A stretch of DNA of 64,000 nt from Candidatus Babelota bacterium (GTDB lineage Bacteria > Babelota > Babeliae > Babelales > JABDEC01), in the NCBI GenBank assembly GCA_013286795.1, contig JABDFA010000009.1, positions 6,023 to 70,022 on the forward strand, in the 5' to 3' direction. Below the pieces are notes generated by a model. The model was given only the letters and a program-made list of their open reading frames with translations, searched no databases and was not told the DNA's origin. Both the position numbers and the translations under genes were made by a program. Below are positions 1-64,000 of the stretch, piece after piece (within the stretch, counting starts at the first letter, position 1; each line of letters starts with the position of its first letter).

Positions 1-82
1 GAAAAAGAGACTATGTATGCCTCTGAAATTTATGAACTTCTGGGTATAGAACCACGTAAAGATTTTAAGTTAACATAAATCT

Positions 83-1024
83 ATGAATATATTTGTATTA
101 GATAAAAGGGCGATATTTGTATCGTCCTTAATTTTTTTAATGGTTATGTTTTCCAATGTTAACTGTCTAGAGTTATTGGTTAGAAAAATTAATATAGAGG
201 TAAACCTAAAATTAGTAGATGCTGTAAGTACTAATGATTTAAAGAAGATTCAAGAAGCATTAAAAGAGGGTGATGATCTTAATTGTGCAACTGGTTTTTA
301 TTTATTCTATAACTACAAGTCTATTATTAGTCATTGGTATTCAATTGACAGAGAGTCAGTAATATTTAAAGGTTCTGAATTATTATTGTATGCTATTGTG
401 TCTAGAAAATTTGATATAGCAAAATATTTGATTAAAGCTGGTGCGTCTATTGAAGATAAAGACCAATTTGCTTTTGATATAATTTTATTATCTTTTGCTA
501 CAGCGAAATCATATTTAGAGCTTCAAGAAGTAATTAATTTTTTATTTCTTGAATTAACAGTTGATATTAATGAGGTAAATAAAAATGGAAATAACTTGCT
601 AGACTTTGCTTGTTCACCTAGATACTTTGAAAATGAGCATTTAAAATTATATACATCAGCTTCGAACTTAGAATTTTTAAAATTTTTAGTTTTTAATGGT
701 CTTGATGTTTATGGAAAATGTTTTGCTAAATTAACAAAGGATCGCATTGAAGATATTGAGGAAGAGAGCGGTATTTTCAATTTTCTTAAGAAATTAAAAG
801 ATTTATTGAAGATCCGGAATGTTAGTTATAGGGATATGGTTTTAAAAATCAACTTTTATCTTAAAAATAAACTCGTTGCTATTTATCCTAAAGATTTGGG
901 TAATATAGTATTTGAATATGTTTATTATTCTGATAATTATAAAGATTTTTTTGAACTTTCAAATGAAGAAATTAATGATATTGTTGACCTTTACAAGCAA
1001 ATTATTGAGCAAAATGGAAAATAA
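83..1024 (+). CDS. ankyrin-repeat protein, N-terminal signal-like segment, C-terminal F-box-like motif
   Basis: ANK-like units ('GSELLLYAIVSRKFDIAKYLIKAGASIEDKD', 'NGNNLLDFACSP...LEFLKFLVFNGLDVYG'). Hydrophobic N-terminus 'IFVSSLIFLMVMFSNV'. Motif 'YPKDLGNIVFEY' at nt 884..919. Confidence 0.7.
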   Translation: MNIFVLDKRAIFVSSLIFLMVMFSNVNCLELLVRKINIEVNLKLVDAVSTNDLKKIQEALKEGDDLNCATGFYLFYNYKSIISHWYSIDRESVIFKGSELLLYAIVSRKFDIAKYLIKAGASIEDKDQFAFDIILLSFATAKSYLELQEVINFLFLELTVDINEVNKNGNNLLDFACSPRYFENEHLKLYTSASNLEFLKFLVFNGLDVYGKCFAKLTKDRIEDIEEESGIFNFLKKLKDLLKIRNVSYRDMVLKINFYLKNKLVAIYPKDLGNIVFEYVYYSDNYKDFFELSNEEINDIVDLYKQIIEQNGK

Positions 1025-1068
1025 AATTTTTATTTCTTAATTACTAGATCTAAAAAAGTTGATTTTCT

Positions 1069-1247
1069 CCGTTCGCCCTTAGCGACCTCTGAACGAGCGT
1101 TTACGCGAGTTGAAGAGGGAGTCGAATGGGTAATAATTTTTTAAGAATTTTATATTTTTGTATACAATATTTTTTTTAATTTAAGAAATCCATTCGACTC
1201 GGTCTTCGACTCCTTACGTCGCTCAGACCTCGCTCAGGACGAACGGG
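1069..1247. repeat. composite GC-rich inverted-repeat (MITE-like) element, copy 1 of 4
   Basis: Left arm 'ccgttcgcccttagcgacctctgaacgagcgtttacgcgagttgaagagggagtcgaatggg', AT-rich spacer, right arm 'ccattcgactc...tcgctcaggacgaacggg'. Same architecture at 32082, 39195 and 60154. Confidence 0.85.
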
Positions 1248-1398
1248 TTGGATGATTTTGCTCTATGAATATGTTATATTTTTATTAAAATAGTTATAAC
1301 ACATTTGCAAGAGATCTTAATCTAATTTTTTTAATCTATTGACTTGTATGATGTAAATAATTCAAAATATAAAAAGAGTTTTTTTAAAGGGAGTCTTA

Positions 1399-1875
1399 AT
1401 GCATAAAACTAGTATAGATATACCGGAGTTAAATAGGATAGCTCTGGTCGATTTATTGAATCAAACTTTAGCAAATATTACTGATTTGCAAATGGCAATC
1501 AAAAATGCTCATTGGAATGTTAAAGGCATGAACTTTATAGCTTTGCATAAATTTTTTGATGAAATTGCAGAAGAAGTAGAAAATCAAGTAGATATAGTAG
1601 CTGAACGAGTAACAAGTCTTGGTGGAACTGCTCTTGGTACATCGCAAGAGACTGTTAAAGGAACAAAATTAAAACCTTATCCAATAGATATTTTTGCAGG
1701 AAAAGATCATCTTGCACAATTAGCAGAGAGATTCGCTTTTTGTGGCAAAATGGCAAGAATAGATATGCAAAAATCTGAAGGCTTAGGTGATATGGCTACC
1801 AATGATGTTTACATTGATTTGACTAGGATGTTAGATAAGAATTTGTGGTTTATTGAAGCGCATTTACAAAATTAA
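1399..1875 (+). CDS. dps: Dps-family DNA-protection/ferritin-like protein
   Basis: 158 aa. 'AIKNAHWNVKGMNFIALHKFFDEIAEEVE' and 'LWFIEAHL' are typical Dps helices. RBS 'aaaggga' lies upstream. Confidence 0.85.
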   Translation: MHKTSIDIPELNRIALVDLLNQTLANITDLQMAIKNAHWNVKGMNFIALHKFFDEIAEEVENQVDIVAERVTSLGGTALGTSQETVKGTKLKPYPIDIFAGKDHLAQLAERFAFCGKMARIDMQKSEGLGDMATNDVYIDLTRMLDKNLWFIEAHLQN

Positions 1876-1902
1876 AAAAATAAAATAAAAAAGGATGAGT
1901 CT

Positions 1903-3525
1903 GTGAAGATTAAAATAGTTTTACTTTGTATAATTAGTGTTTTTAAAATATCTGATATTATAAGTGACTGTGAATGTTCTGTTCCCAATTTGAAATATAA
2001 GGGCAATAGGAGCATAGTAAAAATACGCGCAGCAGATTTTAATTATAATCCTGTTGTTGGAAATGCAGCTTACACAATTAATCAACCTGGAATTTATTAT
2101 CTTGAAGATTATGTAACAGCGTCTCCGGAAGTTGATAATCTTTCTTTAATTTATATAAATTCTAGTAATGTAAAATTGAATCTTAATTCTCTTGTTATTA
2201 CTCAAGATAGTAACCATTTTACAAAAAATATTAATGTTGTTGAAATAGCACCCAACGTTACTGATGTTAATATAACTAATGGAGTATTGCAAAATATTAA
2301 TGGTATCGGTGTAAAATCTAATTTAAATGTTAGTAATTTGTATGTATCTAATTTAGTTATAGATAAATTGACAAATTTGGGTATATATTTAAACAATGTA
2401 AGAAATGCAGTTTTATCACAATTCTGTGTAACAAATTGTAATGGATCTAATCCTAATTCTAGTGATGGGGCCGTATCTGGAAAATTACAGAACTGTTCTA
2501 ATATTCGCATATCAAATTCTTATTTTAATTCAAATATAGCGAATGACCTAAATACAGATTCTATAGGATTATTGATAGATAATTGCAGTAGTCTAAAACT
2601 AGAAAATTGTTCCTCTGTTCAGAATCAAGGTAAAAATGCTTATGGATTTGTTATTAGAAACAACTCATCTGCTTGTACTATAAATAATTGTTCCGTTTTG
2701 GGATGCCAGAGTAATAATGGAAGAGCTGTAGGATTCTTATTTGATAATTCATCTTCTAATTCTTTATTAGATTGTATTTCTGAATCTAATCAATCTGTAG
2801 GAGGAAATTGCGCCGGATTTAGTTTTGATGGACAAGCAGGTTACTATTTTTCAGCAAGGTTAAAAAATCTAAATATCATAAATTGTACATCAAAGAATAA
2901 TAAAGCTTTAGGTGCCTCTAACGATGCCTTTGGATTTTCAGGAAACCTTTTAGATTTTGCAATCTTTAGATCATGTAAAGCCATTTCTAATAGTTCAGCA
3001 GATGGCAATGTTTATGGATTTTATAGTGGTGCTGGAACCAATAACTATTTTGAGTCATGTTCAGCTCAAGACAATATTTCAGGTATAAATACAAATTCTG
3101 TTGTTTCAGGATTCGCTTTATTAAATGGTGAACAAAATAGTTCGATTAAAGAAAGCATATCTGTTAATAATTTTAGTTCATCTGGAGAATCCTATGGGAT
3201 ACGTTTAGGCTATAATACTGATACAAATACCCACGTCAATAATATCATTTATAAAAATTATATTGCTAATAATAAAGGCGGTTCTAAGCAGTATGGTTAT
3301 AGAGATTTTGCTTCTATTACTACAACTAACTTAATTGCTAATATTAGCTTTGGTCAGGGAAAAATAAATCCAAGTCCAATATCACAGCTTGTATTGACGA
3401 ATAATATGAATTATATGTTTACATTACCTTCAACTAAGGCTCCTGCTTATGTAGTTGTAGAAAGCAGCACTGGCGAAGTTGCTGAAATAAAAGTAAAACC
3501 GTTTGGTAATTTATCTGTATATTAA
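1903..3525 (+). CDS. secreted right-handed parallel beta-helix repeat protein (pectin-lyase-fold-like)
   Basis: GTG start and a signal-like N-terminus. Many ~22-25 aa N/S/C/G-rich rungs ('NCSNIRISNSYFNSN', 'NCSSLKLENCSSVQNQG', 'NNCSVLGCQSNNGRAVGF', 'FRSCKAISNSSADGNVYGF'). Confidence 0.6.
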   Translation: MKIKIVLLCIISVFKISDIISDCECSVPNLKYKGNRSIVKIRAADFNYNPVVGNAAYTINQPGIYYLEDYVTASPEVDNLSLIYINSSNVKLNLNSLVITQDSNHFTKNINVVEIAPNVTDVNITNGVLQNINGIGVKSNLNVSNLYVSNLVIDKLTNLGIYLNNVRNAVLSQFCVTNCNGSNPNSSDGAVSGKLQNCSNIRISNSYFNSNIANDLNTDSIGLLIDNCSSLKLENCSSVQNQGKNAYGFVIRNNSSACTINNCSVLGCQSNNGRAVGFLFDNSSSNSLLDCISESNQSVGGNCAGFSFDGQAGYYFSARLKNLNIINCTSKNNKALGASNDAFGFSGNLLDFAIFRSCKAISNSSADGNVYGFYSGAGTNNYFESCSAQDNISGINTNSVVSGFALLNGEQNSSIKESISVNNFSSSGESYGIRLGYNTDTNTHVNNIIYKNYIANNKGGSKQYGYRDFASITTTNLIANISFGQGKINPSPISQLVLTNNMNYMFTLPSTKAPAYVVVESSTGEVAEIKVKPFGNLSVY

Positions 3526-3530
3526 CCACA

Positions 3531-3560
3531 CCCCCGGTCATGGTGAGCCTGTCGAACCAT
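3531..3560. repeat. single GC-rich repeat arm ('cccccggtcatggtgagcctgtcgaaccat')
   Basis: Same module as 29377..29415 ('ccccccgcgctcgtggtgagcttgtcgaaccat'). It is the reverse of the 36564/46247 arms ('gctcgtatggttcg'). It contains the ATG used by ORF 3540. Confidence 0.8.
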
Positions 3561-4379
3561 TTTAAAAATGTAACTTTAAGCTTAGGGTTATTTTTAAGCT
3601 TTAATATTTTTTCAGAAAAATTTATTGATTTTATGAAAGCATCTGAACATTTTAATTCAGAGTGTTTATATAATAAGAATTGGAAAAATATACAAACTAC
3701 TTTTGATAACTTTATAGATAACATTACAGTTTCTAAATCTTCTAGAATCCCCAAAATTATTCATCAGATTTGGTTAGGTGGGCCATTCCCGGAAAGATAT
3801 AAAACTTTGCAAAATAGCTGGATAAAAAATCATCCTGATTGGACCTATATTTTGTGGACAGATGAATCAGTTGAAAGATTTGGTCTTAAAAATAAAGCGC
3901 TTTACAATAAAGCTAAAAACTTAGGTGAAAGATCAGATATAGTTCGCTATGAGGTTCTAGAAAGATTTGGCGGGTTATATATTGATACTGATTTTGAATG
4001 CATAAAATCTTTTGATATTTTACATCATATTTGCGATTTTTATACAAGTGTTGGTTATGGTCCGGATCCTGTTATTTTGTGTGGTCTTATTGGTTCTGTT
4101 CCAGCACACCCTATTCTTAAAGCTTGCATAGAAACTATGAAAAGAAAAGATTCTGAAAAAGACTCTTTTACTGATATCTTAAATAGAACTAGTATATTTC
4201 ATTTTACAAAATGCTTTCTTAATAATTATACTAAATCTTCAATAGCTTTTCCGGTAACATTTTTTTACCCTTTACCTGATTGTGCAAGAAATAGTAAATT
4301 AAAAAACTATTTAAAACCGGAAAGCTTTGCTGTGCATCATTGGCATCTTTCCTGGAATAATGGGAAAATAGGAGATTAA
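3540..4379 (+). CDS. GT32-family (Och1/Gly_transf_sug-like, DxD) glycosyltransferase
   Basis: 'IPKIIHQIWLGGPFPERYKTLQNSWIKNHPDWTYILWTDESV' and 'RSDIVRYEVLERFGGLYIDTDFECI' match the GT32 sugar-binding/DxD signature. Start is uncertain: the ATG at 3540 lies in a repeat, and the next ATG is at 3633. Confidence 0.75.
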   Translation: MVSLSNHFKNVTLSLGLFLSFNIFSEKFIDFMKASEHFNSECLYNKNWKNIQTTFDNFIDNITVSKSSRIPKIIHQIWLGGPFPERYKTLQNSWIKNHPDWTYILWTDESVERFGLKNKALYNKAKNLGERSDIVRYEVLERFGGLYIDTDFECIKSFDILHHICDFYTSVGYGPDPVILCGLIGSVPAHPILKACIETMKRKDSEKDSFTDILNRTSIFHFTKCFLNNYTKSSIAFPVTFFYPLPDCARNSKLKNYLKPESFAVHHWHLSWNNGKIGD

Positions 4380-4436
4380 GTGTGAAAAAGAATTTTGATC
4401 ATATATTAAATCTCTTTCTAAAAGTTGACTCTCTCT

Positions 4437-4586
4437 CCGTTCGCCCTGCCTGCCCGGCGAAGCTCAAAGAGCGAAGTCGGGAGTATCCGTCGAAGCCTTT
4501 GGCGAAGACGGATGTATCGAAGGGTGAATATACATTGCGTTCATGGATTCGATACGTTTGCTTCGCAAACACTCACCACGAACGGG
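4437..4586. repeat. GC-rich palindromic repeat element (chimeric, ~150 bp)
   Basis: Starts 'ccgttcgccctgcc...' and ends '...gttcatggattcgatacgtttgcttcgcaaacactcaccacgaacggg'. The right half closely matches the right half of the 48089..48207 element. Confidence 0.8.
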
Positions 4587-4618
4587 TTTTGAATTCTAGA
4601 AGAAATCTGATTTATATC

Positions 4619-5569
4619 ATGTTCTTTATTTTGTTTAAGATAATTGATGTTTACTCTTTTTGTCCATTAAATAGAGCTGATTTGGTTCTGTTTTCTTATG
4701 ATAGACCATTGCAACTTTATTCTTTCCTTGAGTCTGTAAAAAAGTATATTTTTGGCATTGAAGAAATACATGTAATTTACCGTGTAAGTAATAATGAATT
4801 TGAATCTGGTTATGATATAGTAAAAAAAGATTTTGCTGATGTGATTTTTCACAAACAATTAAAAGCAGATGATTTTAAACCATTAACTCTTGAATCAATT
4901 TTTAATAATGGTTCTAGATATATAATCTTTGGTGTAGATGACATAATAGTTAAAGATTATGTAAATTTAGGTACATGCATTAATTATCTTGAAAAATCTA
5001 ATTCTTATGGTTTTTACTTACGCATGGGCAAAAATATTGTTGAGTGTTATATGCATTTTAATGAACCTACACCAGTTCCAAAAATGAACCAAATCTCCCC
5101 CCCGGTCACCCTGAGCGAAGCCCGTAGGGCGCAGTCGAATGGGTCTCCTGAGTATTTATTAACTAATGTGTATAATGGAGTCTTTCAGTGGTCATTAAAT
5201 GATGGTAAAGGCGATTGGAAATACCCCAATAATCTTGATATGACAATTTACAGAAAGTCTGATCTTAAACAACTTTATAATTACAATTTCCAAAATCCTT
5301 CTGCATTAGAAGCAGTTTGGGCAGATAATGCAAATTATAACCAAAGAGGGTTATGCTTTGAACAATCAAAGATCGTTAATCTTCCATTAAATTTGGTCAT
5401 AGATGAAGCTCGAAATTTAGATAATCGCAATTCTTCTCTTTTTAATACCAAAGAATTACTTGATAAATTTATGTCAGGATTCAAAATCGATATAAATAAA
5501 TTCTATAGAATCAATAACCTAGCACCCCATGCTGCAATTGTTCCTACATTTATTCCAAGAACAATCTAA
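4619..5569 (+). CDS. GT-A-fold-like putative glycosyltransferase carrying an in-frame repeat insertion
   Basis: 'LVLFSYDRPLQLYSFLESV' (GT-A beta1-alpha1-like) and 'YIIFGVDDIIV' (DxD-like). I chose the ATG at 4619 because the track's GTG at 4382 reads through repeat 4437..4586. No family assigned. Confidence 0.45.
   Translation: MFFILFKIIDVYSFCPLNRADLVLFSYDRPLQLYSFLESVKKYIFGIEEIHVIYRVSNNEFESGYDIVKKDFADVIFHKQLKADDFKPLTLESIFNNGSRYIIFGVDDIIVKDYVNLGTCINYLEKSNSYGFYLRMGKNIVECYMHFNEPTPVPKMNQISPPVTLSEARRAQSNGSPEYLLTNVYNGVFQWSLNDGKGDWKYPNNLDMTIYRKSDLKQLYNYNFQNPSALEAVWADNANYNQRGLCFEQSKIVNLPLNLVIDEARNLDNRNSSLFNTKELLDKFMSGFKIDINKFYRINNLAPHAAIVPTFIPRTI
5097..5143. repeat. short GC-rich repeat module inserted in frame in CDS 4619..5569
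   Basis: 'ccccccggtcaccctgagcgaagcccgtagggcgcagtcgaatggg' encodes 'PPVTLSEARRAQSNG'. A near-identical module in yidD (53553..53594) encodes 'PVTLSEARSAKSNG'. Confidence 0.85.
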
Positions 5570-6573
5570 CTTTCTTCTTCTCTTTCTTTATCTTCTTTTT
5601 CCTCTTTAGATTCTGGTTTTGTTTCCGGCATTTGCTCTGCTGCATATTCTGATATTATTCTTGCTAAATCCATAGGACAAGAAGTTGATTCTTCAATTTT
5701 TTGTGCACGTAATTCTTTAGCTCTATCAAATAACCTTAATATAACAGGAGGAAGCTTTTTCTTATAATTTGGGTAATATTTAAGAATCTTATTTTCATCA
5801 AATTTTGCATTCTTGCACAGAAGAGTTCTTATTGTATTTATAAATTTATTTAGTGTTCTTTTCGAATAATTGAAATATGTTAAATCAATTATTATTTGTT
5901 CTAATGGTGTGAATTCTCCGACAATGTTGTAAGGGTTTCCTGTGCCCTTTGTGGTAAATCGTTCACTGGTTTCATCATCAACATATACTGCTAGACTGTT
6001 AACATCAGCTCCATGATTAATTAAATATTCAGCAATTTTTAAATTGGTTTTTGGTGAAACAATGGCCGTGTTAAGAGGTGTTAGGAGTTTCATGTCTCCA
6101 TAGGGTAGATTCCCATTAATATTTGCTTTATGTTCTTCTACTAACTCTTTTACAATATCCAATCTATTTAATTTAACTGCTGTACGTAATGTTTCGCCAA
6201 AATAAGTATCAGATCTTGCTCCTTTTCTTATTAACTGCATTAATAGAGAAAGTTTTTTTGTAGGATCTTTTTTTAGTCTATTATAGTGAGTAATGATATT
6301 CACCATTTCATTATCAAGTATTTGTTTATACAAAATAATAAGTGGCATTATATTAAGATTTAGCAACACATTATGAAACTCTCTTTTATTTTTAAGAAAA
6401 TTTTGTTTTAGTTTTTCAAGAACTTGATTTCCTGGAGCAATTTGCTTATTTTCGAGATAATTTTCTATAAAAGGTATGAGTTTATAAGGATTTTCTTCAG
6501 TACCAATACTTAATAATATATTAGAAAAGGAACCAAAAAGTATGGTAATTAAAGTGATTTTAAATTTATTCAT
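5566..6573 (-). CDS. ankyrin-repeat protein with signal-like N-terminus, F-box-like motif and acidic tail
   Basis: ANK units ('LRTAVKLNRLDIVKELVEEHKANING', 'TPLNTAIVSPKTNLKIAEYLINHGADVNS'). 'CPMDLARIISEY' lies near the C-terminus, followed by the tail 'KPESKEEKEDKEREEES'. Confidence 0.7.
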   Translation of the reverse strand: MNKFKITLITILFGSFSNILLSIGTEENPYKLIPFIENYLENKQIAPGNQVLEKLKQNFLKNKREFHNVLLNLNIMPLIILYKQILDNEMVNIITHYNRLKKDPTKKLSLLMQLIRKGARSDTYFGETLRTAVKLNRLDIVKELVEEHKANINGNLPYGDMKLLTPLNTAIVSPKTNLKIAEYLINHGADVNSLAVYVDDETSERFTTKGTGNPYNIVGEFTPLEQIIIDLTYFNYSKRTLNKFINTIRTLLCKNAKFDENKILKYYPNYKKKLPPVILRLFDRAKELRAQKIEESTSCPMDLARIISEYAAEQMPETKPESKEEKEDKEREEES

Positions 6574-6677
6574 TTACGGCCTCCATTTTTAAATAATATT
6601 CAGATATGAATATATTAGCTTATTTTATCAGTGAAATTCAATATTTTTTTAAAAAATATGATTTTACTCTGTAATTT

Positions 6678-7898
6678 TCAACGTCTTTTTATAATTGTTG
6701 ATTCAAGAGTTTGAATAATATCATTTTTATTTGCTTGTTTTGCGTACCATAAAGCATTGTGGCCGAAAGTATCTACTTTTTTAATATTAGCGCCATGCTC
6801 AATTAGCTGTTTAACTACAGAATTGTTGGTAAAAATTGTTGCATAAGTAAGCGGAGTTAGACCGTCTCTGTCAGTAGAATTTATATCTGAACCCTTGGAT
6901 ATTAAGAAATCTATGATAGAAGATAATCCAAACTTTATAGCTTGCATAAGTGGCGTACGACCCTTAAAATCTTTAGAATTTATATCAAACCCTGGAGATA
7001 AATATTTGTCTACAGAATAAGCGAAGCAAACAGCTCCAGGGTTTTTATATCTTTTTTTTAAATCAATATATTTTGGTGAATCTAATTTTGGATATTTAGG
7101 TTTTTCTTTTTTATAATATTCAGCCAAAAAATACATTAAAGATTCATCTGTTTTAAAATCACTTAAAGGGTTATTCATATTATATTTGTATAAAATTTTA
7201 CTTATAAATTTAAATTTATTGCCACACATTTCTAGAGCAGGGAACATGATTGCAAGATCCCATGTCATTGTTAAAAATGAATCATCATATATAAGATCCT
7301 GAAATTTTATATTTTGAAATAACCAAGAATAATAGGTTCGCAAATGAGTTGCTAAAAAATTTGATCTGAAGCCTCTGTTTTTGATAACATCGTCGCTATA
7401 TGCAGCTGCAAAACCGGTTCCATATTCTATTGGATCACATTCATATTGTCCATATGTTAACCAGACGTTAGAATCTTGATATACATCATTTAAATATTTT
7501 AAAACATTCTCATCTTTTAAACTATCATCTCCATCTAACATAACTACAATTTCATCATGATCACACAAGCTTATTTCTGACCATAAATTTCCCATTGCTC
7601 CACGTCTTACTCTAATTTTTCTTAAAGTTACTAAATCTCCTACATTTTTTTCTTTTATATAAGCTTCGACCAGTTCTGATGTTTGTGGATCATCATTGTA
7701 TACTGCCCCATCTGCAATGTATATTATTCTAAATTTATTTTTATCATAATTTTGATTTATAGCAGAATCTAAGTTTTTCTTATAAAATGAAGCATTTTTA
7801 TAAGATGGTATTATTATTGCAAATCTTTTATCTTCACTTAACACAGTTGAAATTATGTTTAATATAATAATAGTGAGTAGTAAATTTAATTTTATCAT
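6678..7898 (-). CDS. GT2-family glycosyltransferase fused to C-terminal ankyrin repeats
   Basis: N-terminal anchor 'LNLLLTIIILNIISTVL'. GT2 start 'FAIIIPSYKNASFYKKNLDSAINQNY' and DxD 'VVMLDGDDSL'. C-terminal ANK units 'GRTPLMQAIKFGLSSIIDFLISKGSDINSTDRDGLTPLTYA...LIEHGANI'. Confidence 0.75.
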   Translation of the reverse strand: MIKLNLLLTIIILNIISTVLSEDKRFAIIIPSYKNASFYKKNLDSAINQNYDKNKFRIIYIADGAVYNDDPQTSELVEAYIKEKNVGDLVTLRKIRVRRGAMGNLWSEISLCDHDEIVVMLDGDDSLKDENVLKYLNDVYQDSNVWLTYGQYECDPIEYGTGFAAAYSDDVIKNRGFRSNFLATHLRTYYSWLFQNIKFQDLIYDDSFLTMTWDLAIMFPALEMCGNKFKFISKILYKYNMNNPLSDFKTDESLMYFLAEYYKKEKPKYPKLDSPKYIDLKKRYKNPGAVCFAYSVDKYLSPGFDINSKDFKGRTPLMQAIKFGLSSIIDFLISKGSDINSTDRDGLTPLTYATIFTNNSVVKQLIEHGANIKKVDTFGHNALWYAKQANKNDIIQTLESTIIKRR

Positions 7899-7978
7899 GA
7901 ATACCCTTTCTTTTTGATTTGTATAAGAAGTATTATAGATTAAAGTTTATTTTGAAATAATTTAAAAAAAGGTGGGTC

Positions 7979-8773
7979 GTGAAGTCAATAATAAAAAAAA
8001 TATTTTTGCTTATTATTTTAAATCTAAATTGTTTTTTATTAGCCCAAGACAAATTTAAAGTGGGGCTTCTTATAGTTGCCACAGGAAGATATATTAATTT
8101 TGTTCCAGGTTTGATTGACTCCGCAAATAAACATTTTCTTAAGGATCACAAAGTTACTTATTTTGTTTTTACTGATGATACAAGTTTTATGTATACTGAT
8201 AGTGTAAATATTTACCAAGAAAAATTGACATGGCCCTTTGCTACTATGATGCGCTTGGAAACCTATTATAAAAATAGAACCTATTTTAATGATATGGATT
8301 ATGTTTTTGCATTAGACGCAGATATGCTTTTTGTTGATGATGTTGGTAATGAAATATTATCAGAAAGAGTTGCGACCTTGCATCCAGGTTTTTATTTAAA
8401 AAAAGATTTGCCCTATGAACGAAATATTATTTCAAAAGCTTGTGTTAGTCAAAAAGAAGATAATTACTATTTTGCAGGGGGTTTTTTTGGTGGCATAAAA
8501 CAAGAGTTTATTAATTTAGTAAAAACTAATTCAGAAAATATTCAAGATGATTTGAAAAGAGGCTATATTGCTGAGTGGCATGATGAAAGTCACAATAATC
8601 GTTATTTTATAGATAATCCTCCAACAAAAATTCTTTTACCATCTTATTGTTACCCGGAAGATGCGGCATTACCCCATCTTTATGACTCGTATAAAAATAT
8701 TTTAAACATGCCAAGAAAGTTAATTGCCTTGGCAAAAAAACACTCTGAATATCAGTTACCAAATAAAAAATAG
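7979..8773 (+). CDS. GT6-family (histo-blood-group ABO / alpha-1,3-Gal(NAc)-transferase-like) glycosyltransferase
   Basis: Collinear with remembered human GTA motifs: 'HKVTYFVFTD', 'DYVFALDADMLF' (DxD), 'TLHPGFY', 'YYFAGGFFGG', 'AEWHDESHNNRY', 'PTKILLPSYCY'. GTG start after RBS 'aaaggtggg'. Signal-anchor 'IFLLIILNLNCFLLA'. Confidence 0.85.
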   Translation: MKSIIKKIFLLIILNLNCFLLAQDKFKVGLLIVATGRYINFVPGLIDSANKHFLKDHKVTYFVFTDDTSFMYTDSVNIYQEKLTWPFATMMRLETYYKNRTYFNDMDYVFALDADMLFVDDVGNEILSERVATLHPGFYLKKDLPYERNIISKACVSQKEDNYYFAGGFFGGIKQEFINLVKTNSENIQDDLKRGYIAEWHDESHNNRYFIDNPPTKILLPSYCYPEDAALPHLYDSYKNILNMPRKLIALAKKHSEYQLPNKK

Positions 8774-9475
8774 AGGTGTTTTAGAAAAGCAAATTAAAGT
8801 TCTGTGCTGGTCCTGCGTATAAGATGCACCTATTTGTGTAGATCCTAAAATTTTATAATATTTAAAACCAACAGAATTGAATCTTTCAATTTCTGTTTTA
8901 TCATCATCGTGACCTTCAAAAATTACATATTTAAAATTAGATAGAAATTTTAAAAATCTTTGTTTGTCATTTACCCATTTTAATATACTTGTACAAAGAA
9001 CTATATCATAATTATTACCTATTATTTGCTCATAATTATCTATATTAAAATCTAATTGTTTAATTTCCATGGGTATATTAAATGCTTGTTGTAATAGATG
9101 CGCTGCTTCAATCATTCTAGGGTTTCCAACCTTTGCTAGTTGCTCATTTGGCAAATCTACTCCAACACTTGATTTTGCTCTTCTAAATTTTAAAATATAC
9201 ATCGATGACATACCAATGTTGCAACCAAGTTCTAGAATTTTTTTGTTTTTAAAATTTAATGAATCTTTAATTAAATTCCATCTGTTTTCCCAAGCTCTTT
9301 CGCCGCCTATTTTTTCTCCATTTATTGTAATATTATAGTAAGATTTTCCATTTGATCCTCCTGATGGTATAGATAGTGCTTTTTTTAGAAGATCAATATT
9401 TATATCTATTAGGTTTTCAGAAGATTGGGCCATTGTAAATATAGTTGTGAATGATATTAAAGTAAGTTTTTTCAT
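8756..9475 (-). CDS. class I SAM-dependent methyltransferase with signal-like N-terminus
   Basis: Motif I 'KILELGCNIGMSS'. Downstream acidic 'VGVDL' and 'YDIVLCTSIL' fit the Rossmann MTase layout. Last gene of the minus-strand cluster. Confidence 0.65.
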   Translation of the reverse strand: MKKLTLISFTTIFTMAQSSENLIDINIDLLKKALSIPSGGSNGKSYYNITINGEKIGGERAWENRWNLIKDSLNFKNKKILELGCNIGMSSMYILKFRRAKSSVGVDLPNEQLAKVGNPRMIEAAHLLQQAFNIPMEIKQLDFNIDNYEQIIGNNYDIVLCTSILKWVNDKQRFLKFLSNFKYVIFEGHDDDKTEIERFNSVGFKYYKILGSTQIGASYTQDQHRTLICFSKTPLFFIW

Positions 9476-9476
9476 T

Positions 9477-10112
9477 TTAATTCCTTTTTTCTAATAAATC
9501 TTTTATAAAATTTTGATAATCATCTGGATTATATGAAAGCACGTGATTAAAATCAATAATCATTCTTAATTTATCAATATCATTAATGTTTATTATAGGA
9601 TCAAGATCTATTATATGATATTCATTGCAATCAAATGCTATATTATCAGGTACTAAATCTAAATAAATTACTTTATGTAATATAATTTTGCTTTTTAATT
9701 TTTCAATAAAAATTTTATAAAATTCATTTTGTGCATAAGCATCATATAGCTTTGATGCTCCTTTAAAAGAATAATATTTTAGTTTATTATTTAATGGACA
9801 ATCAACTCTGTATGTTATATAGCCTCTACATAAATTATTTTTATCATAAATTATTTCTTTTAAAGGTGATATATCTTGAAAAAATCCAGTTTTAACTGAA
9901 TGAGCAAAGAAATTGCCAAAAATATAGTCAGATTCCCATATCTTTATATATGTATTATTACTTGGATTTAGGTAAACAACTCTTGAATGTTTATTTTGTG
10001 TGGATTCTTTTATTTTTATACACTCTCTAAGATCAATAGATTCTAATTCTATTATTTTGTAATTAGCATTTAAGTTTGTACTTAAAAAAAACAAGAATAA
10101 ATTAAATAGCAT
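9477..10112 (-). CDS. small protein-kinase-like-fold protein (sugar/LPS-kinase-like), signal-like N-terminus
   Basis: 'TYIKIWE' (beta3 Lys-like), 'VIYLDLVPDNIAF' (catalytic-loop D..N-like) and 'YHIIDLD' (DFG-equivalent Asp). Motif-level resemblance only. Confidence 0.35.
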   Translation of the reverse strand: MLFNLFLFFLSTNLNANYKIIELESIDLRECIKIKESTQNKHSRVVYLNPSNNTYIKIWESDYIFGNFFAHSVKTGFFQDISPLKEIIYDKNNLCRGYITYRVDCPLNNKLKYYSFKGASKLYDAYAQNEFYKIFIEKLKSKIILHKVIYLDLVPDNIAFDCNEYHIIDLDPIININDIDKLRMIIDFNHVLSYNPDDYQNFIKDLLEKRN

Positions 10113-11070
10113 TTACCCACTCGATAAAATTTAAAAGTGTATTAATCCTATTTATATATGTGTGATTATTTTTTACAAAATCCATTAATTCAAAAAGTTC
10201 TTCTTGTTGGATATTTTTTAATTTTTCTAAAGCATCATAAAATAATTGATAAGTATTAGAATTATAAACTATTTTTTTATTAAAGAATTTATAAACTGTT
10301 TCTGAATTAGTGATTCCTATTTGACCGTAGCTTATATTTTTAAAAATCCTACAAGGGATGTATCCTTGTTCACATTGCCATTCTCCTTGTAAGGCTGGAG
10401 CCATAAAGGATTGTTGCGTTAATAAAATATTTTCTTCATTTGTTACATTTGTTAAATGTTCAAAATCGATACCATTTTCTTGACATGCTTTTTTAAATGA
10501 ATCTGTTTTATCTTGATTTCCAAAATTTCCAATACCTATTGTTCCAATAAAATAAATCTTCTTAGATTTTTGAATTTTTTGTATAACAGTTTTATTTTTT
10601 TCTATTTCTTCAGGTAATAGATCAGTTGCCCAGGGCATGTATATTATTCTGTCATAAGGGTTACAAAAAATTCCATTTTCTAATTTAGTTACATTACGTT
10701 CTTCACATTCTAAGGTATAAACTTGTAAATATATACATCTATTTTTTTTTATTAATTCATTATATTTCTCAAAATTACAATTATGTAAAATATAAAAACA
10801 ATCTTCACGCAATGGTATATTTTGATCAGCTTGGCCCTCTGTTAAAAATAAACTATTTGAGAAATCAATATTTTTTAAATCATCTTCTTTATCTAACCAG
10901 AGTGTATTATATCCCATAAAATTGAAAGCTTTAAAAAAAGCGCTATGGATATATGAATGTGTATGACTATGTAATTTGTGACCCCAAATTATTACTTTAT
11001 CAAAACTTAATTTTGCTATTATATTAAAACTCAAAAAAAATTGTAATAAAATTAATTTTTTATATTTCAT
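10102..11070 (-). CDS. hypothetical protein, possible GT-B-like glycosyltransferase
   Basis: ORF in an operon position. Start moved to 'MKYKKLILLQFF' (11070) because the 'MDICIKN' extension overlaps the upstream stop. 'KIYFIGTIG' and 'PCRIFKNISYGQIGITNS' are weakly GT-B/CgeB-like. Confidence 0.3.
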   Translation of the reverse strand: MKYKKLILLQFFLSFNIIAKLSFDKVIIWGHKLHSHTHSYIHSAFFKAFNFMGYNTLWLDKEDDLKNIDFSNSLFLTEGQADQNIPLREDCFYILHNCNFEKYNELIKKNRCIYLQVYTLECEERNVTKLENGIFCNPYDRIIYMPWATDLLPEEIEKNKTVIQKIQKSKKIYFIGTIGIGNFGNQDKTDSFKKACQENGIDFEHLTNVTNEENILLTQQSFMAPALQGEWQCEQGYIPCRIFKNISYGQIGITNSETVYKFFNKKIVYNSNTYQLFYDALEKLKNIQQEELFELMDFVKNNHTYINRINTLLNFIEWVNAI

Positions 11071-11075
11071 ATTTT

Positions 11076-14960
<3,885 letters not shown>

Positions 14961-14965
14961 TTAAA

Positions 14966-22665
<7,700 letters not shown>

Positions 22666-22691
22666 TACTAATTTTAACCCTTTTTAAGTTG

Positions 22692-24356
22692 TTAAAAATC
22701 AATTCCTGTATCAAATATTACTCCCCATTGATTTAAAGCATAATTTTTTTTGCCAAACTCTATCTCTCCTGCCAATGAAAAATAGGCTGGGTGGCAACCT
22801 ATTGAATAATTAAAACCAAATGATCCAAAAAATTTATTTGACCAACAAGTCGGATGCAATGGTGCCCCAAAATCTATATCTTCTGGCTCTATAAGTATTG
22901 CGTTAATATTGTCTGGAACATTATCAGGAGCACCTGGTGTAGAAATAGTGGATGTGCTTGCGGTTGTTAAATCTATTTGACATACTATTCCAGGAGCTGT
23001 TCCTGGACCCGACAAAGGTAAATCACCTTTTATGCCTAGTTCTCCTTCAAAAAAGCCATTCATGAAAATATGTTGGCTTCTTTTTTCTTTGGTTCTCAGC
23101 CAAAAATTGTATCCTAAATTAAAGAACATTTTGCAATATGTAAATTGAAACATTAATGATCCATCAAACATAAAATCGGCTCCTATTTTTGTTTGACCAG
23201 ATAAAGCATTAGCGGTTCTTTCAGCATTGCTTATAGTAGTTACGTCAGCATCAAATTGTTTTAATAAAAGGAGCTGACTTCCTGCACCATTATTTTTTAG
23301 AGCGAATAACCTTGATTGTTCTGCTTTAAACAAATGGGTTCCAACTGCATAAAGATATATTCCGAAACTTTTATCATTACATCTTTGCCAAATTTTATAT
23401 GCTTCTACTGTAGCGCCAACTTGCCAAGATTTATTTGCTCCGATTACAGGCTCAAATAAAAATTCAGCTGTAGGTCTGGAGCCTGTAGGTGCAACTACAT
23501 GCATACTGCCAGCAAAGTAAGAACAATCATTTCTATAAAAATCATAACCTAAATCAAAATGAAATCCTGCAACTCCTGTTTTAGTTTGTTTGCATAATGG
23601 GAACTTTCCATATTTTAAAGTGGGTACTAATCCAAAAGGTAAATCACCATTTAAAGCTTGAGAAATTGAACTATAAACTGGATTCACAGCGCTACAGTCT
23701 GTAGAAAATAATCCTGTTGGAAACGCTTGCGAGGTTTGTCCGGTTCCAGTGGAACATAAATTAAAATCTGTTTGACATCTAACTACCGGAACATCAATTC
23801 TTGTCCACAGTCCACATTTTATTTCACTTAAATCAAAAAAGAGGTCAAAATCTGCTATGAAATTATTAACTTCTGGTTTTGCACAAACAGTTCCTGTAGG
23901 TCCTGGTTGTAAGCCTCCTAATATATTTCCATTACTTAACCCTATTTGACTACCATCAATATCAAAAGTTTGATTATTGCCAGGTATACCAACAGTCATA
24001 CAATCTTTACAATTAAAAAAGAACCATTTTGCTGTATCTTTGTTATCAAAAGAGTTTTGATATTCAAAAGTTATGTTTAAGTTTTTTGTAAAACTATTAT
24101 CATCCATAAAGTTTTTACCATTAAGATATTGTAAAATTCTTCTTACTGAATTTGAATCTTGTGGTCTAAAAGAAAAAAAAGTTTTACCAAAAAGATTACC
24201 ATCACAACATTTGAATCTAGTTACATTGTCACATTCATTTTGTGTAAAAACAACAGATTGAAAAATAGAATTTGTGTCTTGACAGCAATCATTGTTAGTA
24301 TAGCAAATGTTTATTTGTAACAAGACAATAAGAGATAATATGCGTTGAATATTCAC
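22692..24356 (-). CDS. putative outer-membrane beta-barrel protein with Cys-rich N-terminal region
   Basis: Signal peptide 'ILSLIVLLQINICY'. Cys-rich 'NNDCCQDT...ECDNVTRFKCCDG'. Alternating amphipathic segments and a C-terminal '...FDTGIDF' (terminal Phe as in OMPs). Lies 26 nt upstream of paralog 3. Confidence 0.45.
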   Translation of the reverse strand: MNIQRILSLIVLLQINICYTNNDCCQDTNSIFQSVVFTQNECDNVTRFKCCDGNLFGKTFFSFRPQDSNSVRRILQYLNGKNFMDDNSFTKNLNITFEYQNSFDNKDTAKWFFFNCKDCMTVGIPGNNQTFDIDGSQIGLSNGNILGGLQPGPTGTVCAKPEVNNFIADFDLFFDLSEIKCGLWTRIDVPVVRCQTDFNLCSTGTGQTSQAFPTGLFSTDCSAVNPVYSSISQALNGDLPFGLVPTLKYGKFPLCKQTKTGVAGFHFDLGYDFYRNDCSYFAGSMHVVAPTGSRPTAEFLFEPVIGANKSWQVGATVEAYKIWQRCNDKSFGIYLYAVGTHLFKAEQSRLFALKNNGAGSQLLLLKQFDADVTTISNAERTANALSGQTKIGADFMFDGSLMFQFTYCKMFFNLGYNFWLRTKEKRSQHIFMNGFFEGELGIKGDLPLSGPGTAPGIVCQIDLTTASTSTISTPGAPDNVPDNINAILIEPEDIDFGAPLHPTCWSNKFFGSFGFNYSIGCHPAYFSLAGEIEFGKKNYALNQWGVIFDTGIDF

Positions 24357-24502
24357 TACTTGCTCCTAATAAAAGAAAGGATGATTATGGAGTCTTCTTT
24401 TTTTTATTTAATAACACTATTAATTATTTTTAAAAAAAACAAGATTGTTGTTGTTGATTAAAATAATATAGTCAAGATATGTATAAATGGTAAAATTACA
24501 TA

Positions 24503-27500
24503 ATGGAAAAATATTTTACTCATTTACATCTACACACAGAATTTTCTCTTTTAGATGGTGCCATAGCAATAGATAAACTTATTGATTTTGGAAAGCGTCA
24601 TAATTTTAAAGCATTAGCTATTTCTGACCATGGCAATATTTTTGGAGCAGTTAAATTCTTTGAAAAATGCAAAGCTGCTAATATTAAACCAATACTTGCA
24701 ATGGAGGCCTATTTTACTGAAGATGTTTCAATTAAATCTGTAGAGAAAAAATATTATCATTTAATCATTATTGTTCAAAATTCTATTGGTTATAAAAATT
24801 TATGTAAATTGATTTCTTATTCTTATCAACAAGGTTTTTATTTCAAGCCACGTATTGATTATAAAATATTAAGTCAATATGCAGAGGGACTTATAGTTAC
24901 ATCAGCTTGTTTGGGGGGTCACATTCCTTCATTATTAATGAATAATAGCGAGGAAGAAGCAGAAGCTAGAATGGATTGGTTTTTGAATCTATTTGGACCC
25001 GATAGATTTTACTTTGAAGTTCAACCGGAGGATCAGGAAGAGCAGAAAATTCTCAATCAAAAACTAATTTATTGGAGTAAAAAAAAAAATATTCAGTTAT
25101 TAGCAACAGCTGATTGTCATTATGTTAATCTTGATGATCATGAAGCTCATGAAATTATGCTTTCTATACAGACTCATAGTAAAATAGATGATCCGGATAG
25201 ATTTAGTTTTGGAAAGTGCAGAGCATATATGCGTACACAAGATCAGATGCTTGAAATTTTTAAAGATAATCCGGAGGCAGTTTGGAATAGTGGTAAAATT
25301 GCTAATATGTGTGATTTTGATTTTCAGACTGGTAAGCTATTTTTTCCTAAATTTGCTATACCTGAATTACATACAGAAATCACTTATTTTAAAGAAATCT
25401 GTTATAGAGGTTTTAATAAGCTGTTGGAAAATGACAGATTTTTGAAATCTGATTATGAAAAATATAAAACTAGATTAGATCTAGAAATTGAGCTAATAGT
25501 CAAAATGGGATTTGTGGGATATTTTTTAGTTGTAAGTGATTTTATCCAATGGGCAAAAGCTTCAGATATTCCTGTAGGACCCGGAAGAGGGTCGGCAGCA
25601 GGTTCATTAGTTGCCTGGGCTATAGAAATTACAAATATAGATCCAATTAAATATAATCTTCTTTTTGAAAGGTTTTTAAATCCTGAACGTATATCTATGC
25701 CTGATATAGATATAGATTTTTGTATTGAAGGTAGAGAAAAAGTAATTCAATACATTAGAGAAAAATATGGAAATGATAAAGTTTGTCAGATTATAACCTT
25801 TGGTACAATGATGGCAAAAGGTGTCATTAAAGATGTTGCCCGTGTTTTGGGATTTCCATTTGAAGATGCTAATTCGCTTACAGATTTAGTTCCGGATCAG
25901 TTAAAAATTTCTTTGAATGAAGCTGTCGAACAAGAGCCTAAATTAAAAATATTGTTAGAATCTAACCCAAAAATATCCCATTTATTTAATATAGCACAAA
26001 AGCTTGAGGGGATAACAAGACATGCATCAAAGCATGCTGCAGGATTAGTTATATCACCTGAAGCAATTGAGGATGTCCTTCCTGTTTATGTACCTCCCAA
26101 GACTAATGAACTTGTTACTCAGTATGCTATGACAGAGTTGGAAAGTTTAGGTTTTTTAAAAATAGATCTTTTAGGATTAAAAAACTTAACTCTAATTGAT
26201 AAAGTTATAAAATTAATAAAAAAAAATCATAACATTGATATTAATATAGATAAAATTTCTTTATTTGATAAAAAAACTTTTGATCTTATTTGCAAAGCAA
26301 AAACTTCAGGAGTGTTCCAATTAGAATCTGACGGTTTAAAGGATGTTTTAGTAAGACTCCAGCCAGATAAATTTGAAGATATAATTGCTGTTAATGCTCT
26401 ATACAGACCCGGGCCTTTGGGTTCAGGGATGGTGGATGATTACATTGAGCGTAGGCATGGACGACAAAAAATAGAATATTTGTTTAATGAACTTGAAGAG
26501 ATTTTGCAAGAAACTTATGGAGTGATTGTATATCAGGAACAAGTTATTAAAATAGCATCTGCAATTGGTGGATATTCTCTGGGAGAAGCAGATATTTTAC
26601 GCCGCGCTATGGGAAAGAAAAAAGTTGATGTAATGGCCAAACAAAGAGAAATTTTTTTGCAGCGATCAAATAAAAATGGCTTTGATACAGAAAAAGCAAA
26701 AACTCTTTTTGATTTGATGGAATATTTTGCTGGTTATGGATTTAATAAATCCCATTCAGCTGCTTATGCATTAATTGCATATCAAACTGCATATCTAAAA
26801 GCTAACTATTTACCTGAGTTTATGGCTTGTCTTATTTCTTTGGAAGCAACTAATGCAGAAAAAATGGTCTTTTATCTTGAAGAAGCAAAAGATTTAGGGC
26901 TTGAGATAGTCATTCCTGATATAAATTTTTCTGAAATTGAATTTTCTGTTAAAAATGGAAAAATTTTATTTGGCTTACAAGGTATAAAGAATGTTGGACT
27001 AGTTTCTCTACAAACTATTATTTCTGAAAGAGAAAAAAAAACATTCGCGGATCTTTTGGATTTTTGTATGCGAATAGATTTACGAACATCTAATAAAAGA
27101 GTTCTTGAAAATTTAATTTATTCTGGTGCTTTTGATAATTTACCAGGCAACAGGGCTCAAAAAATAGCTGAATTGCAAAAAATTATGGATAAAGCTGTTG
27201 AAGAGAAAAAGGCAAAATTAACCGGACAAATGGGTCTTTTTGCTGTTAAAAAAACAGATGCTGTTCAAATGTATGCTTATCAGCCTTTATCTGAATTTGA
27301 AGATAAAGAGAAATTAGAAAAAGAAAAAGAAGTAATAGGGTGTTATCTAAGTTCCCATCCTCTTGATAAACATATTCAATTACGTTGGCTGAAAGTTAAT
27401 TCATTTGAGCAAATTCTTAGCAAAATTAATAATTCTCTGCAAAAAGAACCCTTAGTAATAACATATGGTATTAAAAAGGGACAAAAAATTATAAGAACCA

Positions 27501-27931
27501 AAGCTGGCGATCCTATGGCATTTGTTCAGCTTGAAGATAAAAAACATTCTGCAGAAGTAATATTGTTTCCAAAAGTTTTTACCAAAGTTGAGCAATGGTT
27601 AGAAAAATATAATATTTTTGTAGTTAAAGGGTTTCTTGATTTAGCTTCAACAACTAAATGTAAAATTAAGGCTAATGAATTTATACCAATAGATCTATTT
27701 TTTGATCAATATAAATTAATAGATCAAGTTACTTTTAATTTACCAACTAATTTTACCCCTGAACATTTAGATATTATTAAAGGATTAAAAAAAGGGAAGA
27801 CTAAATTAAATTTAGTCTTCACAGAAAATGGTAAACAGTTACATATTAAAACCAATCAATCAATAAACATAACTACAGATCTTTTGCAAACTGTTTATTC
27901 TAAAGACATTGGTATAAATCTGGTTATATAG
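24503..27931 (+). CDS. dnaE: DNA polymerase III alpha subunit
   Basis: 1142 aa. PHP motif 'HLHLHTEFSLLDGA', 'GPGRGSAAGSLVAWAIEITNIDP', 'MPDIDIDF', 'FNKSHSAAYA'. Confidence 0.95.
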   Translation: MEKYFTHLHLHTEFSLLDGAIAIDKLIDFGKRHNFKALAISDHGNIFGAVKFFEKCKAANIKPILAMEAYFTEDVSIKSVEKKYYHLIIIVQNSIGYKNLCKLISYSYQQGFYFKPRIDYKILSQYAEGLIVTSACLGGHIPSLLMNNSEEEAEARMDWFLNLFGPDRFYFEVQPEDQEEQKILNQKLIYWSKKKNIQLLATADCHYVNLDDHEAHEIMLSIQTHSKIDDPDRFSFGKCRAYMRTQDQMLEIFKDNPEAVWNSGKIANMCDFDFQTGKLFFPKFAIPELHTEITYFKEICYRGFNKLLENDRFLKSDYEKYKTRLDLEIELIVKMGFVGYFLVVSDFIQWAKASDIPVGPGRGSAAGSLVAWAIEITNIDPIKYNLLFERFLNPERISMPDIDIDFCIEGREKVIQYIREKYGNDKVCQIITFGTMMAKGVIKDVARVLGFPFEDANSLTDLVPDQLKISLNEAVEQEPKLKILLESNPKISHLFNIAQKLEGITRHASKHAAGLVISPEAIEDVLPVYVPPKTNELVTQYAMTELESLGFLKIDLLGLKNLTLIDKVIKLIKKNHNIDINIDKISLFDKKTFDLICKAKTSGVFQLESDGLKDVLVRLQPDKFEDIIAVNALYRPGPLGSGMVDDYIERRHGRQKIEYLFNELEEILQETYGVIVYQEQVIKIASAIGGYSLGEADILRRAMGKKKVDVMAKQREIFLQRSNKNGFDTEKAKTLFDLMEYFAGYGFNKSHSAAYALIAYQTAYLKANYLPEFMACLISLEATNAEKMVFYLEEAKDLGLEIVIPDINFSEIEFSVKNGKILFGLQGIKNVGLVSLQTIISEREKKTFADLLDFCMRIDLRTSNKRVLENLIYSGAFDNLPGNRAQKIAELQKIMDKAVEEKKAKLTGQMGLFAVKKTDAVQMYAYQPLSEFEDKEKLEKEKEVIGCYLSSHPLDKHIQLRWLKVNSFEQILSKINNSLQKEPLVITYGIKKGQKIIRTKAGDPMAFVQLEDKKHSAEVILFPKVFTKVEQWLEKYNIFVVKGFLDLASTTKCKIKANEFIPIDLFFDQYKLIDQVTFNLPTNFTPEHLDIIKGLKKGKTKLNLVFTENGKQLHIKTNQSINITTDLLQTVYSKDIGINLVI

Positions 27932-27935
27932 CGCT

Positions 27936-28238
27936 TCATTTTTTATTAAACAGTATATCTTTTAAAGATTTTTTTTCTTTGTTGCATCTTAGGTTTGTTA
28001 GGTATAGATCTAAGTTTGGATCTTTTTTTAATAAGAGAGCAATTTTTCTTAATTTTTTTAAATTATTGATTTGTTTGTGAGCTTCTTCTTCCTTTTTCAT
28101 GATATCTTGAAGCGAGTAATTACGTACAAGTTTCCTGACTGTGTTTATTCTGGCTAAATACATTGAATTTGCGCTGCTGAAAGTAGCAAATAAAAAAGTA
28201 GATAAAACTTTAGTTTTGTAATTTTTATGTGTGAACAT
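27936..28238 (-). CDS. hypothetical small basic protein
   Basis: 100-aa ORF with a hydrophobic N-terminus and a Lys-rich helical remainder. No recognisable family. Confidence 0.35.
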   Translation of the reverse strand: MFTHKNYKTKVLSTFLFATFSSANSMYLARINTVRKLVRNYSLQDIMKKEEEAHKQINNLKKLRKIALLLKKDPNLDLYLTNLRCNKEKKSLKDILFNKK

Positions 28239-28314
28239 ATTATTTATCCTATAAATAGATCTAATACTTAGAATCTTGAAAATTGTACCTATTTAAAAGA
28301 TTTTGTAAATTATT

Positions 28315-28767
28315 TTAAATATTCTTTCTTGCTTCTTGACAATACTTAACGCATTCATGGCACCTGAATATACAGTTTTTACAAGCATCTACTACATCAG
28401 CCATCCATTCCTTAAATTCCTCTCCATAAGTATATGGCGGTTGAGTTTGATCCTGTTCTAGTTGAATCATGCAATTGGTACAAGCTTCCTGGGTTCTATT
28501 AGTAGCTTCTATTGCATGATCATACAATTCAATACATTCTGATTTTTTGCATTCTTTAATATGTTGTGTAAAATGATCTGCAAATCTTTTACAGCTTTCA
28601 ATTGTTTGGTCACAAATTACTAAACATTTATCTACTTGTTCAGCACATTCTAGTTCATTATTTTTTTCAAAAGTGTCTGTCAGTTTTTTACAAATCTCTA
28701 TACATTTTTTGCAAATTATTTCACATTGATTACAGCTTTCTAAAAATTCTTTTGATTTATGATTCAT
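28315..28767 (-). CDS. Cys-rich four-helix-bundle-type (DUF326/YhjQ-like) putative metal-binding protein
   Basis: Repeated C-x2/3-C spacing ('CNQCEIICKKCIEICKK', 'CAEQVDKCLVICDQTIESC', 'ACTNCMIQ', 'ACKNCIFRCHECVKYCQE'). Tandem paralog of 28782..29198. Confidence 0.55.
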   Translation of the reverse strand: MNHKSKEFLESCNQCEIICKKCIEICKKLTDTFEKNNELECAEQVDKCLVICDQTIESCKRFADHFTQHIKECKKSECIELYDHAIEATNRTQEACTNCMIQLEQDQTQPPYTYGEEFKEWMADVVDACKNCIFRCHECVKYCQEARKNI

Positions 28768-28781
28768 AATTACCTCCTTAA

Positions 28782-29198
28782 TTATTTAGATGCATTTATA
28801 CATTCATAACATCTTCTAGCGCATTCATTACATTTTTTTATTACATCTTCACATGCATCAATACATTCTTCCTGATTAGCTTTGCAATAATTTATACTCT
28901 TCTCACATGATGAAATGCATTCTTGGCATGTTTGAATACAGCGTTGCAAAACTGTAACACAGTGTTTGTCATCACAATTTTTTATATGCTCATTACATTG
29001 ATCTATCAATATTTTACTTGCTCCTATAGTTTCTCTACAAATACTTACACATTTGCCTACATCTTCTGCGCAGGCCTCTAAATTTTTTACGCTACACGCA
29101 CCTACTAAAAGTTGGCACACATCTATACATTTTTCACACTTTTCTATACATGTACTACATGCTTCAGCTAAACCTTTTGGTAAATGTTTATTATTCAT
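28782..29198 (-). CDS. Cys-rich four-helix-bundle-type (DUF326/YhjQ-like) putative metal-binding protein
   Basis: 'ACSTCIEKCEKCIDVCQ', 'CAEDVGKCVSICRE', 'CIQTCQECISSCEKSINYC', 'CIDACEDVIKKCNECARRCYEC'. Confidence 0.55.
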   Translation of the reverse strand: MNNKHLPKGLAEACSTCIEKCEKCIDVCQLLVGACSVKNLEACAEDVGKCVSICRETIGASKILIDQCNEHIKNCDDKHCVTVLQRCIQTCQECISSCEKSINYCKANQEECIDACEDVIKKCNECARRCYECINASK

Positions 29199-29376
29199 TT
29201 AACTCCTTAAATTTATATATTCTTAACTTCTTTGTTCAGTGTTGCAAAATTTTTTATACAAGATCAACGTTTTATTAGACTTTATACCTAATTAGATTCG
29301 TCGATTTCTCAGACAAGCTTTTAGGCATTACCAAGTTCTAGGCAAGTAAGTGTACTAGCGTATACAAAGAGTTTTT

Positions 29377-29415
29377 CCCCCCGCGCTCGTGGTGAGCTTG
29401 TCGAACCATACGAGC
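29377..29415. repeat. single GC-rich repeat arm
   Basis: 'ccccccgcgctcgtggtgagcttgtcgaaccatacgagc'. Related to 3531..3560 and the inverse of arms in 36564..36677. Confidence 0.8.
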
Positions 29416-29560
29416 AAATCAAATAATTCATAATATTTTAAGCTGATATCGCAAGAGATCTATTATAACAAGGAACTTATATCCTGCTGGACAAATTGTC
29501 TAATTGTGTTATTATTATATAAATAGTTAATTTATAAATATTATATTTAGGGGCAAAAAA

Positions 29561-30316
29561 GTGAAATTTTTACCAAAAACATTAATTTTTGCGTTATCAG
29601 TGACTTCAGGTATGCAAGCTATGCAGGAAGTTAAAAGGGAAGCTGAAAATAAAGAAGTTGTTGAACTAAGAGAGTTGCAAAAAAGGTTTCCTAGTTCTGT
29701 TAAATTCTTAATTAAAGTCTTAGGCGCACAAAAAGATAAGAAAAAAACCTTATTAGATAGGATTAATCCATTTGCAAAGTGTGAGTCTAGAGTAATAAAA
29801 AATGGTTTGCCTGACGATCTAATCATTAAGATCATTAACAATTATTTATGGATAGATAAAGTAAAATCTATTCCTCGAAATCGTATTATTAATTTGCAGG
29901 ATATAGCCGGTTTTGTAATAACAGGATCCTCTGATTTTGGTAAAACTGATGATATTGAAGGCATGCTTGTATATCCACCAGGTATGGGAGATCAATATGA
30001 TTATATGTCTGGAAATATAGATACATCATGCTATCGTTTTATATTTTACAAATGGGTTCCTCAACCATTCTGTAGGGATTTAAATAGTCCTAGAACATGT
30101 AGAAGTGGCGTTTCTCATAGTTTTAAATTTATGGGCTATTCTGTGTTAGATATAAATTCGAATCTAGATACATATGTTAATAATTTAAAAGAATTGATAA
30201 CTAAAGTTGAAGATGATCCTAAAATTGTTGTTGGTTTAGTGGTTTTGATGGGGGTAACTTATTTGGCAAGTACATCTGGAATAACTTATTATATTTTAAA
30301 AAAATTAAGAAAATAA
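29561..30316 (+). CDS. membrane-anchored protein with N-proximal F-box-like motif
   Basis: GTG start and signal-like 'LIFALSVTSGMQA'. 'GLPDDLIIKIINNYLW' fits F-box helix 1. C-terminal TM 'IVVGLVVLMGVTYLASTSGITYYIL'. Confidence 0.5.
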   Translation: MKFLPKTLIFALSVTSGMQAMQEVKREAENKEVVELRELQKRFPSSVKFLIKVLGAQKDKKKTLLDRINPFAKCESRVIKNGLPDDLIIKIINNYLWIDKVKSIPRNRIINLQDIAGFVITGSSDFGKTDDIEGMLVYPPGMGDQYDYMSGNIDTSCYRFIFYKWVPQPFCRDLNSPRTCRSGVSHSFKFMGYSVLDINSNLDTYVNNLKELITKVEDDPKIVVGLVVLMGVTYLASTSGITYYILKKLRK

Positions 30317-30401
30317 TTTAAAACCATTGATAAAAAAATAGCTCTTATTTATCATTTTTTTGGCTCTTTAAAATTTATAGTTTTACAAGAAGGGACAAAG
30401 A

Positions 30402-30878
30402 ATGAAAAAAAATATATTTTTTGGGTTATTCTTAATAAATTTTTGTTCAACTGTGTTTACAATGAGTTTTAAAAATTCAGAGATTCCTGAAGATCTTAAA
30501 AATTCTATTAGAGCTGCATGTGATAAAGAGTATAAAGAAAAAACAGCAGAGTGTTTGATAGCAGAAGTGTTAATTGAAGAATTTATAAAAAAGGATGCTA
30601 AAAATTTGAACATAGCAGATCAATTGGGAAAAACATTACTAATCTACTCAGTTATATATGGACCATCCAGGATAATAAGATATTTGGTAAAAAATAAAGT
30701 AGATATTAATGCTCAAGATAAGAAGGGTAATACTGCATTAATATATGCAGCTAAATTAAGAAGAAAGAGCGTTGTTGATTTATTGGTTAATGCAAAAGCA
30801 GATGTTACAAAAAAGAATAAAGCTGGCAAGACTGTTTTTAATATGATTGAGCCAGAATTCAAAGATATTGATAAATGA
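30402..30878 (+). CDS. small ankyrin-repeat protein with signal peptide
   Basis: 'GKTLLIYSVIYGPSRIIRYLVKNKVDINAQDKKGNTALIYAAKLRRKSVVDLLVNAKADV'. Confidence 0.75.
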   Translation: MKKNIFFGLFLINFCSTVFTMSFKNSEIPEDLKNSIRAACDKEYKEKTAECLIAEVLIEEFIKKDAKNLNIADQLGKTLLIYSVIYGPSRIIRYLVKNKVDINAQDKKGNTALIYAAKLRRKSVVDLLVNAKADVTKKNKAGKTVFNMIEPEFKDIDK

Positions 30879-30930
30879 GTAAAATTTTGTATGGTTAATA
30901 AATAAAACTAATAAATATTAAGGTAAACGT

Positions 30931-32022
30931 ATGCATCAAAATAAAACAGAAAAAGCAACTATAGTAGATGATATAAGTTTTTCTGGTAATATATTCATTT
31001 TCCATGCATTTGATGTAGGTGAAGATATAGATTTGGAAAGCCTAGAAAAAGCTCAGATATTAACTAGAAAATCTTTTATTTTGCCAAAATATTTCAAAAG
31101 ATATCATGTACCCCTTTCTGTTGAACTTCCAGAACCTAGTGAAGGGAATGATTGTTATAGTATAAAAATTCATAGTTTTGGGGCCATATCAATTACTTAT
31201 AAAATTCCTTTTGAAGAAAGTTTGGAGGATCTTAGAAATAAGATAAATAATTTGGATGAAAAATATCAGGAACAAAGTATAAGTGATGCGTTATCTATAT
31301 TTAATAAGATTAGACAATTTATAGTAAAGCCAAAATTTTTTCATTTAAGAACTTCTTATCCTGTAATTCAAGTTTTTCCAAAAATTGATGCAGTTGCAAT
31401 GAAGGAAAAATATGGCCAAACGGTTGCTTCACTTTTAAGATTTGAAACAGAAAACTTATCTGAATATCAAAAAGATGAAATTTTAGAATCAGCTATGGGT
31501 TATTATCGGGGTGATTTTATAGTAATTGATGCAGAAGCTGCATTTGTTGCAGATGCAGAATTTGAAGAAATATTGGATCTTTTTGAGTTTTCAAATATAC
31601 AACACTTAGAGTTGCAGTTTTTTGATAAGGTTTTAAATAACCAACTTAGTATTATTTATGAACAAAAAGTTAAATCGTTGCCTTTTGCTGCCTACTTACC
31701 ATTCATTGGTGCCAGAGATGCTTCTAATATAGATTTAGGTAGATTAAAAGTTGATATTTCAGTTATCACAGAAAGATTAGAAGATAGCATAAAATTAACT
31801 GGTGAAGTTTATTATTCAGATATTTATGGTCTTCTGGCAAACGCTCTTGATTTAGCTAAATGGAAAGAGTCTATAGATAATAAACTTGATATTATCAAGG
31901 ACATTCAAGAAGTTTATCAAAACCAAATAGACAGTATTCGGGAAGATTTACTTTCTGTGCTTATTATAATACTAATTTTTATTGAGTTAGTTGTAGGTAT
32001 ACTGAGTTATTTAAAGCATTAA
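30931..32022 (+). CDS. hypothetical protein with C-terminal TM helix (possibly DUF155/RMD1-like)
   Basis: 363-aa ORF. C-terminal 'LLSVLIIILIFIELVVGILSYL'. The family assignment is a weak recollection only. Confidence 0.4.
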   Translation: MHQNKTEKATIVDDISFSGNIFIFHAFDVGEDIDLESLEKAQILTRKSFILPKYFKRYHVPLSVELPEPSEGNDCYSIKIHSFGAISITYKIPFEESLEDLRNKINNLDEKYQEQSISDALSIFNKIRQFIVKPKFFHLRTSYPVIQVFPKIDAVAMKEKYGQTVASLLRFETENLSEYQKDEILESAMGYYRGDFIVIDAEAAFVADAEFEEILDLFEFSNIQHLELQFFDKVLNNQLSIIYEQKVKSLPFAAYLPFIGARDASNIDLGRLKVDISVITERLEDSIKLTGEVYYSDIYGLLANALDLAKWKESIDNKLDIIKDIQEVYQNQIDSIREDLLSVLIIILIFIELVVGILSYLKH

Positions 32023-32081
32023 AGCTACAACTTAAGTGTTTTAAAATAATAATTAATTATATAAAAAGAGCTTTATCCAAT

Positions 32082-32330
32082 CCGTTCGCCCTGAGCGACC
32101 TCTGAGCGAGCGTTTACGCGAGTCGATGAGGGAGTCGAATGGGTAAAAATTTTCTTAAAAATTTTATATTTTTTTGCATGAAATAATTTTTTTAAATATT
32201 CAATTATAATAATATTTAAAAACTTAATCTTTTTTTTAGAATACAGGAAACCCGTTCGACTCATTCTTCAACTCTCCTTCGACTCGCTTTGCTCGCTCAG
32301 GATCGTTCAGAATTCGCTCAGGGCGAACGG
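32082..32330. repeat. composite GC-rich inverted-repeat (MITE-like) element, copy 2 of 4
   Basis: 17-bp perfect termini 'ccgttcgccctgagcga' / 'tcgctcagggcgaacgg'. GC-rich arms flank an AT-rich spacer whose 5' part is conserved with copies 1 and 3. Lies between convergent genes. Confidence 0.9.
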
Positions 32331-32362
32331 AGAAAGGGTAACTTTTAAACTTAGACTGATAA

Positions 32363-34114
32363 TTATTGTAATGCTGCTTCCCAGGATGCAAATAATAGTT
32401 TATGTTTTTTTTGTAGCTCGCCTATTTTTTCGTAACGGGAAGAAAATTCTTCTGTGCCATAATCATAATTAGCAAGTTCGCAAGATAGCTGATCAATTTC
32501 TTTTTCAATTTTATTTATTTGATTTTCTAGCTTTTTTATTTCTTTATTTTGTTCAAAACTATTTTTTTTAACAACTTCTTGTGAGATTAGGACTTTTTGT
32601 AATAAAGGTTCCTGCTTTTCTTCAATAAATTTTTTGTGATATGAATATTCTTCGTAATTGCCAGTATATTTATAGGCCCCTGTAGGTGTTAATTCAATAA
32701 TATGAGTTGAAAGATTATTAATAAAGCTTTGGTCATGTGAAACAAATAAAATTGTGCCCTGATATTGTTTTAATGCATCTAGCATTATGTCTTTAGATAC
32801 AATATCTAGATGGTTTGTTGGTTCATCAAGTATCAACAAATTTGCTTGTTGGAGTAATACTTTTGCCATGCTCAGACGGTTTCTTTCTCCACCGCTTAAA
32901 ACCCTTGTTTTTTTATGAATTAAATCTTGAGTAAACAAGAAACATCCAAGCATTCCTCTAATTGCAAGATCAGTAATTTTTGGAGCAGCGGTTTGCATAG
33001 TTTCAAAAATTGTTTTTTCAGGATCCAGCGCAGAAACTTGATCTTGTTCAAAAAATGCAGTTGTAACATTATATCCAAAAGTTATATTACCATTTTGAAG
33101 CTGATATTTTTTCATTATAACATTTAATAATGTTGTTTTGCCTACGCCATTAGCTGCTATTAAGGCTATTTTTTCATTTCTTTCTATTAAAAATTCGATG
33201 TTACTAAATATTTTTTTTGATTCAAATTTATGTTGCACATTTTTTAATGTAAGGACAGTCTGTCCAGAAGGTTCTATTTTTGGTAACTTAAATTCGACTT
33301 TTTTTATTTGTTGAGGTAGTACTATGCGTTCTATTTTATCAAGTGCTTTTTGCATACTTTTTGCTGCAGAAGCTTTTGTTGCCGATGCTTTGAATCTATC
33401 AATTGTTGATTGTTTACGAACGATTTCTTTTTGTTGTTGTGTATATTGAGCTTCTAGGGATTTAAAGCGTTCATTTTTTTGTTTTTCATAATCGCTATAA
33501 TTTCCTTTATATGGAGATCCATTACCGTTTTCTAGCTCAAATACAGAACTGCAAATGTTATCCAGAAAATAACGTTCATGACAGACTAGTAAGAATCCAA
33601 AGGGGGCATCTTTTAGAAAATTTAAAAACCATGCTTTTGTTACAATATCTAAGTGGTTTGTTGGTTCATCAAAAAGATAAAAATCTGCTTTTTGTAAAAG
33701 TAATTTGGCAAGAACCACTCGCATACGCCAGCCTACACTTAATTCTGTAACTGGTTGCTCTATTTGTTTTAGCGTGAAGCCAAGACTCATTAACATTTTT
33801 TTAGCTTCAGCTTTAATGCTTTCAGTTTCTGATTCATCTAGGATTTCAGCAGAGCTCATAACTTCATCAATAACTGATTTTATTGAGTTTAAAATAACCT
33901 CTTGGGGCATGTATCCAATTTTTTTATTTGATGATAGTTGTACAAATCCTGAATCACACTCTTGTTGCTGGGCTATTATTTTTAATAAAGTAGACTTTCC
34001 TGACCCATTTAAGCCTACAAGACCTACTTTTTCGTCTGAGTTTATATTATAAGAAATATTATTAAATATTTTTTGTGTACCAAAAGAAAGGCACAAACTT
34101 TTTATTTGAATCAT
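32363..34114 (-). CDS. ABC-F family ATPase (two ABC cassettes, no TM domain)
   Basis: Walker A 'GLNGSGKSTLL' and 'ANGVGKTTLL'. Signatures 'LSVGWRMRV' and 'LSGGERNRL'. Walker B 'LFDEPTNHLD' and 'ILDEPTNHLD'. C-terminal coiled coil. Confidence 0.9.
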   Translation of the reverse strand: MIQIKSLCLSFGTQKIFNNISYNINSDEKVGLVGLNGSGKSTLLKIIAQQQECDSGFVQLSSNKKIGYMPQEVILNSIKSVIDEVMSSAEILDESETESIKAEAKKMLMSLGFTLKQIEQPVTELSVGWRMRVVLAKLLLQKADFYLFDEPTNHLDIVTKAWFLNFLKDAPFGFLLVCHERYFLDNICSSVFELENGNGSPYKGNYSDYEKQKNERFKSLEAQYTQQQKEIVRKQSTIDRFKASATKASAAKSMQKALDKIERIVLPQQIKKVEFKLPKIEPSGQTVLTLKNVQHKFESKKIFSNIEFLIERNEKIALIAANGVGKTTLLNVIMKKYQLQNGNITFGYNVTTAFFEQDQVSALDPEKTIFETMQTAAPKITDLAIRGMLGCFLFTQDLIHKKTRVLSGGERNRLSMAKVLLQQANLLILDEPTNHLDIVSKDIMLDALKQYQGTILFVSHDQSFINNLSTHIIELTPTGAYKYTGNYEEYSYHKKFIEEKQEPLLQKVLISQEVVKKNSFEQNKEIKKLENQINKIEKEIDQLSCELANYDYGTEEFSSRYEKIGELQKKHKLLFASWEAALQ

Positions 34115-34181
34115 ACTTTTATTATATATAATATATCTTATACGGCAACAGGCTTGAATTTATTAGGTTTTAGGAGCACTT

Positions 34182-35072
34182 GTGAATATAAAACATGTTT
34201 TAATTGTAATTGTCTTTTTACTTGTAGAATCAACAGATTGTATGATTGAGTTAGAAACCCCGGCCAACCAGCTTTTCAGGGGAGCGCAAGAAGGAAAATT
34301 GGGTTTAGTTAAAAGTGCGTTAGATGCTCGCGTGGATGTCAATGTTACAAGAAAAGACAGAGTTGAAATTGACGTTTCTTATGAAGGATTTACACCATTG
34401 ATGCACGCTGCAGAATATGGCCAAGATGAAATAGTTAAATATTTATTAAAAGCTAAAGCTCATATCAATCAACGAAATGAATATGGTGATACTGCATTAA
34501 GAATTGCAGCTGGTTCTAGAGTTATAGGAACATCTGAAGTTGTTCAAATTTTACTGAATGCAAAAGCTAATCCAAATTTAGTGGAATCCTGGACTGGGAC
34601 TACAGCACTGAGCGCTACAAGAAATATTGAAATGATTCAGCTTTTATTGCAATTCAAAGCGGACCCGAATATTAGGCATAAAGATAGCTCTACATTTTTG
34701 ATGGATTTATTTGAAGAGGATAGCTGCAAGGAAAATTTAGTTGATATATTATTAAAAGTTGGAGCAGATGTTAATTTGCAAGACTCTACGGGTATGAATG
34801 TTCTTATGAGGGCAATGTGCCGAAGTTATTGTAATAAAAAAACTATAATTAAATTTCTTAAAGCAGGTATAAATTTATTGCAAGTTGATATGTGGAAAAA
34901 CAATGTCTTAAGTTATATGAAGCGATATAAAATAACTGATCAATTTATAAAAACTTTGATTGAACGTTTGATTGTTCAACAAAAAAGACAGGTTAAAGGT
35001 GAAATTAGTAAACATTTGCTACCAGATTTGGCAAATATTGTTTTTGAATATTTAATTAATCTAGATATTTAA
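34182..35072 (+). CDS. ankyrin-repeat protein with signal-like N-terminus and C-terminal F-box-like motif
   Basis: ANK units ('GFTPLMHAAEYGQDEIVKYLLKAKAHINQRNEYGDTALRIAA'). 'LLPDLANIVFEYL' at nt 35016..35054. Confidence 0.8.
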   Translation: MNIKHVLIVIVFLLVESTDCMIELETPANQLFRGAQEGKLGLVKSALDARVDVNVTRKDRVEIDVSYEGFTPLMHAAEYGQDEIVKYLLKAKAHINQRNEYGDTALRIAAGSRVIGTSEVVQILLNAKANPNLVESWTGTTALSATRNIEMIQLLLQFKADPNIRHKDSSTFLMDLFEEDSCKENLVDILLKVGADVNLQDSTGMNVLMRAMCRSYCNKKTIIKFLKAGINLLQVDMWKNNVLSYMKRYKITDQFIKTLIERLIVQQKRQVKGEISKHLLPDLANIVFEYLINLDI

Positions 35073-36132
35073 TAAATGTACCTTGAGTTATGGTTTGTTT
35101 TACTTTATCAAATTCTTGTTTATAATTTTCATCAATTTGGGATAGTGATAATAGAGTATTATTTATTTGAACTAATGGGTCGGTTCCACTGAACTTGCCT
35201 ATTAAATGTAAATCACTATTTTCTTGGTCGCAAATAATATAACTATTTTTATGGTTTTTAACCTTTCCTACAGACTTTTTTATTTCAGGATCTTCACTTG
35301 TGTTTAGTCTGTTCCATATAATATCATCAGTAGAAAAATGGATATCATTATGATCTATTAATTTAATTTTGCATGCTTGCTTCATTGCCTGACTAGCTTG
35401 GAAGCTTACAAAATTATCCCATGTTGCACCCCAGCGTAATTCAGATAGTTTTATAGATAATAGGCCAAACTGTTTGGCTATTGTTTTATCTTTAAAAAAC
35501 CAATTTCTATTTTCAAAGTATAAATTGTTAATTATATTGAGAATATCTTCTTTGCTTATTAAATTATCTATAAATCCTCCGGCTAAATTATACTCAATTC
35601 TATCAGCGCATAGGTTTGGTAGATTTTGATCGAAGCAAAGTTGTGTTTTTTTCTTTTCTAAACAGCAACTTTTTTCTAATCCATATTTTTTTAAAATTTC
35701 TGTAATGCCACTTTTTTCTAGGTACCATTCATGAATATTATCTTGATATGAGTTTTTTCCGGTACGATAATTATTATCAAAAAAAATGTCTCCAACGTGT
35801 GAAAAAACTGTATGTGATACATCATGTAATAATCCGGCTACTTGTTCTTCTAAAGGTGCCCCAAATTTTTTAGTGATAAAATATACACCTAGTGAATGCT
35901 GATATCTTGTATATTCATATTCTTGATTTGCATAGTAGGTTACACCATATTGGCGAATGTTTTTAAGTCTTTTGAAAGCAGAGCTTTCTATTAATTCTTT
36001 GATAACAGCATCTGTTGTTGTTATTTCGCCATATAGTGTGCTAATTTTTAGACTAGGGTCCATGTTTTTTACGCTTGCGATTCCAAATAGATCAGGTATT
36101 AGAATGGAGATTAAGAATAATATTTTCTTCAT
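35056..36132 (-). CDS. HD-domain metal-dependent phosphohydrolase with signal-like N-terminus
   Basis: 'RYQHSLGVYFITKKFG...VAGLLHDVSHTVFSHVGD' (H..HD..H pattern of SAMHD1/COG1078-type HD proteins). N-terminus 'MKKILFLISILIPDLFGIASV'. Confidence 0.75.
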   Translation of the reverse strand: MKKILFLISILIPDLFGIASVKNMDPSLKISTLYGEITTTDAVIKELIESSAFKRLKNIRQYGVTYYANQEYEYTRYQHSLGVYFITKKFGAPLEEQVAGLLHDVSHTVFSHVGDIFFDNNYRTGKNSYQDNIHEWYLEKSGITEILKKYGLEKSCCLEKKKTQLCFDQNLPNLCADRIEYNLAGGFIDNLISKEDILNIINNLYFENRNWFFKDKTIAKQFGLLSIKLSELRWGATWDNFVSFQASQAMKQACKIKLIDHNDIHFSTDDIIWNRLNTSEDPEIKKSVGKVKNHKNSYIICDQENSDLHLIGKFSGTDPLVQINNTLLSLSQIDENYKQEFDKVKQTITQGTFIKYLD

Positions 36133-36148
36133 TATACTCCTTTATTTT

Positions 36149-36550
36149 TTACATGGTTTTTTCAAAATCTAGTAATTTTATTTTTCTTTCGATTCCCCAT
36201 TTATATCCACCAAGTTTACCATCTTTTCTTATAACTCTATGACATGGCACAAAATAAGCAATCTTATTTTGTGCTAGAGCGTTGGCAACAGCTCTGTGTG
36301 CCTTTGAATGTCCAATTTGGTTAGCAATATCCTGATACGTGACTGTTTTTCCTGAGGGTATTTTTAAAGCGGCTTGCCAGACTTTGATTTGAAATTCGGT
36401 TCCTACTAAATTAAAGTTTTTAAGATTGATATTTTTTGACGATTCAGTAACGTTTTTTTCATCAACAAAAATAGCTTCTTGTATAGCGTTATTATTTGTT
36501 GAAACTTTTATATTTCCTGCAGGGGTTTTATAGTAAAAAAAATTGCTCAT
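36149..36550 (-). CDS. ogt: methylated-DNA--protein-cysteine methyltransferase
   Basis: Active-site 'VPCHRVIRKDGKLGGYKWG' and HTH 'TYQDIANQIGHSKAHRAVANA'. Confidence 0.9.
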   Translation of the reverse strand: MSNFFYYKTPAGNIKVSTNNNAIQEAIFVDEKNVTESSKNINLKNFNLVGTEFQIKVWQAALKIPSGKTVTYQDIANQIGHSKAHRAVANALAQNKIAYFVPCHRVIRKDGKLGGYKWGIERKIKLLDFEKTM

Positions 36551-36563
36551 TAGTTTCCTTAAT

Positions 36564-36677
36564 GCTCGTATGGTTCGTCCTTCGATTTCGTGCTACGCAC
36601 TTCACTCAGGATGACCGGGGGAGGGAGGAAAAAAGTCCAGTCATGCTGAGCTTGTCGAAGCATCACCACGAGCGCGC
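36564..36677. repeat. GC-rich repeat pair filling the ogt-grpE spacer
   Basis: 'gctcgtatggttcgtccttcgatttcgtgctacgcacttcactcaggatgaccgggggaggg' followed by 'gtcatgctgagcttgtcgaagcatcaccacgagcgcgc'. Confidence 0.85.
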
Positions 36678-36685
36678 TTTAACGT

Positions 36686-37174
36686 TTATTTTGCTACTAT
36701 TACTTTGGCTGGTCGTAAAACTTTATCCTTTAATAAAAACCCTTTTTGTAATACAGAAACTATATCTCCAGATTTGTGTTCAGGTGATTCAATTTGTGAA
36801 ATAGCTTCATGGAATTCAGGGTTAAATCCCTTGAAATCTGTTATCTCTTTAACATTATTTTGTTCTAGAAATTTATATAAAGATTTATAGATCATTTCAA
36901 ATCCAGAAAGCCAGGCTGTTAAATCTTTATTTTGTTCTGTCTTTTTTTGTTCCAACATTGCTCTGTCAAAATTGTCTACAATGTCCAAAATATCAGATAG
37001 TAAGTCTGATTTTGCCATTTCTATCCAAGCAATTTTTTCTTTTTCTATTCTTCTTTTGTAATTATCAAAATCTGCGCTGAGCCTAATCAATGATTCCTTT
37101 GATTGTTGTAGCTCATTTTGGCAATTTTCTAAGCTTTTATTTTCTTGTTCAGGTATATTATTCTCAAAATCCAT
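36686..37174 (-). CDS. grpE: nucleotide exchange factor GrpE
   Basis: 'LIRLSADFDNYKRRIEKE' and C-terminal 'GFLLKDKVLRPAKVIV' are typical GrpE. Confidence 0.9.
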   Translation of the reverse strand: MDFENNIPEQENKSLENCQNELQQSKESLIRLSADFDNYKRRIEKEKIAWIEMAKSDLLSDILDIVDNFDRAMLEQKKTEQNKDLTAWLSGFEMIYKSLYKFLEQNNVKEITDFKGFNPEFHEAISQIESPEHKSGDIVSVLQKGFLLKDKVLRPAKVIVAK

Positions 37175-37274
37175 ATTTATTTACCCCTGGTTGACTGAAT
37201 TTGTTTTATTAACACTTTTTTAATATTATATCATGTAATGTAAACATTAGAAGATAGTAAAATTTAAATTTTAT

Positions 37275-37308
37275 CCTTCGACAGGCTCAGGATGACCGGG
37301 AGAGGGGA
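37275..37308. repeat. single GC-rich repeat arm immediately upstream of an RBS
   Basis: 'ccttcgacaggctcaggatgaccgggagagggga' matches 'cactcaggatgaccgggggaggg' at 36603..36625. RBS 'aaaaggag' and the ATG at 37324 follow. Confidence 0.8.
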
Positions 37309-37323
37309 TTAAAAGGAGATTTA

Positions 37324-38565
37324 ATGAGATTTAAAAGAGTATTTTTGATATTGTTTATTTTAACCTTTACTATTTGTTCTATTGATAATCCCCATTTTTT
37401 CAGAGGCAGTTATTTTTTTGGTGAACCCCGCATAGCAAAAGATAATTTATTTACGTCTCAGATAAGATTTTCTGGAGGCGGGACATTTGATGGTATAAAT
37501 CGAGAATGTAAAACTAATATTTTACAAATATATGGTAGGGAAAATATTTTTGAGTTGGCCAATGGCGCGCCGGAATCTGTTTTGGATAAAAATCCAGGTA
37601 GTTTTTTAGATACTTTATGGCAGAAGACTCCTGCAAATAAGAATTTTGGACAAATGGATTTTTTTGGCCATTTTCAGACTATTGAACTTGATTTTGATAT
37701 TCAACAAAATTTTAAGTATGGAATATTTACTGAGCTTTACGTTCCAATTCGAGAGTTGCAAACTCATAATATAAGTTTTAAAGATTTTTCAACAAAGGAA
37801 AATGCTGGTCCTGATATAAATTTTGCCCAATGGCAGAATTTTGTTAGATATTTTGATAGTTATCTGAATAGATACGGTCTTTGTTTGCACAGCTCTAAAG
37901 TTACAAGTTTAGCAGATATGACTACTCTTATTGGCTGGACATTAAACTATGAAGATACTAAGTATATTGATTATATAGATGCTAGCATTAAGTTGGGAGT
38001 TGTTTTTCCCTTCGGTAAAAAAAAGGTTGATAATGTGTTTGCTATATCTCCAGGCTATGGACATTGGGGGTTTCCAGTATATGTTGATCTTTCTGTTGGA
38101 CTTTATGAATGGTTGACTTTAGGCGGACATTTATCCGGCATAGTTTTTGGCTCAGATAGAGAAAACCTTTACATGAAAACTGCAAATTCTCAAAATGGAT
38201 TAATTAAAATTACAAAAGGCGCAGCAACAGTTGATTTTGGGTCAATATTAACTTTTGGATTATTTTTAAGAGGGGATCATGTTAATAGAAGATTTTCTTT
38301 TTTACTTGCATATAGATATGATCAACAATTTGCCACTAAATTGCGTCCATTTGATCTAAGTACATTTAGGTCTGCTATAGTTAATAATGATAGTACGTTA
38401 AAAGGTTGGGTGATGCATACGATAGATTTTTCTATGGAATATGATTTTGCTACTTATTTGTGTCCAAATAGGCCACGTTTAGAACTCTTTTTTGATATAC
38501 CTGTTGCTGGTAAGAGAATTTTTAAAACTACTATGATTGGTTTAGGGGTTTCATTTGATTATTAG
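37324..38565 (+). CDS. putative outer-membrane beta-barrel protein
   Basis: Signal peptide 'VFLILFILTFTICS'. Alternating beta-strand-like segments. C-terminal 'IGLGVSFDY' (aromatic terminus). Confidence 0.45.
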   Translation: MRFKRVFLILFILTFTICSIDNPHFFRGSYFFGEPRIAKDNLFTSQIRFSGGGTFDGINRECKTNILQIYGRENIFELANGAPESVLDKNPGSFLDTLWQKTPANKNFGQMDFFGHFQTIELDFDIQQNFKYGIFTELYVPIRELQTHNISFKDFSTKENAGPDINFAQWQNFVRYFDSYLNRYGLCLHSSKVTSLADMTTLIGWTLNYEDTKYIDYIDASIKLGVVFPFGKKKVDNVFAISPGYGHWGFPVYVDLSVGLYEWLTLGGHLSGIVFGSDRENLYMKTANSQNGLIKITKGAATVDFGSILTFGLFLRGDHVNRRFSFLLAYRYDQQFATKLRPFDLSTFRSAIVNNDSTLKGWVMHTIDFSMEYDFATYLCPNRPRLELFFDIPVAGKRIFKTTMIGLGVSFDY

Positions 38566-39016
38566 TGGCATAAATTTTTTCAAGTTTATTCTGGGCCTCT
38601 TGTAATAAAACCTTAATACAGATCACTTTTTCTAAATCACAATAATTTTTTGTTATATCTCTATATAAAGAATTTAAATCAGCTAAAAACTGATTTAAAT
38701 TTGTCTCTGGCAAGTTAGTAGGAGTTTTTTCTATTTCAAAAAGAAGAGTATTTAAATCTACTGATGAATTTAACATAGCCTGGCAAAATTTATCAAATTC
38801 TTCTGGGGATTGTCCATTGACTTGATAATTTCTTATAAATTGAAACTGATATGAAAATATTTTGTTTAGTTGTTCTACTGGAGATACTGGGTAAAGTTGG
38901 TCAAAAGATATAGGCTCTTTTGCCAGAGAGAAAAAGGTTATTATCATAAAATATATAACTAAAATAAATAGAATCGAAACCATTTTTCTAATAAAACTAA
39001 ACATTTTCACCTCCAC
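38531..39016 (-). CDS. hypothetical membrane-anchored protein
   Basis: 161-aa ORF with N-terminal TM 'MVSILFILVIYFMIITFFSL'. No family recognised. Confidence 0.4.
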   Translation of the reverse strand: MEVKMFSFIRKMVSILFILVIYFMIITFFSLAKEPISFDQLYPVSPVEQLNKIFSYQFQFIRNYQVNGQSPEEFDKFCQAMLNSSVDLNTLLFEIEKTPTNLPETNLNQFLADLNSLYRDITKNYCDLEKVICIKVLLQEAQNKLEKIYATNNQMKPLNQS

Positions 39017-39194
39017 TTAATCTTAATTATAAAATCGCACAAAACTATTCAAATTGTCAATATAGATATGATTTATATAAAAAAACCCTAAAGATTAGGT
39101 TTTTTTGGAGGGGATAAATAAACGTGAGGGTGATTTCTGCTAGAATTGGACATAATTTGGATTTGTTAACTATTAATAAGTATTTTTTTCTATT

Positions 39195-39408
39195 CCGTTC
39201 GCCCTGAGCGACCTCTGAGCGAGCGTTTACGCGAGTCGAATGAGGGAGTCGAATGGGTAAGAATTTTTTAAGAAGTTAATATTTTTATAAATTTCTTTTT
39301 TAAAATATTAAATTAAGAATAATAACAACCCATTCGACTCATTCTTCAACTCTCCTTCAGCTCGCTTGGCTCGCGAAGGATCGTTCAGAATTCGCTCAGG
39401 GCGAACGG
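39195..39408. repeat. composite GC-rich inverted-repeat (MITE-like) element, copy 3 of 4
   Basis: Near-identical to copy 2 in both arms and has the same 17-bp termini. Lies just downstream of ssb. Confidence 0.9.
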
Positions 39409-39457
39409 AAATAAGAAGTCTAATATTATTTTTCTTATAAGAAACCTTAGAATTTAA

Positions 39458-40027
39458 TTAAAATGGTAAGTCATCTTGAAATGGTGGTTCGTCCTTAAAC
39501 TCGATTTCTCCTGAACCTTCAAAGTCAGAATCCTTAGCTTTTTTTGCAGCGGAAGTTTTCTTAACTTTTTTTTCAGTTTCAGAAGATCTAGATTTAATTT
39601 CTTCAAGTTGATCCAATAAATCTTTTTCTAGTTGATTCTTAGGTTCAACTCTTGTATCTGACATATCTTCAGAGGAAATGTCAACTCCTGGTGCGGAGCT
39701 TGATAAGAAAACGACCTTATCAGCTACAATAATATGTTTACTACGAGTTTGGCCTTCTGCATCTTTCCAAGAATCAAATTTTAAACGACCTTCAACTAAA
39801 ACTGGTCTACCTTTTTGAAGATATTGTCTGCAGCTTTCAGCTTGAGGTCCCCAAACTTCTGCATCAATATAACATACTTCTTGTACCAAAGCTCCTGATT
39901 GTTTATTCTTGTATTGACGATTGGTAGCCAATCCTAATTTTGTAAGAGCTTGACCTGTAGTAAGTTGCTTATATTCAGGATCTCTTGTTAAATTTCCAAC
40001 GATGATAATACGATTATATCCGGCCAT
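39458..40027 (-). CDS. ssb: single-stranded DNA-binding protein
   Basis: 'MAGYNRIIIVGNLTRDPE' OB-fold start and acidic C-terminal tip 'FQDDLPF'. Confidence 0.95.
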   Translation of the reverse strand: MAGYNRIIIVGNLTRDPEYKQLTTGQALTKLGLATNRQYKNKQSGALVQEVCYIDAEVWGPQAESCRQYLQKGRPVLVEGRLKFDSWKDAEGQTRSKHIIVADKVVFLSSSAPGVDISSEDMSDTRVEPKNQLEKDLLDQLEEIKSRSSETEKKVKKTSAAKKAKDSDFEGSGEIEFKDEPPFQDDLPF

Positions 40028-40041
40028 GCAGAATCCTCAGT

Positions 40042-40440
40042 TTAGTTTTTATTATTCTTAACAACACAGAACTTCTTTTTTAAAGAAGTTAAATTTTTTT
40101 CTATAATTTTTATATTTTCTTCAAATTTATCTTTAAAAGAATTTAATTCATTTAAAGCATTTTTTAATTCCTGTCTGCTTGCATTTGCTATAAAACAGGT
40201 TTGATCATTTTCAAAACATTCTTCAACAGTATCTAATAATAATCTGCGCAATTCTGTAGATATTTCTGTTAAATTTGTATCTAATTTTAAAATATCTCCG
40301 GAAGTTCTGACTATTTTCTCTTTAGTTTTAGAAGAGGAGTCATTGTTTGGAGAATTTACTTTTTTTTGTATAGTAAACTCTGAATCATTACAAAATTGCT
40401 TAAATGTTGATAATAAAATTATTATTAAAAAAATTTTCAT
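40042..40440 (-). CDS. hypothetical secreted coiled-coil protein
   Basis: 132-aa ORF with a signal-like N-terminus. 4-nt overlap with pgsA. Confidence 0.4.
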   Translation of the reverse strand: MKIFLIIILLSTFKQFCNDSEFTIQKKVNSPNNDSSSKTKEKIVRTSGDILKLDTNLTEISTELRRLLLDTVEECFENDQTCFIANASRQELKNALNELNSFKDKFEENIKIIEKNLTSLKKKFCVVKNNKN

Positions 40441-40997
40441 ACTTTATATAAAATTAATTGTTTAATTCCTATCTTAGCATATTGGTATAAAGATAAAAGT
40501 ACTAAAAATAGACTAAAACAAAATAGCGCAAAATATATATTCACAAGATATAATTTTAAGTAATTAAGTAAAAAAATAATATTAAGTAAAAAAGTTTGGC
40601 TCATCATAGCAGCCTTTCCGGAATTAACAGGTTCAATTTTTACGTAATTTTTATTTAAGAATAGACCAGCGCTTAATATTAATATTAATTCTTTTAATAA
40701 AACTAATAAGAAAAACCATTTTGGTATTATAAAATAACCTTTTTCATAAACTGAAAGTGTATAATAACAAGAAAGAATTAAAAATTTATCTGCTAAAGGA
40801 TCCAAAACAGAACCTAATAAACTTTTTTCATTTCTTATTCTTGCCAATTTCCCATCTAAAATATCACTTAACCCTGCAAATATTGTTAGTCCCAGAGCCA
40901 TACCCCAATCTTGTCTAATTATAGATATTATAATAAAGGGAACTACGATTATTCGCATTATTGTTATTTTAGTGGCCAGTGTGATTTTAAAATCCAT
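40437..40997 (-). CDS. pgsA: CDP-diacylglycerol--glycerol-3-phosphate 3-phosphatidyltransferase
   Basis: CDP-alcohol phosphatidyltransferase motif D-G-x2-A-R-x8-G-x3-D-x3-D in 'DILDGKLARIRNEKSLLGSVLDPLADK'. Polytopic membrane protein. Confidence 0.85.
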   Translation of the reverse strand: MDFKITLATKITIMRIIVVPFIIISIIRQDWGMALGLTIFAGLSDILDGKLARIRNEKSLLGSVLDPLADKFLILSCYYTLSVYEKGYFIIPKWFFLLVLLKELILILSAGLFLNKNYVKIEPVNSGKAAMMSQTFLLNIIFLLNYLKLYLVNIYFALFCFSLFLVLLSLYQYAKIGIKQLILYKV

Positions 40998-40999
40998 AA

Positions 41000-42481
41000 T
41001 TACTCTTCTGGTATAATTATTTTGCTGATTTCATTTTCCAATATAGTTGTTCTTTTTTTCGAATTATAAACTAATTCTCCATTTTTGAGTTGTATTAATT
41101 TTGAAATTGTATGTATGTTTTCTTCAATAGTTTGAATGCAAACATATTGATCATCTATTAGCTTCCATATTTTTATTTTATTGTCAGACCCAAAAGAAGC
41201 TAATGAACCATCTTGTAATTGAATTACTTGATTGACCCAATATTCATGTTCTTGCAAAGTTTGGAAACAATAATATTTGCCATCTTTTATTTTCCATATT
41301 TTTATAGTTTGCCAGGCACAAGTGATCAGTGATCCATCATCTAACTGAATTAAATTTGAAACATCATGAAGCATGTGATCATTTACAATTTGAAACCAAC
41401 TATATTGATTATCTTTTAATTTTAATATTTTTATTGTGTTATTGTGTGAAGAAAAAGCAAAAACTATAGAATTATCTGATAATGGAATTAATTTTCCAAT
41501 TTTGTGGGGATATTCAATTGTTTGATAAAGAACATATTTATCACCTATTAATTTCCATATTTTTATTTTTTTATCTTCTGAAACAGAGATTAGTAGTTTA
41601 TTTGATAACTCTATTAATTTAAGAATTCTATTAACATGGTCAGTTTGGAGTATTTGATGAAGATAATAATGATCATTTCTTAGCCGCCATATTTTTATTG
41701 TATGATTTTCTTGCGAATGAACTAAAGAACCATCTTGTAATTGTATTAGATTGTAAGCACTATTGTATATTTTTTTACAACAACTAAACAAACAACACAT
41801 AAATGGATTACCTAAAATAGAACAAATGTTTCTATTAAGAGTTTGTAGAAGTGTTACTACATCTTCCTTGATAGATAATATTCTTATTGTTCCATCTATA
41901 CTGAGATAAGCATAGTTATTATTATTTAATTTAATTAGATTAAATAGAGGATATTTTTCAGTAATGGTAGCAGGAAAACACAGTAAAGTGCAACATACGA
42001 CATTTCTTATTACTGTATTTTCATGTTCAAGGCTATCTATACCTTGATTATACTTCTTGGTTTTTTTTATTAATTTCCACATAGAGAAACCATATCGACT
42101 GTTGGCTATAAATGAATCATTGCTTAAAGGGATGATTTCACTAATAAAATCTAAATTTTGGAGTAAAGAAAAAGTTTTATCTAAGCCATGAGTATAATCG
42201 TAATCTACAACAATTTGGCTTATTTCTGGTATTAAATATGAGTTTAACTTTTTTTTTATAAACTGGTTTATTAAATCTATCTTTGTGAGAGTTTTTTTCT
42301 TGTCTTTTTTTTGTAGCTCTAATACTTCTTTCTCATCAGTATCTGTATCGATTTTTACTTCTTGTTCATACTTGCTATCTGGTTCAGATGGTAAAATTGA
42401 ATATGACTCATGGTCATGCATTGCTGAAATGTTGAAGGTGAATGTTGTGAGTAAAAATATTTTTCTAAATAACTTGTTCAT
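41000..42481 (-). CDS. WD40-repeat protein with signal-like N-terminus and N-proximal F-box-like motif
   Basis: WD-type strand ends 'HTIKIWRL', 'KKIKIWKL', 'NTIKILKL', 'QTIKIWKI', 'NKIKIWKL'. 'LIPEISQIVVDYDY' near the N-terminus. Cys clusters 'VVCCTLLCF' and 'FMCCLFSCCKK'. Confidence 0.75.
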   Translation of the reverse strand: MNKLFRKIFLLTTFTFNISAMHDHESYSILPSEPDSKYEQEVKIDTDTDEKEVLELQKKDKKKTLTKIDLINQFIKKKLNSYLIPEISQIVVDYDYTHGLDKTFSLLQNLDFISEIIPLSNDSFIANSRYGFSMWKLIKKTKKYNQGIDSLEHENTVIRNVVCCTLLCFPATITEKYPLFNLIKLNNNNYAYLSIDGTIRILSIKEDVVTLLQTLNRNICSILGNPFMCCLFSCCKKIYNSAYNLIQLQDGSLVHSQENHTIKIWRLRNDHYYLHQILQTDHVNRILKLIELSNKLLISVSEDKKIKIWKLIGDKYVLYQTIEYPHKIGKLIPLSDNSIVFAFSSHNNTIKILKLKDNQYSWFQIVNDHMLHDVSNLIQLDDGSLITCAWQTIKIWKIKDGKYYCFQTLQEHEYWVNQVIQLQDGSLASFGSDNKIKIWKLIDDQYVCIQTIEENIHTISKLIQLKNGELVYNSKKRTTILENEISKIIIPEE

Positions 42482-42489
42482 TTGGTTTA

Positions 42490-44004
42490 TTACTCTTCTG
42501 GTATAATTATTTTACTGACCTCATTTGTCCATATTTTGCTTATATCGTCTAATGAGGAAGAAACCAATTCTCCATTCTTTAATTGAATCAATTTATGAAT
42601 TCCTATCCTACGGCCGTCAAAAGTCTGATCTAAAACATATTGGCCATCTACAATTTTCCATATTTTTATTGTGGAATCACTTGAATAGGATGCAAGTGAA
42701 TTGTCTTGTAATTGGATTATACCATTAACCCAATCTGTAATTCCACTTGTACGATGTTTCAAAGTTTGGGAACAAGAATATTTACCATCTTTTAAATTCC
42801 ATATTTTTATATCTTGCCAAGAGCATGAAACTAGAGATCCATCTGGTAATTGGGTTAAATTTAAAACAAAATTTGTATGATCGTTTAAAATTTGAACACA
42901 ATTAAATTGGCCATTTTTTGATTTTAAGATTCTTATTGTGCTATCATCTGCATAAGCAAAAAATACATCTTTTGCTTCGGTTTTTAGTGAAATTAACTTT
43001 CTAATGAGATCCGTGTGTTCAATTGTTTGATAAAGACAATATTGATCATCTACTAAATTCCATATTTTTATTTTTTTATCAAATGAAACAGATATTAACA
43101 TTTGATTAGGTAATTCTAATAAACTAAAAATTTCTTCAGTATGACCAGTCGGTAGAGTTTGATGAAGATAATATTTATCATCTCTTAGTCGCCATACTTT
43201 TATTGTATGATCTTCTTTTATGGAATGTACAAGAGTTCCATCTTGAAGTTGGGTTAAGTTTGTAGCTGTATCGGTTCCTTTTTTGGATATACGTTTTCGT
43301 AATTTGGGAATACAACTTCCACAGTTCACCAATGCATTAAAGGGATTATTTAAATAATAACATAAATTTTTGTTAAGAGTTTGAAGATTAGTATAAGTTT
43401 CATTGTGAATTGCGCCTATACGTATTGTTCCGTTTGTTTTAAGATATGCAAATAAGCCGTTATTTAATTTGATTAAATTATAGTCTTTACTATAAGGGAA
43501 ACAACATAACAAACAACACAAAATTGAATAACTCAGACGTATTGTTGCATCACAGTCATTGTACCATTCTCGATTTACTTTTTCGTATTTACCCGTTTTT
43601 TTTCGTAATTTCCATATTCTATAATCATCCATATATGTATCATATTGTATAAATGAATTATTATTGAGAGGTATTATTTCAGAGGTAAAATTCAAAGTTT
43701 GAGATAAATAATATGTTTTATCTAAGCCATGAGTGTAGTCATAGTCTACAACAATTTGGCTTAATTCCGGTATTAAATGTGAGTTTAACTTTTTTTTTAT
43801 AAACTGGTCTATTAAATCTATCTTTGTGAGAGTTTTTTTCTTGTCTTTTTTTGATAATTCTAACGTTTCTTTTTCATCAACATCTATGTCGATTTTTACA
43901 TCTTGTTCAGATGGTAAAATTGAATATGACTCATGGTCATGCATTGCTGAAATGTTAAATGGTAAAATTGTTAGTAAAAATATTTTTTTAAATAACTTGT
44001 TCAC
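42490..44004 (-). CDS. WD40-repeat protein, tandem paralog of 41000..42481
   Basis: The N-terminal ~90 aa are nearly identical to the neighbour ('FNISAMHDHESYSILPSE', 'KKDKKKTLTKIDLI', 'LIPELSQIVVDYDYTHGLDKT'). WD ends 'HTIKVWRL', 'KKIKIWNL', 'QDIKIWNL', 'STIKIWKI'. Cys cluster 'ILCCLLCCF'. Confidence 0.75.
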   Translation of the reverse strand: MNKLFKKIFLLTILPFNISAMHDHESYSILPSEQDVKIDIDVDEKETLELSKKDKKKTLTKIDLIDQFIKKKLNSHLIPELSQIVVDYDYTHGLDKTYYLSQTLNFTSEIIPLNNNSFIQYDTYMDDYRIWKLRKKTGKYEKVNREWYNDCDATIRLSYSILCCLLCCFPYSKDYNLIKLNNGLFAYLKTNGTIRIGAIHNETYTNLQTLNKNLCYYLNNPFNALVNCGSCIPKLRKRISKKGTDTATNLTQLQDGTLVHSIKEDHTIKVWRLRDDKYYLHQTLPTGHTEEIFSLLELPNQMLISVSFDKKIKIWNLVDDQYCLYQTIEHTDLIRKLISLKTEAKDVFFAYADDSTIRILKSKNGQFNCVQILNDHTNFVLNLTQLPDGSLVSCSWQDIKIWNLKDGKYSCSQTLKHRTSGITDWVNGIIQLQDNSLASYSSDSTIKIWKIVDGQYVLDQTFDGRRIGIHKLIQLKNGELVSSSLDDISKIWTNEVSKIIIPEE

Positions 44005-44044
44005 AGGTCTTCCTGATATGAGAATATTTTGTTTATTTATATTA

Positions 44045-45103
44045 TTACAAAGCTTTTGTAATAACGCTAGATCCTAGACATTTTTCATTTTGATAAAATA
44101 CGGCAAATTGTCCAGGTGCAATACCTTGATCATTTTTATCTAGAGTTACTATAGCATGGGTATTATTGATATACTCAATTGAGCAGTTATATTTTTGTTC
44201 TCCGTGTCTAATTTTTACTTGAAGACCTGTGTTAGGGTTTTCTTGATTGAGCCAATTAAAATTGGACACTTCAAATTTGTTTCTTTCTTTTTCAATAGAA
44301 TGATAATTTTTCGATACATAAACTATGTTTTTTTCTATATCTTTTGCCACAACATACCAAGGTCCGCCACTTAGGCCTATTCCTTGTCTTTGGCCAATTG
44401 TATAAAACCAGAAACCTTCATGTTGAGCCAGCTTTATTCCAGTTTCAAATTCAATTATGTTACCTATTTTTTTACCTACATGAAATTTAATAAATTCTTT
44501 AAATTTAATTTTTCCCAAGAAACAAATTCCTTGGCTATCTTTTCTTTCTTTATTGGGTAAGTCAAACTTATTTGCTAATTCACGAACCTGCTCTTTTTTT
44601 AAATGACCTATAGGGAAAATCGCTCGTGAAAGTTGTTCTTTGCTTAGATTTGCTAAAAAATAAGTTTGATCTTTTATATTGTCCGGAGAGGTTGAAAGAT
44701 AATATTCATTGTCTATTTTATGTACTTGTGCGTAGTGGCCTGTAGCAATTTTATCAAAGCCCTTATCAATATATTTGTAAAATGCACCAAATTTGACCCT
44801 TGTATTACATAAAATATCTGGGTTAGGGGTTCTGCCTGATTTAACTTCTTCTATTGTGTAACTTACAACTTCAGACCAATACTCTTTTTGAAGTGAAATA
44901 ACTTCAAGTGGTACTTCAAGTTTTTCGCACACTTTTGTTACATAATCTAAATCTTCTTGCCATGGGCATGAACCTAAAGATGAAAGTTCGTCTTCTAGCC
45001 AAATCTTTATATAAAAAGCTGTAATATCATAGTTTTGATCTTTTAATAATTTTAGAGCGACTGAGCTGTCAACTCCGCCTGATACTAGAACTGCTATTTT
45101 CAT
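44045..45103 (-). CDS. mnmA: tRNA-specific 2-thiouridylase
   Basis: PP-loop 'KIAVLVSGGVDSSVA', 'RTPNPDILCN', 'KDSQGICFLG'. Confidence 0.95.
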   Translation of the reverse strand: MKIAVLVSGGVDSSVALKLLKDQNYDITAFYIKIWLEDELSSLGSCPWQEDLDYVTKVCEKLEVPLEVISLQKEYWSEVVSYTIEEVKSGRTPNPDILCNTRVKFGAFYKYIDKGFDKIATGHYAQVHKIDNEYYLSTSPDNIKDQTYFLANLSKEQLSRAIFPIGHLKKEQVRELANKFDLPNKERKDSQGICFLGKIKFKEFIKFHVGKKIGNIIEFETGIKLAQHEGFWFYTIGQRQGIGLSGGPWYVVAKDIEKNIVYVSKNYHSIEKERNKFEVSNFNWLNQENPNTGLQVKIRHGEQKYNCSIEYINNTHAIVTLDKNDQGIAPGQFAVFYQNEKCLGSSVITKAL

Positions 45104-45273
45104 TAGATCACTTTAATATTAATTTGTTTAATATAAATAATTTATATCTATTTTTTTTATTTGTAAATACAGTACCAATTTTTTATTTTTTCAATTTGCA
45201 ATAAAATATTATTGACTAAGGGTTATTTATTCTGTTATCCTGATATCATGTGAAATTTATATTCCCCTATAAT

Positions 45274-45348
45274 AAAAGGCTGGCTTTCAAAATCAGATAA
45301 ACCTTTTAGCATTGATTTTGGAAAAACCTTTTATATGCCAGCCTTTTT
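45274..45348 (+). other. nested stem-loop followed by a T-run (candidate small RNA, leader or terminator)
   Basis: Outer stem 'aaaaggctggc' (45274..45284) pairs with 'gccagccttttt' (45337..45348). Inner stem 'caaaatca' (45288..45295) pairs with 'tgattttg' (45313..45320). Lies in the divergent mnmA/ANK spacer. Confidence 0.3.
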
Positions 45349-45404
45349 ATTAAATTTTGGGGGCTAATATTATTGATTTTATGTTATAGTGATTTTTAGT
45401 TATT

Positions 45405-46166
45405 ATGGAGGCTTTGATTATGAATTTTAATTTAAAGTTATTACTAATTTTATCTGTTTTTGGTTCAGTAACCAGCTTGTCATATTCTGCAGAAGCCAAA
45501 GAAAAGTCGGAAAATCCTATTTTTTATCAAATTCGTGATAGATTGATGGATAATCTTAGTCCTGAGATAGGCAACCACAATGCAGTAGGTAGAGCAGAAT
45601 ATTATGATACAGTAAGCAAATTTCTTGAAGAAAATCCAGAAAGTATAAATATTAGAGATTCTCAAGGAAGAACATTATTAATGCACATTGTTGAAGCAGC
45701 TTTACGCGCTGGTGATGTTATTAATATGTTTCAGGACCGTAGCTATCAGCCTGGTTATTTGCATATTACAGATGAAAATGATCCTTTGCAACGGTTATTT
45801 AAGGTTAATGAAGATTTATTTAGAAGAGGAATGTCTGATTCTCCAATCGTAGTAGAGAATGGTAAATTGATAAGAGAAGGTAAACTAAATAGAGTCGTGG
45901 ACGATCGTATTAATTTGATAGATACTATATTTTTACTTTTAGACAAAGGAGCTGATTTGAAGGCTAAAGACAATAAAGGCAAGACAGCATTTGATTATAC
46001 TATTTTTAATATGGTACTCAGGAGAAAAGGTGGGGTATATCATTGGGAGGATAATTTTGTTCAATCAATTTTAAATTCAGCCCAAGAAGAGCGAAATGAA
46101 GAAATTAGAAAGGTATTAGAAGGAAAGATGCTTGGAGATTTAGCGAATATTGTTTGTGAGTATTGA
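45405..46166 (+). CDS. ankyrin-repeat protein with signal-like N-terminus and C-terminal F-box-like motif
   Basis: 'DSQGRTLLMHIVEAALRAGD' and 'IFLLLDKGADLKAKDNKGKTAFDY'. The protein ends 'LGDLANIVCEY'. Confidence 0.7.
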   Translation: MEALIMNFNLKLLLILSVFGSVTSLSYSAEAKEKSENPIFYQIRDRLMDNLSPEIGNHNAVGRAEYYDTVSKFLEENPESINIRDSQGRTLLMHIVEAALRAGDVINMFQDRSYQPGYLHITDENDPLQRLFKVNEDLFRRGMSDSPIVVENGKLIREGKLNRVVDDRINLIDTIFLLLDKGADLKAKDNKGKTAFDYTIFNMVLRRKGGVYHWEDNFVQSILNSAQEERNEEIRKVLEGKMLGDLANIVCEY

Positions 46167-46246
46167 TATCTTTAATTTTATAAGTCTTTGTTTTGATAAT
46201 ATCGTAATTTTATATAGAATAAATAATAGACTTATTACTAAATTGT

Positions 46247-46341
46247 GCTCGTATGGTTCGACAAGCTTCCAGCCTACGCTTTAGTCTTCGCTAAAGCTAT
46301 GCCGGACAAGAAAGCTACGGCGGACAGGCACCATGAGCGGG
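46247..46341. repeat. GC-rich repeat element upstream of argS
   Basis: 'gctcgtatggttcgacaagcttccagcctacgctttagtcttcgctaaagctatgccggacaag...ggcaccatgagcggg'. Shares 'gctcgtatggttcg' with 36564 and 'cttcgctaaagct' with the tRNA-spacer repeats. Confidence 0.8.
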
Positions 46342-46369
46342 TATTGTTGCCTTAAATTTTAGAAAAAAT

Positions 46370-48022
46370 ATGAATTTAATAGAAAAAATTGAAACTGCTT
46401 TTAATTTATTTATTTTAAATAAATATAATCAAAATGTTTTAGAAAATAAAAATATAAGCTTTGAACTTAATGTAGATGAATCTAAAAAAGATTTTGGAGA
46501 TATAAGTTCAAATGCAGCAATGGTTTTGGCAAAAGTTTTAAAGAAAAAACCATTAGATATAGCACAAGAAATCTGTGAAGGTTTCAAGCATGATATTGTT
46601 CAGAAAATAGAAATAGCTGGACCGGGGTTTTTAAATATATTTTTAAAAAATGAAGCGTTTGTTGAGTTATTAAAAGATTTATTTGAATCTAAAGAAGGTT
46701 TTTTTAAATTACCTGAGCAGGCAAAAAGAGGGAAATTTTCTGTAGAATTTGTGAGTGCCAACCCAACAGGTCCATTGCATATAGGACATGGAAGGGGAGG
46801 TATAATCGGGGATGTTCTTGGAAATATTTTAAGATTTCTTGGTAATGAAGTAATAAAAGAATTTTATATAAACGATGCTGGGTCACAAATTCAAAAACTG
46901 GGATTATCTTTAAAAATTCGTTGTCAGCAGGAATTAGGTGGACAAGTTGAAATGCCTGAAGAGAGTTATAAAGGCGAATATTTAATAGAATTAGCTAAAT
47001 TATGTATAAAAGAGAATGGTAAATCTGTTTTATCTAAAGATGATACTTATTTTGAAAATTATGCAAAAGATCATTTACTTAAAGAGATAAAACGAACCTT
47101 GGATGTATATGGGATTCATTTTGATGTTTGGTTTTCAGAAAAACAGTTGCACGATTCTGGTAAGGTAAAAGAGGCTGTAGAAAAATTAATACAAAGTGGA
47201 CATACATATGAACAAGATGGAGCACTTTGGTTTAGATCAACAGCATTTGGAGATGATAAAGACAGAGTAATACGCAAGGCTAACGGCGAATTAACATATG
47301 CAGCAGCTGACATAGCCTATATGATAGATAAGATTGAAAGAGGAGCGGATCATTTAATAATGGTTTTGGGTCAAGATCATCACAGTTATGCTGTAAGATT
47401 GGATGCTATAAGAAAAGCTTTGAATTTAGAAAAATATCCTCTTGATGTTATTCTATATCAGCTTGTAAAAATGAAGGTTAGTGGTGAACTTGTAAGAATG
47501 TCAAAAAGGGCTGGCAATATAGTAACTTTAAAAGATTTGATAGAAACAGTGGGCAAAGATGTTGCTAGATTTTTTTATTTGAATCGTAAAGCTGATGCTC
47601 AGTTGGAATTTGATCTTGATTTGGCACTTAAAAGAACAGAAGAAAATCCTGTTTATTATGCGCAGTATGCTTATGTTCGTATGAATAGTTTGTTGCAAAA
47701 AGCTTATGAAGAAAAAGATTTTCAAGAAATAATAAGTAAAGATATTATATCTATTGGCACTGAAGAATATTTTTTAATAAAAAAATTAACTAGCTTGAAA
47801 AACTTATTAAAAAATATAGGGGAGAATTATCAAATTCATTTGCTAACCTATTATATTTTACAGCTTGCTGGCCTGTTCCATAAATATTATTTTGATAATA
47901 AAATTATTGATAAAAATAATGTTTCAAAAAGCAGAGCTAGATTATTACTGGTAATAACCTTGAAAAATTCACTTGAGACATGCTTGAAATTGATAGGTAT
48001 TGATAGACCCGAAAAAATGTAA
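46370..48022 (+). CDS. argS: arginine--tRNA ligase
   Basis: 'SANPTGPLHIGHGRG' (HIGH), 'RMSKRAGN' (KMSKS-like) and the DALR-type C-terminus. Confidence 0.95.
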   Translation: MNLIEKIETAFNLFILNKYNQNVLENKNISFELNVDESKKDFGDISSNAAMVLAKVLKKKPLDIAQEICEGFKHDIVQKIEIAGPGFLNIFLKNEAFVELLKDLFESKEGFFKLPEQAKRGKFSVEFVSANPTGPLHIGHGRGGIIGDVLGNILRFLGNEVIKEFYINDAGSQIQKLGLSLKIRCQQELGGQVEMPEESYKGEYLIELAKLCIKENGKSVLSKDDTYFENYAKDHLLKEIKRTLDVYGIHFDVWFSEKQLHDSGKVKEAVEKLIQSGHTYEQDGALWFRSTAFGDDKDRVIRKANGELTYAAADIAYMIDKIERGADHLIMVLGQDHHSYAVRLDAIRKALNLEKYPLDVILYQLVKMKVSGELVRMSKRAGNIVTLKDLIETVGKDVARFFYLNRKADAQLEFDLDLALKRTEENPVYYAQYAYVRMNSLLQKAYEEKDFQEIISKDIISIGTEEYFLIKKLTSLKNLLKNIGENYQIHLLTYYILQLAGLFHKYYFDNKIIDKNNVSKSRARLLLVITLKNSLETCLKLIGIDRPEKM

Positions 48023-48088
48023 TAAGTTAAGATTAACTTGATAATTAATTTTATTGTTGCGGGTCGTTAACAAAAATTATAAAAAAAT

Positions 48089-48207
48089 CCGTTCGTGGTG
48101 AGTAGCCCGTTAGGGCGTATCGAATCCATGAATGCATATTAAGACTTTTATTTGAGTTCATGGTTCGATAAATTTTTGCTTACGCAAAAACACTCACCAC
48201 GAACGGG
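48089..48207. repeat. long palindromic GC-rich element with 15-bp perfect terminal inverted repeats
   Basis: 'ccgttcgtggtgagt' pairs with 'actcaccacgaacgg'. Inner pairing 'cgaatccatgaa' / 'ttcatggttcg'. Lies between argS and tsf. Confidence 0.85.
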
Positions 48208-48279
48208 CTTTTAAAAGTTTTTTGTTCTGGAATTTGTGTGAAGTTGATATTTAATGATTAGGTATATACAAAGGATAAT

Positions 48280-48876
48280 ATGGCAAAAGTAGATTTGGAT
48301 TTAATACAACAACTAAGAGAAAAAACTGGTCTTGGGATGCTTGATTGTAAAAAAGCTCTTGAGGAATCTGGTGGAGATATGCAAAAAGCTATAGAAGCTT
48401 TACGCAAACGTGGTGCTGCCATAGAAGCAAAAAGATCGGATAAAAGCACATCTGAAGGTATAGTTCAAGCTTATATTCATCCAGGCGATCAAATGGGCGT
48501 ATTGATTGAATTAAATTGTGAAACAGATTTTGTTGCAAGGACCGCAGATTTTAAGCAATTAGCTAAAGATCTTTGTATGCAAATTGCTGCAAATAAGCCA
48601 CTTTATGTTGCTCCAGACAATGTAGATCCTAAATTCTTGGAACATGAAAAAAATATATTAAAAGAGCAATTGGCAAATTCAGGTAAACCAGCTAAAATTC
48701 TTGATCAGATAATTGAAGGTAAAGTTAACAAGCTTTATAGTGATATTTGTTTACTCAAGCAACAGTTTATTAAGAATGATCAAATTACAGTTGAGGAATT
48801 GGTCAAAGAAGTTATAGCTAAAACTGGGGAAAATATCAAAATAAAACGATTTGTTCGCTTTGAAGTTGGCCAATGA
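48280..48876 (+). CDS. tsf: translation elongation factor Ts (short form)
   Basis: 'IQQLREKTGLGMLDCKKALEESGGDMQKAIEALRKRG' UBA-like N-terminus. 198 aa. Confidence 0.9.
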   Translation: MAKVDLDLIQQLREKTGLGMLDCKKALEESGGDMQKAIEALRKRGAAIEAKRSDKSTSEGIVQAYIHPGDQMGVLIELNCETDFVARTADFKQLAKDLCMQIAANKPLYVAPDNVDPKFLEHEKNILKEQLANSGKPAKILDQIIEGKVNKLYSDICLLKQQFIKNDQITVEELVKEVIAKTGENIKIKRFVRFEVGQ

Positions 48877-49577
48877 TTAAAAAGAAGCTTTTACTTAAAT
48901 TAACTGGAAGTGCTTTAAAAGGGCAGGATGGGAGTAGATTAAGTACGGCTTTTATTGATTCAATAGCCAAGCAAATTAAAAGTTTACAAGGCACTCATAT
49001 TTTTTCGTTGGTAATTGGTGGGGGTAATATTTTCAGGGGTGGACGCGATGGAAAATTATTGGGTCTTGATCCCAGTGTTTCACATCAAATTGGTATGTTA
49101 GCAACTAATATTAATGCACTAATTATTAAAGAAGTTTTCCAAATGAATGGAATTGCTTCAGTGATTTTGTCTGCTCAGCAAAGCCTGGATATTGGAAATT
49201 TGGCCAGTCAGAATAATATTAGTAAAGCTCTAAGAGAAAACTACTGTATAATATTTTCAGGTGGAACTGGAAATCCGTTTTTTTCTACCGATACAGCTGC
49301 AGTTTTGAGAGCTTTACAGATAAATGCTGATGAAGTTTTGAAGGGAACTGACGTAGAGGGTGTGTTTGATGAAGACCCTAAATTAATATCAGATGCTAAA
49401 CTATTGAAAAAAATTGAATTTAAGCAAGCGTTAGAAAAGAAGTTAAATATTATGGATCATATGGCTTTTGTATTGGCTAGCGAAAATAGTTTGCCAATTA
49501 GAGTTTTTAATGTTTTTGAAGAGAATTCTATATTAAAAGTTTGTAAAAATAATGATTTTGGAAGTTTAATTTATTAA
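48873..49577 (+). CDS. pyrH: UMP kinase
   Basis: 'LLKLTGSAL', 'VIGGGNIFRG', 'FSGGTGNPFFSTDTAA'. 4-nt overlap with tsf. Confidence 0.92.
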   Translation: MIKKKLLLKLTGSALKGQDGSRLSTAFIDSIAKQIKSLQGTHIFSLVIGGGNIFRGGRDGKLLGLDPSVSHQIGMLATNINALIIKEVFQMNGIASVILSAQQSLDIGNLASQNNISKALRENYCIIFSGGTGNPFFSTDTAAVLRALQINADEVLKGTDVEGVFDEDPKLISDAKLLKKIEFKQALEKKLNIMDHMAFVLASENSLPIRVFNVFEENSILKVCKNNDFGSLIY

Positions 49578-49588
49578 TTGGAGTTTCT

Positions 49589-50170
49589 ATGATTAAAATT
49601 GTACCAGAAACAACACCTAAAGATTTTGAATCTGCTCTTAAAGTTGAAATGGAAAAACCTTTAGATCATTTTAAAAAAGAACTAATAAAAATAAGAACCG
49701 GCAGAGCTAGCACATCAATGATAGAAGGCATTAAAGTTATTTGTTATGGCTCAGAAATGCCACTTTCACAGGTAGCATCCTTGTCTGCTCCAGAGCCACG
49801 TCTTTTAATCATACAACCTTGGGATAAAGCAGTTATTGCAGATATAGAAAAAAGTCTTTTAGAGTCAGATTTAGGAGTTACTCCTTTAAATGATGGTGAT
49901 ATTATTCGTATATCACTTCCTCAGATGAGTGGATCCAGGCGTGAAGAGCTATCTAAAATTTTGAATAAAAAGCTAGAGGAATGTAGAATCGCTATTAGAA
50001 ACATTCGAAAAGAGTTTCAAAATGCTGTTAGGGATTTAGAAAAGGATAAGAAATTTTCTATAGATTATTCAAAGAGGTTGCTTGCAACATTGCAAGATTT
50101 TACTGATAAGTATGTAGCCAATGCTGAAGAAATGTCAGCTAAAAAAGAAAAAGAAATAAAGTTTGATTAA
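49589..50170 (+). CDS. frr: ribosome recycling factor
   Basis: 'IRTGRASTSMIEGIKV', 'IQPWDK' and 'IRNIRKE' are typical Frr. Conserved tsf-pyrH-frr order. Confidence 0.92.
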   Translation: MIKIVPETTPKDFESALKVEMEKPLDHFKKELIKIRTGRASTSMIEGIKVICYGSEMPLSQVASLSAPEPRLLIIQPWDKAVIADIEKSLLESDLGVTPLNDGDIIRISLPQMSGSRREELSKILNKKLEECRIAIRNIRKEFQNAVRDLEKDKKFSIDYSKRLLATLQDFTDKYVANAEEMSAKKEKEIKFD

Positions 50171-50220
50171 ATATTATTCTTTACATAACCTTTTTTTATT
50201 ATAAAATATATTTGTACTTG

Positions 50221-50296
50221 GGGTCGCTAGCTCAATTGGCAGAGCGTCAGACTCTTAATCTGCAGGTTCTTGGTTCGATTCCAAGGCGACCCACCA
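50221..50296 (+). tRNA. tRNA-Lys (anticodon CUU), CCA encoded
   Basis: Hand-folded cloverleaf. Acceptor gggtcgc/gcgaccc, D stem gctc/gagc, anticodon loop 'ctCTTaa', T arm cttgg-ttcgatt-ccaag, discriminator A plus CCA. 76 nt. Confidence 0.88.
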
Positions 50297-50519
50297 TACT
50301 TCGCTAAAGCTTCGTATGGCAGGCCAGTTTTTTCGAGGAATTAATTTTATTAATTCAGTTGACATTGTTTTTAAAAGCGAAGTATGCCCTTCGTAGCTCG
50401 TAAGAGCGAAGTAGGGCTATAACAATAAGAGTATGACTTAGCTTCTACTTCGCTAAAGCTTCGTCGGACAAGTCGTATGGCAGCCTGCACTTCGTAGCTC
50501 TGCAAAGAGCTAAGTAGGG
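50297..50519. repeat. cluster of GC-rich palindromic repeats filling the tRNA-Lys / tRNA-Leu spacer
   Basis: 'tacttcgctaaagcttcgtatggcaggcc', 'gcgaagtatgcccttcgtagctcgtaagagcgaagtagggc', 'ctacttcgctaaagcttcgtcggacaagtcgtatggcagcctgcacttcgtagctctgcaaagagctaagtaggg'. 'tacttcgc' and 'gcgaagta' pair. Confidence 0.8.
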
Positions 50520-50573
50520 TTAAATTAAAAAAAGAGAATTAGAGTAGCTAAAAAAATATCTATTGAAAAAGAT

Positions 50574-50661
50574 GCAAGAGTGGCGGAATTGGCAGACGCA
50601 CTGGACTTAGGATCCAGCTCCCCAAAAGGGAATGTGGGTTCGACTCCCTCCTCTTGCACCA
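50574..50661 (+). tRNA. tRNA-Leu (anticodon UAG), class II long variable arm, CCA encoded
   Basis: Acceptor gcaagag/ctcttgc. Anticodon arm ctgga-'ctTAGga'-tccag. Variable arm tccc-caaaa-ggga. T loop 'ttcgact'. 88 nt. Confidence 0.85.
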
Positions 50662-50696
50662 TTTTTTTATCTCTAATAATAAAAGGGAGAAATAGT

Positions 50697-52001
50697 ATGA
50701 TTCAAAATGAAGCAAATATTTTGAAATTAGATTTAATATCTTCGTGTAATGTCTTAGTTACGGTTCCTGCAAGTTTTATTAATAAACTTTATAACTATGC
50801 TTCTATAATTCAAAAGAAGTCGGCCTCTCCTTATGGATTTCAAAAAGGTATAACTCCAATCAATTATATTCAGACTAGTTTTAAGCATGATATTTTAGAA
50901 CACATAAAAGAGTTTGTTTTTAAATATTTTGTAATTAATTTTGTTCATACTGAATTAAGAAATAAAAAAATAGTAATTGCTGGATCTCCTAGATTAATTA
51001 AAATATTTTTAGAACCAGACAAAAATGCTGAATTTGTTTTTGAATTTACTCCTACTTTTCCAATTCCTTCTTTAGAAAACTGGAAATATATAATTTATAA
51101 GGCCCCAAAAAGGAAACTCTATAAAGATTTAGATAAACAGGCCTCTTTTTTTATAAATGAAGAAACTGAAAATAAAAGGATACATGATCAAAAAATGCAA
51201 TATGTGTTGGAAATAGGTGATTGGGTTAATTTTGATATAGTACCTTTAAATAATGATAATGAACCTATTTTTGATGGATTTAAAAGTAATTTATGGTTAA
51301 AAATTGGCGATGATGAGCCTAGTTTACAATATCAGGAAATCTTTCTGGGCAAAAAAATTGGGGATAAGTTTTGTTCTATGGCGAGTTCATTGCAAGAATG
51401 TTTTCACGATCAGACTTATGTTAAACATAATTTTTGTATAGAAATTAAGGATATAATTTTTAAATCCTTTTTTTCTTTGGACAATCTTAAGGAACATTTT
51501 AAAATTAAATCTAATAAATATGTACATCAAAAGCTTATTGAAGTATTCTCTTTTAGAAATGATATGTCTTTAAGAAGAGCTATTGTTGAAGATCTATTTG
51601 ATTTGCTTTTTTCAAAAATTCAATTTGAGGTTCCATTTTCTGCTATTTTAAGACAACAACAGGATATATTGCAGCTTTTGCAGTATAATCCTGATTATCC
51701 TGTCTATAAGATGCAAAAAGGATTTAACGAAAAAGTTGAATTGTTAGCAAAAAAACAAACAAAAGAAACCATTTTGATGGATTATTTGGCTTGTTATGAA
51801 AACTTATTAGTAAATCATGTTGATATAAAAAATTATCTTAATTTAGCCAATAGGCCAAGAACAAAAGATTTTATATATTTTCAACATGCCGTACTTAATG
51901 CAAATGAACAGGAGTATCCTATTCAAGCTGAGCTTTTAAAGCAGGAATGTTTAAGAGAAAAAACTTTAAATTATGTTATTAATCGTTTAACAAACAATTA
52001 G
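50697..52001 (+). CDS. tig: trigger factor
   Basis: 'YGFQKGITPINYIQTSF' matches the TF N-domain 'GFRKGKVP' signature. 434 aa from the ATG at 50697 (RBS 'aaagggaga'). The track start at 50580 lies inside tRNA-Leu. Confidence 0.8.
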   Translation: MIQNEANILKLDLISSCNVLVTVPASFINKLYNYASIIQKKSASPYGFQKGITPINYIQTSFKHDILEHIKEFVFKYFVINFVHTELRNKKIVIAGSPRLIKIFLEPDKNAEFVFEFTPTFPIPSLENWKYIIYKAPKRKLYKDLDKQASFFINEETENKRIHDQKMQYVLEIGDWVNFDIVPLNNDNEPIFDGFKSNLWLKIGDDEPSLQYQEIFLGKKIGDKFCSMASSLQECFHDQTYVKHNFCIEIKDIIFKSFFSLDNLKEHFKIKSNKYVHQKLIEVFSFRNDMSLRRAIVEDLFDLLFSKIQFEVPFSAILRQQQDILQLLQYNPDYPVYKMQKGFNEKVELLAKKQTKETILMDYLACYENLLVNHVDIKNYLNLANRPRTKDFIYFQHAVLNANEQEYPIQAELLKQECLREKTLNYVINRLTNN

Positions 52002-52006
52002 GTATT

Positions 52007-52933
52007 ATGCAAAATAAAGTACACAAACTAATTATCATTGGTTCAGGACCAGCTGGTTTAACTGCTGGAATTTATGCTTCTAGGGCTGAACTTAAGCCTT
52101 TAATTATAGATGGTGGGACACCTGGTGGACAACTTATGAGTACTACAGCTGTGGAAAATTGGCCGGGTAATAAGAGTATTATGGGCCCACAATTGATGCA
52201 AAATATGCGTGAGCATGCTCAATACTTTGGATGTGAATTTTTATCAGAAACTATAATAAAAGTTGATTTTACTAAAAAGCCATTTTCTTTATTCACTAAT
52301 AAATCTATGGAATTAAAGGCAGAGTCTGTAATTATTGCAACTGGTGCAACTCCAAAAAAATTGCAATGTCCTGGTACAGATAAATATTGGGGAAGAGGTG
52401 TTACGACTTGCGCTGTATGTGATGGAGCTTTTTATAAAAATAGACCAGTGGTTATTGTAGGAGGCGGTGATACTGCAATGGAAGATGCATCGTTTATGAC
52501 CAAATTTACTGATCAAATAACTATTGTTCAAAATTTAGATCAATTAACTGCTTCAAAAGCTATGCAGAAAAGAGTTATTGGTAATCCAAAAATTAAAATA
52601 ATTTATGATAGCCTAGTAGAAGAAATTAAAGGAAATGGAGAACATGTTAATGAGATCTTAATAAAAAATCAAAAAACGAATAAAATTGACCACCTGTGTA
52701 CAGATGTGGTTTTTTTGGCTATTGGACTCACTCCAAACACAAATTGTTTTGTTGGGCAAATTGATTTAGATAAGGTGGGGTATATAGTTGTTAAGGACAC
52801 AACAAAAACTTCTGTAGAAGGAGTATTTGTTGCAGGTGATGTAGCCGATTATAAATATCGTCAAGCTATAACCTCTGCAGGGGTAGGATGTTCTGCGGCT
52901 TTGGATGCAGAAAGATACTTGAATTCAATTTGA
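52007..52933 (+). CDS. trxB: thioredoxin-disulfide reductase
   Basis: 'IIGSGPAGLTAGIYASRA' (FAD), redox 'CAVCDG', 'VVGGGDTAMEDA' (NADPH), 'VFVAGDV'. Confidence 0.95.
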   Translation: MQNKVHKLIIIGSGPAGLTAGIYASRAELKPLIIDGGTPGGQLMSTTAVENWPGNKSIMGPQLMQNMREHAQYFGCEFLSETIIKVDFTKKPFSLFTNKSMELKAESVIIATGATPKKLQCPGTDKYWGRGVTTCAVCDGAFYKNRPVVIVGGGDTAMEDASFMTKFTDQITIVQNLDQLTASKAMQKRVIGNPKIKIIYDSLVEEIKGNGEHVNEILIKNQKTNKIDHLCTDVVFLAIGLTPNTNCFVGQIDLDKVGYIVVKDTTKTSVEGVFVAGDVADYKYRQAITSAGVGCSAALDAERYLNSI

Positions 52934-53034
52934 ATATAAAATTTATTGTGTTAGTTAATTGTCTTTGATTTATTGATTTTTTTGAGCTATATTAATGGTT
53001 ATTAAATCTTGGCAAATTTACACAAGGAATTCAA

Positions 53035-53187
53035 ATGTCTATAACATTTAAACTAAAGCGCAAAAAGCGTAATAGAAAGCACGGGTTTCTCGCACGTATG
53101 GCAACACATGACGGCAGAAAAATTGTAAACAGGCGTAGATCAAAGGGTAGAAAGCGATTGACTGTTCGTGCTCGTATGGGCAAATAA
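53035..53187 (+). CDS. rpmH: 50S ribosomal protein L34 (absent from the ORF track)
   Basis: Hand translation '[50 protein letters not shown]'. The L34 core 'HGF.ARMAT..GR.....RR.KGR..LTV' is present, and rnpA follows. Confidence 0.9.
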
Positions 53188-53193
53188 GACAAT

Positions 53194-53526
53194 ATGTCAG
53201 AAATTTCTAGGCTAATTTCTTCGTTTAAGAAAAAAGAAGTCGATCAGATATTTAAGGCTTCTAAAAAAAGAATTAAAAAACAGGGGCTGGAAATTATTCT
53301 AGCCCCTAAAATTTTAGATTTTGGTAGAATTTTAGTTATTACATCAAGAAAAACTGGCAGCGCACCTAAACGTAATAAAGTTCGTCGTAGGTTAAAATCT
53401 ATTTTTTATGAAGATAAATTGTTTAGTCTAGGTTATGATTGTGTTATTGTTGTTAGACAAAACTTTGCTATAAATCTAAGTTTTCTTGAACTCAAAGAAA
53501 TTTTAAATTCTGTGTTTCAATTATGA
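53194..53526 (+). CDS. rnpA: ribonuclease P protein component
   Basis: 110-aa basic protein directly after rpmH. 'TSRKTGSAPKRNKVRRRLKSIF' matches the RNR-motif region. Confidence 0.8.
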   Translation: MSEISRLISSFKKKEVDQIFKASKKRIKKQGLEIILAPKILDFGRILVITSRKTGSAPKRNKVRRRLKSIFYEDKLFSLGYDCVIVVRQNFAINLSFLELKEILNSVFQL

Positions 53527-53804
53527 ATTTAATAAAACAACTTTTACCCTTTCCGGTCACCCTGAGCGAAGCACGTAGTGCGAAGTCGAATGGGTTTACT
53601 ACCTTTATAAAAAAACTTTTACTTGATATAATTCTAGTCTTAAGACCCTTATTTGCACCCCAAGGTGCATGTAAATATTTGGTTTCTTGCACAGATTTTG
53701 CAAAAATTGAACTTGAAGAAAAAACCTTTATTTACGCTTTTCTTTCTATTTTAAAACGAGTTTTATCTTGTCATCCCTTTTCAAAAACTAGTAATATCCA
53801 GTAA
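53523..53804 (+). CDS. yidD: membrane protein insertion efficiency factor YidD with repeat-derived N-terminal insertion
   Basis: 'CKYLVSCTDFAKIELEE...LKRVLSCHPF' matches the YidD core (C.F.P.CS.Y......RCHP). Residues 9..25 ('PFPVTLSEARSAKSNGF') are encoded by repeat 53553..53594. Confidence 0.8.
   Translation: MNLIKQLLPFPVTLSEARSAKSNGFTTFIKKLLLDIILVLRPLFAPQGACKYLVSCTDFAKIELEEKTFIYAFLSILKRVLSCHPFSKTSNIQ
53553..53594. repeat. 42-bp GC-rich repeat module inserted in frame in yidD
   Basis: 'ccggtcaccctgagcgaagcacgtagtgcgaagtcgaatggg'. Sister copy at 5097..5143. Confidence 0.85.
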
Positions 53805-54450
53805 TTATATCTGCCAGTTCCTTAGGAATTTTTTCTTCAAGAAGATTATCTTTGATAAGTTTTTTTCTTCTTTCAGGTTCAGTTTCCAGTAAATTTTTTA
53901 TAAGACCAAAATTTCTTTTCATCAACATTTTTGTGACTTCAGGTAGGGTCACATTATAAGGATAAATATCCCAATTTTTATTAGCTTGTTCATTTGCTAT
54001 ATCTAAAGCTGTTTCATCATAATCATTTTTTAAACTTAAATCAGCGCCTGCTTGAAGTAATGCTTTTACAATTTCTAGATTGCCTAAATGTACAGCATGC
54101 ATTAAAGCAGTTATACTCATTCCACCTTTAATATTTGGATCAGCATTGGTATCTAATAATAATTTTATTAAATTAACAATCTCTTCTGGTGTAAAATCTC
54201 TATCATTAATATTGATTACATCTACAGTAGGTGATTTTGATATAAGTATTAAAGCAGTATCGCCAAAATAATCTTTTGCATTTACATTTGCACCTCTTTT
54301 TAAAGCGCTTTTTATTAGCTCTATATCAAAATTTTTTGCGCCTTCAAAAAGCATTTCATAAGGGCTTTTTGTCGGTTTTGCACTCATGCATTGAGTTGAT
54401 TTTGCAAATGTTAAACAAAGAATCGAAATTAATAAATATTTATTTTTCAT
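53788..54450 (-). CDS. ankyrin-repeat protein with signal peptide and C-terminal F-box-like motif
   Basis: 'GDTALILISK', 'GMSITALMHAVHLGNLEIVKALLQAGADLSLKNDYDETALDIA'. Ends 'IPKELADIITGYY'. Confidence 0.8.
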   Translation of the reverse strand: MKNKYLLISILCLTFAKSTQCMSAKPTKSPYEMLFEGAKNFDIELIKSALKRGANVNAKDYFGDTALILISKSPTVDVININDRDFTPEEIVNLIKLLLDTNADPNIKGGMSITALMHAVHLGNLEIVKALLQAGADLSLKNDYDETALDIANEQANKNWDIYPYNVTLPEVTKMLMKRNFGLIKNLLETEPERRKKLIKDNLLEEKIPKELADIITGYY

Positions 54451-55040
54451 GATAACTTCATTTCTTTAGGTTCTTTTGAAAAAGCAGCATATTCAGAAAC
54501 TATTTCTGCTAAATCTAGAATTAAAGATGAATATTCAGCGATTTCTTTTTGTATAGCTAATCTTTTGAGTCTTCTTTTCTCGGCAGTTTTGTTTATTACA
54601 TTTTCTAATAAAGCTTTTTTTCTAGGATTTAATTTTTTTGCAATAATTAAAGCAGTTTCATTATTTTCATTTTTGATATTTGGATCTGCATAAGCATCTA
54701 ATAATAATTCAAAAATATTTCTATGGATGTCTTTTCTTCTTGCAGCTTTCATTAAAGGGGTTTCTCCAGAATTATCTTGTATATTTGGATCTGCACCGGC
54801 ATCTAGTAGTAATTTAATCATATCATCATCCCTACGAATCACTGCCATTATTAAAGGCGTAGTACCCCCTCCAAAATTAATATTGACATCAGCGCCTCTA
54901 TATATTGCATCCCTGACTGATTTAACATTGCCTCGTATTACATGGCACGAATCAATTTCAACATCTTTATTGCTCATGCTATTAACATATTCTGCAAATG
55001 TTAGACAAATAATCGGAATTAATAAATATTTAGTTTTCAT
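54447..55040 (-). CDS. ankyrin-repeat protein with signal peptide and C-terminal F-box-like motif
   Basis: 'GGTTPLIMAVIRRDDDMIKLLLDAGADPNIQDNSGETPLMKAA'. 'LILDLAEIVSEY' lies near the C-terminus. 4-nt overlap with 53788..54450. Confidence 0.8.
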   Translation of the reverse strand: MKTKYLLIPIICLTFAEYVNSMSNKDVEIDSCHVIRGNVKSVRDAIYRGADVNINFGGGTTPLIMAVIRRDDDMIKLLLDAGADPNIQDNSGETPLMKAARRKDIHRNIFELLLDAYADPNIKNENNETALIIAKKLNPRKKALLENVINKTAEKRRLKRLAIQKEIAEYSSLILDLAEIVSEYAAFSKEPKEMKLS

Positions 55041-55172
55041 TGAAGGCCTCCATATTTTTTACAAAATTAATGTCTTAAAATAAATTATATCAGGTATAAG
55101 TGTTAAAAAGCAATATTATCATTTCAGTTTGGAATAATAATATTGCTTTAAGCTTTAGTATATCTAAAAATA

Positions 55173-56579
55173 TTATAACAGTTCTGTAGCCAATCTGCTA
55201 ATTTCGCTTCTCTCTGAAGTTTCTAAAAACAATGCGCCAAAAAGTGATTGGCCCTTAAATCTATTGCTAGCTATAACTAAGCCATTACTACTAAAATCTA
55301 GGTAAGGAGAATCTATTTGGTAAGGGTCCCCAGATAAAATTATTTTGCTTCCTTCGCCTACACGAGTTATTAAGGTTTTTACTTCATGTGGGGTTAAGTT
55401 CTGGACCTCATCAATAAAAATGTATTGATAAGGAATAGATCTGCCTCTCATGTATGTAATTGCTTCTAATCCAATTTTGCCTGATTTTATAATCTCATCT
55501 AGAGGTCTTAATTTATTTAAACTATTTTTATCTTTATGTTTTTCCCTATCTTTAAATTTTGATTTTTTATTTTCTTTATAGCTCATTTCTTCATGCAATT
55601 CTTGTAGATGTTGTTTATTGTGAGAGGAATGTACTATAAGATCCATATTGTCATAAATCGGTTGCATCCAACTATGTAGTTTTTCTTGAATATCTCCTGG
55701 AAGATAGCCAATATCGGGACCAAGTGGTATAACCGGTCTTGAAACAAGAATTCTTTCATAGGTGTTTTGTATTAAAACTTGGTGTAATCCTGCCAATAAA
55801 GCTAAAAAAGTTTTACCTGTGCCTGCAGGGCCTATTAATGAAACAAGTTGGATACTTTCATCTAAAAGAAGGTCCAAAGTCATTAATTGTTGTGGGTTTC
55901 TAGGCGTTATGGGCCATCTAAGTTGTGGAATACTTACGCTTTTGAATGTTTCATTTCCCAAATATCTAAATAACCTATAGTTTGTCGGGTTATTATTGCT
56001 TTCTATCATTACAAATTGATTGATTTCCAGTATTCGCTCAAATAAGAGTTCTCTTAAAATTTCAGGAAAATCCTTTTTGAGTTGTATTGAAGGTACTGAG
56101 ACTCTTATCCAACCCTTATAAAGATCATATTCAGAAACTTTGCCTTTCATATAATCTTCAGATTTTATACCCAAAACATCTGCTTTTACTCTAGCATTAA
56201 TATCTTTGGATATAAAAGTGATATCATGTCCTTGCTGTTTGAGACCCAACACTGTAAGTAGAATTTGATTATCTTCTGTTTGAAGCAAAAATGGAAAAGA
56301 TTGTGCGGCCACTTCTGGGAGTAAAAAAAATATTTGAATTATGCCTCCATTGTTTAATTGAACCCCATCTTTTAAAGAACCTCTTGATCGTAAAGAGTCT
56401 AAATGTCTAATAGCTTCTCTGGCATTTCTTCCTCTGTCTGTAGTTTCAGATTTAAATTTATCTAATTCTTCAATTACCATAGCAGGTATACCTACTATGT
56501 GTTCATTAAAAGAAAATAATGATTGAGGATCATGAATCAAAACATTTGTGTCTAATATGTAAATTTTACGATTGTTCAT
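55173..56579 (-). CDS. PhoH2-type protein (N-terminal PIN domain fused to PhoH-like ATPase)
   Basis: PIN start 'YILDTNVLIHDP'. Walker A 'GPAGTGKTFLALLAG' and Walker B-like 'IFIDEVQN'. 468 aa. Confidence 0.85.
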   Translation of the reverse strand: MNNRKIYILDTNVLIHDPQSLFSFNEHIVGIPAMVIEELDKFKSETTDRGRNAREAIRHLDSLRSRGSLKDGVQLNNGGIIQIFFLLPEVAAQSFPFLLQTEDNQILLTVLGLKQQGHDITFISKDINARVKADVLGIKSEDYMKGKVSEYDLYKGWIRVSVPSIQLKKDFPEILRELLFERILEINQFVMIESNNNPTNYRLFRYLGNETFKSVSIPQLRWPITPRNPQQLMTLDLLLDESIQLVSLIGPAGTGKTFLALLAGLHQVLIQNTYERILVSRPVIPLGPDIGYLPGDIQEKLHSWMQPIYDNMDLIVHSSHNKQHLQELHEEMSYKENKKSKFKDREKHKDKNSLNKLRPLDEIIKSGKIGLEAITYMRGRSIPYQYIFIDEVQNLTPHEVKTLITRVGEGSKIILSGDPYQIDSPYLDFSSNGLVIASNRFKGQSLFGALFLETSERSEISRLATELL

Positions 56580-56703
56580 TCATTTCCTTAATTTTATTAT
56601 ACATGATATTTTCATTAACACCTTACAAAAAAAAATATTCAGCTACAAGAAAACAAAAAATTGGTATAATTTATCCTAAATTAAGCCTAAAGGACAAAAA
56701 ATT

Positions 56704-58410
56704 ATGGAATCACAAAAAAATCTTAATGTTTTAAGGCATTCTGCGGCCCATTTGCTTGCTCATGCTGTTTTAGAACTTTTTCCAGAGACTCAGTTGACAA
56801 TAGGTCCTGCAACTGAAGAAGGTTTTTTTTATGACTGTCTTCCTGTTCGCAATTTTAAAGAAGAGGATTTGCCTAAAATTGAGCAAAGAATGCATGAAAT
56901 ATCAAAAAGAGATCTTACATTAGAACATAAAGAAATTTCCAAAGTTGAAGCCAGAAAGATATATAAGAATAATCCATTTAAACTTGAGCTTATTGAGAAT
57001 ATTCCAGGTGATACAGTAGGCATTGCAACCCAAGGTGATTTTTATGACCTTTGTCGTGGTGGGCATGTTGAAAGAACTAGTGATATAAAATATTTTAAAC
57101 TTTTAGGTATTTCTGGATCATATTGGCGCGCTGATAGAAACGGACAAGCTTTGCAGCGTATTTCTGGTACAGCTTTTTTTACCAAAAAAGATCTTGAAGA
57201 TTATGAACAAAGAATAGTTGATGCCCAACAGTATGATCATCGTAAACTAGCAAAAGAAATGGATCTGTTTTCTTTTCATGAAGAAGGTCCGGGATTTCCA
57301 TTTTTCCATCCAAAGGGTAGAGTAGTTATAAATCAACTTATAAGATTTATGCGTAAATTACAGCAACAACAAAATTATAAAGAAATATCTACACCAATAA
57401 TTTTAAGTGATGAGCTATGGCGTAGATCAGGTCACTATGCACATTATAAAAACAACATGTATTTTACAACTATAGATGATAAAACTTATGCTATAAAACC
57501 TATGAATTGTCCTGGAGCAATTTTGGTTTATAAAGAAAGGCCAAAGTCTTATCGTGAATTGCCTTTAAAATTATCTGAATTTGGGCTAGTTCATAGACAT
57601 GAGCTTTCTGGTGTATTGCATGGTTTACTTAGAGTTAGGGCTTTTACTCAAGACGATGCGCATTTCTTTTGTACTGTTGAGCAAATAGAAGAACAAATAT
57701 TGGGTATAATTAAAATAGCTTTTCATGTTTTAAAAAAATTTGGTTTTGAAAAAATCCAGGTTAACCTTTCAACTAAGCCTGAAGATTCTATGGGAAGTGA
57801 AGAATTGTGGCAAAAAGCAACAGATGCCTTAAAGAATGCCTTATCTAGTATGGATATTAAATATAATATTCAAGAGGGTGATGGAGCATTTTATGGTCCT
57901 AAAATTGATTTTAAAATAGAAGATTCAATGGGCAGGCAGTGGCAATTAAGTACTATTCAAGTTGATTTTTTTCAGCCTATTAATTTTGATTTATCATATG
58001 TTGATTCAACGGGTCAAAAATCTAAACCGGTTATTATTCACCAGGCAATTTATGGTTCTTTAGAACGCTTTTTTGCTATTCTTTTAGAACATCATAAAGG
58101 ACATTTGCCATTTTTTGTCTGTCCTGTACAAATTAAAGTATTAACAATTACTGAAAAACAAAATGAATATGCTTTACAAGTTGTTCAGAAATTAAAAGAA
58201 AATGATATAAGAGTAGAAGCTGATATTTCATCTGATCCTATATCTGCAAAGATTAAAAATGGTTTGCTTGAAAGAATTCCTTGGCTTATAGTAGTTGGAC
58301 AAAAAGAGGTTGATTCAGGTACGATAACTCTTAGATTTAAAGATGGAAAACAGGAATTTAATCTAAAAGTTGAAGATGTTATTAAAAGAGCTATGGATCA
58401 AGATATATAA
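56704..58410 (+). CDS. thrS: threonine--tRNA ligase lacking the N-terminal TGS domain
   Basis: Starts at the editing-domain motif 'LRHSAAHLLAHAV'. Class II motifs 'HRHELSGVLHGLLRVRAFTQDDAHFF' and 'GAFYGPKIDF'. 568 aa. Confidence 0.92.
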   Translation: MESQKNLNVLRHSAAHLLAHAVLELFPETQLTIGPATEEGFFYDCLPVRNFKEEDLPKIEQRMHEISKRDLTLEHKEISKVEARKIYKNNPFKLELIENIPGDTVGIATQGDFYDLCRGGHVERTSDIKYFKLLGISGSYWRADRNGQALQRISGTAFFTKKDLEDYEQRIVDAQQYDHRKLAKEMDLFSFHEEGPGFPFFHPKGRVVINQLIRFMRKLQQQQNYKEISTPIILSDELWRRSGHYAHYKNNMYFTTIDDKTYAIKPMNCPGAILVYKERPKSYRELPLKLSEFGLVHRHELSGVLHGLLRVRAFTQDDAHFFCTVEQIEEQILGIIKIAFHVLKKFGFEKIQVNLSTKPEDSMGSEELWQKATDALKNALSSMDIKYNIQEGDGAFYGPKIDFKIEDSMGRQWQLSTIQVDFFQPINFDLSYVDSTGQKSKPVIIHQAIYGSLERFFAILLEHHKGHLPFFVCPVQIKVLTITEKQNEYALQVVQKLKENDIRVEADISSDPISAKIKNGLLERIPWLIVVGQKEVDSGTITLRFKDGKQEFNLKVEDVIKRAMDQDI

Positions 58411-58572
58411 TTTAATAATTTTAAAATAATTAACAAAAATATTTTTTTTTAGTAAAAAATGTTAAATTTTTTTTCAAAATTGTTGACTTTTAAAAACTTC
58501 AATTAGTAACATATTAATGAGATGTGAAAAAAGGAAGTGTAGTAAGTGTCCTAATAAAAAAGGAGGCCCGAT

Positions 58573-58710
58573 ATGGCAGTAAAAAGGAAAACAGCAAAAA
58601 GAGCAGGAGCTAGAAAAAGCGCAGCTAAAAAAACTGTTGCTAGAAAATCTGTAAAAAGAAAATCTACAGCAAAAAGATCAGCTGCTAAGAAATCTGCAAA
58701 AAGAAGATAA
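58573..58710 (+). CDS. 45-aa Lys/Ala/Arg-rich histone H1-like basic protein (absent from the ORF track)
   Basis: Hand translation 'MAVKRKTAKRAGARKSAAKKTVARKSVKRKSTAKRSAAKKSAKRR'. Strong RBS 'aaaaggagg' 7-8 nt upstream. A hairpin with T-run lies downstream. Confidence 0.6.
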   Translation: MAVKRKTAKRAGARKSAAKKTVARKSVKRKSTAKRSAAKKSAKRR

Positions 58711-58736
58711 GCTCTTTTTCAAGATACTTTTAATAT

Positions 58737-58771
58737 AAGGCGCTATAATTTTTATGGTGCCTTATTTTTTT
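58737..58771 (+). terminator. candidate intrinsic terminator after the H1-like gene
   Basis: Stem 'aaggcgc' (58737..58743) pairs with 'gtgcctt' (58757..58763, one G-U). It is followed by 'atttttttt'. Confidence 0.45.
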
Positions 58772-58867
58772 ATTCTACTACGCCAGAAAACCCAAGCTTT
58801 TAAGCTAGAGATGGAATAGCTTCGAAGAATTTCGCGCAATACAACGGCTTAGAAGCCGTTGAGCGCT

Positions 58868-59614
58868 TCATACCACAAACTCCATTTCTTCATCTTCTTC
58901 AATTTCTTCAGGTTTAGGCTTACTTTGTTCCCCAACAACATAATCTGTTATTATATCACTAATCCCTTTTTCAGTAATATTTGTTTGTTTTATTGTATCC
59001 CAGATAGTTAACCTTATTTTTGCCGGCCAATTTACTAAAATTTCTTTAACTTCTTTTCTTCTTTCAGAAAGTGTATACATATTGGCTTGATCTATTGCTA
59101 TTTGAGTGCAACTTTTATTATTTCTATCTTTTATATTGGCATCTGCCCCTGCTAATAATAGAGCTTCTACTATTTTTGGATATGCACTTTCAATTGCAGA
59201 CATGAGTGCAGTATTGCCATTGTGATTTTTTGCATCTATTTTTGCTTTGGCATTAATCAAAAGCATAACTGCGTCATAATTATCTTGTATACATGCTCTC
59301 ATTAGAGGCGTAAAACCATCATAAATTTCTTCCTTGCCTACATTTGCTCCACTTTTTATTAAAAACTCAATAATTTTAATGTCTGCTTCAGCATTAAATG
59401 CATGTTCAAGAACAGGTATACCAATTTCATCATCTTGGCAATTTACATCAGCTCCCATAAATACTGCTGTTTGAGCCATAATTAAATTATTGGTTTTTAC
59501 TGCTTTTAGAAGCATAATTTTCGCTATATCTTGTACTTTATTATCCATTGAATAAATAAAAGATAAGTGAGTGAAAATAAGTGTGCTTATAAGAATGAGT
59601 TTGATTTTATTCAT
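58868..59614 (-). CDS. ankyrin-repeat protein with signal peptide, weak F-box-like motif and acidic tail
   Basis: 'GFTPLMRACIQDNYDAVMLLINAKAKIDAKNHNGNTALMSAIESAYPKIVEALLLAGADANIKD'. 'GISDIITDYVVG', then 'PEEIEEDEEMEF'. Confidence 0.8.
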   Translation of the reverse strand: MNKIKLILISTLIFTHLSFIYSMDNKVQDIAKIMLLKAVKTNNLIMAQTAVFMGADVNCQDDEIGIPVLEHAFNAEADIKIIEFLIKSGANVGKEEIYDGFTPLMRACIQDNYDAVMLLINAKAKIDAKNHNGNTALMSAIESAYPKIVEALLLAGADANIKDRNNKSCTQIAIDQANMYTLSERRKEVKEILVNWPAKIRLTIWDTIKQTNITEKGISDIITDYVVGEQSKPKPEEIEEDEEMEFVV

Positions 59615-59699
59615 GAAAATTCCCCATGTTCAAGCGATAAATATTATTATATAATATGTAATAATAGCATATTTCATAATATTTTATAGAGGTGTAGCA

Positions 59700-60083
59700 G
59701 TGTTTAAAAAAATCACTCATATTACAGTTTTTGTTTCAAATCAAGACGAAGCGCTTAATTTTTACAAAAAATTAGGATTTGTTGTTCATACAGATGCAAA
59801 TTTTGGCCCAATGCGTTGGCTTACCCTAAATTTAGAGGGCCAGAAGGATATGGAACTGGTTTTGCTAAAAGCAGAAGATGATCAAGAAAAATCTTTAGTG
59901 GGAAAACAGGCAGGCGAAAAACCATTGTTTAATTTAGAGACTAGTGATTGTTTTGCAGATTATGAAAAATTAAACAAATTGGGCATAAATTTCATCGAAA
60001 AACCCACAGAGCAACCTTGGGGTGTCTCAGCTGCATTTAAAGATTTGGATGGCAACCTTATTTATATGTGTCAACCAAGATAA
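59700..60083 (+). CDS. VOC (glyoxalase/bleomycin-resistance) family protein
   Basis: 'ITHITVFVSNQDEALNFYKKLGF' and 'PWGVSAAFKDLDGNLI' are typical of the VOC beta-alpha-beta-beta-beta module. GTG start. Confidence 0.75.
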   Translation: MFKKITHITVFVSNQDEALNFYKKLGFVVHTDANFGPMRWLTLNLEGQKDMELVLLKAEDDQEKSLVGKQAGEKPLFNLETSDCFADYEKLNKLGINFIEKPTEQPWGVSAAFKDLDGNLIYMCQPR

Positions 60084-60153
60084 GATTTAGAATTAATCAA
60101 ATATTTTTAGATCAATCTAGTTTTTTTGGTTATTTAATAATTATTTATTATTT

Positions 60154-60346
60154 CCGTTCGCCCTGAGCGACCTCTGAACGAGCTTTTAAGCGAGTTGAAG
60201 AGGGAGTCGAATGGGTAAAAAATTATTTTTTTAAATATATTAAATTACAGCAATAACTAAAGTTTTATATTATTGTATAAAAAAATATTCCTTCGACTCT
60301 ATCTTCGGCTCCTTACGTCGCTCAGATATCGCTCAGGACGAACGGG
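60154..60346. repeat. composite GC-rich inverted-repeat (MITE-like) element, copy 4 of 4
   Basis: Left arm 'ccgttcgccctgagcgacctctgaacgagcttttaagcgagttgaagagggagtcgaatggg'. Right arm '...ccttacgtcgctcagatatcgctcaggacgaacggg' resembles copy 1. Lies between convergent genes. Confidence 0.9.
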
Positions 60347-60379
60347 TTTTATTATATTTTGGGTTAGTGATAGGTTATA

Positions 60380-61066
60380 TTATCTTTGGCTTTTTACGCC
60401 AATTCTGGGACATAGATTATAAATAGCGCATTTTGAACAAAATGGTGAAATAGGAACACAAATATTCTGTCCCCACATGACCATAAGTTTATTCCATTCG
60501 GACCAATGTTCTTTTGGTAAAACTTTTTGTAAAGCGATTTCAGTTTGTTCAGGGGTTTTGGTTTTTACTAAACCTAGTCTATTAGATATTCTGTGAACAT
60601 GTGTATCAACACAAATTGCTGGAATATTAAAACCTTCGGCTAAAACCAGATTTGCTGTTTTTGGACCAACTCCTGAAATGGAAAGTAATTCTTCTTTTGT
60701 AGAAGGAACCTTATTATTAAATCTTTCGATTATTTCTTTACTAACATCATGAACGAGTTTAGCTTTTTTCTTATAAAATCCAATTGAATGAAATAAAATC
60801 TCTAACTCTTTTATTGGGATCTTTAGAATTTCTTTGGGAGTTTTTGCTTTTTTGAATAGTTCAATACAGATGGGAGTAGTGACAATATCTCTAGCTCTCA
60901 AGCTCAAAAGGCAGCCAATCAATATTAAGAAAGGGTCTCTACCATAATTATTAACTATAATAGAAGACATAGATTCAGGCATGCCCTTTGTGGCCTGACG
61001 TAGAATTTCAATTATTTTTATTGCACGAACAGCTATTTGTTTTTCTTGAATTAAAAAACTATTCAA
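60380..61066 (-). CDS. nth: endonuclease III
   Basis: HhH-GPD 'LLSISGVGPKTANLVL', catalytic-region 'VDTHVHRISNRLG', 4Fe-4S 'CVPISPFCSKCAIYNLC' (C-x6-C-x2-C-x5-C). Confidence 0.92.
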   Translation of the reverse strand: MNSFLIQEKQIAVRAIKIIEILRQATKGMPESMSSIIVNNYGRDPFLILIGCLLSLRARDIVTTPICIELFKKAKTPKEILKIPIKELEILFHSIGFYKKKAKLVHDVSKEIIERFNNKVPSTKEELLSISGVGPKTANLVLAEGFNIPAICVDTHVHRISNRLGLVKTKTPEQTEIALQKVLPKEHWSEWNKLMVMWGQNICVPISPFCSKCAIYNLCPRIGVKSQR

Positions 61067-61255
61067 TTTATATTAACCAAACGGAGGTGCTTCTAAGGCA
61101 ATTTTTACTAAAGCTATTAAGAAAGATATAGTTGACTTATTATAAAATAAGTCATTCACAAATCTTGAGAATCGATTATGCTTGAACATTAAGAACTCCT
61201 ACGTAAATGTTTTAAATATAATGATATTATATAATAAAATACGATATTTTCAATA

Positions 61256-63952
61256 ATGATTTACAATTATTTTAATAGTTATGAATTTTTACTTGCTGTA
61301 GAAATTATTGCTTGTTCAATTAAAGCATATCTTTTAATTATGTTAATTTTAAATGGTATGCATTCGCCAAAAAAACAATGGCCTTGGATTTTTATTATAT
61401 CAGTACTTATAAACGGTATCTTCGAGGATGTTGTCTGGATGATAAACATACTGAAGATATTGGAATATATTAAGTTTGATTATAGAATATGGGTTTTTTT
61501 TGTTAGGTTTGCTTGGATATCTGAAATCATAGAGTACCAGTCTCTGGTATTATTTATAGAGAGCTTAGTAAGAAAAGAATTTAGAGTAAGTCTACTTCAA
61601 AAGGTTTTTTTAACTATAAGCGTTTTATTAGCCTTACCTTTAATTTACCTGTCATTTATATCTTCCTTTTTTACTTATACGCCATTAGATAGATCTCCTA
61701 TAGAAATTAAGTTTATTAAATTAGTATCTATGTATCCATATACAATGGTTATTCCTACATTGATTTTGGCCTTCTATAAATTGAAAAACTCTAGATTGCC
61801 TAAGTTAGTAATGACACATTTTAAAATATTAGTTTTTGGTTTGATAATTCCACGAGTTTTATCTGATTTCTATCAAGTATATCAATTTGCAACGACTGAA
61901 TCATTAAAAGCTAATTACTTTGTAGTAAGTCTTTCAACATTGTTGATTTCTTGCGCTGCTTACTATTGTATGAAAAAAATTATGAGATTACGGTTTCTTA
62001 ATTTTAAACCCCATGTACAATCATCTAAGAAATTCCGTTTTATAAATAATTTTAAATATACTTTAGAGCAATTGAGTTATGTTTCCAATACACAAGAATT
62101 GTTACATATAACTAAGGTTTTCTTTAAAGAACATTTACACATAACTGCAAGTAGGACAACCTTTCATATTAGAAATATAGATTCGAATGATCTTAACATT
62201 AATAATTTTAGCTCAGAAATAGATAAGCATAAAATTTTACTTGTTGAGAGTTTTATAAATAGCAGTGATCATGTAGTAGTGGAACTATTGAAAAAGTCTA
62301 AGGTTTTTATAGTTGATGAAATAGAATTTAATGCATTTTATAAAGATAATCAAACAAATCAATTTATATTAGATTTTTTGAGATCAATTAATACTGAACT
62401 TTTTGTTCCTATATATAAAAACAATATTATTATCGCTTATATTCTTGTTGAACATGATTCTAGAAGTCAGCAAATTTATAGTGATTTAGAAAGAGATGAG
62501 ATTGTTATATTTTCAAGTTATTTGGGTAATATAATTAATTTGATACAGAACAGGAATCTGAATTTTCTAATTCAACAAGAAAAGGATTTAAAAGAAGAAG
62601 TTTATAATAAACATCAGGAAATAAGTCAATATAAAGAGAGTATTAGATCATTTTTAAAAGTGAATAAAAATGAAAAAATAGGGATAATGTTCTATAAAAA
62701 TCGTAAATTTTTGTTTGGTAATAAACATGCTGAAGAACTAATTTCTGTAAATGTTAATACACAAGATGGGTATATAATAACTCAGGATTTGAAAAATATA
62801 GTTCAACAAGTAGAAGAATATAAATCTCAGCAAACATGTTATTCTAGGGATACCGAAGGGGAAGGTATAATTATTACAGGAATTCCAAACATAGATAATA
62901 GCGTAATAATTGTAGTTTATAAACCCGATGTAACTGATACAATAAAAAAACAATTAAGTTTATTAAAAGATCCATCAAAATGGGATTATTTATTATATTT
63001 GGAGACTACTAAATCAGGACAGTTAATAAATCAATTGATTCCAAGTTCAGGAGAAATTTTTTTAAATTATAAATTGGATCTTTTAAAAGTTGCTTTGACC
63101 AAGAAACCAATTTTACTTGAGATTCCTGATGAGGATTTAATTCCTACCGTAGAGATTATACATCACATAAGTTTAAGAGAAAAATTACATGTTTTAAAAT
63201 TGCAAACGCCTACAAAAAATTTTGATATTACGGTTAAATTATTTGGTTTGAATCCTTTATTTGACCAAAAAGATATACAAACACCTATATTGCAAAAATT
63301 GGATGATTCTGGAACTTTATTTATACAAAACATACATTTTTTAGATCTTGAGATGCAAGAATGCATTACTGAGCTAATTCAATATGGTTATTATAAGATT
63401 TTTAAAAGTGATAAAAAAGTTGCAAGTGATGTCAGAATAATTTGTTCAACAAATCAAAATTTAAAAAATTTAGTTCAAGAGAAAAAATTTTCAAAAACTT
63501 TGTATGATATTCTAACTAAAAATGCTGTTAGCATGCCATCATTATTAACAATTTCTGAAGAAGAGCTGGGAGAATTGGCCCACGGCTATTCCCAACAGGC
63601 AATTAAATCTGATCAGTTTAAGAATTTATTAGAATTAACTAACAAAGAAAAAATAAATTTAATAAATAAAAAGCCTATAAGTTTGTTAGAATTTAAAGAA
63701 AAGGTTCAACAAATACTTACAGATAAATCTAAAAAGAATAATATTTACGAAGAAACTCAATTTGATTTATCCTATAATGTGTCAGACCCAAGACTTGTAG
63801 AGGCTGCAAGATTAGGAAAATATGCATTAAAGGACCCTAGAATTATTACACTTCTTTGGGATAAATTTAAAAATCAAAACAAAATAGCAGTGTTTTTGGG
63901 AGTAAATAGGTCATCAGTACATAGAAGATGTAAGGAATTAAATTTAAAATAA
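61256..63952 (+). CDS. membrane-anchored sigma-54-activator-like regulator with degenerate AAA+ motifs and Fis-type HTH
   Basis: ~240-aa polytopic N-terminus and a GAF-like segment ('LFVPIYKNNIIIAYILVEHD'). bEBP-like core 'GTLFIQNIHFLDLEMQECITELIQYG...VRIICSTNQNLKNLVQEKKFSKTLYDIL'. C-terminal HTH 'IAVFLGVNRSSVHRRCKELNL'. Confidence 0.65.
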   Translation: MIYNYFNSYEFLLAVEIIACSIKAYLLIMLILNGMHSPKKQWPWIFIISVLINGIFEDVVWMINILKILEYIKFDYRIWVFFVRFAWISEIIEYQSLVLFIESLVRKEFRVSLLQKVFLTISVLLALPLIYLSFISSFFTYTPLDRSPIEIKFIKLVSMYPYTMVIPTLILAFYKLKNSRLPKLVMTHFKILVFGLIIPRVLSDFYQVYQFATTESLKANYFVVSLSTLLISCAAYYCMKKIMRLRFLNFKPHVQSSKKFRFINNFKYTLEQLSYVSNTQELLHITKVFFKEHLHITASRTTFHIRNIDSNDLNINNFSSEIDKHKILLVESFINSSDHVVVELLKKSKVFIVDEIEFNAFYKDNQTNQFILDFLRSINTELFVPIYKNNIIIAYILVEHDSRSQQIYSDLERDEIVIFSSYLGNIINLIQNRNLNFLIQQEKDLKEEVYNKHQEISQYKESIRSFLKVNKNEKIGIMFYKNRKFLFGNKHAEELISVNVNTQDGYIITQDLKNIVQQVEEYKSQQTCYSRDTEGEGIIITGIPNIDNSVIIVVYKPDVTDTIKKQLSLLKDPSKWDYLLYLETTKSGQLINQLIPSSGEIFLNYKLDLLKVALTKKPILLEIPDEDLIPTVEIIHHISLREKLHVLKLQTPTKNFDITVKLFGLNPLFDQKDIQTPILQKLDDSGTLFIQNIHFLDLEMQECITELIQYGYYKIFKSDKKVASDVRIICSTNQNLKNLVQEKKFSKTLYDILTKNAVSMPSLLTISEEELGELAHGYSQQAIKSDQFKNLLELTNKEKINLINKKPISLLEFKEKVQQILTDKSKKNNIYEETQFDLSYNVSDPRLVEAARLGKYALKDPRIITLLWDKFKNQNKIAVFLGVNRSSVHRRCKELNLK

Positions 63953-64000
63953 AAAAGATGAAAGAAATTAGAGAGTTTGAAGAAAAAAAGAATGAGTTTT

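Follow-up and report, generated by a model that had tools for sequence, protein, structure and literature searches.

Four short repeats lying at the 3′ ends of genes raise the question of what kind of element they are, how they spread and whether they serve the genes that they adjoin. They were noticed in a window of 64,000 nucleotides, the whole stretch of DNA that was analyzed, from a contig of a Candidatus Babelota bacterium. A first-pass annotation had described them as composite elements with 17-bp perfect terminal inverted repeats, and had proposed a MITE that is tolerated as, or co-opted into, a bidirectional transcription terminator or mRNA-stabilizing hairpin. All four were found at the loci claimed (1069, 32082, 39195 and 60154), and the coordinates were borne out except for the right ends of copies 1 and 4, which fall at 1246 and 60345 where 1247 and 60346 had been assigned. 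A search of the window with the 17-mer CCGTTCGCCCTGAGCGA, allowing three mismatches or fewer, returned 10 sites compared with 0.01 expected from shuffles. These sites comprise an inverted pair for each of the four copies and single occurrences at 5102 and 53553. The match is perfect at both ends of copy 2 (32082 and 32314–32330) and copy 3 (39195 and 39392–39408), whereas each end of copies 1 and 4 carries a single mismatch.

Alignment of the copies (alignment A1) confirmed that a GC-rich arm, an AT-rich spacer and an inverted arm follow one another in all four, that the start of the spacer is common to copies 1–3, and that the right arms fall into the two subfamilies proposed, copies 1 and 4 having a short form of about 59 nt and copies 2 and 3 a long form of 81 nt. 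The left arm is 63 nt long and almost invariant. Copy 1 (1069..1246) consists of an A-type arm at 1069–1131 (+), an AT-rich spacer at 1132–1187 and a short B-type arm at 1188–1246 (−); it lies in a tandem (++) arrangement, 44 nt past the stop codon of an ankyrin gene. Copy 2 (32082..32330) has its A-type arm at 32082–32144 (+), a 105-nt spacer and a three-level 81-nt arm at 32250–32330 (−), and occupies the convergent gap between a 363-aa ORF and an ABC-F gene. Copy 3 (39195..39408) is built in the same order, with an A-type arm at 39195–39258 (+), a 69-nt spacer and a three-level arm at 39328–39408 (−), 49 nt downstream of ssb (39458..40027, minus strand; Pfam SSB). Copy 4 (60154..60345) has an A-type arm at 60154–60216 (+), a spacer and a short B-type arm (−) ending at 60345, in the convergent gap between a glyoxalase gene and nth. 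The gene context is as first described, copies 2 and 4 lying between convergent genes and copies 1 and 3 downstream of one gene. Pfam matches among the neighbors are to an ankyrin protein and Dps (copy 1), ABC-F (copy 2), SSB (copy 3), and glyoxalase and endonuclease III (copy 4). Since the window has a GC content of 25–33% except for a block of 46% GC at 11–22 kb, the GC-rich arms stand out from their surroundings. Overall, the four paralogous copies are about 71% identical, which argues against a recent burst.

The first-pass annotation had missed that each arm is a complete hairpin unit, and that the window also holds single units and a composite of a different family. This composite (4436..4590, 155 bp; CCGTTCGCCCTGCC... 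/ ...CACTCACCACGAACGG) lies within the 5′ part of a mechanical ORF (4382..5569), and its right arm matches the family that brackets a GIY-YIG gene elsewhere in the genome (contig C6, 9994–10281). Two single hairpin units of 43 nt are found on the plus strand. One, at 5102..5144 (CCGGTCACCCTGAGCGA...GTCGAATGGGT), sits in a 75-nt in-frame insertion of a glycosyltransferase-like ORF. The other, at 53553..53595, is in frame in the N-terminal region of yidD, where the Pfam YidD match covers residues 31–89, after the unit. A 33-nt mini-unit at 3534..3566 (+; CCGGTCATGGTGAGCCTGTCGAACCATT...) provides the ATG of a mechanical ORF (3540..4379). Annotation of genomes of this type has to reckon with such units, since they give rise to false ORF starts and in-frame insertions.

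The search was extended to the genome (1.25 Mb in 21 contigs, about 30% GC, 94% complete), where 17–18 inverted pairs of 158–429 bp were found together with about 100 further single units of related families. Heads, the conserved 5′ ends of the units, number about 43 for family A and about 125 for the superfamily. The elements measure 158–249 bp, with 17-nt ends that are perfect or carry one mismatch. These counts support the assignment of the four loci to a dispersed, non-coding, palindromic repeat family. Rfam at its gathering threshold reported two tRNAs only in the window, and a degenerate 17-mer scan of other genomes gave just chance matches in GC-rich genomes. Strain variants were also sought via identical proteins; the Logan contigs of SRR8433578 break within the repeat. 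This DNA occurs in JGI 3300020829 and in the runs SRR8433578 and SRR8433449.

A list of 47 units, arranged by length, showed that each opens with an invariant 5′ head, CCGTTCG (or CCGGTCA), and continues with one to three nested modules. Within each module, a short stem is closed by the strands CTGAGCGA (5′) and GAGTCGAA (3′). The arms are rod-like hairpins of nested modules with conserved strands CUGAGCGA / GAGUCGAA, which we read, as a structural model, as tandem G·A pairs around two G–C pairs with a bulged U/T. Compensated stem variants occur across the copies (CCTCT/AGAGG, TGTCT/AGACA, TGTTT/AAACA, GGTCT/AGACC and ATTCT/AGAAT). When the rod model was applied to 29 distinct units (alignment A3), 95.3% of cells were paired and 8 of the 16 pairs changed on both sides (62 cells). 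None of 500 shuffles reached the observed value, and slid controls gave 52% at most. Even the 'loop' pair G25–C44 becomes A–T in three units. The two arms of a gene-less doublet have different, internally compensated stems in 14 of 16 cases, which places the constraint on the hairpin of each arm and not on pairing between the arms.

Folding predictions, proposed earlier as a check, showed that the whole of copy 2 can form one long hairpin of −110 kcal/mol (z = −10.9). The hairpins of the arms are predicted at −22 to −26 kcal/mol, and the z-scores for RNA folding of single units are modest (−0.1 to −2.5). As judged from the alignments, the case for structure is carried by covariation and not by folding energy. 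Covariation in palindromic DNA can also come from templating at the DNA level, and does not distinguish RNA from single-stranded DNA.

With terminal inverted repeats, small size, many copies and presence or absence depending on the lineage, the doublets have much of what the term MITE implies, and the genome does carry DDE_Tnp_1 and rve genes. As a classical MITE, the doublet would have arisen by internal deletion from a DDE-transposase insertion sequence; the transposase would have moved it in trans via the 17-bp ends, and it would then have been tolerated as a bidirectional terminator. Nevertheless, none of the DDE_Tnp_1 and rve genes is bracketed by head motifs: three of four DDE ORFs have no head within 1.5 kb, and the fourth is flanked by one unit, on a single side. 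Neither the 17 pairs nor the clean empty and filled sites show a target-site duplication, and no defined target was found; the flanks of some copies instead extend the inverted repeat (ATCCAAT...ATTGGAT). Moreover, each presumed terminal repeat forms a complete hairpin on its own and is also found as a single unit, and the sole gene bracketed by these ends encodes a GIY-YIG nuclease. We therefore regard descent from a DDE element as very improbable. The name is right in spirit, in that the elements are non-autonomous, mobile or unstable, and palindromic, and wrong in mechanism.

The genome encodes six small GIY-YIG proteins and a longer seventh match, which is probably UvrC. Inverted units bracket four of the six small genes, and each of the four has a unit family of its own. 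The cassette at 46493–46921 of contig C3 (gene at 46565–46849, 95 aa) carries exactly the unit family of the window copies, while that at about 9920–10360 of contig C6 carries the family of the window composite 4436–4590. The cassettes on contigs C5 and C2 have CC[GA]GTCATCCTGAGGGA units, similar to the short single units. The nuclease is matched by Pfam GIY-YIG at 66–68 bits and by no specific NCBIfam family, and its nearest PDB entries are the UPF0213 proteins 1ywl and 1zg2, not a named Ssn. RAYT (Y1, PF01797) had no match in the 94%-complete genome, in a search for which control genomes gave matches, and no TnpB domain was found in the genome.

Across the order, a nuclease homolog was found in 110 of 261 genomes, usually in 1–5 copies, some with internal stops. 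Inverted hairpin repeats (z = 9–126) enclose the gene at 23 of 30 sampled homolog loci, and they nearly always begin with CCG(T/C)TCG. The unit frame CCTGAGCGA...GTCGAAYGG is patchy, being present in 19 of the 261 genomes (0 for the reversed control), with 42 copies in this genome and 14 in the next highest. The nuclease occurs in 14 of these 19 genomes compared with 96 of the 242 others (Fisher P = 0.006, a significance that is overstated owing to the non-independence of relatives). The doublets accordingly have the layout of a GIY-YIG hairpin cassette without the gene, whose place is taken by an AT-rich linker. The possibility that the spacers are remnants of a nuclease gene was examined by aligning 17 spacers with the interiors of four cassettes and was rejected (local-alignment z mostly below 2); without such homology, the doublets are not simple deletion derivatives of a cassette, and their relation to it resembles that of REPIN to RAYT more than that of a MITE formed by deletion.

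That the elements lie at gene 3′ ends was confirmed as a genome-wide bias. On a gene map drawn roughly from ORFs (1199 genes, 88% coding), the 17 intergenic pairs are distributed over 8 convergent, 9 tandem and 0 divergent gaps. Convergent gaps make up 14.6% of all gaps, against which 8 of 17 gives P = 0.0014; the lack of divergent pairs has P = 0.03 when gaps are counted and P = 0.003 when they are taken by length. Pairs in tandem gaps show no preferred orientation, the A-type arm being turned toward the upstream gene in four cases and toward the downstream gene in three. Unit orientation likewise showed no significant replication-strand bias when compared with GC skew, third-position skew and gene-strand bias (10 of 15, p = 0.30).

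In keeping with a terminator, the doublets lie just downstream of stop codons. Nevertheless, a scan for intrinsic terminators over 28000–46000 called no arm. No U-tract adjoins the arms, the first U run beginning 6–7 nt past the A-arm stem, and none follows the whole-element hairpin. It also speaks against a terminator that a sister lineage, described below, gets by at the copy 4 site with its convergent genes 2 bp apart. Canonical terminators do exist elsewhere in the genome (65 of 510 unit-free 3′ regions vs 13 of 510 when shuffled). Unit-bearing 3′ regions are not significantly depleted of them (2 of 48 vs 65 of 510; P = 0.10, a trend only). Rho is present in the genome. No RNase III domain was detected in it, which makes it more likely that long hairpins protect 3′ ends than that they are cleaved. 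A role of the doublets as terminators or stabilizers, as suggested in the first-pass annotation, is plausible from the sequence data; it is a reasonable hypothesis that gains indirect support from conservation.

Comparison of insertion sites between relatives argued against static ancestral sequence. In the nearest genus (G004), where the ABC-F protein is 69% identical, the 3′ end of the ABC-F gene is followed by a canonical bidirectional terminator (AAAAAAGCGCCGG...CCGGCGCTTTTTT) and no repeat, and the element is likewise missing from the 3′ region of nth in both G001 and G004. A closer comparison was provided by the sister lineage Ga0207097, from which three contigs with the A-arm core were obtained by a metagenome scan and a fourth by protein-cluster look-up. 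These contigs are mostly 90–96% (about 93%) identical to this genome in nucleotide sequence, with a third-codon identity of 0.85–0.90, and they cover the sites of copies 1, 2 and 4.

The site of copy 4 is empty in sister contig L182, in which the stop codons of the glyoxalase gene and nth are 2 bp apart. The same gap measures 296 bp here and contains 70 nt of unique sequence, the 193-nt doublet and 33 nt of unique sequence (103 nt unique, AT-rich); either an insertion into this genome or a deletion from the sister could account for the difference. Copy 1 is replaced in the sister by one A unit that runs in the opposite orientation, and the ankyrin gene is missing there. The 5102 unit is missing as a whole 75-nt segment, leaving a clean empty site, and the mini-unit at 3534 is specific to this genome, with a clean empty site in contig L181. 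The 4436..4590 site is occupied in the sister by a different, E-type, unit.

Copy 2 is present in sister contig L179, with a right arm of two levels instead of three and a 7-nt apex in place of a complete 28-nt module. The sister copy is nested between further inverted arms of 78 and 74 nt that start with the same CCGTTCGCCCTGA head. A paralog in this genome (contig C8, 53585) also has outer flanking arms, of a different family (CCGTTCGTGGTGAG...), and shares with the copy 2 locus the same conserved right segment of about 45 nt. The doublet at 20434 of contig C14 is present and collinear in both lineages. Over the roughly 40 kb shared with the sister, only two of the unit or doublet loci, which number about 12, have stayed the same. 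The two doublets in common, copy 2 and that of C14, predate the split of the lineages. The sister lineage offers a rare side-by-side case in which elements have been gained, lost and remodeled, yet the retained copies evolve slowly.

This slow evolution was quantified at both loci. Copy 2 differs from its L179 ortholog at 2 of 193 shared nucleotides, compared with 10–14% at the third codon positions of the flanking genes (P ~ 7e-9), and the C14 doublet differs at 2 of 158 nucleotides, compared with 14.6% at third positions (P ~ 6e-9). For the spacers alone, the differences amount to 2 of 105 nt in copy 2 (P = 1.7e-4) and 1 of 37 nt in the C14 doublet (P = 0.02). For these two loci and one pair of lineages, the comparison suggests that resident doublets are under purifying selection. 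Retained copies that change about ten times more slowly than synonymous sites show the signature expected of selfish repeats taken over for a host function.

The elements might instead be purely selfish or neutral palindromic DNA with no function in cis, in which case the 3′ bias would reflect harmless sites, and the conservation gene conversion or recent exchange between the lineages. The turnover fits this account: just two of about 12 element loci are unchanged, and the copy 4 site is empty in the sister with nothing in its place. About 40 arm paralogs are available as possible conversion donors, and canonical terminator features are absent. Nevertheless, the AT-rich spacers are specific to their loci and differ greatly among paralogs, and gene conversion therefore cannot explain their conservation. 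The immediate flanks at the copy 2 and C14 loci are also more diverged than the element itself, which speaks against recent recombination tracts and against homing with co-conversion. A purely selfish or neutral origin of these patterns is thus judged unlikely.

It is probable, with real room for doubt, that the doublets are non-autonomous hairpin elements made from the units of GIY-YIG cassettes, spread by the nuclease and put to use at 3′ ends under purifying selection. A doublet consists of two inverted GC-rich hairpin units on either side of an AT-rich linker, and these units also form the terminal inverted repeats of single-domain GIY-YIG cassettes of about 95 aa, in this genome and across the order. 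In the mechanism proposed, the cognate nuclease would recognize the units as hairpins in single-stranded DNA, and would drive, or would once have driven, their spread, loss and remodeling in trans. Insertions would survive just where promoters are left undisturbed, which is at gene 3′ ends. Resident doublets would be transcribed into 3′ UTRs, where the arms would fold separately and could stall exonucleases or polymerase, and this use of the RNA, or an equivalent use at the DNA level, would keep the retained copies under purifying selection. This proposal builds on the repeat family, the hairpin covariation, the cassette link, the 3′-end bias, the turnover between lineages and the excess conservation that were observed; nuclease-dependent mobility and an RNA-level function are inferred. 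An RNA role at gene ends may be favored by position, by constraint, by the stable arm hairpins, by the terminator found in G004 and by parallels with REP and Correia elements. A role in DNA as a putative nuclease target, as for the NTS repeats of Neisseria, may be an alternative.

Chenal et al. (2025, PMC11893778) report that the 94-aa GIY-YIG protein SsnA of Neisseria meningitidis cuts single-stranded DNA only, and that the cut falls immediately upstream of an oriented hairpin repeat, NTS, whose 5′ flank is conserved. In its strictest form, a DNA-level account would make the doublets chiefly single-stranded targets of resident GIY-YIG nucleases that modulate recombination or incoming DNA near particular genes, with the RNA hairpin as an incidental product. 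The architecture parallels NTS-ssnA-NTS with its orphan repeats, an invariant CCGTTCG head precedes every hairpin here as the conserved flank precedes NTS, and the structural changes between the lineages fall exactly at heads. Against this stand the lack of evidence for natural transformation in an intracellular lineage, the absence of clustering near particular gene classes in the window, the absence of a replication-strand bias, and the lack of any match to the search pattern of the SRM repeats. A mainly DNA-level role of this kind is considered decidedly unlikely.

The remodeled right arm of copy 2 bears on how the family might grow. Complete modules of about 28 nt could be placed into the apex of resident hairpins, the doublets being domesticated cis-elements that strong purifying selection maintains at gene ends. 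If true, insertion at the apex would account both for arms of one, two and three levels and for the 21 nt by which the apex of copy 2 differs from that of its ortholog. An apex-targeted, GIY-YIG-driven insertion of single-stranded DNA would also be a mode undescribed for REP/RAYT, Ssn/NTS or DDE MITEs. This idea is speculative, and we rate it as rather unlikely.

With nuclease-driven spread and use at 3′ ends as the preferred reading, the doublets can be set beside known systems. The kind of system is that published in 2025 as Ssn. In many phyla, ssnA genes are flanked by hairpin repeats, orphan repeats occur in hundreds, and the layout has been compared with IS elements and with REP/RAYT (Chenal et al., PMC11893778). 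The Ssn/SRM systems (NTS/dRS3) and the present one share a single-domain GIY-YIG gene of about 95 aa bracketed by inverted hairpin repeats, many orphan oriented hairpins with a conserved 5′ flank that lie mostly outside genes, a separate repeat subfamily for each nuclease paralog, and enrichment in host-associated bacteria. In contrast, nested CUGAGCGA/GAGUCGAA modules give the present hairpin the form of a long rod, the orphans form heterotypic doublets with a conserved AT-rich linker, and the nuclease is nearest to UPF0213 among solved proteins.

The SRM pattern HGTCWYN(0-2)YYVSBRHN(0-5)WNVSBRGN(0-2)RNCYNB, which accepts the canonical NTS sequence when checked by hand, gave 0 matches in the genome and 0–1 in each of ten shuffles. 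Because of this result and the UPF0213 affinity of the nuclease, we file the system as a variant of the Ssn kind instead of assigning it to the SRM family. Nested G·A-rich rods and heterotypic doublets represent an architecture that the published SRM search pattern misses. What is added here is the relation between doublet and cassette, the nested-module covariation model, the 3′-end statistics, and turnover together with constraint in the sister lineage. The pairing of a small GIY-YIG nuclease with hairpin repeats is thereby extended to Babeliales/Dependentiae, and such nuclease–hairpin pairs are candidate sequence-specific tools for single-stranded DNA.

REPIN/BIME elements with RAYT (Bertels and Rainey 2011, PMC3116915) are also inverted doublets of hairpin units with a spacer, and are extragenic. 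In both systems, doublets are better conserved than singlets, the enzyme gene is flanked by units and there is no target duplication (PMC3116915). The difference lies in the associated gene, which is a GIY-YIG nuclease here with no Y1/RAYT, and in the units, which measure 43–81 nt with nested modules compared with about 20–35 nt for REPs.

The Correia repeat-enclosed elements of Neisseria (PMC2649163) are non-coding elements of 100–250 bp with inverted ends and a core, which resemble the doublets in that they adjoin genes, are co-transcribed with them, vary in presence by strain and have proposed effects on neighboring transcripts. Correia elements bind RNase III, which either cleaves or protects them (PMC2649163). 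The doublets differ in that their ends are complete autonomous hairpins and that no RNase III domain was detected in the genome. Correia elements duplicate a TA target, and no duplication is seen here.

Rickettsia palindromic elements (RPE) are GC-richer palindromic repeats of an AT-rich intracellular bacterium and include in-frame insertions into genes. The single 43-nt units at 5102 and 53553 are in-frame insertions of this sort, whereas the four doublets are intergenic and a candidate cognate enzyme can be identified here. The doublet stands to the GIY-YIG cassette as REPIN/BIME elements stand to the RAYT gene, or as the orphan NTS/dRS3 repeats of Neisseria stand to ssnA.

The glycosyltransferase-like ORF carries a 75-nt in-frame insertion at window positions 5102-5176, made up of a 43-nt unit (the GC-rich hairpin repeat) and a 32-nt tail that is also found after other single units. 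The 75 nt are cleanly missing from L181, a contig of the sister lineage, and the site is therefore empty there. A second in-frame difference, of 27 nt, was observed in the N-terminal region of the gene lying downstream from the C14 doublet, a pair of inverted units around an AT-rich linker (G000:C14:~20700 in the source genome, G000; L180:5731 in the sister). The product of this gene begins MHKIFVILY... The sister has the full CCGGTCATCCTGAGGGA... unit at this position and G000 has only its tail.

Repeats also supply the apparent starts of two mechanically called ORFs. In ORF 4382..5569, the initial ~70 codons (window 4382-4600) consist of a translated 155-bp composite repeat that belongs to a family other than A, the unit family of the four window doublets. 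As the position of this composite is occupied by a different short unit in the sister lineage, the true start probably lies downstream. The ATG of ORF 3540..4379 comes from a 33-nt mini-unit (window 3534-3566) that is exclusive to G000; the sister lacks both the mini-unit and this ATG.

Outside the window, at G000:C3:45461-46849, the GIY-YIG nuclease gene of the family-A cassette (the gene bracketed by inverted units) has no in-frame stop. Its frame continues through the right-hand hairpin unit into a TilS-like tRNA(Ile)-lysidine synthetase gene with the PP-loop SGGPDS, giving a single 462-aa ORF. Between that unit and the PP-loop motif, no ATG, GTG or TTG start codon for TilS was seen.

Across the whole 94%-complete genome, an RNase III domain (PF14622, PF00636) was not detected; Rho is present. 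At window 11076-22665, three ORFs of ~1285 aa lie in tandem on the minus strand and have 46% GC compared with 30% for the genome.

A conserved motif, AAAAGATGTGGGTAATGCATAG, lies immediately outside doublets or cassettes in G000, the sister and other genomes of the order (G000:C8:53820-53880, L179:9375-9450, also L153 and L167). Its core, TGTGGGTAA, differs by one base from a DnaA-box-like TGTGGATAA.

Follow-up and report, generated by a model that had tools for sequence, protein, structure and literature searches.

A short palindromic repeat sits within the reading frames of yidD and a glycosyltransferase-like gene in a Babeliales bacterium

The window, by which we mean the whole 64-kb stretch of Babeliales DNA analysed here, contains two unrelated protein-coding genes that share a short GC-rich module (Table 1). 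The exact 18-mer GGTCACCCTGAGCGAAGC is present on the forward strand at 5104 and again at 53555, and a copy with three mismatches lies at 36599 on the reverse strand; shuffled sequence gave no match. By BLAST, the modules at 5102-5144 and 53553-53595 are identical at 40 of 43 nt. A preliminary description of this DNA had placed a 42-47 bp module in frame in two unrelated proteins. The identity and the frames agree with that account, but the segment added to the GT-like gene is 75 nt. Translation of the ORF at 4619-5569 and of yidD at 53523-53804 confirms its further statement that both reading frames stay open.

Table 1. Host genes, repeat copies and associated features in the 64-kb window.
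Feature	Position	Strand	Remarks
Intergenic composite, nested and inverted modules	1045..1255		same-family copies at 32058-32342, 39171-39417 and 60130-60346
Short-form module ATGG-TGAGCCTGTCGAA-CCAT between two genes	3522..3560	+	33 nt absent from sister L001
Intergenic repeat cluster directly 5' of the GT-like gene	4423..4587		content differs in sister L001
Host gene 1, GT-A-fold glycosyltransferase-like (predicted) CDS, 316 aa	4619..5569	+	ORF; no Pfam match
75-nt in-frame insertion, residues 161-185	5099..5173	+	C-rich leader, 37-nt hairpin module, AT-rich tail
GT-like gene copy of the shared 43-nt module	5102..5144	+	inner hairpin GCCC-GTA-GGGC
Intergenic short-form module GTGG-TGAGCTTGTCGAA-CCAT	29365..29409	+
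Intergenic composite of two modules	36562..36684		long-form (-) 36578-36611 and short-form (+) 36643-36663
Intergenic short-form module ATCC-TGAGCCTGTCGAA-GGAT	37273..37311	-
Intergenic doublet of inverted modules, outer stems 8-9 bp	48068..48227		REPIN/MITE-like long hairpin
rnpA, translationally coupled to yidD	53194..53526	+	Pfam PF00825
Host gene 2, yidD, 93 aa	53523..53804	+	start ATG overlaps rnpA stop (ATGA)
Left copy of 19-nt target duplication, TTAATAAAACAACTTTTAC	53529..53547	+
Element inserted in yidD: leader, module, short tail	53548..53603	+	absent at empty site L234
yidD copy of the shared 43-nt module	53553..53595	+	inner hairpin GCAC-GTA-GTGC
Right copy of 19-nt target duplication, TTTATAAAAAAACTTTTAC	53604..53622	+

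The module has a C-rich leader and then a head of the form (C/T/G)GTC. The outer stem, whose 5' arm is A(T/C)CCT-GA-G and whose 3' arm is C-GA-A(T)GG(A/G)T, can form about five Watson-Crick pairs, one G-C pair and possibly two tandem G.A pairs, and encloses a 4-bp hairpin, GCNC-GTA-GNGC. Babeliales copies continue into an AT-rich tail of about 10-25 nt, for an entire unit of about 56-75 nt. Near-identical modules are found in many phyla, and the yidD module is 100% identical to three non-orthologous copies in the sister genome (L124, L187 and L211). Two of the three forward frames of the module contain stops, TGA (in CCTGAGC) and TAG (in CGTAG), and one is stop-free. All forward in-frame copies encode (P)V(T/I)LSEAR.A.S.., a common peptide that follows from there being just one forward frame without stop codons.

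Two of the three differences between the GT-like and yidD copies form a compensatory inner-stem pair (GCAC/GTGC vs GCCC/GGGC), one base of which switches Ser to Arg in the encoded peptide. Long, short and nested modules proved too heterogeneous when aligned together to support a covariance model, and pairs were counted directly. Across 81 unique long-form copies drawn from metagenomes and genomes, the covarying pair is G-C in 56, C-G in 12, A-T in 10 and G-T in 3, and is never unpaired; 10,000 shuffles gave a mean of 53.7 paired copies and a maximum of 64. The free base beside this pair is A, G, C or T in even shares. The constraint is on the nucleic acid, not on the peptide. Thermodynamic folding of the module was no better than shuffles (z = -0.35 and +0.25), and the MFE structures differ from the fold supported by covariation. 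Since MFE folding is no more stable than that of shuffles, support for the structure rests on the covariation.

In the GT-like gene, the 25 added residues are PPVTLSEARRAQSNGSPEYLLTNVY, within which the module is read as PVTLSEARRAQSNG (residues 162-175). We found 590 homologues of this protein. All 15 that were aligned (43-87% identity), the sister-genome orthologue (81-87% identical) among them, show a gap at residues 161-185, and the sister DNA (L001) presents an empty site at which exactly 75 nt are absent. An intergenic sister copy (L124) matches 70 nt of the insert at 88.6%. A target duplication around the insert was looked for and none was detected.

The GT-like gene is intact and under purifying selection, with a dN/dS of 0.10 against the sister orthologue, and the protein retains all family-invariant residues; D107 and D108 are invariant. 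The AF2 model has a pLDDT of 86.3, and its top Foldseek matches are GnT-I (1foa), SpsA (1h7q) and TarP (6h4m), with E-values of 5e-7 to 2e-6 and TM scores of 0.44-0.47. The model accordingly reads as a predicted GT-A fold with a DxD motif. Because of the low dN/dS, the retained invariant residues and the confident model of this fold, the ORF is not a pseudogene, a possibility that the preliminary description had raised as a refutation. The insert region lies between strands E156-160 and E188-192 and has a pLDDT of only 56-69, forming a loop.

In yidD, the module reads in the host frame as PVTLSEARSAKSNG (residues 11-24). The Pfam YidD domain (PF01809) matches residues 31-89 only (35.3 bits, cut-off 27), leaving the insert N-terminal to the domain. 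The preliminary description had expected a surface loop or an N-terminal tail; the two positions are a low-pLDDT loop and an N-terminal tail. The 19-nt duplication flanking the yidD element has a score reached by 8 of 2000 shuffles, and the same target is single-copy at an empty site in a more distant relative (L234), where the start of yidD is uninterrupted (ATGAATTTTATAAAACAATTTTTACTTGAT). The proposed comparison with orthologues does not refute the insertions: the added residues are missing from the GT-like homologues, the sister DNA and this yidD. The spacing between the two target copies is 75 nt, and insert plus duplication add exactly 25 codons with no stop. The yidD core is likewise under purifying selection (dN/dS 0.08). 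An exact look-up of the 93-residue YidD sequence returned no record.

It is conceivable, though rather unlikely, that the yidD copy is not coding at all and is a 5'-UTR or intercistronic element, with YidD made from a non-canonical downstream start or its loss tolerated. At the same site, the sister genome (L002) carries a different repeat cluster of about 190 nt, which breaks the frame from the upstream ATG; the start called for yidD there is an ATG within the repeat end CGAATGGG. Therefore, the N-terminal extension is dispensable. YidD homologues of just 66 and 72 aa lack it, and residues 1-23 have a pLDDT below 50 in an AF2 model that is unusable overall (pLDDT 51.5). Many N-terminal REPs are probably not codogenic (Di Nocera et al., PMC3733652). 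However, from the repeat up to the first conserved Cys the window has no in-frame ATG, GTG or TTG, so the ATG at 53523 is the sole canonical start, which goes against the earlier suggestion that yidD might begin further downstream. This ATG retains an overlap with rnpA (ATGA) that is likewise in use at the uninterrupted L234 site, and the 25 added codons are free of stops. On the coding reading, which we favour, the inserted peptides (stretches KMNQISPPVTLSEAR and MNLIKQLLPFPVTLSEAR) would be translated.

The window contains about 12 repeat clusters, of which nine are wholly intergenic and two or three touch coding DNA. Intergenic DNA makes up 9% of the window, and repeat clusters account for 27% of intergenic bases. 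Copies lie in either orientation relative to neighbouring genes. The ATG at 3540, contributed by a short-form module, is the only start of a Gly_transf_sug gene (3540-4379, Pfam) that in the sister genome (L001) starts at an overlapping TGATG. The long-form module at 36578-36611 (-) has the inner hairpin GTGC-GTA-GCAC, and the composite to which it belongs also occurs at the sister yidD site and in L211. The presence and absence of repeats differ between the window and the sister genome (L001, L002), at a dS of 0.28-0.43; the copy at 60.1 kb, for example, is absent from L002. Two further in-frame modules, both in the same frame, were found in a sister-genome GH3 gene (L211) and, within an interdomain linker, in a Cap5F homologue from a rumen organism of 43% GC. 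The 14-residue peptide frame thus recurs in four unrelated proteins.

An AT-rich regex match within a WD40 gene (42090-42147) was attributed to chance. Rfam searches, with the entire window at the gathering threshold and with two of its repeat regions at E-values up to 10, returned only the two tRNAs and chance miRNA-like matches. By inspection, the module did not match a hammerhead, k-turn, group II domain V, tRNA T-arm, integron attC or restriction site. Scanning a genome collection with the 18-mer gave mostly high-GC genomes, with no Babeliales genome among the matches listed. Full-text literature searches for the repeat strings and translated peptides, and a search for Dependentiae with palindromic repeats, returned nothing relevant.

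Flanking duplications were identified at four copies and measure 19 nt (window yidD), 36 nt (L187), 29 nt (L122) and 27 nt (L088); the 19-nt case has a matching empty site. The majority of copies have none, and the 290-nt element at 60.1 kb shows no clear duplication, although L002 has the empty site. In the short-form genome set, the rate of long flanking duplications (2/107 vs 1/321 control positions) was not significant, and of the two, one flanking repeat (L065) was rejected as a tandem array, leaving L088. Because that rate is not significant, the claim of long duplications rests on four individually clear cases. Their length and variability are the unexpected part of these data. A T-run followed by A or C, immediately 5' of the leader, is a suspected target motif.

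Pfam searches of about 50 ORFs in the 64-kb window and of 10 more on sister contigs L124 and L187, together with the Pfam annotations of L001/L002, revealed no transposase, RAYT or reverse transcriptase. We regard it as doubtful, but worth stating, that the hairpin module might move by a mechanism unlike RAYT/HUH and classical MITE transposition, duplicating 19-36 nt of target. The hairpin might be captured where nicks are staggered or lagging-strand flaps displaced; alternatively, a transcribed copy might be inserted by target-primed reverse transcription, in a bacterial SINE-like process. If such a mechanism were true, the long flanking repeats would make precise excision possible and insertions within genes reversible.

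The module might instead be kept as a useful nucleic-acid hairpin, a domesticated cis-element acting in mRNA stability or translational pausing or as a protein-binding or DNA-structural site. Its sequence and structure are strongly conserved across phyla, the identity of the yidD copy to three non-orthologous sister copies persists despite the dS given above, and REPs elsewhere are reported as RNA elements (PMC3733652). However, recognition by a mobilising enzyme explains this conservation equally, copies occur in both orientations relative to their neighbours, and the sister GT-like orthologue and all other homologues function without the insert; we consider a useful hairpin improbable. Protein-level selection on the common peptide, as a short linear motif or targeting signal, is very hard to credit. 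Its recurrence in four unrelated proteins would fit, but the frame is forced by stops in the other two forward frames, most copies are intergenic, substitutions keep base pairing yet change residues (S to R, K to Q), and nucleotide identity is far above that expected for a conserved peptide. Ancestral residues deleted in relatives, or metagenome assembly artefacts at the repeat, are just as implausible: the window does come from an assembled contig and repeats can mislead assemblers, but all 15 homologues lack the segment, both flanks are colinear with the corresponding sister-genome gene where misassembly would join unrelated flanks, and a duplicated target that is single-copy at an empty site is the hallmark of an insertion.

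Insertions of this kind are already established in Rickettsia and other bacteria; the lineage is new. As summarised in later papers, RPEs are hairpin repeats lying in frame in unrelated housekeeping genes (Ogata et al. 2000, Science 290:347, via PMC10969869 and PMC3733652). According to the same summaries, the hosts stay functional, the inserts occupy permissive sites, each family encodes a conserved peptide and no transposase is linked to them (PMC10969869, PMC3733652). In-frame REP, RPE and MITE insertions are documented in many species (PMC10969869, PMC3733652). The parallel with RPEs drawn in the preliminary description holds for in-frame insertion into host genes that remain intact and whose orthologues lack the repeat; here, too, a short hairpin repeat sits at permissive sites in an AT-rich obligate intracellular host. 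Unlike RPE-1 to RPE-10, which belong to Rickettsia, this repeat is hosted by Dependentiae and not by Alphaproteobacteria; the host is placed in Babeliales/Dependentiae by its ThrRS, whose best named matches are 65-70% identical. The unit is about 56-75 nt against about 100-150 bp for RPE-1, most copies are intergenic and long target duplications are present, RPEs being compared here by their published descriptions.

REP/REPIN elements are mobilised by RAYTs, which are IS200/IS605-like HUH tyrosine transposases, and are defined by a 5' GTAG (GT[A/G]G) head; HUH transposition leaves no target duplication. The Babeliales repeat resembles them as a short GC-rich extragenic palindrome that is abundant in intergenic DNA as singletons and inverted doublets (48068-48227). 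It differs in having no 5' GTAG head (its only GTAG is made up of the inner loop and the first stem base), in the 19-36 nt duplications flanking four copies, and in the absence of a RAYT among the ORFs scanned. MITEs that make in-frame fusions include ERIC, BOX, Coxiella QMITE1 and Anabaena MITEs (PMC10969869, PMC5896051). Our repeat is similarly small and non-autonomous, with an open frame that can fuse to host ORFs, and its inverted doublets are MITE-like. However, the single-module unit carries no TIRs, being bounded by a C-rich leader and a tail rich in AT, and its duplications are long and variable, not short and of fixed length. Mycobacterial MIRUs are reportedly intercistronic repeats in tandem 40-100 bp units, with small ORFs whose ends overlap the flanking genes (Supply et al. 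1997). At the sister rnpA-yidD junction, a 66-aa repeat ORF overlaps both genes in the same way, but the sequences are unrelated and our repeat consists of hairpin modules, not tandem units.

Another close likeness is to the CGTC-tagged REP superfamily, which includes Neisseria dRS3, RPE-4 and RPE-6 (Di Nocera, De Gregorio & Rocco 2013, BMC Genomics 14:522, PMC3733652). These REPs have an unpaired terminal CGTC (variants TGTC, CCTC), an 8-9 bp stem that almost always begins with complementary A and T at its first and second positions, a 4-5 nt loop and a short CCA tail (PMC3733652). They occur in many phyla, including intracellular bacteria, with inverted dimers, clusters and intragenic copies; no dedicated transposase is known, and their continued mobility has been questioned (PMC3733652). 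Among our 81 long-form copies, the head is TGTC in 50, CGTC in 19, GGTC in 7 and CCTC in 3. AT follows the head in 71 of the 81; of 66 AT-type copies, 28 have T opposite the outermost A and 38 have C there. The stem, ATCCT-GA-G / C-GA-AGGAT, has six Watson-Crick pairs and two possible G.A pairs. The commonest tails are CCA (24), CTG (21) and CCC (14), and short forms at 3540, 29389, 36643 and 37273 have a 5-nt loop, C-CTG-T.

Differences from the superfamily are also evident. Heads in the window are GGTC, GTTC or GCTC, variants that are not listed for it, and the in-gene copies have stems beginning AC...GT, unlike the A-T start of CGTC REPs. More generally, Babeliales copies have A-C or G-T stem starts, a bulged T and an AT-rich tail in place of CCA. 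In the long form, carried by both genes, the 4-5 nt loop is replaced by AA-GCNC-GTA-GNGC-GNAG, with its extra 4-bp hairpin, and the five phyla from which CGTC repeats are listed do not include Dependentiae (PMC3733652). The repeat is nevertheless probably not the wholly different family proposed earlier, as its head fits this superfamily and its stem start and tail may do so, a likeness judged by the features described for these repeats.

We consider it very probable that a small, non-autonomous, REP-like repeat entered Babeliales coding DNA independently at the two sites, and that the copies there represent tolerated survivors. Copies would spread in a copy-and-paste manner through an enzyme encoded outside the 64-kb window, some of them leaving long target duplications on insertion. 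Most insertions into genes would be lost, and survivors would be those in which the length added is a multiple of three (75 nt at each of the two sites), the one forward frame of the module without stops is in register with that of the host, and the place is permissive, such as the GT-A loop between two beta strands or the N-terminal tail before the YidD domain. The mode of insertion outlined here is a proposed one, and the repeat itself would be selfish rather than adaptive.

These findings extend coding by in-frame palindromic repeats, known from RPEs in Rickettsia and from REPs inside genes of several Proteobacteria and Verrucomicrobia, to a deep-branching phylum, the obligate intracellular Dependentiae. 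In a stretch of just 64 kb, one repeat family accounts for three kinds of predicted protein change, namely an internal loop insertion, an N-terminal extension and the donation of a start codon. The layout of stop codons in the module explains why in-frame copies encode the same peptide, with no need for selection on that peptide. The long, variable target duplications, one of them with an empty site, are the part that may be of wider importance. Together with insertion polymorphism relative to the sister genome, they provide a concrete footprint against which the mobility of CGTC-type REPs may be judged.

The window has a GC content of about 30%, with scattered short islands of about 60% GC. 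The + strand holds two exact copies of the 18-mer GGTCACCCTGAGCGAAGC, one at 5104 and one at 53555, and a 3-mismatch copy lies at 36599 (-); zero occurrences are expected in shuffled sequence. The 43-nt modules at 5102-5144 and 53553-53595 are identical at 40/43 positions by BLAST. They lie within ORFs 4619-5569 and 53523-53804, translate as PVTLSEARRAQSNG and PVTLSEARSAKSNG, respectively, and leave both ORFs open. The repeat shared in frame by two genes, as reported in the preliminary description, is therefore present.

ORF 53523-53804 is yidD (Pfam PF01809 match at residues 31-89), and its start ATG overlaps the rnpA stop (ATGA). The repeat, at residues 11-24, therefore precedes the domain. 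For ORF 4619-5569 there are 590 homologues but no Pfam match. Its AlphaFold2 model, built from 16 sequences, is confident (pLDDT 86.3, pTM 0.87) and matches the GT-A glycosyltransferases GnT-I, SpsA and TarP (E about 1e-6), so the label "GT-A-like" stands. A glycosyltransferase gene cluster spans 3540-8773; it includes a GT2-ankyrin fusion (6678-7898) and a gene (7979-8773) that strongly matches glycosyltransferase family 6 (E 2e-49), to which the ABO and alpha-Gal transferases belong. Among named ThrRS matches, the best are from Candidatus Babeliales/Dependentiae (65-70% identity), and the ankyrin, WD40 and collagen-repeat genes of the window are consistent with this placement. Two tandem WD40 beta-propeller paralogues (41000-44004, -) share blocks that are 77-91% identical, pointing to recent duplication. 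Three tandem paralogues of about 1285 aa each (11076-22665, -) carry very long collagen triple-helix repeats with 9-nt periodicity, at a local GC of 46% compared to a genome value of 30%, and their C-terminal repeats are FG-GAP-like.

Homologues lacking the repeat support its insertion into both genes. Residues 161-185 of the GT-like protein (PPVTLSEARRAQSNGSPEYLLTNVY) fall in a gap in 15/15 aligned homologues (43% to 87% identity). The closest of these belongs to a sister genome with conserved synteny (locus L001, JGI sample 3300020829), whose DNA has a clean 75-nt empty site at the insert position. For yidD, an uninterrupted start, ATGAATTTTATAAAACAATTTTTACTTGAT (MNFIKQFLLD), was found in L234, a locus of a more distant relative. 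Permissive placement had been anticipated and is seen in both proteins: the yidD insert precedes the domain, and the 25 residues of the GT insert (pLDDT 56-69) are modelled as a low-confidence excursion between strands 156-160 and 188-192, a predicted loop.

A yidD start downstream of the repeat is unlikely, since the window has no in-frame ATG, GTG or TTG from the repeat to the first conserved cysteine. That the GT insertion is a module plus unrelated filler was ruled out: it matches an intergenic sister copy at 88.6% over 70 nt, and Babeliales copies have in common, beyond the 43 nt, a leader rich in C and a tail rich in A and T (T.T.CT..GTAT.T.T). The 75-nt insertion is therefore a single element. 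Pseudogene status was ruled out by low dN/dS against sister orthologues (GT-like gene 0.10, dS 0.43; yidD core 0.08, dS 0.28; rnpA 0.17) and by the GT-like protein having kept every family-invariant residue, the DD of the DxD motif among them.

The 19-nt sequence TTWATAAAAMAAYTTTTAC occurs twice in the window (53529-53547 and 53604-53622), flanking the yidD element; these copies, 75 nt apart, are a target duplication. At the rnpA-yidD junction of a sister locus (L002, 1380-1786), the frame is disrupted by a different repeat-module cluster of about 190 nt, in part the composite at window 36562-36684. A 66-aa repeat ORF there overlaps rnpA at its stop and yidD at its start, a MIRU-like intercistronic arrangement, and yidD restarts at an ATG within the repeat end CGAATGGG. 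Judging from this sister sequence, the N-terminal extension of YidD is dispensable. Both the left duplicate and the junction on the 3' side can still be recognised, so the site either was struck before the lineages split and then remodelled, or is a hot spot.

One module has also donated a start codon. The sister genome lacks this 33-nt short-form copy (3522-3560), which abolished the overlapping TGATG start of a Gly_transf_sug gene (3540-4379). The sole available start is now an ATG within the module, which provides the first 7 codons (MVSLSNH).

A structural scan identified 16 modules in the window; a regular expression gave 17 matches, one of which was dismissed as chance. Each consists, in order, of an outer stem, TGAGY, either CT or an inner hairpin, RTCGAA (sometimes with one bulged T on its 3' side) and the outer-stem complement. 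Outer stems covary (ATGG/CCAT, ACCC/GGGT, ATGC/GCAT, ATCC/GGAT, CGTTCGTGG/CCATGAACG), as do the inner hairpins. Modules occur singly, nested, or as inverted doublets forming long hairpins (e.g., 48068-48227). By a gene list built on ORFs, coding sequence makes up 91% of the window, and 9/12 repeat clusters are wholly intergenic (27% of intergenic bases); 2/12 are wholly genic and 1/12 straddles a start codon. No Rfam family matches the window repeats. An unrelated second GC-rich family (CTTCGCTAAAGCT..GGACAAG..CGTATGGCAG) is found at 46282-46330, 50299-50325 and 50447-50490, upstream of argS and in the tRNA-Lys/tRNA-Leu spacer. The syntenic sister contigs lack the ankyrin-repeat genes at 83-1024 and 58868-59614; the first of these genes adjoins repeat clusters at 1045-1255, indicating gene gain or loss beside the repeats.

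In the forward module, CCTGAGC gives TGA in one frame and CGTAG gives TAG in another, leaving (P)V(T/I)LSEAR.A.S.. as the sole open frame. Any surviving forward in-gene copy therefore encodes this peptide. In reverse, the module has two open frames and the entire 75-nt GT insert has one. Copies in two further genes confirm the peptide rule. A sister GH3 hydrolase gene (L211, 12090-12917, -) has an in-frame module (..KKIFPIPVTLSEARSAKSNGYSMY..), 100% identical to the yidD copy, near the junction of the N- and C-terminal GH3 domains. On a rumen contig (L121, Ga0310696_10006978, 43% GC), the in-frame module (..NVILSEARSAESKD..) lies in the interdomain linker of a homologue of the capsule biosynthesis gene Cap5F, to which S. 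aureus Cap5F aligns at residues 1-202 and 245-415 only. Another module copy lies just upstream of the start of the next gene (UDP-GlcNAc 2-epimerase-like).

Among the matches listed, more than 115 genomes from many phyla carry the 18-mer, mostly as GGTCACCCTGAGCGAAGCGAAGGGTC, and more than 116 metagenome contigs (GC 0.29 to 0.69) carry the long form CCTGAGCGAAGC-N-CGTAG-N-GCG-N-AGTCGAA. The two free inner-stem bases pair in all 81 unique long-form copies (G-C 56, C-G 12, A-T 10, G-T 3, unpaired 0), compared to 53.7 on average and at most 64 in 10,000 shuffling trials; the third free base is even across A/G/C/T. Two of the three differences between the window copies form a compensatory pair (GCAC/GTGC and GCCC/GGGC) that changes Ser to Arg. 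The nucleic-acid hairpin, not the peptide, is therefore what is constrained.

The presence of repeat copies differs between sister genomes. Long direct target duplications flank four copies, and each of five Babeliales long-form insertions follows a T-run ending in A or C.

Target duplications and T-run 5' flanks of repeat copies
Feature	Locus	Position	Length or sequence	Remark
Target duplication	Window, yidD	53529-53622	19 nt	Empty site known
Target duplication	L187, sister genome	about 3080-3190	36 nt	
Target duplication	L122	about 960-1070	29 nt	55% GC organism
Target duplication	L088, Acidobacteriota MAG OY969886		27 nt	
T-run flank	Window	5090-5101	CTTTTAC	
T-run flank	Window	53541-53552	CATTTAACC	
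T-run flank	L124, sister genome		TTTTTAAACC	
T-run flank	L187, sister genome		AAAATTTTC	
T-run flank	L211, sister genome		CAAATCTC	

The T-run may reflect a preferred target, or may arise by chance where the DNA is AT-rich. Over about 20 nt, the L211 flank is similar to the left duplicate of yidD. The L088 duplication covers the 5' end of a tRNA gene, which restores an intact tRNA downstream of the insert. Most repeat copies have no flanking long duplication, and as a rate such duplications do not significantly exceed those at control positions. No target duplication results from HUH (RAYT/IS200) transposition, and classical MITEs leave short, fixed-length ones; long, variable duplications therefore point to another mechanism, and candidate routes would include, for example, staggered nicks, replication-fork flap capture and target-primed reverse transcription. 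No transposase, RAYT or reverse transcriptase was found in the window, the 10 L124/L187 ORFs scanned or the precomputed L001/L002 annotations. We propose that the element spreads by copy-and-paste via a trans-acting activity, and that in-gene copies would be survivors of selection for a length divisible by three, an open frame and a permissive site.

In-frame fusion of small repeats is established, with RPEs at the extreme and other examples in ERIC, BOX, QMITE1 and Anabaena MITEs (PMC10969869). Di Nocera et al. 2013 (PMC3733652) define GTAG- and CGTC-tagged REP superfamilies and list intragenic REPs for several species. Their CGTC group includes Rickettsia RPE-4, RPE-6 and Neisseria dRS3, has no dedicated transposase by that account, and is defined by a CGTC head (variants TGTC/CCTC), an A-T stem start and a CCA tail. 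TIR-bearing MITE and GTAG/RAYT REP identities were ruled out. Long-form heads are TGTC 50, CGTC 19, GGTC 7 and CCTC 3 (81 copies), AT is next to the head in 71/81, and the commonest tail is CCA. The heads agree with this definition and the stem start and tail do so in part, but the long form departs from the 4-5 nt loop. The repeat appears to fit the CGTC-type architecture as described there, without being a proven member.

The proposed parallel with RPEs is supported: in-frame coding by REP/RPE-type repeats is a known phenomenon, new in Dependentiae. Two features stand out: a module that stays nearly identical across phyla, and at non-orthologous sites in genomes differing by dS 0.3-0.4; and the long, variable target duplications, which bear on how CGTC-type REPs move.
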